A stretch of DNA of 64,000 nt, taken from contig CAWGMQ010000004.1 of NCBI GenBank assembly GCA_963823665.1, positions 1,920,001 through 1,984,000 of the forward strand, read 5' to 3'. Source of the stretch: an uncultured Planctomycetota bacterium. Its GTDB lineage: Bacteria; Planctomycetota; Planctomycetia; Isosphaerales; Isosphaeraceae. The position numbers were made by a program, and so were the translations under genes. The notes under the pieces are model-generated. The model had not been told where the DNA came from. It did not search any database and saw only the letters and a program-made list of their open reading frames with translations. Below are positions 1 to 64,000 of the stretch, one piece after another (position 1 is the stretch's first letter; each line of letters begins with the position of its first letter).

Positions 1-2436
1 CGCTCGAGGAGCTGATCGCCATTCTGCGTGAAACGTACTGCCGCACGATCGGCGTCGAGTTCATGCACATCCCGGACGCCGGTATCCGCAGGTGGCTGCT
101 CGACCGCATGGAGCCCAGACGGAACCGCCCCCAGCTCGACGCCAGGAAGAAGCGGCGGATCATCTACAAATTGAATGCAGCCGAGCTTTTCGAGACGTTC
201 CTGCAAGAACACTACGTCGGCCAGAAGCGGTTCTCGCTCGAGGGAGGCGAGATGCTCATCCCCATGCTCGATGCGGTTATCGAGCGCGCTGGCAGGATCC
301 GGGGTCCGGGAGATCGTCATCGGCATGCCGCACCGGGGCCGGTTGAACGTGCTGGCCAATATCCTCGATAAACCGTACGGCATGATCTTCAACGAGTTCG
401 AAGGCGACCACCTCCCCGAGACCGTCGGCGGTGACGGTGACGTCAAGTACCACCTGGGCTTCTCCGCCGATCACGTCACCTCCGACAAGCACACCATCCA
501 CCTCTCGCTGTCGGCCAACCCAAGCCACCTGGAGGCCGTCAATCCCGGTCGTCGAAGGTCGCGTGCGGGCCAAGCAGCGCCGGTTCAAGGACAAGGATCG
601 CCGCCTCGGCATCCCCGTGCTCATCCACGGCGACGCAGCCTTCGCGGGGCAGGGCCTCGTCGCCGAGACCTTGAACCTCTCGCAACTGCCGGGCTATCGC
701 ACCGGCGGAACGATCCACATCGTCGTGAACAACCAGATCGGTTTCACGACAGCCCCCACCGAAGGCCGGTCCACCCGCTATTGCACCGACGTCGCCAAGA
801 TGATCGAGGTGCCGATCTTCCACGTCAACGGCGAGGATCCGGAGGCGGTCGTCTACGTCGCCGAGCTGGCGCTCGATTTCCGCCAGACGTTCGGCAAGGA
901 CGTCGTGATCGACATGTTCTGCTACCGCCGCCACGGACACAACGAGGGCGACGAGCCGGCGTTCACCCAGCCGATCATGTGCGAGAAGATCAAGGATCGC
1001 ATCAGCATCCGCGAGCTCTACACCGAGCAGCTCGTCCTCTCCGGCGAGCTCTCCAGCGAGGAGGCCGAGACCATCGCCGAGATGTTCCCCGAGAAAATGC
1101 AGCAGGTGCTCGAGGAAGTCAAGCGCGGCGCCGGCGAGCCACAGCCCAACCGCGGCTTCAGCGGCGCCTGGTCGCGGCCTCGCCCCCAGCTTCTCATTCA
1201 CGCCCGTCGAAACCGGCGTCACCGATCGAAACGCTGCGAACGCTCACCGAAAAAGTCGTCGCCGTTCCCCCGGGCTTCTCGGTCAATCCCAAGCTCGCCC
1301 GGCTCCTCGCCGCCCGCCAGAAGACCTTCGAGGCCCGAGAGCCGCTCGACTGGGCCTTCGCCGAAACCCTGGCAATCGGCTCGCTCCTCTGGGAAGACAC
1401 CCCCGTTCGCTTGAGCGGCCAGGACAGCCGCCGCGGCACCTTCAGCCAGCGGCACGCCGTCCTGGTCGACACCAAGACCGAAGAGCGCTACATCCCTCTG
1501 AACCACCTCAAAGAAAACCAGGCGGAATTCTGCGTTTACGACAGCCTGCTCTCCGAAGCCGCCGTCCTCGGCTTCGATTACGGCTACTCCCTCGACGAGC
1601 CCCACATGCTCATCATGTGGGAAGCCCAGTTCGGCGATTTCGCCAACGGCGCGCAGGTGATCATCGACCAGTTCATCGCACCCGGCGAGTCCAAATGGGG
1701 CAGGGCCAGCGGCCTTGTCATGCTCCTGCCCCACGGCTACGAAGGGCAGGGGCCCGAACACTCGAGCGCACGCCTCGAGCGCTTCCTTCAGCTCTGCGCG
1801 GAAGAAAACATCCAGGTGACCGTCCCCTCCACGCCCGCGCAGTATTTCCACCTGCTCCGCCGCCAGGTCAGGCGCAGCTTCCGCAAGCCGCTCGTCGTCA
1901 TGACGCCCAAGAGCCTCCTCCGCCACAAGCAGGCTGTTTCTCCCCTCGATCAATTGACCGTGGGTCATTTTCACGATGTGATCGACGACCCGGCCGCCGC
2001 CCAGAACGCACGCCGCGTGCTCCTCTGCTCGGGCAAGGTCTACTACGACCTCGCCGCCCGGCGAGCAGCCGTCGCCGGCCAGCGCGACGTCGCCATCATC
2101 CGCATCGAACAGCTCTACCCCTGGCCGAGCGACCTCTTGAAGACCATCGTCAAGCGTTACGAGTCCGCCCGCGAATGGGTCTGGGTCCAGGAGGAATCTC
2201 AGAACATGGGAGCCTGGACGTTCGTCGCTCCGCGCCTGGAAGAGCTCCTCGGAGTGCCGGCGCAGTACGTCGGCCGCGACGCCAGCGCCAGCCCCGCCAC
2301 CGGATCGAAGCTCGTTCACGACCGCGAGCAGGCCGAGATCGTCGAAGCCGCCGTCGGCCTGGCCGTGCCTCACCTGGTCTCCGCCTGGCGCATTCAGCAA
2401 AAAGCCGGTAAGAGCGCCAAGCCGGGAGTGAGCTAA
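1..2436 (+). CDS. sucA: 2-oxoglutarate dehydrogenase E1 component (5' part outside window; split over frames by indels near ~295, ~548, ~1190)
   Basis: Motifs [93 protein letters not shown] across overlapping ORFs. Confidence 0.97.
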
Positions 2437-2438
2437 CC

Positions 2439-3698
2439 ATGCCTTCCGTTCCCGTCACCGTCCCCTCCGTCGGCGAGTCCATCTCCGAGGGAATCCTCTC
2501 GCGCTGGCACAAGCCCGACGGGTCCCTCGTCCGGGCCGGCGAGCCCCTCTTCGAGCTGGAAACCGACAAGGCCACCAGCGACATCCCCGCCGGCGGCACC
2601 GGCGTGCTGCGAATCAAGGTCACGGAAGGAGAAACCGTCGCCGTCGGCGCCACCGTGGCGACAATCGACCCGGCCGACTCCGCCTCGACCGCCGCCCCAG
2701 CCGACGAGCAAGGCCAGCCTGCTCCGGCTCCAGCGCCGCCAGCCCCGCCCGAAGCCCCACGCGACACACTCCCGCCAATCCACCACTTTCACCGGCCGTC
2801 CGCCGGCTCGCCAGCGAAGAAAAGGTCGACGTCTCGCAGGTCACCCGCCACAGGCCCGGCGGCCGCGTCACCAAGGGCGACGTCCTGGCTTACCTCCAGT
2901 CGCCCCCCGACCCAAGCCGCGCCGGCCTCCGAGAGCCCCACAACCCAACCGGCGCCCCCTCAAAAGCCCACGACCGAGCCTCCCTCCTCCTCCTCGACTC
3001 CCCGCGAAACCCGCGAGCGCATGAGCCTCCTCCGCACGCGCATCGCCCAGCGCCTGGTCGAGGTGCAGCAGACCGCCGCAATCCTCACCACGTTCAACGA
3101 AGTCGACATGTCGCGCGTGATCGCGCTTCGCACCCTCTACAAGGACTCGTTCCAGAAGAAGCACGGCGTCTGGCTCGGCTTCATGTCGTTCTTCGTCAAG
3201 GCGTCGATCGATGCCCTCAAGACCTTTCCGAAGGTCAATGCCCGCATCGATGGCAACGAAATCGTTTATCACAACTTCTACGACATCGGCGTCGCCGTCA
3301 GCACCGATCGCGGCCTGATGGTTCCGGTGATCCGCGCCGCCGACGATCGTTCCTTCGCCTCCATCGAGCAGGCCATCGCCCAGTATGCGGCCAAGGCACG
3401 CGAGGGTACGATCGCCGTCGACGACCTGCAAGGCGGCACGTTCACGATCACCAATGGCGGCACGTTCGGGTCGCTGCTCTCGACCCCGATCTTGAACCCG
3501 CCCCAGAGCGCGATCCTGGGCATGCACGCCATCAAGAAGCGGCCGGTCGTCGTCGACGAAGAGATCGTGGTCCGGCCAATGATGTACGTCGCTCTTTCAT
3601 ACGATCATCGTTTGATCGACGGCCGCGAAGCCGTGAGTTTTCTCGTTCGCATCAAGGATTGCATCGAGAACCCCGAGCGCATGATGCTCGACTTATGA
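2439..3698 (+). CDS. sucB: Dihydrolipoyllysine succinyltransferase E2 (E3-binding region ~2780-2900 probably frameshifted twice)
   Basis: Lipoyl domain ELETDKAT; catalytic domain [23 protein letters not shown] and [14 protein letters not shown]; follows sucA. Confidence 0.96.
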
Positions 3699-3716
3699 AC
3701 CGCGTAGGAGTTCATC

Positions 3717-5125
3717 GTGTCCTCACAGTTCGACCTGGTTGTCATCGGGGCCGGCCCCGGTGGTTACGTGGCGGCCATTCGTGCAGCGCAGCTCGGCATG
3801 AAGGTCGCCTCCGTCGAGAAGAGCCCCACGCTGGGCGGCACGTGCCTGAACGTCGGCTGCATTCCCAGCAAGGCGATGCTCGACTCGAGCGAGCTCTATC
3901 ACCTCGCCAAGGAGCGCTTCAAGCGCCACGGCATCTCCTTCGACGGCTTGACGCTCGACTTGCGGGCGATGCTGAACCGCAAGGACAAGGTCGTCAAGGA
4001 TCTGACCGACGGCGTTCGCCACCTGTTCCGCAAGAACCGGATCGAAGTCTTCACCGGCATCGCCCGGCTCAGCTCGCCGCAGACGGTTGAGGTGTCGCTC
4101 ACCGAGGGAGGCACGACTCGAGTTAAGCGCAGGTCACATCCTGCTGGCAACCGGTTCAGTTCCGGTCACGCTCCCGTTCCTCCCCTTCGACGGAACAACC
4201 GTCGTCGATTCCACTGGCGCCCTCAGTTTCGCCCGGGTTCCCAACCACCTGGTCGTGGTGGGAGCAGGCTACATCGGCCTCGAGCTGGGCTCAGTGTGGA
4301 AACGGCTGGGCTCCAAAGTGACCGTCCTGGAATTCCTGCCGCGCATCGTGCCTTCGGCCGACGCCGAAATGGGCGAGTTGCTCAAGAAAAGCCTGTTGAA
4401 GCAGGGCCTGGACTTTCACCTGGAGACAAAGGTCACTGGCGTTTCGATCGAAGGCGGCACAAGCCACCGTGCGCGCGGAAAAGAAAGATGGCAGCGCACA
4501 CACGTTTGATTGCGATCGGGTGCTCGTAGCCGTCGGCCGCCGCCCGCTGACGGAAGGTCTCGGCCTGGCGGAGACCGGTGTCTCGGTCGACGCGAGGACC
4601 GGCAAGGTTCCCGTCGACTCACACTTCCGCACCAGCGTGCCGACGATCTCGGCGATCGGCGACCTGATCGAGGGCCCGATGCTGGCACACAAGGCAGAGG
4701 ACGAGGGCATCGCCGTCAGCGAGCTCCTGGCCGGCAAGTCCGGTCACGTCAACTACGACACGATCCCGGGCGTCATTTACACCTGGCCCGAATTAGCGAG
4801 TGTAGGCCTGTCAGAAGAGCAAGCGAAGGAGCGCGGCCTGACCTACCGTATCGGCAAATTCCCATTCCTGGCCAACGGCCGAGCCAAGGCGATGGACGAA
4901 ACCGAAGGCTCAGTGAAAATCCTGGCCGACGCGAAGACAGACAAAGTGCTAGGCGTGCACATCCTGGGCGCCCGCGCCGCCGAAATGATCGCCGAAGCCG
5001 TGACTGTGATGGAGTTCGGCGGCAGTGCCGAAGACATCGCGCGCACCTGCCACGCCCACCCCACAATGTCCGAAGCCACCCGCGAGGCGGCGCTGGCCGT
5101 GGATGGTCGCGCGATCCACATTTGA
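3717..5125 (+). CDS. lpdA: Dihydrolipoyl dehydrogenase E3 (frameshifts near ~4125 and ~4465)
   Basis: [49 protein letters not shown] in three consecutive ORFs. Confidence 0.96.
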
Positions 5126-5150
5126 GAAGGACTTTCGGCGCCCGCATATT

Positions 5151-5589
5151 CCGAGCCCCGGCAGGGGGCGACATCATATAGCCCGGCGTGTAAACGCCGG
5201 GAACCATCGTGCGCCCACCCGTTCCATCTCTTCCGAGCCCCGGCACGGGGCGACAGCATACAGCCCGGCGTGTAAACGCCGGGAACCACCACGCGGCCAC
5301 CCACTCCATCTCTTCCGAGCCCCGGCACGGGGCGACATCATACAGCCCGGCGTGTAAACGCCGGGAACCACCACGCACGCCACCCGCTCGTTCTCTTCCG
5401 AGCCCCGGCACGGGGCGACATCATACAGCCCGGCGTGTAAACGCCGGAAACGACCACGCACACCACGCGCTCGTTCTCTTCCGAGCCCCGCTTCGGGGCG
5501 ACATCATATAGCCCGGCGTGAAAACGCCGGGAACGACCACGCGGCCGCCCGCTCGTTTTCTTCCGAGCCCCGGCACGGGGCGACATCAT
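5151..5589. repeat. Tandem array of ~82-83 bp REP/BIME-like units (5 full + 1 partial), each with two GC-rich hairpins
   Basis: Units start at 5151, 5233, 5315, 5398, 5481, 5563; conserved CCGAGCCCCGGCACGGGGCGACATCATACAGCCCGGCGTGTAAACGCCGGGAAC plus a more variable ~28 bp linker. Confidence 0.9.
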
Positions 5590-5666
5590 TGACTCCATCG
5601 CGCCCGCTTTGGTACGTTTCGATAGGAAAAACATCGGGGAAAACGCGTTCTAGCTTTCCCCGACCA

Positions 5667-5755
5667 GGAGAGGTGGCTGAGTGGTCGATAGCGACGGTTT
5701 GCTAAACCGTTAAACTGGGAAACCGGTTTCGGGGGTTCGAATCCCCCCCTCTCCG
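5667..5755 (+). tRNA. tRNA-Ser(GCT), long variable arm, CCA not encoded
   Basis: Acceptor GGAGAGG/CCTCTCC, D-arm TGGCTGAGTGG, anticodon arm ACGGT-TTGCTAA-ACCGT, T-arm GGGGG-TTCGAAT-CCCCC. Confidence 0.97.
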
Positions 5756-5850
5756 CTCATATTGCATTGACATAGTGTTCATGTTGCAGTTGTGTTGTTT
5801 TGGTGGGCATCCTTTGTCGTGTGCCTGTTCCGAAAACGTAATCCCAATCA

Positions 5851-6555
5851 ATGGGTAACACCATGTTCACTCGCGATCTGCTCCAGGCAATCAATGACTG
5901 GCAAAGTGGCGGCAACGCCAAGCAAAAAAGCGAGCGAGGCAAGAAACTTCGAGAGGAAGCCGCAAAGCTGCCAGAAAAGTTCCGTTTGACCGATGTCGTC
6001 TGCTACCGGCGTCTCAAGCTCCACAAAAGCAAAGTCTGGACACTCGGAACGGATGAAGAGCTATCTGAGACGACCTCAGCCTGGTCGGAAAACGAGGACG
6101 TAGCCAAGGGCCTTAAGGGAGGCGTACCGGAGCCGGGTTCCCTGGGCGTAATCTTCAGAATCAACCCCGGCAAAGGGAAAGTCATCGTAAACCTGTCGCG
6201 GCTTTATAAGGATGAGGGATTTCAAAAGGCCATCGAAGAGCATAAAGGCAAAATCAATGAGTTCGCTTCGGGAATTGGCAAATACCAGAATACTCAAGAA
6301 GAGGTCGTGATTGAAAACGGCTCCCTGCATCTTGAGGCGATGCACGGTTGGGGCGGCTTCACGAGCAGCGAGGAAAAACTGGCCGAGCAACTCTACGGAC
6401 ACAAGCCGAACAAGGAAGAAATGAGTGAATTCAGAGAATTGATGGAAGTGAGTGGCCACAAGGCAGGGCAGTATTGGATGACCACGCCCGATGCGGTGAA
6501 GCGGCTTTCCAGTAAGTTGGTGGGGCACGCTGAAAGGTTGGCGAAACTCAAATAG
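5851..6555 (+). CDS. Putative ADP-ribosyltransferase (R-S-E/ARTC-like)
   Basis: VCYRR (Arg), TTSAWSENEDVAKG (S-x-S), GVIFRI, NTQEEVVI (QxE) in the canonical ART order. Confidence 0.6.
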   Translation: MGNTMFTRDLLQAINDWQSGGNAKQKSERGKKLREEAAKLPEKFRLTDVVCYRRLKLHKSKVWTLGTDEELSETTSAWSENEDVAKGLKGGVPEPGSLGVIFRINPGKGKVIVNLSRLYKDEGFQKAIEEHKGKINEFASGIGKYQNTQEEVVIENGSLHLEAMHGWGGFTSSEEKLAEQLYGHKPNKEEMSEFRELMEVSGHKAGQYWMTTPDAVKRLSSKLVGHAERLAKLK

Positions 6556-6715
6556 TAACATTCGCCGAACAAGGCATCCCTGACGTAAACGCCGCTTTCG
6601 TAGATGGGGTCTCCGCCTGGGTACTGTGGCGGCGAGACTGAATAACCCCAGCTCGGAGGCTACCTCCGGCTCTGGTGAACCGAAAGCCATCACTCCTCCC
6701 AATTCCTGGGAAATA

Positions 6716-6776
6716 CCGCCGCACATCGGCTTCCCAGCCCCTGACGCCGGCGATAAAAAGTCCTGTCCTCTCCGTT
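6716..6776. repeat. att-like repeat copy 1 (ends in CCTGTCCTCTCCGTT, resembling the tRNA-Ser 3' end)
   Basis: Aligns with 11246-11317; lacks 11 bp relative to copy 2. Confidence 0.7.
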
Positions 6777-6787
6777 CGATGTTTCTT

Positions 6788-6822
6788 GAAAAGCCCGCTG
6801 CTGGCAACGGTAGTGGGTTTTC
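6788..6822. terminator. Terminator-like hairpin just downstream of att-like copy 1
   Basis: GAAAAGCCCGCTGCT...GGTAGTGGGTTTTC inverted repeat (with G-U pairs) flanked by A and T runs. Confidence 0.5.
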
Positions 6823-7170
6823 TACTTGAAATCGTGTATTTTTCAGCGATTGGCCTGCGGTTCAAAACCTGATGTCGTCGGCAGGGGTCTTTTTCGTCGT
6901 TCGCCGTAATCGCTTCTCTTTGCTAATGTTAACGCGGTTCAAACGCCTCTTTTCGAGTTTCCCCTTCATCACCGATTACGAACCCCTTCGGCGAAACACT
7001 CCGATGGCAACTGTGAGTGCCCGCACTCAATGCAAAGTTGCGGGACCGCACAGCAAGCGAGAGGCAACGCAAGAATTTATCCCGCGAGTTCGAAATGCAC
7101 GGAGTTCGAACCTGCCGAGACATCGGCCCAGTCAAAGCGTGATAGACTTGGTAAAGGAGGAGGACCGCAG

Positions 7171-7413
7171 GTGATCTACGAACGCACGCTTGCCATCGGT
7201 CAACGCTTCGCAGCCATCCTGGACTTGATTTAGGCCGGGCAACACTCGACCCGGACCTTGGCCGCGGCGCTGAGCGTGTCCGAACCGACGATTTCAAGAT
7301 GTCTTGCGGCGTTGCGGCGTCGCGGCTATCAGATCGAGCCGCGTCGGAAGGGACAAACGTGGTGCTTCGTGTTGGTACACGAACCGCGTGTCGTTACGGT
7401 AGCTCACAAATAG
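7171..7413 (+). pseudogene. Small winged-HTH (HTH_11-like) regulator with an in-frame TAG at 7231-7233
   Basis: RBS AAGGAGGAGG then GTG; MIYERTLAIGQRFAAILDLI*AGQHSTRTLAAALSVSEPTISRCLAALRRRGYQIE. Confidence 0.7.
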
Positions 7414-7491
7414 GGGACTTGCCTCACTCATGCCGTTCGGCCGACCGGCGAGATGATCGAAGCTTGCTCCCCGAGAGGGCATTCGGATTTC

Positions 7492-8484
7492 ATGGCCACG
7501 GCAGAGCAACTCAAGGCACTGCTTCGGAGCTACGTCGATGAAGATGGGGATCAATTCCTCACCGTCTCGATGCAGATCGCGGCCCAGGCTGCGCGGCGCG
7601 GCCAAGGGAAGCTGGCCCAGGAACTCCGCGAGCTGATCGACGAAGCAAAGCGCCGATCCGCTCAGCCGTCGGTGGGCAAGTCCGTTCCGATTGCCCGCCC
7701 CGCCGGCGAACTTGCCGATCTGATACAGGCGAGCTACCCCAAAACTCAGCTCGTCGATATGGTCCTCGCCGATTCGGCGATGCAGTCGCTAGAACGAGTC
7801 TTGATCGAGTATCGACAGCAAGAGAAGCTGCGGTCGCACGGTATGTCGGCGCGGCGGAAGCTGCTCCTCGTCGGCCCACCCGGCTCCGGGAAGACCATGA
7901 CGGCGGCGGCACTCGCCGGCGAACTGAAGCTGCCGCTTCTCGGCGTCCGGCTCGATGGCCTCATCACCAAGTTCATGGGCGAGACGGCCTCGAAGTTGCG
8001 CCTTGTATTCGACGCGATGATACCGACGCGAGGCGTTTATCTGTTCGACGAGTTCGACGCGATCGGCGGCGATCGAGGCCGGCGGAACGACGTGGGCGAG
8101 ATGCGACGCGTGCTCAACTCGTTCTTGCAATTTCTCGAAGCGGACGACTCCGATTCCCTGATCCTCGCGGCGACCAACCACCAAGAGATTCTCGACCCCG
8201 CGCTGTATCGCCGTTTCGATGATGTTGTTCGCTACGGCCTGCCGGAGGCGGATCACATCGAACGGTTGGCAAAAAATCGCCTGAACATGTTTCGCCTCAA
8301 CCGTGTCCGGTGGAATGATGTCCGCGATGCCGCGACGGGGTTGAGTTACGCCGAGGTCGCTCGCGCATGCAGCGAAGCCGCCAAAACGGCGGTGCTCCGA
8401 GATTTGACGGACATCTCGACTGACCTATTGGTGAGTGCGCTCAAAGAGAGGTTGAGCATCACGTCGACAACCAACGCGGACTGA
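7492..8484 (+). CDS. ietA: AAA+ ATPase of the IetAS system
   Basis: Walker A GPPGSGKT, Walker B YLFDEFDAIG, ATNHQEILDPALYRRFDD; directly upstream of an S8 protease. Confidence 0.85.
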   Translation: MATAEQLKALLRSYVDEDGDQFLTVSMQIAAQAARRGQGKLAQELRELIDEAKRRSAQPSVGKSVPIARPAGELADLIQASYPKTQLVDMVLADSAMQSLERVLIEYRQQEKLRSHGMSARRKLLLVGPPGSGKTMTAAALAGELKLPLLGVRLDGLITKFMGETASKLRLVFDAMIPTRGVYLFDEFDAIGGDRGRRNDVGEMRRVLNSFLQFLEADDSDSLILAATNHQEILDPALYRRFDDVVRYGLPEADHIERLAKNRLNMFRLNRVRWNDVRDAATGLSYAEVARACSEAAKTAVLRDLTDISTDLLVSALKERLSITSTTNAD

Positions 8485-8492
8485 GAACCACG

Positions 8493-11042
8493 ATGACCAC
8501 GGATCGCCTTCCCCACCTCATCGTGGAAGGCTTCTTCACTACTGAGAAGTACACCGCCAAGCAGGGATTCGGCCCGGATTACCCCCTGCCGGCCCGCGAC
8601 CGCACCGCGCACGGCAATTCCGTCAAATCGCAACTCGAAAAGATCCGCGGCGAGAACGAAAAGAAACGCGGCAACGAGACCACCGACGACGAACCGGCAC
8701 CCATTTCCATCGAAGTCCGCGGCGAACCAGGCTACTTTCTGAACCTCGATAGCTTGGAGAATAAAGCCAAGGGAATCGAGGTAGCCTGCGTTCGCACGGA
8801 GCGCGACATCCAAATCGCCACGGTTCAGGTGCCCGAGGGGTCGCTCACGCATTTCTTGAAGGTCACGGAAAAGTACATCAGCGAGGACACGAAGGGCACC
8901 AGCAAGACTCCGCCGAAGCCCAAGCATCAAGACCTCATCGCCCGCGTGTCCGAACTTCGCCTTGCGACGCTTCGGTCGTTCTGGACCGATGATGAAAGCG
9001 ATTTCCCCGCCCAGACGCAGCAGATCTGGTGGGAAGTCTGGGTGCGAAAGCTGGGCGTTCAGAACATCTGGAATGCTTTCAGGGTCACTGCCGAGTCCAC
9101 TGGTGTTGGCCTCACCGTCGGCAAGGATACCATCGAATTCCCAGATCGGATTGTAGGCCTCGTCTTCGGCACGGCCGAGCAGTTGATGACGTCCACCGAG
9201 CTTCTCGACATGATCGGCGAAGTTCGACGAGCGAAAGAGAATCCCGCAGACTTCATTGCAATGACGCCGCAGGATCAGGCCGAGTGGGTGAACAACTTCT
9301 TGCCCAAAATCGAGCCGCCGCCGACCGACGCCCCGGCCGTTTGCTTGCTCGATGGCGGGATCATCACGAACCCTTTGATTGGTCCGGCCTTCTCGACCGA
9401 CGACGCGCACTGCTACGACCCGGACTGGCCGAAGGCGGATTCGCCGGAACGCCCCGTCCAACTCCGCGACGAACACGGAACAGAAATGGCCGGGGTCATT
9501 CTGTTCGGCTCCGAACTGGCCGAACTCCTCCAGGCCAACGCCGGTCATCGCCTGAGTCACCGATTGGAGTCGGCCAGGATTCTGCCGCCCCGGCCGCGCG
9601 AGAATGAACGCCGGCTCTACGGCGCGATCACCTCCCAGACCATCAGCCGGGTGGAGATCGCCCAGCCGAAGCGCAATCGCAACTTCTGCATGGCTGTTAC
9701 CACGGATGGAAAAGACCGTGGGAAACCTTCGTCGTGGTCAGGTGTCATCGACCAGATTTGCGGCGGAGTGATGGACAACAACCCCCGTCTCTTCTTCATC
9801 TCGGCCGGCAATTCCGATCCGAACCAGCGACATCAGTATCCCGACTCAAACGATACCGACAGCGTCCAAGACCCGGCCCAAGCCTGGAACGCCATCACAG
9901 TCGGTGCCTGCACGAGTCGCGCGCTCTTCGATCAGTCCCGATTTCCCGGCTACGAGCCAATCGCGCCTGTCGGCGACTTAAGCCCGTGCAGCACGACCTC
10001 GCTGCCGTGGGATAAGCCGTGGCCCTACAAGCCCGACATCGTCCTGGAAGGCGGCAACCAGATCGTCATCAAGGGGACGAACAACGTCATGGACCCCGAC
10101 GACATGGGCTTGCTCACGACGGCCCATGCGACAAGCGGCCGGTTGCTGGTTGGCTTCCGCGACACGAGCGCGGCCACGGCCCAGGCCGCCCGAATGGGAG
10201 CCATACTCCAGGCACAGTACCCGAAACTCTGGCCCGAAACGGTCCGAGCCTTGTTGATCCACTCGGCGGAATGGACCGAGCCAATGTGCCAAGTTTTCGG
10301 CGACAAGAAACGCGATCACATATCCCGCCTGCGTCGATATGGCTACGGCATCCCCAACATGGAGCGGGCGCTCTACTCGGCCAAGAGTTCGCTGACATTG
10401 CTCGTCCAGCAGAAAATCCAGCCCTTCACCAAGGAAGATGGCACGATCAAGACCAAGGACATGGGCATGCATTCGCTGCCCTGGCCGAAAGAGCAACTCT
10501 CAGAACTCGGTTCGCAAACCGTCACGATGCGGGTGACGCTTTCCTACTTCATTGAGCCGAAGCCCGGCCGCCGCGAGGGCTTCGTCAAGCATCGGCACCG
10601 CTACCTGTCCCACGGCTTGCGGTTCGAGGTCAAGCGGCCCACGGAGACGGAGGACCAGCTTCGCAAGCGCGTCAGCCAGGCGGCTCGCGACGAAGAGGAA
10701 GATTTCAAGGCCGTCGGCGACACCGCCGGCTGGGAACTCGGGCCGCAACTCCGCACGCGCGGCTCGATTCACTCCGATTGGTGGACAGGGACCGCCGCCG
10801 ACCTGGCCAACTGCGGGCTGATCTCGGTCTATCCCGTCAGCGGTTGGTGGCGGGAATCGAAAGGCAACGACTGGTCGAAAGAAGCCCGCTACGCTCTCGT
10901 GGTCACAATCCGCACGAATCCGGTACCTGTGGCGGTGAATTTATTCACGCCGACGGAAGTCGATCTCTACACGCCCGTCGAAGCGACGATCAAGACGGCC
11001 GTGCCGACGCAAACGACAATTGAAATTGAGGACACCGAGTGA
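8493..11042 (+). CDS. ietS: S8 subtilisin-like serine protease of the IetAS system
   Basis: Triad LLDGG / EHGTEMAG / DTSAAT, oxyanion SAGN, NAITVGA, KPDIVLEGGN, YGYG; no signal peptide; 8 bp after the ATPase gene. Confidence 0.85.
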   Translation: MTTDRLPHLIVEGFFTTEKYTAKQGFGPDYPLPARDRTAHGNSVKSQLEKIRGENEKKRGNETTDDEPAPISIEVRGEPGYFLNLDSLENKAKGIEVACVRTERDIQIATVQVPEGSLTHFLKVTEKYISEDTKGTSKTPPKPKHQDLIARVSELRLATLRSFWTDDESDFPAQTQQIWWEVWVRKLGVQNIWNAFRVTAESTGVGLTVGKDTIEFPDRIVGLVFGTAEQLMTSTELLDMIGEVRRAKENPADFIAMTPQDQAEWVNNFLPKIEPPPTDAPAVCLLDGGIITNPLIGPAFSTDDAHCYDPDWPKADSPERPVQLRDEHGTEMAGVILFGSELAELLQANAGHRLSHRLESARILPPRPRENERRLYGAITSQTISRVEIAQPKRNRNFCMAVTTDGKDRGKPSSWSGVIDQICGGVMDNNPRLFFISAGNSDPNQRHQYPDSNDTDSVQDPAQAWNAITVGACTSRALFDQSRFPGYEPIAPVGDLSPCSTTSLPWDKPWPYKPDIVLEGGNQIVIKGTNNVMDPDDMGLLTTAHATSGRLLVGFRDTSAATAQAARMGAILQAQYPKLWPETVRALLIHSAEWTEPMCQVFGDKKRDHISRLRRYGYGIPNMERALYSAKSSLTLLVQQKIQPFTKEDGTIKTKDMGMHSLPWPKEQLSELGSQTVTMRVTLSYFIEPKPGRREGFVKHRHRYLSHGLRFEVKRPTETEDQLRKRVSQAARDEEEDFKAVGDTAGWELGPQLRTRGSIHSDWWTGTAADLANCGLISVYPVSGWWRESKGNDWSKEARYALVVTIRTNPVPVAVNLFTPTEVDLYTPVEATIKTAVPTQTTIEIEDTE

Positions 11043-11245
11043 GCGACATTATGCTTAGGCAACCAATTCCTGCACCAGACGCACGAACTCTTCCGACATC
11101 GGTAGATCGGCACATTCTTGGGCGTCACGGATACGCCAGTCACTTCGGTCTGCGCCTACCCATGCCTTGCGGCGAACGGGAAGACTTTCCCCGGGAAACC
11201 GCCACGTAACTCTTACTCCGGTTTTGACTTGCCCTCATCCAATCG

Positions 11246-11317
11246 CCGCCGCAGGCCAGCTTCCCAACCCTGGACCCCGGCGATAAAAAGTTCAATTGGC
11301 GTCCTGTCCTCTCCGTT
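11246..11317. repeat. att-like repeat copy 2
   Basis: CCGCCGCAGGCCAGCTTCCCAACCCTGGACCCCGGCGATAAAAAGTTCAATTGGCGTCCTGTCCTCTCCGTT; homologous to 6716-6776. Confidence 0.7.
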
Positions 11318-11354
11318 ATTGGTGAAACAACTTGTAATTCCCTGCCTTTCCGGA

Positions 11355-11804
11355 TTACCACATCCTCTGGACGCGGCTCAGAAACGTGCAAAGGAAGCTA
11401 GTTGCCTCCCTGATGGTGACCGGAGCGACCGCCTTTGAGCGTTCGTGTACCAACACGTTTCGGTAGTCGCGCACGCGGTGCACGGCGATCGTGTCAGGTT
11501 GGGGAATGTGTCCCCGATCCCGGACCCGGTTGACCAGTGCCTCCGTCGATCCGGGTTTCCGGATGCGGAATGCACGCATGAAGTGCTGGAGCGCCGTCTC
11601 GAACTCGGAGAAGACGCGGACAATGTATGTCCCCTCCAGGTGCGTTGCGGCCGTCGTAATGTCCGGTCGCTTCACTTGGCCTTCTATGATGGACGGATCG
11701 TTATTCACCGCAGCTACGAGGCGGTCGGTGCCGAAACGGATTGCCCCGTACTCGCGCTCGACGGCCTTGATCCGGCTCATCCAGTTGAACGCTTCATCCG
11801 GCAT
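11355..11804 (-). CDS. Putative HEPN-domain ribonuclease
   Basis: 149 aa, likely helical; FSEFE in an N-terminal helix and R-N-x3-H motif (YRNVLVH). Confidence 0.65.
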   Translation of the reverse strand: MPDEAFNWMSRIKAVEREYGAIRFGTDRLVAAVNNDPSIIEGQVKRPDITTAATHLEGTYIVRVFSEFETALQHFMRAFRIRKPGSTEALVNRVRDRGHIPQPDTIAVHRVRDYRNVLVHERSKAVAPVTIREATSFLCTFLSRVQRMW

Positions 11805-12456
11805 GGGCTTTCATTTCTTCAAACACCTCCCGAAGCGTCGCTTTAGTCAAGGGCTTCGCCTCAGCCTCGAGGATGTTCGTAACGGTGGGCGCCCCCGCGA
11901 ACATGTAGTGAACGTTCCACTGATTGTTGTAATAGTACAAGCTCGCGATGTCATCGTAGGATGGCATGAGGTAGAGGTCGACAATGCCTTCCGTACCCGG
12001 CGCGGATCGCGCAACCGGCTCCAATAACAGCCGCACCGTCTCCTGCTGGATGAGAAGGCAGGGAGCCCTATAGTTCCCAATCTCGGCGTCCTCCATCTTC
12101 TTCTCCACGATCCTGGTCGCCCAATCCAGTTCCACCGCCCACCTCTTCACCAACTCGATCAGCTTCCGGAGCCTCCCAAGCCATTCGTGGCGGGCCGTCG
12201 CGCGCTCATGGGCGATGCTCTCCAGCGCCTCCCGCGTTGCCTTTTGCGCCGGAGGCTTGATCCAGTTGAAATGCGTCTCGTGCCCGAGCCCCTGAACGGA
12301 CACGATGTACTGAGGCACAGCCTGGGGCGGCTCGTCCTCGGCGCGGGCCTGTTGAACGCTCTTCGGCACGAAGGTGAAACGAAGCGCGCCGGGCGTGTTC
12401 TGATCGTCGTAAATGCTCACCGTGTAATTCAGTGGTATCGCCCGTCGCTTGGTCAT
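11794..12456 (-). CDS. Hypothetical protein overlapping the HEPN gene (candidate partner)
   Basis: 220 aa ORF with GGAGGAG RBS; overlaps the HEPN start by 11 nt. Confidence 0.7.
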   Translation of the reverse strand: MTKRRAIPLNYTVSIYDDQNTPGALRFTFVPKSVQQARAEDEPPQAVPQYIVSVQGLGHETHFNWIKPPAQKATREALESIAHERATARHEWLGRLRKLIELVKRWAVELDWATRIVEKKMEDAEIGNYRAPCLLIQQETVRLLLEPVARSAPGTEGIVDLYLMPSYDDIASLYYYNNQWNVHYMFAGAPTVTNILEAEAKPLTKATLREVFEEMKAHAG

Positions 12457-13012
12457 TTTGCTCCTCCGCCAACCATCGCCTCAACCGCGATCCGAGCGGG
12501 CGCGGCTCCATTCTGGGCAATGTCGATTTCCGTCACTATAAATGTTCTCCGATTTCGCGGGTAAGCTCACATTTTCAATTTCTTGCTAACGCCTCGTGTC
12601 GACTCGCAGGCGAGCGGGTACCGAAGTCAAGCAGAGATGTTAAGAAGCAGCGGGCAATTCATCTCGTGAAAACGTTTGAGATGTCAGGTAGTATACCGAC
12701 AGATATCGGAAGCGCCAGAGGCGGTGGCACCGCACGCAAGCCGCGTGGTACGGGCGGAGCTTGCGTGGGTGGATTTCGGTCGGCGGTCATTAGCGGATTC
12801 TCGAACACGATCGCGAAGTGGTTCAGTGCTACTTGTCATTTTGCGTTACGAAGCGACACAGGTATTCGGTCGGGAGGCGTTCAATGGCGAACATCGTCGA
12901 GACGCTCTAGAAATATGCTCTAAATGAGCAATACGATCGATGGCATGCAAGCAAGTTTAAGGATCGGAACGATATCGCCAGGGAGCACCTGCGGCGATTT
13001 TTTGACGCGACT

Positions 13013-13645
13013 ATGGATGAAGTCAGGCTGCTGCACGCCTCGAAATACGGTTATGAAGTGCTAGCGCTGACCGACCTCGAAGATCATGACCACGACATTC
13101 GCCTGGATTATGCCGACGCGATCCAGGTTGGAGTAGTTTGCGGGGGGCGATACGGCAAAAAACCGCGCCCTTATGTTTTGACCTATTATCCTGAAGGGGA
13201 TCCTGACCGAGGACGATGGTTCCTGACGTTTGATCGCACCGAGATCGAGGACATCAGTGACGGGCGAATGGCAGAGATTACGTTGTACTGCTGCACGTCG
13301 CCCGAGTGCCGCTGCAAGTTTCGCGAGCAGAACGATTACTGCTTCTATTGTGACTATGCGGACGATCCGAACTTTGGGACCTTCAACTTTCCGGAAGCCC
13401 AATCGAAATTAGCAGAGCGGGGTATCGGGGGGTTATCAGAAAACTCGACCAAGGAAGAGGTTATCAAAGCGCTCGGCCCGCCGGATGGGTCTGGCGGTGG
13501 GATTGAACATCCACCGCTTGGTTACATTTGGCCCTGGACCCTATACCGGTTTGTGGACTGCCAGCTTCGTTTCGAGTTCAACACGAATAGCACGAGGATT
13601 CGCAGCATCAACATCATGGAAAGGGACTGGGAACCGGGCAAGTGA
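13013..13645 (+). CDS. Hypothetical protein with Cys cluster
   Basis: 210 aa ORF; CCTSPECRC...YCFYCDY. Confidence 0.6.
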   Translation: MDEVRLLHASKYGYEVLALTDLEDHDHDIRLDYADAIQVGVVCGGRYGKKPRPYVLTYYPEGDPDRGRWFLTFDRTEIEDISDGRMAEITLYCCTSPECRCKFREQNDYCFYCDYADDPNFGTFNFPEAQSKLAERGIGGLSENSTKEEVIKALGPPDGSGGGIEHPPLGYIWPWTLYRFVDCQLRFEFNTNSTRIRSINIMERDWEPGK

Positions 13646-13709
13646 AGCGGCTGACAAAGCGTTGCACCTCGCCGCACCCCCATTCTGATTTTGCACGACA
13701 CCACGCCGT

Positions 13710-14072
13710 TACGACGCACGCAGCTACGAGCTGATCGCCCGCGTCTTCGACGGAAAGACTGAGGGCCTCACCCGCGACGACATCCTCGACAACATCACGA
13801 TCACCTGGTTGACGAACACGGCGATTTCTAGCGCCCGTCTCTATTGGGAGTATTTTGGGAAAGGGTATTTCAATGCCAAAGGCGTCTCGATCCCGGTTGC
13901 CGTGAGCGTCTTTCCTGACGAACTCTATCCAGCCCCGCGGAGTTGGACAGAGCAGGCGTATCCCAAACTGATCCATTACAATCGCTTGCCAAAGGGCGGA
14001 CACTTCGCCGCCTGGGAGCGGCCGCAACTTTTTTCAGAGGAAGTTCGTGCGGGGTTCAGATCGCTGCGATAA
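13710..14072 (+). pseudogene. C-terminal fragment of an epoxide hydrolase
   Basis: LTRDDILDNITITWLTNTAISSARLYWE...GGHFAAWERP; N-terminal part absent. Confidence 0.85.
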
Positions 14073-14155
14073 TAGACGGCGAAAGTGGCAACCTGATCTG
14101 AAAGAAAGGTCAATGGCCCAAATGTTCGCAGTCCAACAGGAGGCAGGGAGGAATC

Positions 14156-14938
14156 ATGAAACTCACAGGCAAGAAGGCGCTCATCACCGGCGGAAACAGC
14201 GGCATCGGCTTGGCCACTGCCCGCCTTTTCGTTGCAGAAGGCGCTGAAGTCGCGATTACCGGCCGGGACCAGAAGTCGCTGGATCAAGCAGTCGCCGAAC
14301 TGGGGCCCAACGTGCGCGGCTATCGCGCCGACGTTACCGTCGCGGACGACCGGAAGCGGCTCTTCGCGGATCTTGCCAAGGATTTCGGCAAGCTGGACAT
14401 CGTCTTCGCCAATGCCGGCATCTCCGGCCAGACCCCTACCGGCTCGACCGACGAGGCGATTTTTGAGAATGTCATTCGTACCAACCTCAGTGCCGCTTTT
14501 TTTACGGTGAATTCAGCTGCCCCTTTGCTGAACGAGAACGGCAGCATCATCTTTAACGGATCGGTACACAACCATCTGGGCCAAGCCGGTGTGGCCGCAT
14601 ATGCGGCCACGAAGGGCGGCGTTGTCTCCATGGCGCGTTCCATCGCCGCCGATCTTGCACCGCGCAACATTCGTGTGAACGTCGTGGCGCCAGGCGCGAC
14701 GAAGACTCCCATTTGGAATCGCGGGCCACGCGCTTCTATGTCTGCAGATGAGTCCGCCAAGCTGGCCGAAGCCATCTCGTCCAGGATTCCACTGGGCCGC
14801 TGGGGTGAGCCGGAAGAACTTGCCAAAGCCGTACTTTTCCTTGCCTCAGATGACTCCTCCTACGTCAACGCCATCGAGCTGATCGTTGATGGAGGCGCGA
14901 CGGGCGCACCGTGGGGAACGCCCATTTTTCACGAATAA
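14156..14938 (+). CDS. SDR family oxidoreductase
   Basis: TGGNSGIG, FANAG, YAATK, NVVAPG. Confidence 0.95.
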   Translation: MKLTGKKALITGGNSGIGLATARLFVAEGAEVAITGRDQKSLDQAVAELGPNVRGYRADVTVADDRKRLFADLAKDFGKLDIVFANAGISGQTPTGSTDEAIFENVIRTNLSAAFFTVNSAAPLLNENGSIIFNGSVHNHLGQAGVAAYAATKGGVVSMARSIAADLAPRNIRVNVVAPGATKTPIWNRGPRASMSADESAKLAEAISSRIPLGRWGEPEELAKAVLFLASDDSSYVNAIELIVDGGATGAPWGTPIFHE

Positions 14939-15012
14939 CCTCGGAGCCCGTTCCGTTTTGGTGCAATAACAACGCAGGGCGACTGGTCCCTGCCCAGCAG
15001 AAAGTGTGTTCC

Positions 15013-15843
15013 ATGTCACATCACTTTGATACGCCAACCGCCCGAGAAGACCCGCGCATCTGCGTAAACGATTTTTATTTGTTCGATGGGGCCGCTGGCG
15101 CGACCGTTATGGCCATGACGGTGAACGCCGATGCGGGATTGTCCGCACCGGATACATTCCGAGATGAGGGCCTGTACGCTTTCCGCTTCGACCTGAACGG
15201 CGACGCGCGGGAGGAGCTCACGTTCAAGTTCAGGTTCGGCGCCCCACGCCATGCCGACGGGACCGAGCATCGCCACGTCCAGGACTTCCAGGTTCGCATG
15301 GCAAGCGGCGCGGATGCCCTTCACGGCCTCGGCGGCGAGTTGCTTGCTGAAGGCGAAACCGGAGAATGCGTCGGCCGATCGGGGATACGGGCCTACGCCG
15401 GACTGGCTCCGGACCTGTTCGCCGTCGATCAGGCGGGGGTTCATGACTTCATGACATCGTTCTACAAAGAGCAAAAGTACAACCCCCAGGCCTTCGTTCA
15501 TCGAAAGAATTTCTTCGCCAATCGGAACGTCTCGGCGATCGTGCTGGAAGTCCCCAATCGCCTGATTGGGGAAGGCACGGTCCGAGCCTGGGCGACGGCT
15601 TCACTCGTCGGTCATGCGCCGGAGGTCCAGGTGTCACGCTGGGGGCTGCCGATGATCACGCACATCTTTCTGAGCGATCACAGCAAAGATCTCAAGGAAG
15701 CCTTCAACCGTTCCTTGCCTTGCGACGATGTGGCAAGGCACTTACGTCGCTCGTCTATCTTCATCCGCTTGACGTTGCGCCGGGTCGAGCCTCCACGGTG
15801 GACGCTGAATCCGGCACAATCCGGTCATGGCCGGCGATCGTGA
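15013..15843 (+). pseudogene. DUF4331-family protein, 3'-truncated (similarity seems to end near 15735)
   Basis: MSHHFDTPTAREDPRICVNDFYLF, NVSAIVLEVP, QVSRWGLP, then an unrelated tail. Confidence 0.7.
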
Positions 15844-15976
15844 TCGTGCGACCAGTTTTACTCGCGACTCCGAGCGTACCGGACGAGTTGCCTTGCCTGA
15901 TCATCTGTCGTCTCGCCAGATTGATAATCGGAATCGAAGACAAGACATCGCGAGGTGCCCTTTCAGGTGGCCGGTC

Positions 15977-16402
15977 TCACTTCACCGAGGCGCCACGAAT
16001 CTTCAATACGGACTTTGCAACAACTTTGTCCTTCGTAGCACCCGAAGATTTGGGTAGCGCTGGTCGAGACGTCGGGCGGTTTTTGAGCCCCATTGCCGGG
16101 CCGGCTGCGGCTTTTTTTTTCGCCCGCTTCGCGGCTTTCTGCTTGTCGTATACCTTGCGTAGCTGCCAGTCGGATTCCAAGCCCAACCACATGGTCGCCG
16201 ACACGCCGAACGCCCGCTGTAGCTGCAACGCAGTCTCGGCCGTGATGCTTTTCTTTCCGTTGATGATTGCGCCCACGATCTGGAGCGGACGGCCCATCTT
16301 CTCGGCAAGTAGCCTCTGCGTCCAACCGCGCTCTTTTAACTCATCCCGGATAAGATCGCCCGGGGGGAACGCCCCAAATACCTGGTTCCATTTGACAGTC
16401 AT
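15977..16402 (-). CDS. higA: HigA-family antitoxin (XRE HTH) with Lys/Ala-rich C-terminal tail
   Basis: PPGDLIRDELKERGWTQ...IINGKKSITAETALQL...WLGLESDW; downstream of the toxin. Confidence 0.9.
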   Translation of the reverse strand: MTVKWNQVFGAFPPGDLIRDELKERGWTQRLLAEKMGRPLQIVGAIINGKKSITAETALQLQRAFGVSATMWLGLESDWQLRKVYDKQKAAKRAKKKAAAGPAMGLKNRPTSRPALPKSSGATKDKVVAKSVLKIRGASVK

Positions 16403-16418
16403 CGCGCCCCCTCGGATC

Positions 16419-16715
16419 TCAGTGGTAGTCTTCTATGCCGGTCAAGACAAGTCGGTTACCCTCGTCTGTCGACTCGATTTGAAAAATCAAACGGAATTGG
16501 TCGTTGATGCGCATCGAGTACTCGTACTTACGCTTCCCTTTCAACTTCTCGAAATGAAGTCCTTTGACCGCTCGCAGATCGTTCTCGTTCTCAGCTCTCA
16601 CGATCAGACGTAGCACTTTTAAGAAAGCTTTGACGACTTCCTTGCTATACCCACCGGTAAAATCGGGATCGTCCTCAATCCCTTGCAACGTCTTGTCCTC
16701 ATGTCGGTACAACAT
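16419..16715 (-). CDS. higB: HigB-family (RelE-like) toxin
   Basis: GLHFEKLKGKRKYEYSMRINDQFRLIF...IEDYH. Confidence 0.92.
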   Translation of the reverse strand: MLYRHEDKTLQGIEDDPDFTGGYSKEVVKAFLKVLRLIVRAENENDLRAVKGLHFEKLKGKRKYEYSMRINDQFRLIFQIESTDEGNRLVLTGIEDYH

Positions 16716-16727
16716 TCATTGCCATAC

Positions 16728-16738
16728 TAGCATTGCTA
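16728..16738. promoter_or_regulatory. Candidate HigA operator palindrome
   Basis: TAGCATTGCTA just upstream of the higB start. Confidence 0.35.
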
Positions 16739-16807
16739 CCATGCCCAGGCTAGTCTGAGCGGGCAAGTGCGAAGGCTACTTGAGCCCAACGTTGAGAGCT
16801 TAGTTCA

Positions 16808-17050
16808 ATGGAGAATCCACGACGATGCAGGATCACTCTAAGGCATTGGCTGCTGATCGTCGTAATCGCCGCGCTGATTGCTTATGCCGTTGTTCAGACG
16901 ATTTCGACCATGCGTCGCATCGAACGGGCGGCCGAGGTGGAGCGCACGCGGTGGTTACAACTAATGAAGGCGGACGAACGGGCATCCAAAGAAACGCGCA
17001 TCATGCACTTGGACCCGAAAACAGCAAGAGTGCCCAAAGAAATCGAATGA
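16808..17050 (+). CDS. Small single-pass membrane protein
   Basis: RITLRHWLLIVVIAALIAYAVVQ hydrophobic segment. Confidence 0.55.
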   Translation: MENPRRCRITLRHWLLIVVIAALIAYAVVQTISTMRRIERAAEVERTRWLQLMKADERASKETRIMHLDPKTARVPKEIE

Positions 17051-17534
17051 GGCACAGGCTCAGCGACTGGTAAACTGCGCGGAGATCTCGTACACATGGC
17101 GTTGGTTCATCGCAACGGCGGAACGTACACCCACCGATGCGTTCGGCGGAATGTAAGGGTTACCTCGGAATACGGGGGAAGGGGCGTACACGCCTTCCTC
17201 ATCTCGCGGCTCGAGGCCATCGAGCTCGTCAGAACGCTCCTTTGAGCCAACCTGCCCGAATCTGTAGATTCCCGACTGCTGGTTCGACGATACGGCGGTC
17301 CGACGATTGCATGCTTCCGCCCGAACTGACCGGAGCGTAGCACCTCCGACGACGTCACGGTCGGCGCCCTGCGCGAGTCGGCTGCGTCCCAGCCCGGCCT
17401 GATGCTTCCGTCTTAAGCTCGCCAGAATGGAACGCCCGAGTCGAGAAGCGCCCGGCTCGCCTTTCGGTCGAGGGCCAGCTAAAGATAGACTGTAACGCGG
17501 AACGGTTTGGCGGGTGGCCACCTGTCAGATCGAG

Positions 17535-17600
17535 CGAACCCGGCGAGTCGTGGCATCCCCTGTCCGTGACTGCCGGGTTCGGCCCGACTCACAGGGGAAA
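17535..17600 (+). promoter_or_regulatory. Hairpin/pseudoknot leader whose loop is complementary to the RBS (copy 1)
   Basis: Stem 17535-17553/17564-17581; loop CATCCCCTGT pairs with ACAGGGGA (17591-17598) before ATG 17605. Confidence 0.55.
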
Positions 17601-17604
17601 TAGA

Positions 17605-18498
17605 ATGTCGGCAGGAAACGAGCCCGACCGGCCGAGTTTTACATTCAAGTATGACTTCGAGCCGCCACAGACAATAGTTGTGACCCGCGAAATGTTGGAG
17701 CGGGAATCCGCGCTCCAAAACATACGTGACTGGGTACCGGACCCTAAAACGCTAACTGTCGGCCTATTGGCACGCCTGCTTTACGACATGGACAAGCTTT
17801 GGCCCGACCCGACGCAACGCGTCCCAGACGCGTACGTCCGCCGAAGCGTCGTACTCAACGAATGCGCCGCATACGGTGATTTCGTCCGATGGGCAAACAC
17901 TGTGCTTGGTCGTAATGGTGATTTTGAAGCAGCGAAGGAACTGCAATCACAACTTGCTCGCCGCCTTAAGAGGACGTTTGCGGAAATTGACTTGATGCCC
18001 CTCGGTGACGCCGTGCGGACAATCCTTGAGCCCGAGGATGCTTGCATCGAGTCCGCCGACCGGATGAGCACGGCAACGAATGCCGCAGAGCTTGTCTATC
18101 AAAACGCTAGCAATCTAGCTCCACATGATCCGTGGCTTCGTGACAAACTGAAGTCGCTCGTTACGCAAACGCCGCCCGTCTTGGACGCAGGCATAGACGC
18201 GAAACCAGCGGGACGGGCGACGGAAGTCGCACCTGTCCCGGCGCCAGCCAGTCCACCAGGTGACCCCGCCTCCCGCGCCGTGGCTGCCGCATATCAACTT
18301 CGGAAAGGAGGCAAGTCGGTGACCATCCGCGCCGTTTGCAGAGCCGCAGGGGTGGATCGCAACAACCTGGCCGACAACCACCCTGAAATCATCCAGCTTA
18401 TCCGTCAACTTGGCGAACCGGATCGTAAGCCACCTTCCGGAACGCGCGACCGCCGGACTGGGGACTTGCAAGCCGTAGACGATTCAGAAGACGACTGA
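17605..18498 (+). CDS. Protein with unique N-terminus and conserved C-terminal HTH-like domain (module copy 1, gene A)
   Basis: C-terminus GDPASRAVAAAYQLRKGGKSVTIRAVCRAAGVDRNNL...RDRRTGDLQA is paralogous to 23065-23841. Confidence 0.75.
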   Translation: MSAGNEPDRPSFTFKYDFEPPQTIVVTREMLERESALQNIRDWVPDPKTLTVGLLARLLYDMDKLWPDPTQRVPDAYVRRSVVLNECAAYGDFVRWANTVLGRNGDFEAAKELQSQLARRLKRTFAEIDLMPLGDAVRTILEPEDACIESADRMSTATNAAELVYQNASNLAPHDPWLRDKLKSLVTQTPPVLDAGIDAKPAGRATEVAPVPAPASPPGDPASRAVAAAYQLRKGGKSVTIRAVCRAAGVDRNNLADNHPEIIQLIRQLGEPDRKPPSGTRDRRTGDLQAVDDSEDD

Positions 18499-18587
18499 CC
18501 CCGCCAATTTACCCCGCCAGGCAAAACCGTTTTCGCCCTGGAAAACAACCGGTTTCACGACCCCGCCATCCAGCCACGACCCCGCCA
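18498..18587 (+). repeat. Four ACCCCGCCA direct repeats between genes A and B
   Basis: Copies at 18498, 18511, 18560, 18579; degenerate equivalents at ~23841-23930. Confidence 0.75.
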
Positions 18588-18649
18588 CCCGCGCGATAGG
18601 TCATGAAGCCGCGAAGTGCGGCATTCAAAACCCAACCGTGGAGTGGATC

Positions 18650-19243
18650 ATGTCACGCAGAAAACCGCCAGATACGTTTCGGCCCAAGGAATCCCCGATC
18701 GTATGGTTCCGGGAAATGCTGCTCGCCGTTGACCGTGGCGATTTTCATCGCGCCGCTGAGTCGCAACGCCAACTTGACCGCCTCGGGTGGCAAGTGACCC
18801 AGAAGAGAACCCGCCAGTTCATCGTCGCATACCTCTGGCAGGGAGAGCAGGTATTGTCCGGCGAACTCGAGCATGTCCGCAGATCGCGTGACGAACTCAG
18901 CGAAGAGAATCTGGACTCATCAGATGTGCACAAGGTGCTCAAGCCATGGCTGCCCGACCTGGTCCGAGCGATGCGAGACGCGACCGACCGCTATCAAATG
19001 CGGCGCACTCGCGGTTTGCAGCACCAACTGCAAGAGGCATTGGGGTCGCCTGTCCTTAAAGAAGAACACGTCAACGGAGCGCAGAAGGAGGCACCAACCA
19101 TCTCGATACGGTTGATGGACGGAATGAATTGGGTCGAAAAAATTTCGCGTTTAGTAGAGCATATGATGAAAGCCGTGGGCGTCGTCACGAAAGCCATAGA
19201 GTATTTTTCAGGGACCAGCTCGCCGTCCCCACCTTCCAAGTGA
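18650..19243 (+). CDS. Hypothetical protein (module copy 1, gene B)
   Basis: 197 aa; same length as and clearly paralogous to 23993-24586 (RGDFxRAAESQRQLDRxGW...SPSPPSK). Confidence 0.75.
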   Translation: MSRRKPPDTFRPKESPIVWFREMLLAVDRGDFHRAAESQRQLDRLGWQVTQKRTRQFIVAYLWQGEQVLSGELEHVRRSRDELSEENLDSSDVHKVLKPWLPDLVRAMRDATDRYQMRRTRGLQHQLQEALGSPVLKEEHVNGAQKEAPTISIRLMDGMNWVEKISRLVEHMMKAVGVVTKAIEYFSGTSSPSPPSK

Positions 19244-19642
19244 TCAAACCGTTAAACGCCGCCAGGCGCGGCCGTCTACATTTTGATGCGTGCCTCCGAG
19301 GTCCCCAATAGGCCCACATCCAAGGGGGAGGTTATGATTTGATCGATCACCATCGCGTTCGCATATTAGAGCTCGGCTCGTCGAGGGGTCACCCGCTCAC
19401 TGGCGGAACGGCGCAGAGGAGGTACCCACGCTTTTCAGCTCGGAACACAAGATCATTAATCCAGTGGCCGAGGCGAGAGGTCACGTTATACTCTGAACAA
19501 GAACCAATCTGCGGCGCCGAAGGCGCAGTCCAATGGCTCGCCTTGGCGGCGGACCGAATTCGACGGTCGCGTCCGAGAAGTCAACAGGCCGTCTGATATC
19601 CGATCTCTAGGAATCGTCCGTACCGCGAATCGCGAGACTCCC

Positions 19643-20925
19643 ATGAAAGAACCCAGGCGCAACTCACGCGATCCTACACTCGGACAGAAAGTAGCGCATC
19701 CGATGGTTAGACAAACGAAGCGGGTGCAACTTACCAGCGACGATTGGTCGCGCCTCTCCGCTTCAGATTTCGAACGTCTCTGCGCGGATATGCTGCGTTC
19801 GTTCGGCTTTCAGAACGTTCAGTTGCTGGCGGGACCCGGTGACAAGGGGCGCGATATCTTATGTGACCGGACCGTTCAGTTCGGACCCGGAATTAGCACC
19901 ACGCTTTCATGGATTGTTCAGTGCAAGCACACAGTCGGCGGACTTTCGAAACACGTCGTCTACAAAGATCTGGTCAAAGCCAAGGAACACAGAGCGGACT
20001 TTTGGTGGCTCCTCACAACCGCCGACGTTACACCCGCCCTCTATGACTGGATTCGCGCCATCGAACGTACGGAGTTTCCATTTCGCATGGGCTGCCTTGA
20101 TCGGCGAGCCCTCGATAGCGCGATGCTCGAGCTCCCGCGCCTCCTCGGCAAGTATTTTCCGTTCGAGCTTGGTCCGCAGGAACGAGTGTGGGCGGAAGTG
20201 ATGTCGGTCATGTCAAACGGCCGTTACGTGCAAGCGCTGGAAACGCTGCAGGCAAATGACGATGGATTACATCCCAGAACTTCCTATCTCATTGCTTGCT
20301 GTCTCTCGATGCTCGCGCACGACGCTAATTCGCAACCGAACCTTCAGAAGGCGTTTCGTGCTTTGGAGGAAGCAAACGCTCGTGGTTACATTCCATATAT
20401 GCAGCAGCTGGTGGGATGGCCTGAAAACAAGTGCCGCGCCCAGGTAAGGCTGGATCCAGAGCTAACCCTTCTCCTTCAGTCTGACCGCACGCGATTTCTA
20501 GCTCTGTTCGGCGCGGACACGAGTGACGGGGACCGGGAGATGTGTCTAGCGGCCGACACTTTAGTGCAAGTTGAGGAAGCCGAAGAGCGCCCAATCGGTC
20601 AGCTGCGGCCTGGGACCAGACTTCTCACGCAGATTGCGGATGTCCCAGAGTTTGGAGAGGTCGCGATGGTACGGCAACAGCAGGTGGCGGGCACGTTCCT
20701 CATTAACAACAGCGTAAAAGCAACAGCCGCTCATCGTTTTGCAACCATTGACGGCTGGCGAAGTGCCGAAGACTCCGTATTGGTGACGTGCTCATTACTG
20801 CCGATGGCTGGCAAGGCATTTCGAGTATCAATTACGAGCCAAATCTCGCGCTGGTCTGTCAAATGACAGTGTTGGGCCAACCCTGCTTTTACGCGAATGG
20901 TTACCTCGTTCACAATGACAAATAA
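19643..20925 (+). CDS. Mrr-like PD-(D/E)XK restriction endonuclease + TPR-like region + C-terminal Hint domain (1 bp frameshift at ~20773)
   Basis: FERLCADML...GPGDKGRDI...VQCKH; YLIACCLS...DPEL; Hint CLAADTLV...ATAAHRF...GWRSAED then shifted frame RIGDVL...FYANGYLVHNDK*. Confidence 0.8.
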
Positions 20926-20984
20926 ACCTCCCATCCACACTCTCAGTGTGTGCTTCCCAACCGGTTCAAGACCAAGTAGCCCAC

Positions 20985-21434
20985 ATGACTGTATCGTCTT
21001 ACGCTAGTTTGCCCATAACGAGCACGGGTGAGCCGCATTGGCGGGTGTGTTTGCCGGCGGATCTGGAAGCAAGAGTGCTTGATCGTCTTCAACTCACGAA
21101 CCCGGCCAAGGCAATCGATGCGTTCGCGCACGACTATCCCGAATTCGCCATGGCTATCCGAGAACGGGCAGCGCAACTTCAACGAATCGACGGAGTCATG
21201 GATCTGCCGGCTGCGGCGTGCGTGCGGCTGGACGGCCAGAAACCACTGCCACCACCGTTCGTGCCTCCGCGTGCCGGGCGCCGAACGGCGACTTCGCCAA
21301 TTCCCGCATTGCGAACCAAGCACTGTCACTGGTACACACGCGAAGGGGCAGCATTCTCCCCATGTAATACTCCACATTTTTTGATTAGATCCCAGTCCCG
21401 CGAGCTAGTCTCTCCCGGTTGCGGGACTGATTAG
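20985..21434 (+). CDS. Hypothetical protein downstream of the nuclease-Hint gene
   Basis: ORF starts 60 bp after the corrected stop; no recognised motif. Confidence 0.4.
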   Translation: MTVSSYASLPITSTGEPHWRVCLPADLEARVLDRLQLTNPAKAIDAFAHDYPEFAMAIRERAAQLQRIDGVMDLPAAACVRLDGQKPLPPPFVPPRAGRRTATSPIPALRTKHCHWYTREGAAFSPCNTPHFLIRSQSRELVSPGCGTD

Positions 21435-21987
21435 TCTTTCCGACAGCGATCGCGTCGCTCATCCCGAATTTACCCTACGTGTTCATCGGATCATGATTCA
21501 AGCCGCAAAGGACCGAGGATCGAAGAATAAGACTCATGTGAAGCGCAAGACCAGATCCCGAGCGTAGCAATTGCTATCTCCAACACCGTGGGGTAAAATA
21601 AAGAAAGTACGGGGGCTCATCTGGAAGGACTCGCCCCCGATGCTTCGCGCGTGTCGGTCGGGCACAGATGCTATGCGAAGCGTATCTTCCCAGCTCCTGT
21701 CATCGCGTGATATTGTCCGCGAGACAGGTTGAAATAAAACCCGCATTCGTAACAAGCCACGAGCAATTTCCTTTCGAGTACGTTCCCGACTGCGGCGACT
21801 CGCCGTGACAAGTAAGGCGCTGCAGTCAGGAAAAGCCGAAGGAAACGAACACGCGCCCTTGGGGACATTCCCCGGGGGCCGTGTCGTTATATCAGAACCA
21901 GTTCGGCTATGAATTAATCGGCCCGAACCGCTCATAATCACTGAAGAACTCTCTGATTATTGCCCTCCCGCACTTCGTTGAATCAAC

Positions 21988-22549
21988 TCACTCATTCTTG
22001 GCGATCCTGAAAAATGCACCCTGACGATCAAAGTCTTTTCGCTGTGTCATAAGAGCTTTAAATCGTTTGCTGAGATTCGCGACCGTTTTGAACCGTGGAT
22101 CATTTCGTTCGGCAATTCTTGCCACATCACTAGGACTCAACAAAGCCCCATTTGCATCTCGAAGAATCCGCTCCGCGACGTCGTCGAGCTGCAAGTTTTC
22201 GCCTCGTTCGGTGCTAATTCGGGACACAGCCTCATACAACCGTGATTGAGCCTTCTGGGGACGTTTGTCTAATGGACGTTTCCGACCAACTTCATCGCTA
22301 TTGTTGTTGGGCGCCTTAGTCCCTGAAAAAGCATCGAATACAGCCTGCATCGCTGACCGCAAGTTACCCAGCACCTTTCGTTTACGATCGACACTAGATC
22401 GGACCGAGTCGCGCGCCTTGCAGGTCAGCGATTTGACTCTCAAGCTCATCGATTTCCTTCTCATCGGCATCGATTTGTGTCTCGAGCCGAAGGATCTGTT
22501 TCTCAATCTCATCCAAATTTGGGACCGTCTCATCCAAGTTTGGGGCCAT
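21988..22549 (-). CDS. Coiled-coil + possible winged-helix protein (frameshift near 22400)
   Basis: MAPNLDETVPNLDEIEKQILRLETQIDADEKEIDELESQIADLQ continuing in another frame to ...LDDVAERILRDANGALLSPSDVARIAE. Confidence 0.55.
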
Positions 22550-22970
22550 TTCAATGCTCCCCAGATCATCCGATGTGCAGCGCATCAATACGTTCAACGG
22601 ATCGTAACACATTGACCTGCGCGAATCAATACCCAGGTCCGATGGACCGAATCCTATGCGTGACCGTAATAATTACGTATATAATTTTATAGATGTGTAG
22701 TAACGGATCAGCGAACTTATTGGATATACTGTTGGTAACCCTGTCCTGTCGTATAAATCCCGATCCAACCACAAACCGGGTCGGCTTCGATGACGGCCGA
22801 CGTGCTTCCCACCTCAGCATCGCGAGCATCAATCAACGTAGGCGATTATTAATCGCGCGGATTTCACTGCACGGGTGGGTCATTTACCGGCAACTGACCT
22901 TTAGTTCACGGCATCTTCGACATTCCATTCACGGACCGCCATGGTGTACCCTTGAACTGAGCGGGTTGAA

Positions 22971-23063
22971 TCACCGCTTGCAAGCGGTGAATCACATCGC
23001 AGACCTCGTCGGTCGATTTCCCCTGTTCGGCCGACAAGTTCCGACCCGCGATTCAGGAGAAAG
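22971..23063 (+). promoter_or_regulatory. Perfect 20 bp palindrome plus hairpin/pseudoknot leader over the RBS (copy 2)
   Basis: TCACCGCTTGCAAGCGGTGA at 22971-22990; stem 23008-23016/23027-23035, loop TTTCCCCTGT pairs with CAGGAGAAA (23054-23062). Confidence 0.55.
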
Positions 23064-23064
23064 C

Positions 23065-23841
23065 ATGGCCAAACTTCCGTTGCCTGATGACCTAGTCGCT
23101 CTACGCGCAATCATCGAAGACGCCGCACTGATCGCGTCGGAGTTTCTAGCCGAGCGCGATCAACTCCGCTTGTACCACCGGTTGAGGCGTGAACTGGGAG
23201 CTTTTGATCAGCAGGAATTCGACCGACTGCTTGAGCAGAATCCGGCCAAGGCCCAGCGCGTACTTGATGACCTTCAGGCACTTCAGGACGCTGACCGCAG
23301 ATTCGTGGCAATGAACCGTCGACCAAAGACGCCCTGCATTCGCGTCAGGCCGTACGTGGACTTGCCGACCGACCCCAGAAGCAGGGTGAAGTTCTTGCTA
23401 TCATCGTCGGACCCTTTTCTCGACGTGCCGGGTCCATTCATTGAAGCCATCGTTCAAGTACACGATGAAGCGGCAGCCAAATTGGCAGCGCTCTCTCAGG
23501 CCAAGCAACACGCAACCGGTCTGCACCCGCCGACTTTGGGCAAGAGCAAGGCTCCAGAGCCCACAGCCGCCAACTCCTCGGGAAGCAAGTTCAAGTCGCG
23601 AGGCGATCCCGCGTCCCGTGCCTTGGCCGCCGCGCTCGCACTCCGGAAGGCCGGCAAGCCGGTAAGTGTCCGCGCCGCCTGCGAGGCCGCCGGCGTGGAT
23701 CGCAAGAATCTCGCTGCCAAGCACCCCGAGGCCATCGAGTTTATCGAGCGCCTTGCGGAACCGGATCGACAGCTTCGAACGGGAATGCGCGACCGCCGGA
23801 CCGGGAATCTCGAAGCGCAGGACGATTCAGACGAGGATTGA
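23065..23841 (+). CDS. Protein with unique N-terminus and conserved C-terminal HTH-like domain (module copy 2, gene A)
   Basis: C-terminus GDPASRALAAALALRKAGKPVSVRAACEAAGVDRKNL...RDRRTGNLEA; AGGAG RBS. Confidence 0.75.
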   Translation: MAKLPLPDDLVALRAIIEDAALIASEFLAERDQLRLYHRLRRELGAFDQQEFDRLLEQNPAKAQRVLDDLQALQDADRRFVAMNRRPKTPCIRVRPYVDLPTDPRSRVKFLLSSSDPFLDVPGPFIEAIVQVHDEAAAKLAALSQAKQHATGLHPPTLGKSKAPEPTAANSSGSKFKSRGDPASRALAAALALRKAGKPVSVRAACEAAGVDRKNLAAKHPEAIEFIERLAEPDRQLRTGMRDRRTGNLEAQDDSDED

Positions 23842-23992
23842 CCCAGCCACTTCATCCCTCCGCTCGAAATCGGTCGCCCCTGGAAAAGAAGGGGGCCGAC
23901 GAGCCTGCCACCCCGCCAAGACCCCACCACACGCCGGATAGCTCATGAGGCCGCGACGTGCGGCACTCTGAATCCTGACCGCGGAGTCGGTC

Positions 23993-24586
23993 ATGTCCCG
24001 TACAAACCCGCTGGCCGACCTCACGCTCGATGAATTTCCGATCGCATGGCTCGCGGAAATGCTGATTGCCATCAACCGAGGCGACTTCGAGCGTGCGGCG
24101 GAATCTCAACGCCAGCTTGACCGTTTCGGGTGGCGAGTGACCCACAAAAGAACCCGCCAATTCACCGTCGGATACCTCTCGCAGGAAGGGCAGGTTTCTT
24201 CAACCGAACTCGAGCAGATCCGCAGATCGTGCGACGAACTCAGCAAAGAGATTCTGGCGTCCTCAGAATTGCCCAAGTTGCTCAAAACATGGCTTCTCGA
24301 CCTGGCCCGAGCGATGCGACACGCGATCGACCGCTTTCAAGTCCAGGGCACTCGCGGTCTGCGACACCAACTGCAAGAAGCATTGCGGTCGTTTGTGCTT
24401 AACGAGCAACACCCCAAGGCGGTGCGGAAGGAGTCACCGACCATCTGGATGAGGTTGCTGGCTGGAGTGGAGCGGGTCGAAAAAGTGTCGCGTTTAGTAG
24501 AGCACGTGATGAAAATCACAGCGATCACGATGAAAGCGATAGATTATTTCTCAGGAATCAACTCGCCGTCACCTCCTTCCAAGTGA
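23993..24586 (+). CDS. Hypothetical protein (module copy 2, gene B)
   Basis: Paralogue of 18650-19243. Confidence 0.75.
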   Translation: MSRTNPLADLTLDEFPIAWLAEMLIAINRGDFERAAESQRQLDRFGWRVTHKRTRQFTVGYLSQEGQVSSTELEQIRRSCDELSKEILASSELPKLLKTWLLDLARAMRHAIDRFQVQGTRGLRHQLQEALRSFVLNEQHPKAVRKESPTIWMRLLAGVERVEKVSRLVEHVMKITAITMKAIDYFSGINSPSPPSK

Positions 24587-24700
24587 TCCAACGGGTTTTC
24601 GGGCAATCTGGCAAACAAGGTTGCTGCAAGATGACCGCCCCTTCATAATCGGCTTGTGTACTGTGTCATGTCTGGACAAAGGTCTAGGAACCTATTCTCC

Positions 24701-25360
24701 ATGAGCATCATCTTGGGACACGGCGTCTATAGCCTGACCGAGGCTGCGCGACTCACGCATTTAAGGCCGCAACGCGTCCGGGAATGGTTTGCGGGTCGGG
24801 GCGGTGCTCGCGGGGTCGTCTTTCGGAGCGACTATCAGCCTGTCGAAGGCGATCGTGCAATCAGTTTCCTTGACCTCGTCGAACTGTTCGTGGCTGGCCA
24901 GTTGCGCGATCACGGAGTTTCGCTGCAAGCGTTGAGGAAGGTCTATAAGAGACTGGAGAAAGATCTAGATACCAGACATCCGTTTGGCAGACGAGAGATT
25001 CTAACCGATGGCAAAAACGTCTTTGTTCTCGGCCTGGATGACAAAGGGGCCGAAGAAATGGTCGAGGTTCTCTCGCGTCAAAAGGTGTTCGTTGAAATCC
25101 TGCTGCCATTCCTGAAGAGAATTGATTACGACTCCGCGACACGGCTCGCGAAAAAGTGGTTCGTAACGGATCAGGTCGTTCTCGACCCGACGATCTGCCT
25201 CGGCAAGCCTATCATCGAGAAGGCTGGAATCGCCACCGCGATCCTTGCCGCCTCGTTTCAAGCCAATGACCAAGACGCTGGAATTGTTGCGGACTGGTAC
25301 GGCGTGCAGCAGAGCCAGGTTCTGGCGGCGGTCGAATTTGAGCGAAGCCTGGCCGCATGA
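24701..25360 (+). CDS. MerR-like HTH + DUF433 antitoxin (VapB45-like)
   Basis: YSLTEAARL, ISFLDLVEL, GVSLQALRK, VLDPTICLGKPII...VADWYGV...AAVEFE. Confidence 0.85.
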   Translation: MSIILGHGVYSLTEAARLTHLRPQRVREWFAGRGGARGVVFRSDYQPVEGDRAISFLDLVELFVAGQLRDHGVSLQALRKVYKRLEKDLDTRHPFGRREILTDGKNVFVLGLDDKGAEEMVEVLSRQKVFVEILLPFLKRIDYDSATRLAKKWFVTDQVVLDPTICLGKPIIEKAGIATAILAASFQANDQDAGIVADWYGVQQSQVLAAVEFERSLAA

Positions 25361-25779
25361 AGTTCTTCTTCGATCGCAATATGTCTGTCTACCTCGCGAG
25401 AATGATCGGCGCTCTGGAGCGCGACCACACGATTAGACATCACGACGAAGACCCGCGATTTGAGACCACGACTCCCGACACAGAGTGGATCTCCGTACTG
25501 GGCAAGGATCGTCCTACATGGGTGGCGATAAGCGGTGACGGTCGCATTCTCCGCAACAAGGCCGAACGCGCCGCGCTTCGTGAAGCAAAACTGACGTTCT
25601 TCTGCCTCTCAAAGCAGTGGATGAATGTCCCGAAATATGAATTTGCTTGGAAGTTCGTGAAGGTCTGGCCCGACATTCTCGAACAGGCAAAACTGATGTC
25701 TTCGTACCAGTGCGTCTTCGAGGTAACGGGAGGTAGATCGCTGAAGATAGACGTACGTGAGCGATGGCCTTTGGGGTGA
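25357..25779 (+). CDS. PIN-like toxin (VapC45-like)
   Basis: MKFFFDRNM, PDTEWI, ISGDGRILRNKAE; ATGA overlap with the DUF433 gene. Confidence 0.85.
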   Translation: MKFFFDRNMSVYLARMIGALERDHTIRHHDEDPRFETTTPDTEWISVLGKDRPTWVAISGDGRILRNKAERAALREAKLTFFCLSKQWMNVPKYEFAWKFVKVWPDILEQAKLMSSYQCVFEVTGGRSLKIDVRERWPLG

Positions 25780-26021
25780 GGTCCGCGGCCGAAAATGCGA
25801 GTGCGTCCACTGCGCTGAGCCCATCGCCCGCTCCAATCGTGGCACTGAGCCTACTTTCCACCGAGCCCCTACGCTGTCACGGTACCCCAGCGGACAATCA
25901 TCCCACGACGCGCAAATCCCGATGTTCATGCATTTGACGCTGACGAGCGAGCCGACCCTCGAGAAGTTAAGCCAACAACCAATCTTGTCGAATCTCAAAA
26001 CATGGGCGACCGCGACCCATT

Positions 26022-26216
26022 TCATCGACCCAGCTTCACGCTCGTGTCGCCCGGCTCAGATGCGGGAAGCGAACGCTCGACCATCTCGCGAGTAACCCTG
26101 CTGTTCTCGTAATGGACATTGCCAAAGGCGAAGCCGATCTCCAGACTCCGCTCTTGTTCGGGCGTCATCTCGACGTGTCGTGCCTTCTCGATTAGAGCAA
26201 GCAGTCTGTCCGACAT
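26022..26216 (-). CDS. Small hypothetical protein
   Basis: 64 aa with RBS; MTPEQERSLEIGFAFGNVHYENSRVTREMV. Confidence 0.6.
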   Translation of the reverse strand: MSDRLLALIEKARHVEMTPEQERSLEIGFAFGNVHYENSRVTREMVERSLPASEPGDTSVKLGR

Positions 26217-26369
26217 TTCCCGTTCTCCCAGCCTGCTTCGACGTGTTCGTGATTTAGGTAATTATCGGCCAGCAAAGCGTGACCGTCAAACAATCTTGGA
26301 ACACGCAGCTCAGCTTACTGTCTCGTGGAGGAACGCGGTCGCGACCCGTATGGGTTGAAATGTCGCGAT

Positions 26370-26460
26370 CTCCCGAGGGCCTTGGCGATCGCGTAACGGC
26401 TCATCCCCGAGACTTCGACAGCTTCCCTGATCTCGCCGCTGAGCTCGGTACCCGCATCCG
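26370..26460 (-). pseudogene. Fragment of an XRE-type HTH gene
   Basis: LSGEIREAVEVSGMSRYAIAKALG then loses similarity. Confidence 0.45.
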
Positions 26461-26484
26461 GCGGAGCGGCGGGCGTACGTCGGC

Positions 26485-26817
26485 GTGAGGAATCAGGCAC
26501 CCCACGAACCGGGCACAGTCGAGGTCGAATTCCACACGTATTCGGGCATACTCGTTTTTGTTGTTCAGCGCAAACACCATTTCTGGGCGAGCCCAGACGA
26601 CGCAAGAACGACGTTGTGGCGTTTGCACAAATTCAATTTGACATGGGGAATGTTTGCATACGGCGCGTTGCTGATCCCACTTGTGTCATACCTCAACTAC
26701 GTGGCCCAGAAGCGGTCGATCGAGCGACAGCTCACCGCGATGCCCGGCGAAGGGGAGCGAGCGACCATTCCCGGAGGAGATGACAAAGGGGCCGAAGAAA
26801 CGCCCCGGAAAGCTTGA
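26485..26817 (+). CDS. Small membrane protein
   Basis: TWGMFAYGALLIPLVSYLNY hydrophobic segment. Confidence 0.55.
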   Translation: MRNQAPHEPGTVEVEFHTYSGILVFVVQRKHHFWASPDDARTTLWRLHKFNLTWGMFAYGALLIPLVSYLNYVAQKRSIERQLTAMPGEGERATIPGGDDKGAEETPRKA

Positions 26818-26918
26818 TCAAGCGATCAGGCTTTCTGTTCTCTTGCTGACTAACAGTGCCGTGCATCCGCGTTAAGTGTGCGGGGAAATCTCGCCCCGGA
26901 GTGGCGTGGGCGCCATCT

Positions 26919-27191
26919 TCAGGTGAATGGACCACTCGTGCGAAAAAACACGAGAGTGTCTTGGTGCGGTCCGGTACTCACGCGCTCAACTAGTATCTGG
27001 CCAGAACGCCCGTCGGCCGTCGCTAACGTGAACGATTGGCCCGCCGTGGGCCAAGGCGTGCCCTCGCTCAGAATGAACGAGCCCTTGTATCGGCCTGGAT
27101 TGCCCGGAGAGCCAGCCGGCTCGAAAGTGAGCAACGCGACCTTAGCAAGACTCTTATCATCGCCGCTAATCCTGCCAATTGCTTCGGACAT
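26919..27191 (-). CDS. Small hypothetical protein
   Basis: 90 aa ORF MSEAIGRISGDD...VFFRTSGPFT. Confidence 0.5.
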   Translation of the reverse strand: MSEAIGRISGDDKSLAKVALLTFEPAGSPGNPGRYKGSFILSEGTPWPTAGQSFTLATADGRSGQILVERVSTGPHQDTLVFFRTSGPFT

Positions 27192-27708
27192 CGGCGGTGC
27201 TCGGTACCTGCGCGACACGATCCGGTGCGATTCATCCTACACACGTTCTGTAGCCAATTTGTAGTCAATACTGCGGTCACTGGCGTGAATTGGTGGACGC
27301 CGGCGGATACCGGAATTCATCGCCAATCCGCATCCACAGCGGAAATTGAACGACGCCGGAGGATGACAGGCAATGCCTGGCTGACTTATGCGAAGCTGCG
27401 GTTGAGCATCGCGTCCGCGCAGTTCGGCTCGTCACGGAGAATGAAGTAGCGGGGTAGCCGCGCTCCGAAAGATGCAAGACTGGGTATGCGGGCTAAAAGA
27501 TGGCACGGCTCAGTGGGGCGGCGAGGCCGATCCTTCGAGCACTCCAACGCGAAGCTTTGCTTTATCTTCACGCCAACTCACCAGTAGAATGGAAGAAGGC
27601 AACGGACCGAGAACCACTCTCGAATATCCGCGCGTGGGTCCACAGCCTCGGCCAGGTTCGAGTGAACAGGTTTCGGCAATCGAATCGTCTCGCATTCGTG
27701 GGCTGAAA

Positions 27709-28152
27709 ATGAGCAGGCAAGCCAATACTCCCGACCTCATGAATCCCGAAGGAGAGCGCGATCGGAGGGAGTCGCAAGCAGACGCTACCTTCGATGAAGT
27801 CGATTTCGGAGTCGCCATGGACTTTCGAGAAGTCGATGAGCAGGGAGAACCCATCGTGTTGACGAGGCCGAAGCCGCACGGACTGCTTCCAATTCCCCCC
27901 GAGGTCGAGGCTGTTGTCGCTCAGGAGGAGGCGCGACTTCTCAAGGATCACGGAGTTACTCCGACGCCGGAAGCCAAACAACGGCTGCTGGACTAGCTGA
28001 CCTTGCAATACTACTTCGACGGCATCGACATCGCCTATCGCCGCACCACCAAGGGTGTCGAAGTGGTTGCGGTGGGACTTGACGAGGTGGGGGAGCTAAT
28101 CCGAACAACTCCGCAGGAGCAGCGGGCGGACGTCGTGTTTGGCCAAGGTTGA
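27709..28152 (+). pseudogene. Hypothetical partner of the aspartyl protease; in-frame TAG at 27994-27996
   Basis: ...EAKQRLLD*LTLQYYFDGIDIAYRRTTKGVEVVAVG... stays open in frame to a TGA 2 bp before the next ATG. Confidence 0.6.
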
Positions 28153-28154
28153 CC

Positions 28155-28625
28155 ATGTCGCGACTCGAACGACCGCTCCTGGCCAAGACGATTGCGCTGA
28201 CGGGCGACATCGCCCTTCGTGCCGAACTAACACTGCGGAACAAGACGAACGCGCAGAACTGGGAGCCTGTGATTTTCCTGGTTGATCCCGGGACGGAGAT
28301 GACGACACTGCCGGCTGCACGCGCGAAACAGCTCGGGATCCCTTTTCCCAAAAAGCCGGTACCACGGCTCGGCATCACCGGCAAGAGCGCTGAGGTTCGG
28401 GCGGGCCTCATCCGCACTCGTGTTGATGGGATGGACCCCACCGAGTACATCTTTCCGTTCTACTTCATCGGTGACCCCGATGCGCCCTTCGACCCTAATC
28501 GGCCGCCGAAGTTCCCCAGAAGCCTGCTGGGCTTGAGCGGTGTCGTGGACAAGATTCGCTTCCTCTTCGACGGCACGCCGACCGCGACAGCACCGCAGGG
28601 GCTCATCGTCGTCGAGAAGATATAG
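28155..28625 (+). CDS. Retropepsin-like (clan AA) aspartyl protease-like protein
   Basis: IFLVDPGTEMTTLP...AKQLGI and RSLLGLSGV; DPG in place of DTG/DSG. Confidence 0.65.
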   Translation: MSRLERPLLAKTIALTGDIALRAELTLRNKTNAQNWEPVIFLVDPGTEMTTLPAARAKQLGIPFPKKPVPRLGITGKSAEVRAGLIRTRVDGMDPTEYIFPFYFIGDPDAPFDPNRPPKFPRSLLGLSGVVDKIRFLFDGTPTATAPQGLIVVEKI

Positions 28626-28684
28626 ACGCTTTCCACCACGCCGTCGGACCATCAGGAAGCATCGCGCTTCGCTTGAAACTGGAT

Positions 28685-28853
28685 GATCTGCCTCGGAATG
28701 CCCTTCGTCGAGAAAGCCGGAGTCGCAACCGCGATTCTTGCCGCCTCCTTTCAAGCCAATCAAACAGGACGCTGGAATTGTTGGCGATCGGTACCGCGTG
28801 CATGAAAGCCAAGTTTTGGCGGCCGTCGAATTTGAGCGAAGCCTGGCTGGATG
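28685..28853 (+). pseudogene. Remnant 3' end of a second DUF433 antitoxin gene
   Basis: DNA similar to 25192-25360 (shared GTCGAATTTGAGCGAAGCCTGG); contains an indel. Confidence 0.8.
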
Positions 28854-28865
28854 GGGTCAGAGAAC

Positions 28866-30191
28866 TCAATCCGCGCCTTGCAATTTCTCCAAAAGATTGG
28901 CCGAAGGAGTAAATATCCACGTTTTACCGATCTTCCGTTTATCGACCAGCCCACGGTTCGCGAGATCCATGAGGTCGCTGCGCGCGGTTTCGTAGACGAC
29001 CCGATGGCTATTGCGATGCGACTCGACGGTGTAACGCTGGCCCGGATGGCGCAAGGCATGACCGATAAGCTCGCGCTGGCGATGGTTCAGGAATGTGAAT
29101 CCTTGAAGTTCCTTCTCAGCCTCGCTTAGCTGTTTCACGTGACGATCGATGTACTTGTAAAGCTCGCTGATCGCGCTGCTGACGATGTTCGCATGGTAGA
29201 GAATGAAGTACGTAAGGTCGTTGGCATCGGTCTCCGAATACAGAAAAGCCTGGGCATACTTCACCGGAGCCATGTGGATTATTTTTGATATCGTTATCAA
29301 CTCAAACAGCGAGTATCCGCGCTTCAGCATCGACCAGTAGAATAACGCTCGCGCGGTCCTCCCATTTCCATCGACGAAGGGGTGATCGTAAGCGAGCCAG
29401 AAGTGAAGAATGATCGACCGAACCAGAGGATGAATGAACCCGCCAGGTGTCCGGCCGTTCGCGAACTTACACATTTCCAGCGCACGTCTACTCAACTCAT
29501 CGGCTGGCGGAGGGACATGAAGCACCTGCCCCTCAGCGTCCTCCACCCGGATGTTCTCGTCGGACCGACGAAATCGTCCGGCCGCTGATGGGTTATCCAA
29601 TGTCCCATCGGTGATGAGCTGGTGGATCTCGAGTATCAGGTCGATGCTGAGATCTTGCTCCTTGATTTCCAGTATGTGCTCCATCGTTCGATAGTTGTTG
29701 AAGATCATCCTTTCGCTGCGGTTTCGCGGCGCGCGGCCTTCTTGAATCATTTTCTTGGCCACCGCCCGCGTGGTGGATGCCCCCTCCAACTGGCTGGACG
29801 TGATCGATTCCTCGATCAACGAACGCACAAGATATCGATCCCTGGTTGCCGGATTGATTACTGGTTCCGGTTGCTGGATGACACCGTGCGCCAGCGAATC
29901 GACGTGATGCAACCATTCCAGTAGCGGATCGACAACGTTAAATGTAAAGCTGGCGCCTTGTTTATCGTTGAGCGGGACAACCTTCGCCCCGAGCCGCCGC
30001 ATTTTGAGACCAAGCCACCACTCGCGGTGAGACAGCCCGTTCGGCGGTGTCAAATGTCGGAGCTTATCCCAGTGACGGTATCGGCCCCGGACGCTTGGCT
30101 CGACGATTTGTGTCATGATTCGCGCGAGGTTCTCCGGCGCAATGTTTTGCCACATCGCCTGTTGCGACGGCGGAGCGGAAGGGATCTTCAT
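28866..30191 (-). CDS. Fic family AMPylase with N-terminal inhibitory motif and C-terminal HTH
   Basis: HPFVDGNGRTAR; SSQLEG (S/T-xxx-E-G/N); YETARSDLMDLANRGLV. Confidence 0.93.
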   Translation of the reverse strand: MKIPSAPPSQQAMWQNIAPENLARIMTQIVEPSVRGRYRHWDKLRHLTPPNGLSHREWWLGLKMRRLGAKVVPLNDKQGASFTFNVVDPLLEWLHHVDSLAHGVIQQPEPVINPATRDRYLVRSLIEESITSSQLEGASTTRAVAKKMIQEGRAPRNRSERMIFNNYRTMEHILEIKEQDLSIDLILEIHQLITDGTLDNPSAAGRFRRSDENIRVEDAEGQVLHVPPPADELSRRALEMCKFANGRTPGGFIHPLVRSIILHFWLAYDHPFVDGNGRTARALFYWSMLKRGYSLFELITISKIIHMAPVKYAQAFLYSETDANDLTYFILYHANIVSSAISELYKYIDRHVKQLSEAEKELQGFTFLNHRQRELIGHALRHPGQRYTVESHRNSHRVVYETARSDLMDLANRGLVDKRKIGKTWIFTPSANLLEKLQGAD

Positions 30192-30310
30192 TGGAAGTTT
30201 GCAGTTCTGGGCGAAATACCAATTTCATACTATTTCGTACTGAATTAGTATATGGCGTGAACCTGAGCCCGAAAAGACATGCTAGCGAAACTCCCATCGA
30301 AAGGCCGCGC

Positions 30311-31615
30311 ATGGTTTGTTCCTCACAACGCCAGCGGTTCCATCAATGGTCCGGGCGCGACAGTTTGCGAATCGTTGCCGTGTTCTGCGCGCTCCTCTGC
30401 GGCCTCGCACGCTCAGGCCGCGCCCAGGAAGCCCAGGCCGGCGCCGCCCCACAAGCGTCAAAGACCTGGAAAGTGCTCATGATCGGCAACAGCTACACCT
30501 ACTTCAACAATATGCCGAGAATGTTCGAGCAACTCGCACTGGCGGATCAACCCCCGCGACGCGTGCAGTGCGAGATGATCGTGCAGGGAGGCGCCACGCT
30601 CAACCGACACTGGGAGGCTGGCACAGCGATCAAAGCGATCGAACGAGGCGGCTGGGATTTCGTGATCCTTCAAGAGCAGAGCACGCTCGGAGAGACGTTG
30701 CTGGTGGAAGGCCTGCCACGCATCGGCAATCCGAGCCAGTACTTTGCTTCCGCACGCCGTTTCCACGAAGCCATCGGCAGAAGCGGCGCGCGCACCGTCA
30801 TTTTCGCGTTCTGGGCCAGGGAGAACGTTCCCAGGGAAGACCACGACACTTTGGACTACGCGCATCACAAACTGGGCCAGGAGCTCGGCGCCGTCGTTGC
30901 ACCCGTCGGCCTCGCCTGGCGAGCGCTCCGGCAACAAAAGGTCCATCCCGCACTTTACCGAGACGATCATTCGCACCCGGCGCCTGAGGGCTCCTACCTG
31001 GCCGCCTGTGTTCTCTACGCCGCCTGCTTCGGCGCCGTTCCGGCAGACCCGCCGCGTAGTATCACCGGAAAACGCATCGACACGAGCGGTCAGGTGAGCC
31101 CCGAGAAGGAACAAACACTCGTCGAGGTGTCCCAGGAATTCGCGCACACTCTTCGGGACGCGGCAAACGAGAGCCTGACCTCCAGCCGCCAATTCGCACG
31201 CGAGCTGGATCGACACAAACCCGTGCCGCCCCATCTTCCGCAACTGGAACGAGGCCGTCGGCCGACGACCGAGGAACTGGAAGGAGACTGGACCGGCGAA
31301 TCGACAGTGTATCCCAGAGCCACCGATCGGCCTGCGGCAATGACGCTTCGGCTAACGCATGAGGCCGGATCCTGGCAGGCCCGCGGCAAGATCTCTTTCG
31401 GAGGAGATCCCGCCGACATCGTCCTCGACATCGGAGAGTTCCAGATCACCGACGATGGGATCTCTTTCGTGGATCGAAACAAGCAGACCAACGGCGGCAG
31501 CGTAGCTCGCTACCGCGGCGCCTTTGCGCCTCGATCGCTCAGCGGTATCGCCGAGATCACATCAGTTGAAGCCCGCCTCCGCGTGATCGGGAGTTGGACA
31601 TTGAAAAAGAAATGA
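30311..31615 (+). CDS. Secreted SGNH/GDSL-like hydrolase
   Basis: Signal peptide; VLMIGNSYT, WDFVILQEQS, DDHSHP. Confidence 0.8.
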   Translation: MVCSSQRQRFHQWSGRDSLRIVAVFCALLCGLARSGRAQEAQAGAAPQASKTWKVLMIGNSYTYFNNMPRMFEQLALADQPPRRVQCEMIVQGGATLNRHWEAGTAIKAIERGGWDFVILQEQSTLGETLLVEGLPRIGNPSQYFASARRFHEAIGRSGARTVIFAFWARENVPREDHDTLDYAHHKLGQELGAVVAPVGLAWRALRQQKVHPALYRDDHSHPAPEGSYLAACVLYAACFGAVPADPPRSITGKRIDTSGQVSPEKEQTLVEVSQEFAHTLRDAANESLTSSRQFARELDRHKPVPPHLPQLERGRRPTTEELEGDWTGESTVYPRATDRPAAMTLRLTHEAGSWQARGKISFGGDPADIVLDIGEFQITDDGISFVDRNKQTNGGSVARYRGAFAPRSLSGIAEITSVEARLRVIGSWTLKKK

Positions 31616-31703
31616 CCCGGAAGTAGGAATAATCTAGATCTCACGCTTCGCCTCGTAGCTCCGATCATCATCGAGGATCAGCACGCGACGAACCTTTGTG
31701 GTT

Positions 31704-31721
31704 CGTGTTCGATCGAACACG
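31704..31721. promoter_or_regulatory. Perfect 18 bp palindrome containing TGTTC-N4-GAACA (candidate SOS box)
   Basis: CGTGTTCGATCGAACACG about 210 bp upstream of the SRAP gene. Confidence 0.45.
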
Positions 31722-31931
31722 GATGCCCACACGATCCGGCCGAAGTCGAAAAGGCTTTACCGATTACGGCTTCGCGAACCCGCCTCAATCTCAACGGAGC
31801 CGCGACAGATCCCGCGCTCACGCACCCTCCACCCAAATCCCACCACGGATCCTACTTTCCGCTCCCTCCCCAGGCTATCATGGCACCCCAACGAACGATC
31901 AATCATTCATTCCACAATGGCACAAAATCCG

Positions 31932-32588
31932 ATGTTCAGACATTTCACGCTCACAACCGACGACGCAACCCTCGTAACCCGCTTCGATCTCAAGGAAATG
32001 CCCACCTTCTCGCCCAAATACAACATCGCGCCGAACGACCCCGTCGCCACCGTCTCGGCAAGCATGCAGCGCCCGCCTCGCGATATCCGATTCCTCGACT
32101 GGGGATTGATCTTCGACGAAAAGGACGTCCAGTCCAAAGACGATCGTGTCACCACCGTCCCCGAGGATGAGCTATCCGCACCACGCTACACGCCCGCGTT
32201 CCGTTTCAAACGATGCTTGATCCTTGCCGACGGCCTTTATCTCTGGAAAACAGCGAACGACGCGCCCAGGTACATGGTCCGTCGAGACCGCCAGCCGTTC
32301 ACCTTCGCCGGGATCAGAGAACACTACGCAAGCGGTGACATTTCATTCGATACCTGCGCCATCATAACGGCAATCCTGAATGAAACCGGAACGTCCCGGC
32401 AGGCAATGCCGGCCGTCGTCGCACCCCAAGATTACGATAAGTGGCTCAGTCCCATGGTGACGAAGGTCAAGTTGCTCGCGACTCTGATTGGCCCACTGCC
32501 TGTTCGCGAAATGGAATCGCGGGAGGTAGGAGATCACGTCAAGCAGGTGAGCTTCAAAAACTCAGAATGCACCGAACCCCGGCAGTAG
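31932..32588 (+). CDS. SRAP (YedK/HMCES) family protein lacking the catalytic residues
   Basis: PKYNIAP, WGLI, FKRCLILADG, QPFTFAGI, TCAIIT, MPAVV; MFRHFTL replaces MCGRF. Confidence 0.8.
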   Translation: MFRHFTLTTDDATLVTRFDLKEMPTFSPKYNIAPNDPVATVSASMQRPPRDIRFLDWGLIFDEKDVQSKDDRVTTVPEDELSAPRYTPAFRFKRCLILADGLYLWKTANDAPRYMVRRDRQPFTFAGIREHYASGDISFDTCAIITAILNETGTSRQAMPAVVAPQDYDKWLSPMVTKVKLLATLIGPLPVREMESREVGDHVKQVSFKNSECTEPRQ

Positions 32589-32653
32589 AATCGCGACAGT
32601 CAGCGACTTGAGTGCCGCCACACGCGACCAAAAGTCCAAGCGCCGGCCCGCGC

Positions 32654-33118
32654 TTATTCCTCCCCGTTCAGCCCGAACTCGAACAACACAAAACGCTCCG
32701 CTACCTCTTTGCCGCCCACCGATGCGTAAAGCAACCGGGCCGCGTTGTTCGATGGCTCGGTGGCCACCCATGCGCGGTGGCAGCCCAGAGTACGCCCGTG
32801 TTCTAACAGCGCATCCACCAGCATGCGGGCAATTCCGTGTCCCTGGTGCTCGGGGCCTACAGCCACCTCATTCACCCAAAGCTCTGGCGGTTTGTCCGGA
32901 CGAAGGAACTGCACCCCCGACGCCATACCGACCACCAGGTCGCCATCCACGGCAACCACCAGGTGGTGCCGCGCGTCGGCCAGAAACTCTACCGTCCATG
33001 TAGCGTCGATCCCTTTCTCGAACACCCCGGGCGCCACGTTCTCGAGCACCTCGGCATCACCAGGGCCAAGCAACTGGATCCTGACGCTCACCGCATCTGG
33101 CGCAATCACTCGTTGCAC
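32654..33118 (-). CDS. GNAT N-acetyltransferase
   Basis: NEVAVGPEHQGHGIARML; NNAARLLY. Confidence 0.9.
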   Translation of the reverse strand: MQRVIAPDAVSVRIQLLGPGDAEVLENVAPGVFEKGIDATWTVEFLADARHHLVVAVDGDLVVGMASGVQFLRPDKPPELWVNEVAVGPEHQGHGIARMLVDALLEHGRTLGCHRAWVATEPSNNAARLLYASVGGKEVAERFVLFEFGLNGEE

Positions 33119-33445
33119 ATTCTACCGCCTGATTCCTGAAAGCCTGTCGGAACGGAACATCACGACAATACCTTTGCAACGCAAAGTTATTCTGTCAAGT
33201 CAGATCTCCGCGTGGGGACCGTTCACGCCAGGGAATCCGCCCATCGACGCCCGGATATTCCCCGCAATCACACGAAGTCGCATTAGACACCCCGAGCAAC
33301 GCCGAAGCCACTGGGCTGTGCGTCGCGGGTACGGGCGACCGCAGGCTTCACCGCCATGAGTCGACTGGAATCGGGAACTGTGCCAGCTCCCGTCGCGCAA
33401 GCCGCCGTTTCCCGGATGCGAAGACCAGAGCCCCATAATTCTTGC

Positions 33446-34156
33446 GAGCATGCCGTCGAAGACGCGTTTCAAGCAACCTTCCTGGTGCTCGTCCGGCGCG
33501 CTCGATCGCTCTGGGTGCGAGACTCGCTCGGTCCCTGGCTTTTTCAGGTGGCCGTTCGGGTATCAGCCTCGGCGCGCGCTTCGGAGGTTCGCCGCCGCCG
33601 GCTCGAACAACGCAAGGCTAGCCAGACCGAGATCCTCGTGTTCGACCGAAATTGCGACGACCTGAGTCCAGTCATTCACCAGGAGCTTGCCCGGCTCCCG
33701 GACCAGTTCCGCGCCGCCGTGGTGCTCTGCTGCCTGGAAGGCCTCTCCCAGCAGCAAGCGGCCACGCAGCTCGGCTGGCCGCTGGGAACTCTGCAAAGCC
33801 GCCTGGCACGGGGCAGGGAGCAACTGCGAGCGAAGTTGACGCGCCGGGGCATCGCCCCATCGGGTACTCTGCTCGCGGCACTCTTGTCGTCGGAGAGCAC
33901 CCGCGCCGCTTTTCCCGCGCCGCTGGCAAGCTCGACGATTCGAATGGCCGTGCATCACGCGTCAGGCAAAGCCGCTGGTGCCGCAGCGACCGCGTCACCA
34001 GTCATCCTGCTAACCCAAGGAGTCTTGAAAACGATGGTGCTCCAGAAACTGAAACTCGCGCTCACACTGATCTTGGCTGTCGCGATCACCGCGGCGGGTG
34101 CCGGCGTATGGGCGCACCAAACTTCCCAGGCTGACTCGGACCCGCAATTCGAGTGA
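33446..34156 (+). pseudogene. Truncated planctomycete-type ECF sigma-70 factor
   Basis: EDAFQATFLVL...LGPWL, LEGLSQQQAATQLGWPLGTLQSRLARGR and a TM helix; N-terminal part of region 2 missing. Confidence 0.75.
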
Positions 34157-34235
34157 GTAGGTCAGGCTTCAACCTGACGATTGAGTAAGTCAGCGTCCAG
34201 CCCACCGTCCCGAACCTCAAGTCCGCATCCTCTCA

Positions 34236-35198
34236 TCAACGCTCGTCCGATTTCGCCTTGTTCTGCCGTTCGCGAATGCGCACGGCCCGCGGTTTCTCGA
34301 TGACCTGCTTTGCCAGAATGATGCACCAGTAGGGTGTGCCGTTCTTGGCGACAGCGTAGCCCACGCCGACCTCCCGGTAATCATCCAGAGCGCCGGAATC
34401 ATCCCCCAGAACCGTCTTCGCCGCCTCGACGTGGGTCGGAGCATTTCCGGCCAGCATGATGCGGAATTCCCGCCCGCGAGGTGCTTCCGTCTCGATCAGC
34501 TTGAACGGGTCGCCTTCCAGCTTGGATGTGTCCTTCTTGGCCATCACGGCGCTGATTTCCATGGCGGCCTTGCCGATCTTCGTTTCGGCCTTGATAAGGG
34601 GCTTTTTATTCTTCTTCCGGTCTTCGTTCAAATACTTCACAAGCGCCGCTGCCGCCTCTTTGGGCTTGAGCTGCACGATCGGGGTTCCCAGCGTCACGCA
34701 CCAGTAATTAACCCCTCGGTCGTCCTTGGCTCGCGCCGCTCCCATTTCGGTAAAATCGGCCATGATGTTCTCGCGATGACCGGGGCTTTCCAGCCAGCCA
34801 GTCATGACCTCCAGAACGGTCTTCTGGCCATCCGCGACATTTTCGCCCACGACGACGTACGCATATCCCGTCCGCTTGACTCGCTCGGCCACGGTCGACT
34901 TATCGCTCCCAGCGTGGCCACCCTCATGATGCTCGGCCATGTCCTTGGCGTGAGCGGCCGCCGCCTGAGACAGCTTTTCGGATAGCTTGAGCGGCGTCTT
35001 CCCGTCGTTCTCTCGAACGCGGTTATGAGCTTCCAGGAGCGCGGCAGCAATCGGGTCAACCGGCTTCTCGCCTTTGGTCGAACCGGGCCGGGCACCCTTG
35101 GACTTTTCGACCGGATCCTGCACGCCAGCGAACGCAAGGCTCATTCCCAAGCACATCGAGGCGCCGAGTAACGCAGCTTTCTTGACGACGGGAATCAT
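34236..35198 (-). CDS. Secreted CAP/SCP domain protein (two CAP domains, second degenerate)
   Basis: Signal peptide; AHNRVR, AHAKDMA, GENVA, WLESPGHRENIM, YWC twice. Confidence 0.88.
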   Translation of the reverse strand: MIPVVKKAALLGASMCLGMSLAFAGVQDPVEKSKGARPGSTKGEKPVDPIAAALLEAHNRVRENDGKTPLKLSEKLSQAAAAHAKDMAEHHEGGHAGSDKSTVAERVKRTGYAYVVVGENVADGQKTVLEVMTGWLESPGHRENIMADFTEMGAARAKDDRGVNYWCVTLGTPIVQLKPKEAAAALVKYLNEDRKKNKKPLIKAETKIGKAAMEISAVMAKKDTSKLEGDPFKLIETEAPRGREFRIMLAGNAPTHVEAAKTVLGDDSGALDDYREVGVGYAVAKNGTPYWCIILAKQVIEKPRAVRIRERQNKAKSDER

Positions 35199-35457
35199 TG
35201 TGGGACCCCTGAAGGAGTTGGTCGCTTCACCCGATGCCTGCTCGTCTTCGGGCGTCCCGGCAGTCTGCACCACCGGTCTCAAACTCCCGGCAGGCCCGTG
35301 GTCGAAACTCGTAGTGCCGGCATCCACAGTTAAGCGGCCTTGCTCAGTGCCCATGCACCACCCGCGAAAAAACCTCGTTCCCCACCGGCTCAAGTTGTAA
35401 GATGAGATCATTGTAGAACGCACGGAGGGAGCCCGTCCATCCGAGGGAAGTGCCCGC

Positions 35458-38672
<3,215 letters not shown>

Positions 38673-38722
38673 GCTGAATCACTGGTCTGAAGTCGTGCGC
38701 GGCCTTTTTCTCGGGGAATTCC

Positions 38723-40176
38723 ATGCACTGCCAGCGATTTCTGGGATCGAGCTTGAGCCGCCGCGACATGCTCTTACGGTGCGCAAACGGCTTCGGTGCA
38801 CTGGCGGCCGCGGCACTCCTTCACGATCCGGCCTACGGCGCAATCCTGAGCGATTCCGACCTCGACCGCAATGCGCCAGGAGATAATCCGCTTTCGCCCC
38901 GGCCTCCGCAATTTCCCGCCAAGGCGCGGAGCGTCATCTTCCTGTTCATGGACGGCGGCCCGTCGCAGCTTGATACGTTCGACCCCAAACCCAGGCTCGA
39001 TCGCGAGCACGGTAGCCCGATCAAGGTCAAGACCCACCCGACTCAGTTCAACAACGTCGGCAACGTGCTCAGATGCCCGTGGAGGTTTCGCCGCTACGGC
39101 CAGAGTGGCATCCCCGTCAGCGACTTGTTCCCGAAGGTCGGAGCGTGCGTCGACCAGCTTGCCATCGTGCGGTCGATGGTCTCGAATTTCTCGGAGCATA
39201 CGACCGCCAATTACTTCATGCATACGGGCAGCGGCCTGCAAGGCCGGCCCAGCCACGGCGCATGGGTCACTTACGGCCTTGGTAGCATGTCGCAGGATCT
39301 ACCCGGCTTCGTGGTCTTGAACGGCGGACTGATCCCACCCGGCGGCATGGATTGCTTCAGCTCAGGATTTCTCCCGGCGTCTTATCAAGGCTCGGTCTTC
39401 AAGCCCAGTTCCACTCCGATCGCCAACCTGACCCCGAGCGAGTCCACCGGGAACGCCCAGTCCCGCAAGCTCGAGTTGCTCCGCAAGCTCGACCAGGGCG
39501 TGCTCGGTCGCATCGGCCATCATGATGCCCTCGAGGCGGCCGTCGCCAACTACGAGCTGGCCTACCGCATGCAGACAGCCGTTCCCGAGTTGATGAGCTT
39601 CTCCGGCGAGTCGGCCGCCACCCAGCGCCTTTACGGCCTCGACAGTCCCTACGCCCCGACGCAAATCTTCGGGCGCGAATGCCTGATCGCCCGGCGGCTG
39701 GTTGAACGGGGTGTGCGCTTCATCGAGCTGTTATGCCCCGCGGTCGGCGGCGACCGCTGGGACCAGCACTCTGACCTGAAAAATGGCCATGAGAACAACG
39801 CCCGCGCCGTCGATCAACCGATCGCGGCCTTGCTCACGGACCTCAAGTCACGCGGCCTCCTGGACAGCACGCTCATCATCTGGGGCGGCGAGTTCGGCGC
39901 ACGCCCATGGCCCAGGGCACCGACGGACGCGACCACAACCCCTACGGCTTCACCATGTGGCTCGCCGGCGGCGGAATCAAAGGTGGAACAATCTACGGCG
40001 CCACCGACGACTACGGCTACCACGCCGTCGAAAACAAAGTCGAAGTCTACGACCTCCACGCCACGATGCTCCATCTCCTGGGCGTCGATCACAAGCGCCT
40101 CACCTACCGCTTCGGCGGCCGCGACATGCGCCTGACCGACGTCCACGGCGAAGTCGTGCACGGCATCATCGCGTAA
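38723..40176 (+). CDS. DUF1501 protein, Tat-exported (frameshift ~39900)
   Basis: [47 protein letters not shown]. Confidence 0.93.
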
Positions 40177-40201
40177 TCGAGCGAGAAACGGAGCGTTGAT
40201 C

Positions 40202-40837
40202 ATGTCCACGATCACACCCACCCAGTCGCCGGCGAATTCGGGAGGAAAGGTTCCAGAGCCTGCTCACCCCGTCTCCGAGCTGATCGACGCAACAGAGACC
40301 CTTTACCGCCTCACGGTCGAGGAGTACGAGCAGCTCGCGGGTTTCCTGGACGACGATCGGGTCGAGCTCATCGACGGCTACCTGGTGAAAAAAATGGTTA
40401 AGAACCCGCCTCATGTGGTCGCATGCGCACGCGTCGTTGCAACCCTTGCGCGAATCGCCCCGGCTGGCTGGCACACGCGGCCAGGCGAGCCAATACGAAT
40501 CGCGGGGCGTACCGAGCCAGAGCCAGACGTGGCCTTGGCGCGAGGCGTTATTGACGACTACGCGTTGGCTCATCCGGAACCGCACGACATCGCGCTGGTC
40601 GTGGAGGTCGCGGACACAACAGTGGCCAAAGACCGCCGGCGCGGGCGAACTTATGGCCCGGCAGGAATCCCGGTCTACTGGATCGTCAACCTAATGACCC
40701 GCCGCGTCGAGGTCTACACGAATCCGAGCCCGGATGGTTACACAGAGCGCGTCGATTACGCGCCTGGCGAGTTTATCCCGCTCGTGATAAATGGCGAGAT
40801 CGTCGGCCAAGTTCCGGTCGACGATATCCTGCCGTGA
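40202..40837 (+). CDS. Uma2 family endonuclease
   Basis: RVELIDG, EPEPDV, LVVEVAD, GIPVYWIVNL. Confidence 0.92.
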   Translation: MSTITPTQSPANSGGKVPEPAHPVSELIDATETLYRLTVEEYEQLAGFLDDDRVELIDGYLVKKMVKNPPHVVACARVVATLARIAPAGWHTRPGEPIRIAGRTEPEPDVALARGVIDDYALAHPEPHDIALVVEVADTTVAKDRRRGRTYGPAGIPVYWIVNLMTRRVEVYTNPSPDGYTERVDYAPGEFIPLVINGEIVGQVPVDDILP

Positions 40838-40873
40838 CGGCCCTCGCACGCCGGTGCGCTGCTCTGGCCCGAA

Positions 40874-41197
40874 TCACTCCCGCACGCGCACATGCTGAAT
40901 CTGATTCTTGTCAAGCCACGACAGCAGCGCCTCCTGCTCCTCCGTCAGCTCAACCTCCGTCATATTCGCTGAGTCAAGCGGTGAAACCAGATAGAAAACC
41001 CCTTCGTCAACCCACTTCTTGACCTCATCGCGAGCAAACCAGCACTCGTTTTCCCCCAGCGAAGGCATGCCGGCGGCCGAAGGCGCCGCCATGAAGTAAA
41101 CAAGTTGGCCCCTCATCCGCGGCGAGATCAATAGCGGTCGCACATCGGGTCGATCCAGGGCAACCAGGCTGCATTGCGACATCTCGAACGACCTCAT
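40874..41197 (-). CDS. Hypothetical protein
   Basis: 107 aa ORF overlapping the stop of the PQQ dehydrogenase gene by 4 nt. Confidence 0.65.
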   Translation of the reverse strand: MRSFEMSQCSLVALDRPDVRPLLISPRMRGQLVYFMAAPSAAGMPSLGENECWFARDEVKKWVDEGVFYLVSPLDSANMTEVELTEEQEALLSWLDKNQIQHVRVRE

Positions 41198-43080
41198 TTC
41201 TGTTCCGGCAGACTGAACGCCACAAACGCATCACCCGCCTTCGTGCGCAGTTTGCCCGCGCCTCCGGCCGCAATCACAACGTATTGGCGGCCCTTCACCA
41301 TATAGGTACACGGAGTCGCGTACCCTCCCGCCGGCAGCGGGTGTTCCCACAGGAGTTTGCCGGTCAGCGTGTCATAGGCGTGAATGCGCTCGTCCTTGGT
41401 GCCGGCAATGAACACCAAGCCGCCGGCTGTCACAATCGAGCCGCCAAACGTCTCGGTACCGGTTCGCGGAATACCTCGCGCGGTTAATTCATCATACTCG
41501 CCTAACGGAACCTGCCAGGCGAATTCGCCCGAGTTCAGATTGATCGCGGTCAAGAGCCCCCACGGCGGCTTGATCGCCGGATAGCCCTCGTGGTCGAGGA
41601 ACTGCGCATAGCCCGTCGTGCCGTAGGGCCCGTATCTCGTTTTGTCTCGGCTCTTGGATTCGACAAGCGTGATGATATTCGGCACATTGTTCGAGTTAAC
41701 GTACAGGAATCCCGTTGTCGGGTCGAACGACGCCCCGGACCAGTTTGCTCCGCCGTGATAGCCGGGGATGACCACCGTCCCCGACAGGCTCGGTGGGTTG
41801 AAGGCCGGCCCACCGCGGATCTTCTTCAGTTGTTTGAGAACCGACGCCCGGTTAGCTTCGCCGATGTCGGTGATATTCATTTCATCCAGAAACTGGGCCG
41901 CGATCGGCGGTGGCTTGGTCGGAACCGGCTGCGTGGCAGATGCCTGCTCACTGGGCACGTCCGAGGCCGTTACACGCTGCTCGGTTATCTCGAATAACGG
42001 CTTGCCGGTTTCGCGTTCAAACAAGAAGACGTACCCCGTCTTCGTCACCTGCGCCACGGCATCGATCGACTTGCCGTCTCGAGCGACCGTGACAAGGTTC
42101 GGATAAACCGGCAGATCGTGGTCCCAGAGGTCATGTCGTAGCGTCTGAAAGTGCCAGACACGCTTGCCGGTCCTGGCGTCGAGGGCGATCGTGCAGTTCG
42201 CAAACAGATTATCGCCGTGCCGGTCGCCGCCATAGAAGTCGAACGCGGCCGAGCCAAGGCCGGCAAAGACCAGGCCACGACGGGTATCAACGCTGAATCC
42301 ACCCCACGCGTTGACTGCACCGCGCCCCTTCCACGATTCCCCTTTCCATGTCTCGTTCCCGAATTCTCCTGGCCCGGGCACTGTCTGGAAACGCCAGACT
42401 TCCTTGCCTGTGTGAATGTCAAACGCCCGGATATCCCCCGGCGCCGCAATTCCCGGCCCTTCCCCGCACGAAACGCCGACAATGATCGTATCGTGCCAGA
42501 TCGCGGGAGCCGAAGTGGGCCCGTAGTCAAGCGCAGCAACTTTCGGGTCGAGTCCCTCCCGAAGATTGCAGATTCCTCCGGCGCCGAACTTCGGATCGAG
42601 CTTTCCGGTCTTCGCGTCGAGCGAGAACAAGCGTCCGTCCGACGTCCCGTGAATGATCCGCCGCTCACCGCCTGGCTTCAGGTCCGACCAGTAAGCACAA
42701 CCTCGATTGACCCCTCCGGACGCCGTCCGGTGCGCAAACGGATGATCCCGCAACGGATCGAACTGCCAGAGTTCCTTGCCCCCCGCCGCGTCAAGAGCCA
42801 CCACGCGAAGATATCCGGTAGTCACATACATCACGCCGTCGATGACGATCGGCGTGCATTCGATCGTCTTGCCGGCGCGGCCTTCCAGCTCCCGCGTGTG
42901 AAACGTCCACGCCGGTTTGAGCCGCGCCACGCTGTCGCGATTGATTTGATCTAGCTCCGAATACCGCGTGCAACCGGGGTCGTTCCCGACCCCCGGCCAT
43001 TCGACGGCTTGCTGCGGCTCTCCAGCGAGCGCAGTCGCGAATTCCAGCAGACACAGAGCAGTAACCAGAAGAACAGGCAT
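41194..43080 (-). CDS. Secreted PQQ-dependent dehydrogenase (glucose/quinate DH-like)
   Basis: Signal peptide; TPIVIDGVMYV, WHFQTLRHDLWDHD, GGANWSG, PPWGLL, TAGGLVF, ATPCTY. Confidence 0.9.
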   Translation of the reverse strand: MPVLLVTALCLLEFATALAGEPQQAVEWPGVGNDPGCTRYSELDQINRDSVARLKPAWTFHTRELEGRAGKTIECTPIVIDGVMYVTTGYLRVVALDAAGGKELWQFDPLRDHPFAHRTASGGVNRGCAYWSDLKPGGERRIIHGTSDGRLFSLDAKTGKLDPKFGAGGICNLREGLDPKVAALDYGPTSAPAIWHDTIIVGVSCGEGPGIAAPGDIRAFDIHTGKEVWRFQTVPGPGEFGNETWKGESWKGRGAVNAWGGFSVDTRRGLVFAGLGSAAFDFYGGDRHGDNLFANCTIALDARTGKRVWHFQTLRHDLWDHDLPVYPNLVTVARDGKSIDAVAQVTKTGYVFLFERETGKPLFEITEQRVTASDVPSEQASATQPVPTKPPPIAAQFLDEMNITDIGEANRASVLKQLKKIRGGPAFNPPSLSGTVVIPGYHGGANWSGASFDPTTGFLYVNSNNVPNIITLVESKSRDKTRYGPYGTTGYAQFLDHEGYPAIKPPWGLLTAINLNSGEFAWQVPLGEYDELTARGIPRTGTETFGGSIVTAGGLVFIAGTKDERIHAYDTLTGKLLWEHPLPAGGYATPCTYMVKGRQYVVIAAGGAGKLRTKAGDAFVAFSLPEQK

Positions 43081-43152
43081 AGCAAATTTCCCGAGATGAC
43101 TTGCGACGTCCGACCGTCCAGCATACACGTGTCTCACACCAGACGGCGATCA

Positions 43153-43776
43153 TCATGGCGCCAAAACTCGGCGAGCGAGCGGTTCAAGTCGAAGGTTGAC
43201 AACCTCCACGTGCGGAATCGATCGCGCGGCACGCGGCAGCATCGGATCAACCAATCCCATCTGGGCGGCGGCTTGGCGTGTGGTGCCCACGGGTGCGGAC
43301 ATGCTTTTGATCAGGACAAGAGTCCGCGCTTGAAGATGCTCCGCGATCCGCGCCGCAATTGTGTCGGAGGTGACGTCCCAGGTCGCCGGAAGCCGGTCGG
43401 TGCCGTGGCGTTCGATCTCGTTCAAGACGTTTCGTGGAGCCACGATCGGCGTCGTTCCAGATTCCCGCGCGGCCGCAAGCATGTCGAGCCGGTCGACGGC
43501 CATCGAACCCGGCAACAGCCTCGCCAGAATAACCGCCGTCAAGTCGAGCGCGTGCAGAGCAAGCTCGTGGGCAACATCCTCTCCGAGTCCGTAAACGCGA
43601 TCAAGCGAACGGATCCAATCGGCCGCGGCCCCTCCGCCGGCGACCAGAACGATCTCTTCCATAGGGTCGTTCGCTCTCCGTGTCTCGAGCCAGGTCGTTA
43701 GCCGGCCTGGAAGCTCCGGCCAGCCCAACAGGCTGCCGCCAACCTTGACAACAGCCCGCGCGGTCGATCCGTTCAT
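43153..43776 (-). CDS. Amino-acid-kinase-fold protein of H4MPT/methanofuran clusters (Orf21 / MfnE-like)
   Basis: VVKVGGSLL, AGGGAAAD, LPATWDVTSDTIAA; gene context. Confidence 0.85.
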   Translation of the reverse strand: MNGSTARAVVKVGGSLLGWPELPGRLTTWLETRRANDPMEEIVLVAGGGAAADWIRSLDRVYGLGEDVAHELALHALDLTAVILARLLPGSMAVDRLDMLAAARESGTTPIVAPRNVLNEIERHGTDRLPATWDVTSDTIAARIAEHLQARTLVLIKSMSAPVGTTRQAAAQMGLVDPMLPRAARSIPHVEVVNLRLEPLARRVLAP

Positions 43777-44872
43777 GCCGATCGGTCCTCCTCGAGAAGC
43801 CCGGCACCGGGATCTCGACGCGAGTCGGAGTCACGTCCCAGGATTTCCGCCGCCAGCGTCACGAGCGCGAAGGCGCAGCCGGCCGATGAGGCGAGCGGGC
43901 CCCAAGCTTCTTCCAGACTGATGACCGGTCCTCCCGGGCCGACCAAGCTGTACGCCAACCGCTTGGCAAGGAAACTACCCGAACCCGAGATGACCGCGGC
44001 GCCCGGCTGCCCGATCGTGGCCGCACAGGCACGGAGACCGGCCTCGCAAAGTCGCGCCGTCAAGCATTCATCGGCGGCCTGAGAGAACGCGATTGCATCC
44101 AGAGCAGAGAAGCTGTCGCGATCGGCACCGACCATCCGCGCCAGGCGGTCGCGCGCTGCCGCAACTGTCGCGGGACGGCCATCGGCCGTCGAGCTGTTCT
44201 CGGGCTCGGCCTCGATATCACCCAGTACGAGATAGATATCAAGCGTCGACGCAAAGATCTCGGCGGCCAGGCCGGTAGGAATTCCCCGCAGTGGCAGCTC
44301 GGTTGCGAGCGCGCAGATGGGTGTTCGCCGAACGCCCGCGTACACGAGCTCGCCGTTCTGAAAGCGTTCCGTATCCGTGCGCCCGCGCGCCGAACTTGCC
44401 CCGAGTCGATCGGAATCAAGTCCGCCGTTGTCGTGCCGATATCGATCAGGATCCCCCGCGCCGCAGGAACCAATCGGGCAGCGAGCGTCGCGAGCGCCAG
44501 CCAGTTCGCCGCTGCGGCCAGTTGCGGATTCTGGCGAATCTCGGGCACGGAATGAATTCCGCCATCGCATCCCCACACGACGATCGAGCGGCCCTGAAGA
44601 CCCTCGACGGCCGCGTCAAGGACTGCCCCCACGCCGACCGCCTTCGTCGGGTAACAGTCGCAAAGCTCGGCGGTCATCGTCACAACCGCCTGATCCGCGT
44701 GGCGCAGTGCCGCCGCGGCCGCCCCGATTGCCTTCCCAAGCTCGTCAGGGCGCTTCCATACCTCGAACGGGATCGTGAGCGCCTGGCCGGAGCTATGTGC
44801 AGCCTTGATATTGGCACCGCCGATGTCCAATGCGATCAGAGGAGTATGATCTCGAACGACTGCATTGCTCAT
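43773..44872 (-). CDS. Hydantoinase/oxoprolinase-family protein (Orf9 / MfnF-like; frameshift ~44395)
   Basis: LDIGGANIK, VTMTAELCDCY, AAANW, IDIGTTTADLIP, ELVYAGVRRTP, TADGRP. Confidence 0.87.
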
Positions 44873-44884
44873 GGCTCGATCGAC

Positions 44885-45919
44885 TCACTCTTGATCGGCA
44901 AACTCGCCATCCGCATCGAATACCACCGCCTCGCTGGACTGTACCAGGCCGTTTAGACTTCCGAGTAGCTCGTCGTCGCGATCCGTCGATCGAAATACCT
45001 CAAGCCAAGCCTGAGCCAGACGGCCCGCCGGCAGAAGCCGGCATAGCCCGACCACGGAGGTCGTCGGGCGCGGGTTGATTTCGAGAATCGTGGCCTGCCG
45101 GCGCTGCTCGTCCCAGATGAAATCGATTCCCACGAATCCTCCGAGACCTTCGATCGTACCAAGCGCGCGCCCGACTTGATGCACCGCCTCCGGACAGCGC
45201 GCCGGTATCTCACCTCCTCGGTATAGAAACCGCCCGTCGCGGATTTCCATTCGCTGTCTGCCGACGCCGACCGGCCACGCTCGGCCCTCCGGGCTCACCA
45301 GAAAGCTGGCGCTCATGGGCTCGCCCGGCACGAAGGGTTGTAAGAGAGCCTGTGGCATCCGCAGCGCGCGTTCCGGCACGTCGGCAGGACCGTCCAGAAA
45401 GAAAGTATCCACCGAACCGGCGCCATCCACCGGCTTCAGCACGGCCGGGTATCGCGTAAACTCAGGTAACCCATCACCTGGAATAACCGCGTGCGCGGGA
45501 GGCGTATCGATCCCCCTCGATCGAAGATGCGCACTCAGCCGAATCTTGTCGCCGGTGAGGTCGACAGCCCCGGCAGTCGAGCCGAGAATTCGTGCGCCAG
45601 CCCGCTCGAGATCGCGACTCAATCGCGCCAGCACCCCGCCAGTCTCAGGCGCGACCAGCACGATAAAATCAACCGCTGCTGCGCACACTAGAAGCTTGCG
45701 GTCGTGCTCATTCTCGGCAATCCTTGCGATGTCCCAGGGCCCAGGTTCCCCGGGCAACCGCGCGTCAAGCGTCATGACGACTTTGACATCACTGGATGGC
45801 AAGGCGGCAAAATCACGGGCGATTGCCCTGCGCATTGCGCTGCCCTCGCGTTCCCACGAGGCTGGCAGAGGCGCACCGGCCAGCCCTCCGCCGGTCACCC
45901 ACTCATGAACCAGAACCAC
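44885..45919 (-). CDS. ATP-grasp ligase (MfnD/Orf1-like)
   Basis: VHEWVTGGG...EGSAM, VAPETGG, KPVDGAGS, EINPRPTTS. Confidence 0.85.
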   Translation of the reverse strand: MVLVHEWVTGGGLAGAPLPASWEREGSAMRRAIARDFAALPSSDVKVVMTLDARLPGEPGPWDIARIAENEHDRKLLVCAAAVDFIVLVAPETGGVLARLSRDLERAGARILGSTAGAVDLTGDKIRLSAHLRSRGIDTPPAHAVIPGDGLPEFTRYPAVLKPVDGAGSVDTFFLDGPADVPERALRMPQALLQPFVPGEPMSASFLVSPEGRAWPVGVGRQRMEIRDGRFLYRGGEIPARCPEAVHQVGRALGTIEGLGGFVGIDFIWDEQRRQATILEINPRPTTSVVGLCRLLPAGRLAQAWLEVFRSTDRDDELLGSLNGLVQSSEAVVFDADGEFADQE

Positions 45920-45939
45920 GACTGCGAGCCCGAACCGCC

Positions 45940-46698
45940 ATGGCAAACCATTCCTTCGAAGTCATTCCCGTGCTCGACCTCAAGAACGGCCGCGCCGTCG
46001 CCGCCTTGGCCGGCAACCGTGATCATTATCAGCCGGTTCGAAGCATCTTGCACGCAACTTCCAATCCCCTGGACCTCGCCCGTGCCATCCGCGAAACCCT
46101 GGGGCTGCGCACGCTCTATCTCGCCGATCTCGATGCCATCGCCGGCAACGCCCCCGCTGTCGCGCTCTATGAGAATCTCATCTCGATCGGCTTCCACTTG
46201 ATGGTTGATGCCGGTCTGCGCAACCTGCGATCGGCCGCGTGGTTGCTCGATCTCGTTCCGAAAACCAGTACCATCGTGGCTGGCCTCGAGACGCTCGATG
46301 GCCCCCACGCTCTGGCCGAAACGCTGGCGAAAATCGGCGCGGACCGCACAATCTTGAGCCTCGATCTCGTGAACGGCCGCCCGCGCATTGCCACGCCCCG
46401 CGCCTGGAAGTCCCTAGAACCGATCGAGATTGCGCACCAGGCGATCGAGCAGGGTGCTCGCCGTCTGCTCTTGCTCGACCTCGCTCGCGTGGGCACAGGC
46501 CGCGGCTTGGGAACTTGCCGCCTGCTTTCGCAAATTCGGGTAGATCATCCCGAAGTCCAGGTCAGTGCCGGCGGCGGAATCGCGGAAATCGCCGACGTTC
46601 TCGAGCTAAGGCGCTCAGGCGCCTCCGCCGCGCTCGTTGCCTCGGCGTTGCACGACGGCCGGATCGGCTGGCGTGAGCTCGCCCTTCTGGTCGACTGA
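45940..46698 (+). CDS. HisA/HisF-like TIM barrel protein (Orf17-like)
   Basis: VIPVLDLKNGRAV, LYLADLDAI, LDLARVGTGRG, AGGGI, ASALHDG. Confidence 0.87.
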   Translation: MANHSFEVIPVLDLKNGRAVAALAGNRDHYQPVRSILHATSNPLDLARAIRETLGLRTLYLADLDAIAGNAPAVALYENLISIGFHLMVDAGLRNLRSAAWLLDLVPKTSTIVAGLETLDGPHALAETLAKIGADRTILSLDLVNGRPRIATPRAWKSLEPIEIAHQAIEQGARRLLLLDLARVGTGRGLGTCRLLSQIRVDHPEVQVSAGGGIAEIADVLELRRSGASAALVASALHDGRIGWRELALLVD

Positions 46699-46725
46699 CC
46701 GGCCGCCACCTCACCTGGGTGTCGC

Positions 46726-47223
46726 TCATCCATCCCGGCGCCATTCAACCGCCGCCGATTGACCGAAGCTCTCTTCGACGTCGACGCGCACAATCCGCGG
46801 TAGCTTCCAGCCACGATCACTCATGGCCTCTCGCAGCCGCCCGGCAATGTAATCGGCCAGCAGCTCCGCCGTCGTGTTGGCGACCGGCAAGAACACGCAT
46901 TCCTCGCGTGGGAAGCTCCAGAATCGGTCGCGATAGGTCACGCGCACATTCGGCCCGTCATCATGCAACTGGATCTGCTTGCTCCGCGAAGGCAGCAGCA
47001 TGCGATGATCCAGCTCGTCCGTGATGGCACGGGTCAAATCCTTGAGTGCAATGAAGTCGACCACGTAGTGATTCTGATCGAGGTCATCTTCCACCTCGAC
47101 TGCGACCCGGTAATTGTGACCGTGGATTCGCTCGCAATGATCGCCGTCGTAAGTAATGAAATGCCCCGAGCAGAAGACCAGGTAGTCTTTCGTGACGCGA
47201 ACGGTGAAGCAAGAGGACGACAT
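46726..47223 (-). CDS. 6-pyruvoyl-tetrahydropterin synthase / QueD family protein
   Basis: FCSGHFI, CERIHGHNY, VVDF, LDHRML, TTAELLA. Confidence 0.88.
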   Translation of the reverse strand: MSSSCFTVRVTKDYLVFCSGHFITYDGDHCERIHGHNYRVAVEVEDDLDQNHYVVDFIALKDLTRAITDELDHRMLLPSRSKQIQLHDDGPNVRVTYRDRFWSFPREECVFLPVANTTAELLADYIAGRLREAMSDRGWKLPRIVRVDVEESFGQSAAVEWRRDG

Positions 47224-47238
47224 GGCTGCACGAGCCTT

Positions 47239-49065
47239 TCAACGATCCGCGACGGGTATCGGACTGCCGTCATGCACAACCAGTTCCGCCGCTCCCACGA
47301 GATAGCAATGCCCCTGCGCCAGCTTGAGGTTCCACACCGTTTGTGCTGGTTCTGGGGAAATGGCCTCGACTCGCATCGGGCCGCTCGCAGATAGGATCTG
47401 ATCGCCGGCCTTCAGGTCGCCGGCCCGGATCCATCCGTGTCCAAGCTTGGCGAACGGATGACCTCCAGTGGTGACAATCGAATCGCCGCCCACCGTCAAC
47501 CGCAGTGTCATCGAGGCAGTCGATTGTTGCACTGCGAAAATCGTCTCCGCATGCCGGACCCCATCGGCATCAGGGCCGCTCATCACGCGATCACCGCAAT
47601 GGAGGCTCTCGATGGTTTGCACACCGGCCGGGGTCAGAACCGGCGTGCCGGCGGCGAGGCACTGGCCCGTCTTGGGCGGCGCGCCCTTCTCGTGATCCAG
47701 AACGATGCAATACCCCGGGTTGCTGATGGTATTGCCGTTCGCGACTCGCGCTGGGCCGGAAGCAGGCAAATAAGGGAGTGCGACCTGCATGTCGAACGTC
47801 ACTTTATCGCGGTCCTTCGGTGCGATGTACGTGTACCCGCGCTTCTCCATCCACCACTTGAGCCACGCCTCCCTGTCTTCTCCCAGATCCTTGCCGGAGA
47901 CTTGGCGCAGCGCCTCGGCCAGACGGGCATTTCTTTCGCGAATCGTCGCATTGACCGACTCGATGACATTTACGTCGTTCGCAAGTTGAGCCTGAGCACC
48001 CGCGGCGACCTTGCTGGCTTCCTGGAGCTCAAATTCTGCGTCGATCTGCGCTTGAAGCAGATTTCTCTCGAATTGTTGATAAGCCTGGCTGGGGTCATTG
48101 TATTTCGGCGGGTTCTTGGGCGCCCATGTCCAATCGTAGATGAACAACGGCACACCATTCGCTATGCCGATTTGCTTTGCACCAGGCTTGGGCGGCCAGG
48201 GAGGCGGGGAATCTGTCTTCAGCGGCAGCAGAATCTGGTCCGGCACAAGCTCGGACATCGTCGTAGCGAGCTGCGAGCTCGTCGGCGGCATGTAAAACCG
48301 CCGCATCTCGAATTCTTCTCCCTCGACGAGGAGCGTCCCCGGCATCCCCGGCCCGGCAACTTGCTTCACTTCATACTTGATCGGGTCGTGCAGCAGTCCG
48401 ATCCAGTTCATCAGGACGTCCATGTGATCGCGCCGAGCCAGGCTCGTGGTCGCCGCACGCCTGATGACCTCGTTCTTCCCCAGAATGGCCAGGCCTGCCA
48501 GCGCACGCGATGGCCGTTCGCCTTCGATATGACCGAGAATGTCGATCGCCATTTCCTGGTCTTCGGGCTTGCCTGTAGCAAACGCCTTCCAGATTGAAGG
48601 CACCGCCCGCGGATCCGTCACCGCCGCGAGCGCACGCTCAGACTCTGCCCGTTTCTCTTTTCGGGCCAGCCCGGTCTTCCAGCCTTGAATGAGCGGCCGC
48701 CAGTGCGCGTCGGCCTTCTTCTGCGCCTCCGCTTCAGCGCGCTCGGCAGCGATCTTGGCAGGCGTCGTCCACTTGCCGTTCTGCTTCAAATAACCCAGTT
48801 TTTTCCAGGCAGCCTCGCGATTGGGATCGAGCTGGCAGACAATCAGAAACTCCATCTCCGCTTGCTCTTTCAGCCCTTTCCGCTCGCACCACAAACCGAC
48901 CTTCCAGTGCCCGTCGGCGGTGTGGGGTCCCTTGGCCCGCATCGCGTTGTATTCGTCCAGCAAGGATCCATCCGCCCGCTTCTCGATTCCAGATCGAGAG
49001 GCCCTGGAATCATCCTGCGAAGCACCCGAGAGCAACAGCATCGCGACGATGAAGGTCGAAACCAC
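47239..49065 (-). CDS. Secreted HEAT-repeat protein with C-terminal Hint domain
   Basis: Signal peptide; Hint CLAAGTPV...TTGGHPF...VWNL...VVHD. Confidence 0.85.
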   Translation of the reverse strand: MVSTFIVAMLLLSGASQDDSRASRSGIEKRADGSLLDEYNAMRAKGPHTADGHWKVGLWCERKGLKEQAEMEFLIVCQLDPNREAAWKKLGYLKQNGKWTTPAKIAAERAEAEAQKKADAHWRPLIQGWKTGLARKEKRAESERALAAVTDPRAVPSIWKAFATGKPEDQEMAIDILGHIEGERPSRALAGLAILGKNEVIRRAATTSLARRDHMDVLMNWIGLLHDPIKYEVKQVAGPGMPGTLLVEGEEFEMRRFYMPPTSSQLATTMSELVPDQILLPLKTDSPPPWPPKPGAKQIGIANGVPLFIYDWTWAPKNPPKYNDPSQAYQQFERNLLQAQIDAEFELQEASKVAAGAQAQLANDVNVIESVNATIRERNARLAEALRQVSGKDLGEDREAWLKWWMEKRGYTYIAPKDRDKVTFDMQVALPYLPASGPARVANGNTISNPGYCIVLDHEKGAPPKTGQCLAAGTPVLTPAGVQTIESLHCGDRVMSGPDADGVRHAETIFAVQQSTASMTLRLTVGGDSIVTTGGHPFAKLGHGWIRAGDLKAGDQILSASGPMRVEAISPEPAQTVWNLKLAQGHCYLVGAAELVVHDGSPIPVADR

Positions 49066-49091
49066 GCTTCACCTCCGACTGACCTGGTCAG

Positions 49092-51180
49092 CTAACTCGC
49101 GCGATCAAACCCGCCAGGACTCCCTAGCGCGGATAGCGAACCCTCCGTGATGGCCGTGCTATCAAACGGAGCAACCACCGGACGGGCCACCCCTTCGTCG
49201 TGGGCCAGGATTCCGAATTCGCCCACGGCAATTCCCGGTCCCTCCCCCAGTTGAACGTGATAAACCGGCTCGATGCCCAGGTCCTCAACCTCGGTCAGTC
49301 GCCGTAGGCCACTGATGCAGCGGATCGATTCGCCCGGCTTTAGATCTTCCACCATCGCCCAGCCCTTGCCGGCCACCCACAAGCGTTCCATGGCGGTAGT
49401 TTCCACTGGCTTGCCGCCGATGGTCAGCTTCTTGATCGGTTGGCGCATGCCATGGCGAATCGCAAGCACCGGCTTGTAGCTCCACCCCCCGGTCTCTGAG
49501 TTGTTGGCGAGCACCAGGTCACCCGTCCGGAGCGATTCCAGCGGTTGAATACCCCTGAGCGTCCAGACCGGCGTCCCCGCGCGGAAGCCGGGAAGCATCG
49601 CTCGTTTGCTCACCATCTTGGGTGCAGGCGCAGCCTTCTTATCCGGCTCGCGCGGCCGTGGGACGGGGGTCGTGGAGGTCTCGATCAACTCGGTCCACCA
49701 TTTGATCCAGTCCTTCCGCTTTGGCCCATGCGTCTCAAGCAAGGCCGCCCGGAGTGCCTCGGTCGCACGGTCGTTCTTCCCGTTCACATCATCATTGTAA
49801 CGGTCGAGCGCCGCCACATCCTCGAGGAGCTGCTCCTTCGAAATCGCCGCCTTCTGCTGGGCCTGCATCATGAGCTGGCCAACGGGAATCGGCACCGTGA
49901 GCGGCATCATGTATGCTGACCCAAGCCCAAATGAACCTCCCATCATATTGGCCGCGGCCTGCTGGTTCTGGACCATCTTCTGACCGAGTGCAACACCCTG
50001 CGCCCCCAGAACCTTGCCCAGCACCTGCGGAGCGTTCGAGAGATCGGGCGATCCCATCAAGAGCGGATTGATTGCGGCAGCCGCGGGCTCGAGTGTGAAG
50101 CCCACAACCCGATTGGCCACGGGAAGGCCGTATGCGTCGAAACCGACCATGTCCGTCGGCTTCATGGTCGTCAGCGGCGGCGGCGCCTCGTAGAAGAACC
50201 GTCTGTTGGCTTTCTCGCCGTGCACGTAAAGCTCCCCCGGCTTCCCTGGCCCGAGCACTTCGCGTACTTCATACTCGATCGGGTCTCGAAACACGCTGAT
50301 CAGGGGCGCGACAAACTCGCGCGGATCACGCTTCAAAAGCGCATCAGCCGATCGACCGCGAATTTGGTCCGTCGCGCCCGATGATCGCCAGCGAGGCCAG
50401 CGCACGCGAGGCCGCCGGCGAATCGATCTGGGAAAGCAGACGAACCGCTCGTTCCTGATCCGCCGCCCCGCCCACGACGAAGACCTTCCAGATTGCCGGT
50501 ACCGCACGCGGGTCGCGCACTTGGCCCAGCGCCGCCTCCGCGTCCTCTCGCTTCGACTTGCGAGCAAGCCCCCCGTACCATTTCTCGAGCAGCGGGCGCC
50601 AGTGTGCGTCAGCCCTGCGCTGATGGTCGGCCTCGGCTTTCACGGCGGCCGCCAGGTCGGCTGTCGTCCACCGCCCCTTCGGCTTCTGATACCCCAGCTT
50701 CTTCCACGCCTCCTCCCGCGCGGGGTTCAGCCGAACCACCGCAGTGAAGTGCGCCCTGGCCTCGGCCTGTAAACCGTTCTCCTCACACCACTCGGCAAGT
50801 TGCCAGTGCGCCTGGGCCGTGTCAGGTATCTTCTCCCGGCGAGCACGATAAGTCGCCGTGCTCGTTTTCGCCTTGGCGTCCGTCAAATGCTCGTCAACCA
50901 CCGCCTGTGGCGCACGCCACTCACCGCCATCGGAGACCTGTCCCAGCAGCCCGTGAACAGCCGGATTGTCGGGCTCAAGCTCGAGCGCAATCGCCAGGTG
51001 CTTGTGCCGCTGCACCTGCATCCCATGCAGCTCGCACCACGATGCCAGCCGGATGTGCGCCTGACGTCGCCGGCCCGCTTTCGCTGCGGCAGCCTCATAA
51101 GCGCTCAGCTCCTCCGGTGTCGGGGAATCTCCCGGCACGACCATCAAGAGGCAGGAAGCAACCACAGCAAAGTACAACAT
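49092..51180 (-). CDS. Paralogous secreted HEAT-repeat protein with degenerate Hint domain (frameshift ~50378)
   Basis: Shares AHWRPL...DPRAVPxIWK and PIxYEV; Hint begins GFRAGTPV, block B reads TTAME, ends LAHD. Confidence 0.8.
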
Positions 51181-51384
51181 CAACCACCCTCCAATCGCAC
51201 CACGGCAGATCGAGGAAGGCTCATCGGAATGACCCTGCAGAACGTATCAAACAAGCCGCGCCACCAGATCGACCCTGGGCTGTCCAGCTCCAGGCCTCGT
51301 CAAGCTGGCGGTTCGTCTTCCGTGTCACCCTCAAGCTCAGATTGTACCCTTCCAATCCAATCGACGGCACCCTTTCCTTCACGC

Positions 51385-52288
51385 TCATTCGAAGTTTTGT
51401 GTGAATGGTGGACAAATTTTCCCGTCCCGGAGCGCCGCGTACAGCACTGCCGTGACCAGGTCGGCGGTTGTTCCCGGGTTGAATCCATTCTCGGGCGCCC
51501 GCAGCCACTGGTCAAATTCCTCGCTGACCCGCCTGGCGTCTGCTCGGCCGGGCCAGCCCGATTCGAGCACGCCGGCAGCCCGCAGAGACACGTCCCGCGC
51601 ACAGCTCGCGCCGTGCTTCCGCTGAATCAGCGAATCGGGGTGTCGCGCCAGAAGCTGTAGGTACAGTGTGATGATTGCAGTCTCAAGCGGCAGCCCGGCC
51701 TGCCGCGCCTCGATGAACGCTGGCAGCCCCTCTCGCAGCACTTCCCGAAACCCGTTCGCGTACTGAAGGGCGATCGTATCTCGAGAAGCAGCCAGAGCCA
51801 TCACACCCCGGAGTGACACCGTCGGCTCGCGATTGATGTCCTCTTCGGCCACTTCGCCCAGTCCGCCTGGCTGTGCGAGCCTGATCGCGCGATAAACGAG
51901 GCTCGCGTCCGCGACCGTCGTCCGGGCGAGCACCCTCTCCACGCCTTCGGCAAGGGTGATTCCCTCGGGAACCGCCGCCAAAGGCGCCAGCAAGAGCACG
52001 ATGCCCAGATTGGTGTTGGTGCTCACGACAGACGCGCGTCGCTCGAACACACTGGAGCACGGTGGCGCCGATTCCTTCGGAACCAGCTCGGTCAAGGGGC
52101 TCGGCAATCGCCGTGGCGCTCGCGAGGAAGTCAACGAAGTGCAGGCCGGGCAGGTCGGCAAACCGATGCACGTTCCCCGGCTTCCTGGCAGTCACCTCCA
52201 GTAGACAGGCAAGCTCGGCGAGCCGTCCGGCGCTCAATCGCTCTTTGGTCCCGGATCCGCGAGACGGCCCGGGGAGTTCTGGCGTCAT
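51385..52288 (-). CDS. CitG-family triphosphoribosyl-dephospho-CoA synthase-like protein (Orf7-like; frameshifted)
   Basis: LEVTARKPGNVHRFAD, NTNLGIVLLLAPL, PDSLIQRKHG, NPGTTADL. Confidence 0.87.
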
Positions 52289-52294
52289 GTTGGC

Positions 52295-53230
52295 CTATCG
52301 TCCCATGTCTTTGAGGGCGCTGAGAATCGCTGCAGCCACGTCGATCCCTGTCACACGCGCCAGGGCCCGCCAGCCCGGAACGGCGTTGACCTCGAGCACA
52401 ACCATGCGGTCGAGATCCAGATCCATGATCAGGTCGACACCGGCCATCTCCGCCCCGATCGCTCGGGCCGCAGCCAGTGCCAGCCCCTCCGACTCGCAAT
52501 CCAGCCGCCAGGGCTCTGCTCTTCCTCCCAGCGACACGTTGGTACGCCACTCCCCCGGTTGTGCATGCCGGCGCATCGCGCCGAGCACATTGCCGCGCAG
52601 AACGAACACCCGCACGTCGTGTCCCGGATGCCGGACGACGCGCTGGAGGTAAAGAACCGCATTGAGCCGTTCGAGCGCATGAAAAGTCCGCCAGGCGAGC
52701 TCGGTGTCGCTGACTCGCATGAGGCCGCGGCCTTCGGAACCAAACAGCGGCTTGACGACGACGTCGCCCCCGAGCTCCTTGAATGCTACCAGAGCATCGG
52801 TCGCGGTCTCGCCGGCCCAGGTCGCCGGCACGGCAATGCCCTTTTGTTCCAGCAGTGAGAGCGTCAGATACTTGTCGACCGCGGCCTCGACGGCCCGCGG
52901 GGGATTGAGGACCGGAACGCCGGCGGCCACGACTCGGTGGAGCGCGTCCATGCGGAAGACGACCTGTTCGAGACTGCCCGGCGGCATCATTCGGACGAGC
53001 ACGCCGTCAGCGGTCAGCAGGTCGATGCCCTCGACGACAACGCCCGAGTGACGATTCTCGCGACCCCCGCTGATGCCAGTGAACGTCTCCCAGCTTGGGT
53101 TCACGCCCACACCGACCTTCACCCGGGGAAACAATGCAGGACGGAGCGATACCCCCATGCGATCCGCAGCACGCCTGAGGTCCTCAACATGCCAGCCGAA
53201 TCCAGAAACCAGCGCACAAAATGATGTCAT
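52295..53230 (-). CDS. RimK-family alpha-L-glutamate ligase (Orf5/MptN-like)
   Basis: GSLEQVVFRMDALH, VVKPLFGSEGRG, WRTNVSLGG, LEVNAVPGW. Confidence 0.9.
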   Translation of the reverse strand: MTSFCALVSGFGWHVEDLRRAADRMGVSLRPALFPRVKVGVGVNPSWETFTGISGGRENRHSGVVVEGIDLLTADGVLVRMMPPGSLEQVVFRMDALHRVVAAGVPVLNPPRAVEAAVDKYLTLSLLEQKGIAVPATWAGETATDALVAFKELGGDVVVKPLFGSEGRGLMRVSDTELAWRTFHALERLNAVLYLQRVVRHPGHDVRVFVLRGNVLGAMRRHAQPGEWRTNVSLGGRAEPWRLDCESEGLALAAARAIGAEMAGVDLIMDLDLDRMVVLEVNAVPGWRALARVTGIDVAAAILSALKDMGR

Positions 53231-53382
53231 GATTTAGGACGCCGGTAGTCTGGCAAAAGATTGACGGTTATCGAGCAGCTTTATCGCGGCCGGCAAGCCT
53301 GGTTTCGGCCGGATAATTCACAAAGACGGTAAATCTGGACGATACCCCTGATAGGAAGAATCGGCATAAAGCGCAAAGGACG

Positions 53383-56300
53383 ATGAAGTCTTGGGGGGGG
53401 CGGGCCATGGATGGTCGACGAAAATTCCTCGTGATGCGGTTCGTCCTCGTCATCGGGCTGCTTGGTGCCTGCCCGTTTTGGTCGCGCGCCGACGGCCTCG
53501 AAGGTCTCACACAGTTCTTCAAAGGCGACGATGAGCCTCTCACCTTGAAAGAAGTTGCCTACCAGGTCGACTGTATCGAGGGGAAATTAGCGCATGCAGG
53601 TACGATCGGGGTCAAGATACCCGACGTCTGGGGCCAGAACCGGATGACCCGGTACCGGGCCGAGTTCGAGCTCCAGATGGCTCAGAACCTCGGCCAGTTT
53701 CAGCTCATCCTGCAAGGGGCGCAGAGGCGGTCAGATACCGCCGTCCTGACCAGCGCCACTTCGCTGGCGGCGACGGTCGCGGCGGCGGGGACGGCCGCCC
53801 CGAGACGCGGGTTGGTGGGCTCGTCCAAACCCGCGCCGACCATCATCCCCGCCAGCACGGCCCTGCCGATTAGCGCAGCCCTGCCCACTGCCGTAGGGAC
53901 AACGCCCCTGCCGACCATCAACATCAACACGGGCGGCAGCGGCTCGTCTTCGAGCGGCGGTGGATCGGGTTCCTCCGCGGGCGGAAGCTCGAGCTCGGCG
54001 GCCTCATCGGCCGCGTCAGCCACTGACCCGACTGCGCTGCTGAGCGATATCAGCGCGAAGCTCGCCGCTCTTCAATAGGGGCTCCTCCAGTTGCCCCCGA
54101 ACATCAACAACTTCGTCACGACGACAGGGCAGACCGGGGTCGGGATCGAACCGACGATCCAGCTCGACGAACAACAGACTTACATAAACCACCTGCACCA
54201 GCTTAGAAGGGTCAATGGCGGCGACGATAGCTCCGACATGGCTGGCTACGGCCTCTACCTGCTGCGCATGCCCATCACGGTGATGCCGGGGCCCGCGTCG
54301 CGCAAAGGGAAGGGCGCAATTGTAACCTTGGAGGCTCGGCACGAGCTCACGGACGACCTTCTCGAAAACACGCTCCGCGACGTCGTCATTCTCGACGCGA
54401 CCTATGCGCTGACCCAGGTACTCAACGACGAGCTGCACAGCCATATTTGCCTCAAATGCATCGCGGCCAAGAAAAAGGGAAGCGCTGCTCATGCGCATGC
54501 GCCAGCTCGTGCCGGCCAGCAGATTAACCAGGGCGCTCAGATGATCCCAGATGTGGACGAGATCGACGACGATGACTGTTCCGACGAAGACGAGGACGAT
54601 TTGCTCGACGCCGAGCAGCGCTCCCTGATCGGAGGCTTGAAGACTGGCGCCGGGCCAAACTCGGTGAGGCTCGGCGACCTGCGAATCATTCTCGGATCCA
54701 CCTGTTGGCCGGCACCCCTCCACAGCGCTGAGGGAGAAGCAGCGCCGCAAGAGAAGACGAAGAAATTCGAGGTACCGAAACCGGGCGTACTGCCCGGGCC
54801 AAAGGAACTCGAGCCGCCGAAGCCGGAAAATCAGCCGAAGAAGACCTGGTCCGACCCCCGAAGCAGAACTAAGTCCCCCGCTTCGGCCGAAGTGATCCAA
54901 ACGAGTTATCAAGGAGCTCGCGCCGCGCGTCCGCGCTGGAGCGCGTTGCTGCCAATCGCGTTGCGAGGCCCAAATAACCGGCTCAAGATTCTCTACAGTG
55001 CGATCAACCGGGCGCAGCAGGACCCCTACCGGCACGACCCCTCCACCCTGTCGCTGCTGCGCGCGGCACTTCTCGACACGTACTTCTTCATGCAGACGAA
55101 TGCACAGAAAACGCCGCTGTTCCAGGCCGAAAGAATCAGGACCCTCGGCGAGCTCTATCTTCAGAGGAATTACAAGCTGTTGATCCAGGAACGGGAAAGG
55201 TTCTTGAAAGAGCTCGTGGCCTGGCGGAACGGGTACCCGCCAGGACAGTATCCGGGCCCGTGGGACCGGGACTCAACGCTCTGGGAGAGACAGTTGAGCG
55301 CAACCGACATCCTGGCGTTCCTTTTGGAGATTCAGTTTTACGCCGTCGACCACTGCCTCAAGGATGACATGACGAACGTGGCCACTCAACAGAAATTGCC
55401 GTGTGGCGAGCTGGAACAGCTCATCTTCTATGACTTCGAGCCGAGACCTGACGAGCAGGCGGCCTTCAAGGACTACGTTGCGCAAGTGGCCCCTCAAGAT
55501 CTATTCCGTCGATCCGGTAATCAATCAGCAGAACGTGCTCGACGCGTTCAGCCGGCGCAGCGAGCTGCAACTGGCGCTGGCGGCGTCTGTCGCGGCCGGG
55601 AAGGTCAGCATCAAGAATGCGACGTCCTACGCCCGGCAGCTCGACCTGGATCTGGAGACAGTCGGTTTGAATCGCACGGCCGTCGGATTCGGGGCGGGCG
55701 AGACGACCTTCGGCTGGATGTTCTACCCGAGGGTCCAGACTCCTCCCACACAAAGCAATCCCAGGCGGATTGCCGGCCTCCTCTACTGGAACGGAACTCC
55801 ACCGGACTACGAGCTCAAGAACCGCCGCATCGAACCCGGGCAGCAGGAGTGCATCGCACTCATCGTGGCCCCGAACTTCATTCCGTCGATCGGATTGTCG
55901 ACCGTCGCCAACTGGTTCGACATCACGAACTGCCATGCGGCCAAGAATCTGAGCAACCGCGACATGCTGGATTACAGCCACAAGCTGCAAAGGGCCCAGA
56001 ACGCACTGGCCCGGATCTGCGACTCGCGGGAATACCGGCAGAGTGACCTGACTAGCTTGACCCGGCGGGTGAAGCAGCTCTCCGAGCTCTTGCCAACTCA
56101 GGACTATCGCGTGTGCCTTCCCGACGAAGGAGATCTGCTGGGCTCGGAAATCTTCAGCGATAACGCCGCGGGCCTGGCTCCCTCGCTCTTGGCGTGGTAT
56201 GGAGAGCACCCGCAGGAGGGCCAGAATTCCACGATCTTCTTGATGGGTCGCGGCTTCAACGTCATCGAGACGCAGGTCGTCGCCGGCGGCGTCGACGTGC

Positions 56301-57163
56301 CGGAGGCCCAGCGCCGGCTCATCAGCCGAAACGTCATGGAGATCATCATTCCGGCAAACGCCCGGATCGTCAAACACAAGTGCGCAGTCCCGGAGGAAGA
56401 GGACGACGAGGACGAGCCCGACCCCGGCGCGAACCCGAACCCCAACCCGGCGCTTCCCTTGAACCCGAAGCCGGCGAAGAAGAAGAAGGCGAAGACGTGC
56501 GGTTGGGCGATGATCGACGTCCACATCGCCACGCCAAACGGAATCTCCAACCACCTTTACGTCGAGACCGACGCCAAACAGACCCCCGAAGCGGTCAAGA
56601 ACGTCGTCATGACCGCGACCACGACCACAACAGGTGACCCGGCGCAGCACCGGACAACCACATCCACCCGCGTCGAGACCACCCCACCGGGACTCGCTCT
56701 TCCGCCTCTGACCGTGCTTCCGCTCGGCACCCAGTGGCCGGCGAACACCGTGATGGCCCAAGGCTCCGTCACCGGCGCACCGGCAGGCTCAGTGTTCCCC
56801 GGAATGGTCAACACCCCAGCGCCGGCTGCGCCGATCCCGCCTCCCGTCCTCGACACGACGGCGCCACCCGCCCCGTCGGTGCCATCGACGCCGGCCCCCA
56901 GTCCTCCGACGGCCCCTTCGATCGCACCGGAGGGTATCGTGCAGCCACCGCAAAAGCAGCCCGACGCGCCTGTCGACATGCGGCCCGCCGGCAGCCCTGC
57001 CCCCGAACCAACGACTTCCCTGCCTCGGGCATCCACCGCAACGAGGCTCTCGCAATCCGTGAAACCGGCACAGCCTCCACGAGTTGGGTACGATGAGGCC
57101 GTCAGTCCAGCGCGGTTCGCGGGTGAAAGACGGGCAACCACACCCATCCCCCCGCCGAGATGA
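53383..57163 (+). CDS. Large exported hypothetical protein (~1260 aa; in-frame TAG at 54076-54078, frameshift ~55480)
   Basis: Three ORFs join into one; hydrophobic N-terminus, Ser/Gly-rich, acidic and Pro-rich tracts. Confidence 0.7.
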
Positions 57164-57579
57164 GCCGCGGTTTCACCCCCGGGACAGCAGATTCGCGGGA
57201 CGGCGCCCAGTCCGACAAACACGGAAACGCGCATGCCTCCCATGACGTTGCGCTCGACTCCGCCCGCGCCGGCGCCAAAAGCAGCGGCCCGACCCGATGG
57301 TGCTCCATCAACGGCGAAGCCGGCAACGACCAAACCACCGGCCAGACGCTCTATTCTCGAGCGGCTTGGACTGAAAGAACGCTAAATCGCGTGCACGATT
57401 TGGAGACTTGTGCGGCTGGCACTCGCCGCGACGAGTGCTGGCGTAAGTGCCGAAAATAACGACCTGACGGTGCCCCAAGCGCGAAAAGGCCACTTACGAA
57501 GCGCAGACCCCCTCGTTCGATCATGCACCCGGAGCGGCGCCCGGCACCGACGTGATTGCCGCAACAGTGGCACAAAAAC

Positions 57580-58608
57580 ATGATAAAATGGACTGCGTTC
57601 AACCTTCAGGTCGTTCGGTTCCGCGGCTCCGTTTTGGACTGTATCGATGAGCTCATTGGCCTTAGTCATCATTGCGATACTCTTCGCGCACAAGCAGCCC
57701 CTGAAACGCAGTTGCAAGTCAAGCACGAGGGTGGGTATCAGCACGGCTATTACCGCGATCCGAACGCAAACATCAAGCGGCGTTTCTTCGCCGTCAAAGT
57801 CAGCGCAACACCACCGATGATTCCTGCGGCCGCCATTCGGCTTGGTTGGAGCGCAGGCCTTAGCGCGTTCAGATCAGGAAGGACGCTCGTCGACCCTGGT
57901 GTTTTCAGGTTCGTGGAGCTCAAGCCAGGCGACACGCTCGTCTTGGGCGTCTACAGCAACGACGCGCAGGATGATACTTGGTTCGCCGTTCGCCGGGTGA
58001 GTGAGCCTGAACCTTTTGAGATCTATACCCACGACTTGAATCACCGTACATCTACCAAGATTGCCGGCGATTCCGTGCAACTTTCCACATCCGGCCAGAT
58101 CTGGTTCCGAGTTTATTTGTTCGACGACGAGGTGCGGTTCGCTTTTTTGCCCGACAATCCGGTAGGTCATGGGTCCTTTCGCCTTGCTGGAAAATATTAC
58201 ACCGAGCCGATCAAGGCCTCGGGCGAACAGTTCTCGTACCTGGCAGTCATGGTCCAAGGCGACTTCAACCCTAAGGTCGCTTCGGAGGCGAGAGACATGG
58301 CTGTGGAGATAGCCCAGAGACACCGAATTTCGCTCGCCAATCCGGGCTTGCCGCAAGAATTCGTCCGGCTCGACCGTCGCTATCTGGTCGTCATCGCTTT
58401 TGACGCGGCGCGTAACGCGTCCGAATGGATCGCCGTCAAGTTCCTGCCGGACGGATCCGCCCAGACCATGAAGCCGGACGGGTCTCTGGAAACCAGGGTC
58501 GATTTCGCTTTTCCCCACGAGGCCCAGCTCGGCGGCTTCCGCATTCCATTCGCCTTTCAAGTGCGCCCAGACTTCGAGCTGAGCTACTCAGTCGGGTTCC
58601 CCCACTGA
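57580..58608 (+). CDS. Hypothetical protein, possibly secreted (start uncertain)
   Basis: Long ORF; another frame near 57647 encodes signal-like MSSLALVIIAILFA. Confidence 0.6.
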   Translation: MIKWTAFNLQVVRFRGSVLDCIDELIGLSHHCDTLRAQAAPETQLQVKHEGGYQHGYYRDPNANIKRRFFAVKVSATPPMIPAAAIRLGWSAGLSAFRSGRTLVDPGVFRFVELKPGDTLVLGVYSNDAQDDTWFAVRRVSEPEPFEIYTHDLNHRTSTKIAGDSVQLSTSGQIWFRVYLFDDEVRFAFLPDNPVGHGSFRLAGKYYTEPIKASGEQFSYLAVMVQGDFNPKVASEARDMAVEIAQRHRISLANPGLPQEFVRLDRRYLVVIAFDAARNASEWIAVKFLPDGSAQTMKPDGSLETRVDFAFPHEAQLGGFRIPFAFQVRPDFELSYSVGFPH

Positions 58609-58659
58609 GCGGACGCGGGGGTAGTGGCTTCGCCAGGTTCCGTCGCATCTTGGCACTCA

Positions 58660-59610
58660 TCAAATCCCGAACGAGCGAGCCAGAATGCCGGGCGTTACCT
58701 GGCCGAACGTATGACTCTTGCCGGTTTCGATGTTCTGGAAGGTGATTTCGGCCGGGCTGAACAGGTGGGGGTCGACGGCGTAGAAATCGTGGTTATACCG
58801 GGCGAAGATCGCCGCAAACGGCTCACCGTGGTCTCGTGAGGCCGACGAAGGCACGTCAGGACCGATCGCCTCCAGACTGGCGTCGTCACCGGTGACGGAC
58901 AGAATCACCCGTGCCCCGTACAGAATGGCGTCATTGGTGCGTCCGATGGCGGCCAGGTCGTTTGCGGCAACCGGCGGCAGCGGAGCCGTCCCGAAGGCCG
59001 ACACGATCCGTGTGAGATCGAACTTCAGCTCGGCCAGCTTGTGCAATGCTGTCTCCACCGACCGGGCGACGATTTGAAGACCGCCCGCAAGACTGGCCGT
59101 CGGGGCAGCCAGTAGCGTCACCGCCGCGGTTGGAGCGCGGCAGGCCTCCGCGATCTTGCTCACAATCGCCGCCGGCGGCGGCTTTCGTGTCTCCAGCACG
59201 CCGATGACCTTCTCGGTGGTCTCGCGAAATCCGATCACGTCGAAAATCGCCTCGTTCCCCGCCGCCGCCCGCATCGGGCCCGACCCCATCGCGAAGAACT
59301 TTCCCTCCTTGAGCGCCCAGCCCGCGTATTGGCTCGCCAGGCACGCGCGAACCGGGTGGTCCGTGATGACCTGAACCAGCGGGATGGCCCTCTCCCCCAG
59401 CTCACCAGGCACGATCGAGACGCGCCCCAGCCCGCCCAGACAAATCCGCGCCAGCTCGATCCCCGCAAGAAGCCCGCCCTTGACTTCGATACCGCAGTCG
59501 ACGAATCGCCCACCACCTTCGATTGAATGCACTGCCACGCGGTATTCACCAGCATCCGCCAGCAATGTTTCCGCGACCAGGATCCCATTTCCGTTTAACG
59601 TCATCTTCAC
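58660..59610 (-). CDS. mch: Methenyltetrahydromethanopterin cyclohydrolase
   Basis: ACLASQYAGW, MGSGPMRA, QIVARSVETALHK, IGRTNDAILYG, DFYAVDPHLFSPA. Confidence 0.96.
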   Translation of the reverse strand: MKMTLNGNGILVAETLLADAGEYRVAVHSIEGGGRFVDCGIEVKGGLLAGIELARICLGGLGRVSIVPGELGERAIPLVQVITDHPVRACLASQYAGWALKEGKFFAMGSGPMRAAAGNEAIFDVIGFRETTEKVIGVLETRKPPPAAIVSKIAEACRAPTAAVTLLAAPTASLAGGLQIVARSVETALHKLAELKFDLTRIVSAFGTAPLPPVAANDLAAIGRTNDAILYGARVILSVTGDDASLEAIGPDVPSSASRDHGEPFAAIFARYNHDFYAVDPHLFSPAEITFQNIETGKSHTFGQVTPGILARSFGI

Positions 59611-59723
59611 GCTCGCGTCGAATTCAGCCGGTCCGACCGGGCCGATCCTATCTCCCAGTCGGTTTGTGCACGATCTGAATTATAGCCGCTCGGAAGTGCT
59701 GGGACAGACGCGAGAGCGCAATC

Positions 59724-60675
59724 TCACTGACCTGCCGGATACCGGCTGACCACATCATGCAACCGGATGTGAAACGGCCCAAGCTTGCCCGCCGTAGTTG
59801 CCTGAGGTGATAAGGCAAAGAGACTCTTCGTGCAGCTTGGCCGCATGCACTCCAGCCGCCGTGGCTCGCTCGACTGCCTCCAGTGTCAGACCGTCGATGA
59901 CAATCTCATACGCGCAGCGGGCCTCTGTCGGCATCTCGGTCGGTACGACGCCCCGTAGGGTCGGCGCATACGCCGTATTCGTGCTCGCGCGCAGCGACTT
60001 GTACTTGCTCCCGACCTTCGAGCCCGACCGCGCCATGCCGCCGGGAAACGGCAGGATCACGTCTCGGCAGTGCTTCATCGCCACAACAGCCGCTTCAGCA
60101 GCCGCCAGGGTCGCCGCCGGCTCTTTTCCCATGAGGATGATGTTCCCGCCCGCCACGCCCTTGACCGTGCCAAAGATCTCCTCGCAGAGGAATTCACCGT
60201 CCATCACCGGAATGCGCCAGTAGCGTCTGGGGCCGAGCTTCTTCGAGATCTGCCAGCCGTCGCCGAAGTAGCGTAACTTGCCGCCCACGCTGATGGTCTT
60301 CTCGCCGACGGGCAAACCGTTGTAACACGCAGTCGTCGGGCAGGTCATCACGCACTGGCCGACTCGGTTGGCAACGGCCTTCTCCAGCGCATCCCGGCTG
60401 AATGCGAAGACGAGCAGGCTGACTCCCGGCCGGCCGTCGGGCGTTTCGTCGGGCTCGAGCATACGCTCGACGCCCGCCTCGGCATCGCAGGAGATCACGC
60501 TCGTCGCATAGCCGGTCGTCGTCTGACCGGCGATCGCGGCCCAGGCCGGGCTCTCGGCCGTCACGATCAGCCGGGCAGCCGTCATCGGAAATGCCTCGGC
60601 GAACGTGTCCTTGATCGAGAAGCTCGCGTCTTGCGCTGTGGCGACGGGCGTCGTTTCTGTCATCGGCATCATCAT
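59724..60675 (-). CDS. fhcD: Formylmethanofuran-H4MPT formyltransferase (frameshift ~59790; corrected end GNYGGKLGPFH...)
   Basis: DTFAEAF, CDAEAG, TPDGRPG, RVGQCVMTCPTTA, LRYFGDGWQ, RSGSKVGSKY, YEIVIDG. Confidence 0.95.
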
Positions 60676-60773
60676 CCGCGATCAATTACTTGAAAGGAAA
60701 AGGGGCTGGCACTCCCGGCGGGAACATTGAACACTGTATTGTGCATCAACGATCCGTTCTTCGCGAGGCCCCC

Positions 60774-61853
60774 ATGCGAACCATTCTCTGCTTCGTCGTG
60801 GCCGCTGCATGCCTCACGCTCCTGCCGAATCCGGCTCCGGGGCAAGACAAACCCAAGCTGCAGGCGTTGAACGGCTTCATGTTCAAGGGTGTCTTTACCG
60901 AGCTCGACCCCGAACAAGCCAGGCGCAGACTGTCTCTGGCTGATATCGAAGGTCTCCACTTCGACGGTAAGTCGACGGACATCAACAATATCCTGAACCT
61001 CATGGCCCGTACCGAGAAGATGAAAGCCCGGATCGACGAGCCGCTCGAAGTGCGCGGCGAGATCCCGCTCACGCTGCCGCCCAATACAACGGGAAACGAG
61101 GCATACACCACGTGCTACTACGCGTTCAATCTGAACGGACTGGTCGTGGCCGGCAGCGGCGATCAACTGCTCCTCATCCGGCCCGAAACCCGCCGCGAGG
61201 CACCACTCCTGGAACGAACGTGGAATCGCGAAAATGTCCTGCCGATCCGCCTTTTCCGGCTGGGATACCTGCGGTCAGACCCGATCCTTGCCCAGTACAA
61301 GGACAAGCTCGGGACGAAGGCCGGTCGCGCCATCCTCGAGTCCAAGTCGAACATGGTGATCGTCGCCGACAAAGCCTCTTCACTCGAGAAGCTAGAGCGT
61401 TACATCGACATGGAGACACTCGAGGCGATGGGGGTGCCCGCGGCAGCCGGACGCACCCCAGCCGACGGCCTGCGACCCCCAACCTTGGGCGCCATCGCCG
61501 CCCGCGACCACCTTCACTTCTACCTCATGGCGTTCGCCCGGATGAGCCGGATTGCAATGAGCGGATCGAAGCAGAATGGCGTCTTCGACAGACATTACCC
61601 CGAAGCCGATGTTTGGATCGGTGAACAAGGCTATCGCGCGCTCGAAAATGAGTACAAGCGAATCAACGAATACTTCCAGCTCGCCCGCACGAACCGCAGC
61701 CAGGATTGGCCTGTTCCGAACGACGAGCGCACCCTATCGCCCGCCGAGCAAAGCAGGCTCGAGATCCGCTTCGGCGTCATCAATCCCGAACCTGAGAATG
61801 CAACCACGCCGAAAAAGAAGTCAACCACAGCAAAGCGGAAGCGACGGTCCTGA
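60774..61853 (+). CDS. Secreted protein with GspD/secretin N0-N1-like domains but no secretin barrel
   Basis: Signal peptide; DINNILNLMA...IDEPLEVRGEI...EAY...LNGLVV (N0-like); IRLFRLGYL...SNMVIVAD (N1-like). Confidence 0.6.
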   Translation: MRTILCFVVAAACLTLLPNPAPGQDKPKLQALNGFMFKGVFTELDPEQARRRLSLADIEGLHFDGKSTDINNILNLMARTEKMKARIDEPLEVRGEIPLTLPPNTTGNEAYTTCYYAFNLNGLVVAGSGDQLLLIRPETRREAPLLERTWNRENVLPIRLFRLGYLRSDPILAQYKDKLGTKAGRAILESKSNMVIVADKASSLEKLERYIDMETLEAMGVPAAAGRTPADGLRPPTLGAIAARDHLHFYLMAFARMSRIAMSGSKQNGVFDRHYPEADVWIGEQGYRALENEYKRINEYFQLARTNRSQDWPVPNDERTLSPAEQSRLEIRFGVINPEPENATTPKKKSTTAKRKRRS

Positions 61854-61856
61854 CTC

Positions 61857-63069
61857 TCACCGATCCACCGGCACAGGTTGCTCGAGCGCCCGCTCCACGA
61901 CTTCCTGGATGACGACGCCCGGGCGCTCGTGCTCGACGATGGCGCGGTCGAAGTTTCTGTCCCAGATGCACAGAATCCGCTGGAAATGCTCGGCCAGAAA
62001 CGGGATGAGCTGCGCGGCGAACGAGTCACGGAATAGCACCGCACGCGGTAGCTCGGCATCCGTCCGCTCGGTGGCGACGGTGAGCTCCGGGTAAGCACAC
62101 CGCGCTGCCATCACAAACCGCTCGTCGGTGTGCCGAAAATGCCAGCCAGTTCTCGGCACGAGCGTCAGTCGCTCTTCCGGAAGGCGATCGGCGATTCCGA
62201 GCATTCGCGCCAGGTCGCCGCCGGGACCGTTTACCACCACGTTGCGAAACTCCGAACGCGGCACGGCGCAAGCGGTGGGAAACCGAGCTCGCAAGCGCTT
62301 GCATGATCCGCTCGTAGCCGACATAGCCTCCCCTTGCGTTCCAGTGACTGTCCGTCATGTCGTAAACCCGTTCGACCTGCTTGGCTCGCAACAGGTCTTG
62401 CCGGATATCCAGGATCGAGACGCTTGAATGATCTCTCATGTAATCCAGAAGCTGATCGAGGCGCGACCGCGAATTCACCTTGTTGTAAGCAGCGGGCATG
62501 AATTCCGGATAAATGGTGTCCTTGTTCGGCAGGATGATCATGAGATACGGAATCCCCCGCGTAGCTAGCCAGTCGCGCCTCGACTCGAGGGTTTGCCGGT
62601 ACGCTTCCAGCTCTGCGGGCGTGAATGGACGCGCGGCCCGGTACGACATCAAGGCAGACTCGCTCGCGAAATACAACCAGCCTTTTGAAGCGAGCGTCAC
62701 CGTGGGCGTCGAGCTCACTCCGAGACCACGCACCTTCGCAACCGCGAGCCAGTAGATCAGCCGTTTGCGGAAGCCGAAATGATCGTTGAAGTAAGCCTCG
62801 AACCGACCCGATAACGCCCCGAGCGTTCGGCGATCCAGCTCGAGCACGGGCCGTGCGGCCAGGTTCCGGTTTTCTTCCAGCACAAAACCTCGATCGAGCC
62901 CGAGGACCAGGCCCAAAAGCGGCAAGCAAATCATGATGACAAACACGGCAATGAGCATCCTGTCGCCGGTGCGCGAGCCGCTCGAACGCTGCGGCAACGC
63001 AGCAGCCTTTCGGAAGATCTCCGAGGGCCTGCGCCTGCTTTCTTCCTTGAGACGCGCCCTTGGAATCAT
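61857..63069 (-). CDS. algJ: AlgJ/AlgX-like O-acetyltransferase (frameshift ~62290)
   Basis: EENRNLA, FNDHFGFR, PNKDTIYPEFMP, TDSHWN, FRDSF. Confidence 0.8.
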
Positions 63070-63070
63070 C

Positions 63071-64000
63071 TCAAAATCGGAAGTAAATGAATGGGTTGTG
63101 AGTCCCCGCAGCCAGAAGCATGGCCGAGGCCAGAAGCAACAGCGAATGCCCGGCCACGTCGGCCATCGCAAAACCTGCGTTGAGCACCGCCCGGAGAAGG
63201 CCGGGCGCCCCTGCAACCACGGCGTCTCTTACTCGCACGAATACAGGCAGTACCGGCCAGGAGCCGATCGCGCCGGCGCAGAGAGCCAGAACCAGTTGGG
63301 CGTCGACGTAGAGTCCAACGTGGTACTCGAGCCCCGAGCCGATGCCCAGTCCGGCCATCGCCTTGAGGAACGCCGCCGCCTGCGCCACGGTGTCGGCCCG
63401 GAAGAGCACCCAGCCGATAGCAACGACGAGCAGCGTGTAGAGATGCTTCACGGGCGACCAGAGCGATTCGATCACCCGCCCTGGCTTCATCCGCTCGAGA
63501 ACCAGGAATGCCCCGTGAAACAGCCCCCAGGCCGCAAACGTCCAGCTCGCGCCGTGCCAGAGCCCGCACAGGAAAAAAACGATCACCAGATTGAAATAAT
63601 TCCGCGCTCGCCCACACCGATTGCCTCCCAGCGGAATATACAGATAGTCACGAAACCAGCTCGAAAGGGAGATGTGCCACCGCCGCCAGAAATCGGTAAT
63701 CGAGCCCGCCGAGTAGGGATAGTTGAAGTTCTCCAGGAAGTCGATGCCGAACAGCTTGGCCAGCCCGATGGCCATGTCCGAGTATCCTGAAAAATCAAAA
63801 TAGATTTGGAGCGTGTAGCAGACGACCCCCAGCCATGCCAGGCTGAAGTTCAGCTCGCGGCCCGGCAGTGCAAAGATGGCATCGGCCGCGACCGCGACCG
63901 TGTTCGCCACCAGCATCTTCTTGGCCAGCCCGATGATGAACCGCCGGATCCCCTCGGCAAATCCCACCGTTGTAACCACCCGGCGTGCGATCTGGCCCGC
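63071..64000 (-). CDS. algI: AlgI-like MBOAT O-acyltransferase (5' part outside window)
   Basis: QIYFDFSGYSDMAIG, FWRRWHISLSSWFRDYLYIPLGG, GLWHGA, FIYFRF. Confidence 0.92.
   Translation of the reverse strand, partial: AGQIARRVVTTVGFAEGIRRFIIGLAKKMLVANTVAVAADAIFALPGRELNFSLAWLGVVCYTLQIYFDFSGYSDMAIGLAKLFGIDFLENFNYPYSAGSITDFWRRWHISLSSWFRDYLYIPLGGNRCGRARNYFNLVIVFFLCGLWHGASWTFAAWGLFHGAFLVLERMKPGRVIESLWSPVKHLYTLLVVAIGWVLFRADTVAQAAAFLKAMAGLGIGSGLEYHVGLYVDAQLVLALCAGAIGSWPVLPVFVRVRDAVVAGAPGLLRAVLNAGFAMADVAGHSLLLLASAMLLAAGTHNPFIYFRF

Follow-up and report, generated by a model that had tools for sequence, protein, structure and literature searches.

The question raised by this locus is how the leaders of two related genes, A1 and A2, act on the messages that carry them. 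Both lie in a window of 64,000 nucleotides (the whole stretch of DNA that was analysed), and a sequence-only reading had described in each a hairpin with a loop that ends in a common TCCCCTGT and is complementary to the ribosome-binding region of the gene behind it; an RBS-sequestering pseudoknot was proposed. The loops and their coordinates are confirmed in the sequence, as is the complementarity to the Shine-Dalgarno (SD) region (Table 1). The palindromes noted ahead of the hairpins are both present, perfect in A2 and 14/18 self-complementary in A1 (17509-17526, where the remaining positions are G-U pairs as RNA), but they are not separate features: each forms stem-loop P1, a part of the leader RNA itself. 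The folding energy of both leaders is better than that of shuffled sequences (z -2.7 each). A search of the window for a hairpin whose loop has at least 7 Watson-Crick pairs to an SD-like segment preceding an ATG found one case among 1635 ATGs, leader A1; A2 is missed through a single loop-SD mismatch.

Table 1. Positions of the two leaders, their parts and neighbouring features in the window
Feature	Position	Strand	Basis or remark
Broken gene fragment	17096..17200	+	tblastn 60% over 35 aa, E 2.6e-7; gene is upstream of the leader in intact L051
Predicted -10 box TAGACT, leader A1	17486..17491	+	TAnnnT conservation in homologues
Predicted leader RNA A1, three-way junction and SD tail through start codon	17496..17607	+	covariance model
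P0 of A1	17497-17502 with 17582-17587	+	weak, P0 probability 0.03
P1 hairpin of A1	17503..17532	+	self-complementary loop UGGCCA at 17515-17520
P2 hairpin of A1	17535..17581	+	anti-SD loop CATCCCCTGT at 17554-17563, 3' end TCCCCTGT
SD-containing segment of A1	17591..17598	+	ACAGGGGA, complementary to own P2 loop, 8/8
Gene A1, 297 aa	17605..18498	+	ATG 17605; unique N-terminus; C-terminal four-helix domain, likely HTH
Intergenic direct repeats ACCCCGCC x4	18496..18605	+	before gene B promoter region
Gene B1, 197 aa	18650..19243	+	satellite 'small gene' N-terminus, long C-terminal extension
Predicted -10 box TACCCT, leader A2	22947..22952	+	TAnnnT conservation in homologues
Predicted leader RNA A2, whole	22960..23067	+	covariance model
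P0 of A2	22961-22968 with 23042-23049	+	strong, P0 probability 1.0
P1 hairpin of A2	22971..22990	+	perfect 20-mer palindrome; loop UUGCAA at 22978-22983
P2 hairpin of A2	22999..23042	+	anti-SD loop TTTCCCCTGT at 23017-23026, 3' end TCCCCTGT
SD-containing segment of A2	23054..23062	+	CAGGAGAAA, complementary to own P2 loop, 8/9
Gene A2, 258 aa	23065..23841	+	ATG 23065; unique N-terminus; C-terminal domain as in A1
Gene B2, 197 aa	23993..24586	+	61% identical to B1

Judged by its conservation pattern, the leader is a three-way-junction RNA of about 110 nucleotides (stems P0, P1 and P2) that belongs to a family absent from Rfam. A covariance model, in which A1 is a training member and thus scores by construction, found 93 copies in the host family, spread over 56 of 121 genomes, while six other families of the same class contributed 15 further copies; the detailed statistics rest on 89 distinct copies. 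In a plain MAFFT alignment the stems are out of register, so that RNAalifold recovered P0 only; the fold counts were therefore taken from alignments fitted to the model. In these, 90.3% of the cells are paired, 35 of the 36 pairs have two-sided changes, and covariation amounts to 0.62 vs 0.18 in shuffled and 0.06-0.09 in slid alignments. G-U pairs exceed A-C in all stems (P1 91:31, P2 180:35, P0 62:15), as an RNA read from this strand should show. The claim of structure without sequence conservation stands as far as the structure is concerned; the CGGG...GCCCG closing stem and the CG at the base of P2 are nonetheless conserved, and P0 is nearly invariant. P1 is 25-27 nt long in 82/89 copies, the P2 strand measures 19.7 ± 1.1 nt with a largest one-sided interruption of at most 2 nt in 77/89, and 1-9 nt separate the junction from the paired segment. 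A TAnnnT -10 box is found at most 25 nt upstream in 83/89 homologues vs 3-9/89 in control windows; it mostly ends 6-8 nt before P0, leaving no transcribed space upstream. At the other end, an ATG follows the paired segment within 20 nt in 84/89, for which reason the upstream in-frame starts (GTG 17566, ATG 22693) were rejected.

At the gathering threshold, Rfam 15 gave no family in the window or in 15 homologous loci, and at E up to 10 no relevant family on either leader; a match to an archaeal sRNA, far below threshold, is due to chance. The Rhodopirellula-1 motif (Weinberg 2010), for which no Rfam accession is listed, reportedly has a single outer stem with an insert of 1-71 nt. Its consensus and three alignment rows differ by eye from the leader RNA. 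Against Rfam 15 and, by eye, these rows, the family appears to have been uncatalogued, and the earlier reading of a structured leader RNA is supported in that the RNA is conserved and absent from Rfam. In a sample of the phylum, mostly from other classes, the RNA was not found in the 150 genomes searched. Protein queries found no relatives in viral contigs, where 58 pattern matches, none of which scored with the covariance model, are attributed to chance.

The loop-SD pairing was outside the covariance model, and its test, as well as that of the palindrome, is independent of the model-fitted alignments. Over the 89 copies the loop makes on average 7.21 Watson-Crick pairs with its own SD segment vs 4.30 with non-cognate segments. 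At least 6 such pairs are present in 80/89 copies (65/73 among those not used for training), and the pairing holds in 12 of the 15 copies from other families. None of 100000 permutations reaches the observed value, although homologues share kinship and such counts overstate significance. There are 74 different P2 loop words among the 89 copies, and in 74 of the 80 the paired segment overlaps an SD-like word. The loop-RBS pairing co-varies among the homologues, which was the check suggested with the earlier proposal. Only 39/89 loops, however, find their best partner in the cognate tail. A mismatch inside the helix occurs in A2 and in the copy of locus L137; the duplex of loop and own SD is predicted at -14.7 kcal/mol in A1 and -8.3 kcal/mol in A2, and the A2 loop binds the A1 SD better (predicted -16.3) than its own.

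The second variable loop belongs to P1. In 85/89 copies the four bases at its centre are self-complementary, and they alternate among GGCC, UGCA, UCGA, CGCG and GAUC, the two middle bases changing between GC, CG and AU; weak-scoring homologues, chosen by eye, add CAUG, AAUU, AGCU and UUAA. In the core test 80/83 are self-complementary vs 28.4 (maximum 44) for shuffled columns, and 14 of the 15 copies from other families agree. The flanking U-A is kept in 36/39 of the weaker cores vs 21/40 of the GC-only ones. A core that switches while remaining self-complementary is characteristic of kissing loops between molecules, and Kretsch et al. 2025 (PMC12286853) state that such covariation of adjacent bases marks intermolecular pairs. 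We believe that a kiss between the P1 loops of two molecules is well supported as a prediction from sequence. The position of P1, which spans roughly +9 to +35 from the predicted start, and the perfect 20-bp palindrome in A2 would suit a DNA operator or cruciform just past the promoter, bound by a dimeric protein, with the RNA level limited to the P2-SD contact. The P1 stem sequence, however, varies freely with compensation and has the G-U excess given above; equal cores precede unrelated C-terminal domains, and different cores occur within 10 of the 12 multi-member protein clusters. We regard the operator as very improbable.

Whether the SD could be masked by its own loop or by that of another molecule was judged from reach, estimated by crude rise-per-base sums. 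With P0 formed, these rough figures let the loop reach its own SD in 0/80 copies if the RNA is straight and in 6-19/80 if it is bent back; with P0 open the count is 59-76/80, and a coarse two-fold dimer model closes in 55-68/80. Since by this estimate the loop does not reach its own SD with P0 formed and straight, we prefer a symmetric dimer to a cis pseudoknot, and SD pairing between molecules is moderately supported. Of the pseudoknot proposed from the sequence, the loop-RBS pairing is retained; its intramolecular form is not established, P0 having been overlooked and the reach being insufficient when P0 is straight. P0 itself is metastable: its probability exceeds 0.5 in 42/89 copies and is 0.03 in A1. 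This, together with a cis pseudoknot that is reachable with P0 open, speaks against the dimer. The limited preference of the loops for the cognate tail and the helix mismatches in A2 and L137, given above, count against it too.

Such metastability would be natural in a two-state switch in cis, in which a formed P0 leaves the SD free and an open P0 lets the P2 loop fold onto its own SD in a long-range pseudoknot. The balance between the two states would depend on what stabilises P0, be it P1 kissing, a protein or a factor from a helper phage, and the dimer could then even activate translation. The near invariance of the P0 sequence, the reach attained once P0 is open, the strict loop-SD covariation expected of any cis pairing and a weak positive correlation of P2 length with the spacer (rho 0.26, p 0.02), which fits cis reach as well, are all in line with it. 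The switch nevertheless requires a linker of 7-15 nt to be stretched almost fully along about 20 bp with few interruptions, and alone it leaves the self-complementary P1 loop unexplained; we hold it to be rather unlikely.

In the symmetric dimer, to which we give an even chance, the leader would silence its own gene, each RNA masking the SD of the other. The leader RNA would be made from the predicted +1 at the 5' end of the regulator mRNA, two leaders would kiss through their self-complementary P1 loops, and the P2 loop of each partner would pair with the SD segment of the other. The monomer would keep the SD open and the dimer would close it; a higher concentration of the leader would lower the output of the regulator, and the switch would cap the regulator under strong transcription of the element or with many element copies. 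The full proposal is a leader that would count its own copies: a protein-free two-fold dimer, joined by a palindromic kiss and by a loop-SD helix in each direction, that shuts the translation of the master regulator of a satellite, with two independently variable codes in a family of mobile elements spanning the class. We put it slightly below even.

The satellite in this proposal comes from the homologues, which mostly lie inside tRNA-integrated, satellite-like elements. Among 11 loci of 18-20 kb, 9 have an integrase, always adjoining a tRNA, and 8 a clear primase/helicase family; L051 is a further intact element with an integrase at a tRNA, an excisionase-like HTH and a primase. Leader-bearing elements include a tyrosine integrase, an HTH_17 excisionase-like gene and a primase, and one has a small terminase and a capsid gene. 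The two window copies are orphan modules without integrase or primase: tblastn with 13 element proteins found in the window one 35-aa fragment only, which points to a satellite origin of module 1.

In a setting of this kind one may also think of a small RNA freed from the leader by processing or pausing and acting in trans, through two contacts, on newly made transcripts or on a related element that enters the cell, the two variable loops serving as immunity codes (compare P4 CI RNA and IsrK, each acting on its own transcript). Its 5' and 3' ends would be paired and it would begin at the predicted +1; the loops comprise 74 words and the P1 cores at least 5 types, only 32/3916 pairs are mutually compatible at both contacts, and the preference of the A2 loop for the A1 SD fits as well. 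But a U run of at least 4 within 20 nt after P0 occurs in 0/89 copies, so there is no intrinsic terminator; cleavage at the end of P0 would strip the SD from the mRNA; Rfam models of the C4, CI and IsrK type have no match; and co-resident copies are no less compatible than random pairs. We consider this small RNA improbable. Strict incompatibility or exclusion between co-resident elements is likewise unsupported, as compatibility at both contacts is commoner among co-resident copies (6/49 pairs) than among copies from different genomes (129/3867).

The genes behind the leader are regulator-like and have unrelated N-termini. The leader is not specific to gene A: it also precedes many unrelated genes, and 68 downstream proteins fall into 42 C-terminal and 62 N-terminal clusters. 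A Pfam search of 52 downstream proteins revealed no metabolic or transport theme suggesting a ligand. The unrelated N-termini described earlier for the window pair are real, proteins A1 and A2 being alike only over the C-terminal ~80 residues (62% identity). For gene A, Pfam gave no family, searches of the PDB by profile and by fold returned only weak matches to HTH proteins of TetR type, and Atlas matches were all under 0.9; the C-terminal domain may be an HTH, as weakly suggested by a profile match (E 0.0018) and Foldseek (E 0.99). The direct repeats are candidate binding sites of the gene A product, through which the regulator might act on the excision/replication operon behind its gene; the suggestion is a weak one.

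An RNA family of more than 100 members with unusually clean covariation is a find in itself. If the symmetric dimer is true, the level of its own leader would determine how much an mRNA is translated, without a protein or a separate small RNA, and natural RNA homodimers would gain a direct regulatory function. It would also offer a first handle on the regulation of satellite-like elements of Planctomycetia, as well as small, programmable, orthogonal feedback parts with swappable loop codes. Literature searches found no description of a self-silencing dimer switch in a bacterial mRNA.

PICI and cf-PICI satellites are compact elements with an integrase at a tRNA, an excisionase-like HTH and a primase. 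The leader-bearing elements similarly have an integrase beside a tRNA, an HTH_17 excisionase-like gene and a primase, whereas the window copies have neither integrase nor primase. The portion of the PICI/cf-PICI literature covered by our search yielded no paper pairing Planctomycetota with such satellites and no RNA switch of this kind in PICI-like ones. A covarying hairpin loop complementary to the SD is also found where translational riboswitches or operators hide the SD in a pseudoknot (preQ1, SAM-II, rpsO); the leader differs from them in its ~20 bp stem, very short linker and extra self-complementary hairpin, in having almost no invariant core beyond P0 and the P2 base, and in the absence of a metabolic gene association.

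C4 antisense RNA is a phage operon leader RNA that pairs with its own transcript to restrain replication genes. The P1/P7 C4 RNA (Rfam RF01695) is catalogued in PMC2864571; according to PMC4825925, P4 CI RNA is leader-encoded, pairs with its own transcript and restrains replication genes, being processed out and pairing with seqA upstream and seqC downstream, which leads to termination. Like CI and C4, the leader described here is a satellite operon leader RNA whose loop can pair with a site in its own transcript, though no C4 or CI covariance model of Rfam 15 matched in the window or the 15 loci, or at E up to 10 on the leaders. Unlike in CI, its target is the SD 1-9 nt past the junction, its second contact is self-complementary, and the RNA starts at the predicted +1. 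IsrK of the Gifsy-1 prophage, by the account in PMC4825925, is a short isoform produced by termination; it works in trans on its own mRNA and activates translation. A trans action on the own mRNA that sets translation of a prophage or element regulator is predicted here too; compared with IsrK, the terminator is found in 0/89 copies, and the leader is predicted to pair with another full leader and to repress translation.

The closest likeness of the P1 contact is to palindromic kissing-loop homodimers, of which PMC7357161 names HIV-1 DIS and the oskar 3' UTR. In PMC12286853 the OLE L9.3 core alternates GGCC/GAUC/AGCU, and P1 resembles it: its loop has six nucleotides, and the self-complementary core changes from one palindrome to another, GGCC, GAUC and AGCU among them. 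Unlike OLE, DIS and oskar, which belong to large non-coding RNAs, viral genomes and eukaryotic 3' UTRs, the predicted kiss would belong to the 5' leader of a bacterial mRNA that also has an anti-SD arm.

We judge the structured leader RNA ahead of the two gene A paralogues to be real and new, with a fold and two loop pairings that are almost certainly under selection. The sequence-only reading had described two leaders whose hairpin loop is complementary to the ribosome-binding site, in front of unrelated coding N-termini. Both points hold: the segments pair as described (see the table), the two loops share the 3' end TCCCCTGT, and the gene A products (297 and 258 aa) are alike only in their last ~80 residues (62%). 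The palindromes said to precede the hairpins are present, but they constitute the short hairpin of the same RNA rather than preceding elements. Each leader forms two hairpins, one short and one long, and folds better than its shuffles (z -2.7). Of the 1635 ATGs in the window, one passes a descriptor that asks for complementarity between a hairpin loop and an SD-like segment ahead of the ATG. The Rfam search returned no family on either leader (A1 or A2). Frameshifts in the sucA and lpd frames (window 63-2436 and other housekeeping genes) suggest long-read errors; single mismatches in the window, including that in the A2 SD helix, therefore need confirmation.

The C-terminal domain common to the two gene A products has 170 relatives among representative proteins, and 13 of the 120 other host-family genomes encode it; the named relatives, on which the family name rests, are Isosphaeraceae (Planctomycetota) records, e.g., Tautonia and Singulisphaera. 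DNA upstream of these relatives and of the next small gene has the same arrangement with other loop words. A covariance model seeded with two leaders split 17 leaders from the background at E < 0.001 (29 loci) and was rebuilt on those 17, both window copies among them; it holds nested pairs only, with neither the loop-SD pair nor a palindrome rule. It yields 93 matches in 56 of 121 host-family genomes (four matches in the window's own genome). Outside this family, 14 of 115 genomes, drawn from six further families in the class, also carry matches; a sample of 150 additional genomes from across the phylum gave none. Two tandem leader modules ~2 kb apart, like those of the window, occur in another genome (locus L163, 401-515 and 2420-2536).

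Aligned with one metagenome locus, 92 of the 93 family matches (93 sequences in all) give a three-way junction: the closing stem P0, in which CGGG with CCCG is nearly invariant, the short hairpin P1, the long hairpin P2, and then the SD tail. Paired cells amount to 90.3% and 35 of the 36 pairs vary on both sides, in a model-fitted alignment that leans towards structure; covariation, again in an alignment fitted to the structure, is 0.62 versus 0.18 for shuffled and 0.06-0.09 for slid pairs. The excess of G-U pairs over A-C mismatches in all stems points to an RNA on this strand. Dropping 4 near-duplicates left 89 copies, 73 of them outside training. P1 is 25-27 nt long in 82 of the 89; the P2 strand measures 19.7 +/- 1.1 nt and its loop mostly 8 nt. 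A TAnnnT box lies at most 25 nt upstream in 83/89 copies (3-9/89 in control windows), and since it mostly ends 6-8 nt ahead of P0, the predicted transcription start is the P0 base. A U-tract follows P0 in 0/89 copies, hence there is no intrinsic terminator; an ATG stands within 20 nt after the paired segment in 84/89, mostly at 5-9 nt.

The complementarity of the loop to its own ribosome-binding site extends to the leaders of homologues: the P2 loop and the tail of the same copy form at least 6 Watson-Crick pairs in 80/89 copies and at least 7 in 69/89. Of the 80, 74 have a paired segment that overlaps with an SD-like word. The mean is 7.21 pairs for cognate versus 4.30 for non-cognate combinations (0 of 100000 permutations reach 7.21), at least 6 pairs are found in 65/73 non-training copies and in 12/15 copies from other families (mean 7.40 versus 4.02), all these statistics being inflated by the relatedness of the copies. 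Despite this relatedness, the 74 different loop words among 89 copies show that compensation arose independently many times. Only 39/89 loops have their cognate tail as best partner, ties included, because a CCCC/GGGG core is common to many copies.

The central four bases (core) of the P1 loop are self-complementary in 85/89 copies (GGCC, UGCA, UCGA, CGCG, GAUC) and in 14/15 copies from other families; among even-length loops the count is 80/83 versus a mean of 28.4 and a maximum of 44 with shuffled columns. Eight weaker-scoring homologues chosen by eye add the cores CAUG, AAUU, AGCU and UUAA, one of the eight being imperfect. Adjacent bases of one chain cannot pair with each other; of 83 loops, 70 have GC, 9 CG and 1 AU as the middle two P1 bases, and in 3 these two bases are not complementary. 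Kretsch et al. 2025 (PMC12286853) apply the adjacent-base argument to OLE L9.3, an element that switches between GGCC, GAUC and AGCU and that cryo-EM shows to be an intermolecular bridge. A flanking U-A accompanies 36/39 of the cores that have two A-U pairs or stack more weakly, versus 21/40 GC-only cores, which fits selection on the overall strength of the kiss. We consider it likely that P1 kisses its own kind. The core is mixed in 10/12 multi-member clusters of downstream protein type; this lack of a link argues against P1 as a DNA operator.

The P2 loop could mask the SD of its own molecule (in cis) or that of a second leader molecule (in trans). The paired tail segment begins 1-9 nt past P0, and in the model alignment no linker separates P2 from P0. 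By rise-per-base estimates and a coarse two-fold dimer, which are plausibility sums rather than models, the loop falls short of its own tail in every case (0/80) as long as P0 is intact and stacks on P2; in the dimer each loop comes within 1-10 angstrom of the partner's tail at the median, and the dimer closes in 55-68/80. The predicted mechanism that we favour, at roughly even chances of being correct, is a reciprocal dimer masking both SDs: a P1-P1' helix would lie between two antiparallel P0/P2 rods, and the loops would meet the partner tails. A two-state pseudoknot in cis comes second and is rather doubtful; by the same estimates its loop arrives in 6-19/80 if P2 bends back and in 59-76/80 if P0 opens. 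Against trans pairing, P0 is metastable, its probability exceeding 0.5 in 42/89 copies (0.03 in A1, 1.0 in A2), and there is a weak correlation between spacer and P2 length (rho 0.26).

All four copies of the window's genome carry CCCCUGU in the loop; the P1 core GGCC is common to A1 and L137, and UGCA to A2 and L135 (L135 and L137 being leaders elsewhere in this genome). The A2 loop pairs at -16.3 kcal/mol with the A1 SD versus -8.3 with its own. Co-resident pairs have the same P1 core in 10/49 cases versus 1248/3867 across genomes, and are compatible at both contacts in 6/49 versus 129/3867. These counts do not favour a strict incompatibility of co-resident elements; orphan leaders may cross-silence intact elements.

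The downstream proteins (n=68) fall into 62 unrelated N-terminal and 42 C-terminal clusters. Many C-termini look HTH-like by eye, but Pfam yields no more than weak HTH hits (3/52 scanned); the gene A domain has a predicted fold of four helices (pLDDT 72) with weak TetR-type HTH similarity. Of 17 loci inspected, 16 have direct repeats 3' of gene A; in the remaining one, A2, the repeats are degenerate. Gene A is followed by a pair of repeat clusters with 7-8 nt per repeat (window 18496-18605; L004-L047), and the repeat word seems to vary with the putative recognition helix. The gene A product would bind these repeats and govern the excision/replication operon.

Among 11 loci read over 18-20 kb, a tyrosine integrase is present in 9, each adjoining a tRNA, and a clear primase or helicase family in 8; several have an HTH_17 gene. 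Locus L051 is a whole element (cargo, leader, gene A, small gene, HTH_17, primase-AAA, integrase, tRNA). A small terminase with a capsid gene is found in one locus, L191, from the same genome as the window; its stretch 6789-17256 (G000:C6) is cf-PICI-like, with tRNA-Pro, integrase, leader, short regulator, Prim-Pol/DUF3987, small terminase and capsid. Some elements have a small-gene leader hairpin of the GCCGC...GCGGC type (L068, ~1400-1450; L006, L032 and L035, downstream of gene A), possibly a second, smaller motif; one such leader passed the loop-SD descriptor.

The genes round the two window modules constitute a tRNA-linked defence/toxin-antitoxin island, in which both modules are regulatory orphans. 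An integrase and a primase were sought around them and are absent; only a fragment of an upstream element gene was found. The long form of gene B is possibly functional, since both copies keep the frame at 61% identity and one further 197-aa relative exists elsewhere. A 166-bp stretch from the DUF433 gene's 3' end occurs twice, at 84% (25189-25353 and 28682-28847). The AAA ATPase and subtilase genes have a layout that we take to be that of IetAS-type toxin-antitoxin/defence pairs.

Leader elements, modules and neighbouring genes (window positions)
Feature	Position	Strand	Remark
A1 P2 loop	17554-17563		complementary segment 17591-17598 (8/8); ATG 17605
A2 P2 loop	23017-23026		complementary segment 23054-23062 (8/9); ATG 23065
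Two modules	18258-19249 and 23601-24592		alike at 76% over ~1 kb
Gene B copies	18650-19243 and 23993-24586		satellites' ~65-aa small gene extended to 197 aa
HigBA-like pair	15977-16715		flanks modules
Mrr-type nuclease with weak Hint tail	19643-20866		flanks modules
DUF433 and PIN pair	24656-25779		flanks modules
Fic protein	28866-30191		flanks modules
AAA ATPase gene, then subtilase S8 gene	7453-11042	+	
Four tandem Acido-Lenti-1 Rfam matches	5154-5531	-	after lpd gene, before tRNA 5667-5755

No prior description was found in the literature searched, and an unlisted one may exist; a search by term did not find the RNA in the motif catalogues PMC5737381 and PMC11109978 (main text) and PMC2864571 (main text and supplement). 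The genes downstream of this leader differ from those of riboswitches in having no riboswitch-like theme. Membership tests place it outside C4/CI and IsrK; it resembles P4 CI and IsrK (PMC4825925) as a mobile-element leader pairing with its own transcript. The kissing signature of the P1 loop is like that of OLE L9.3 and HIV DIS.
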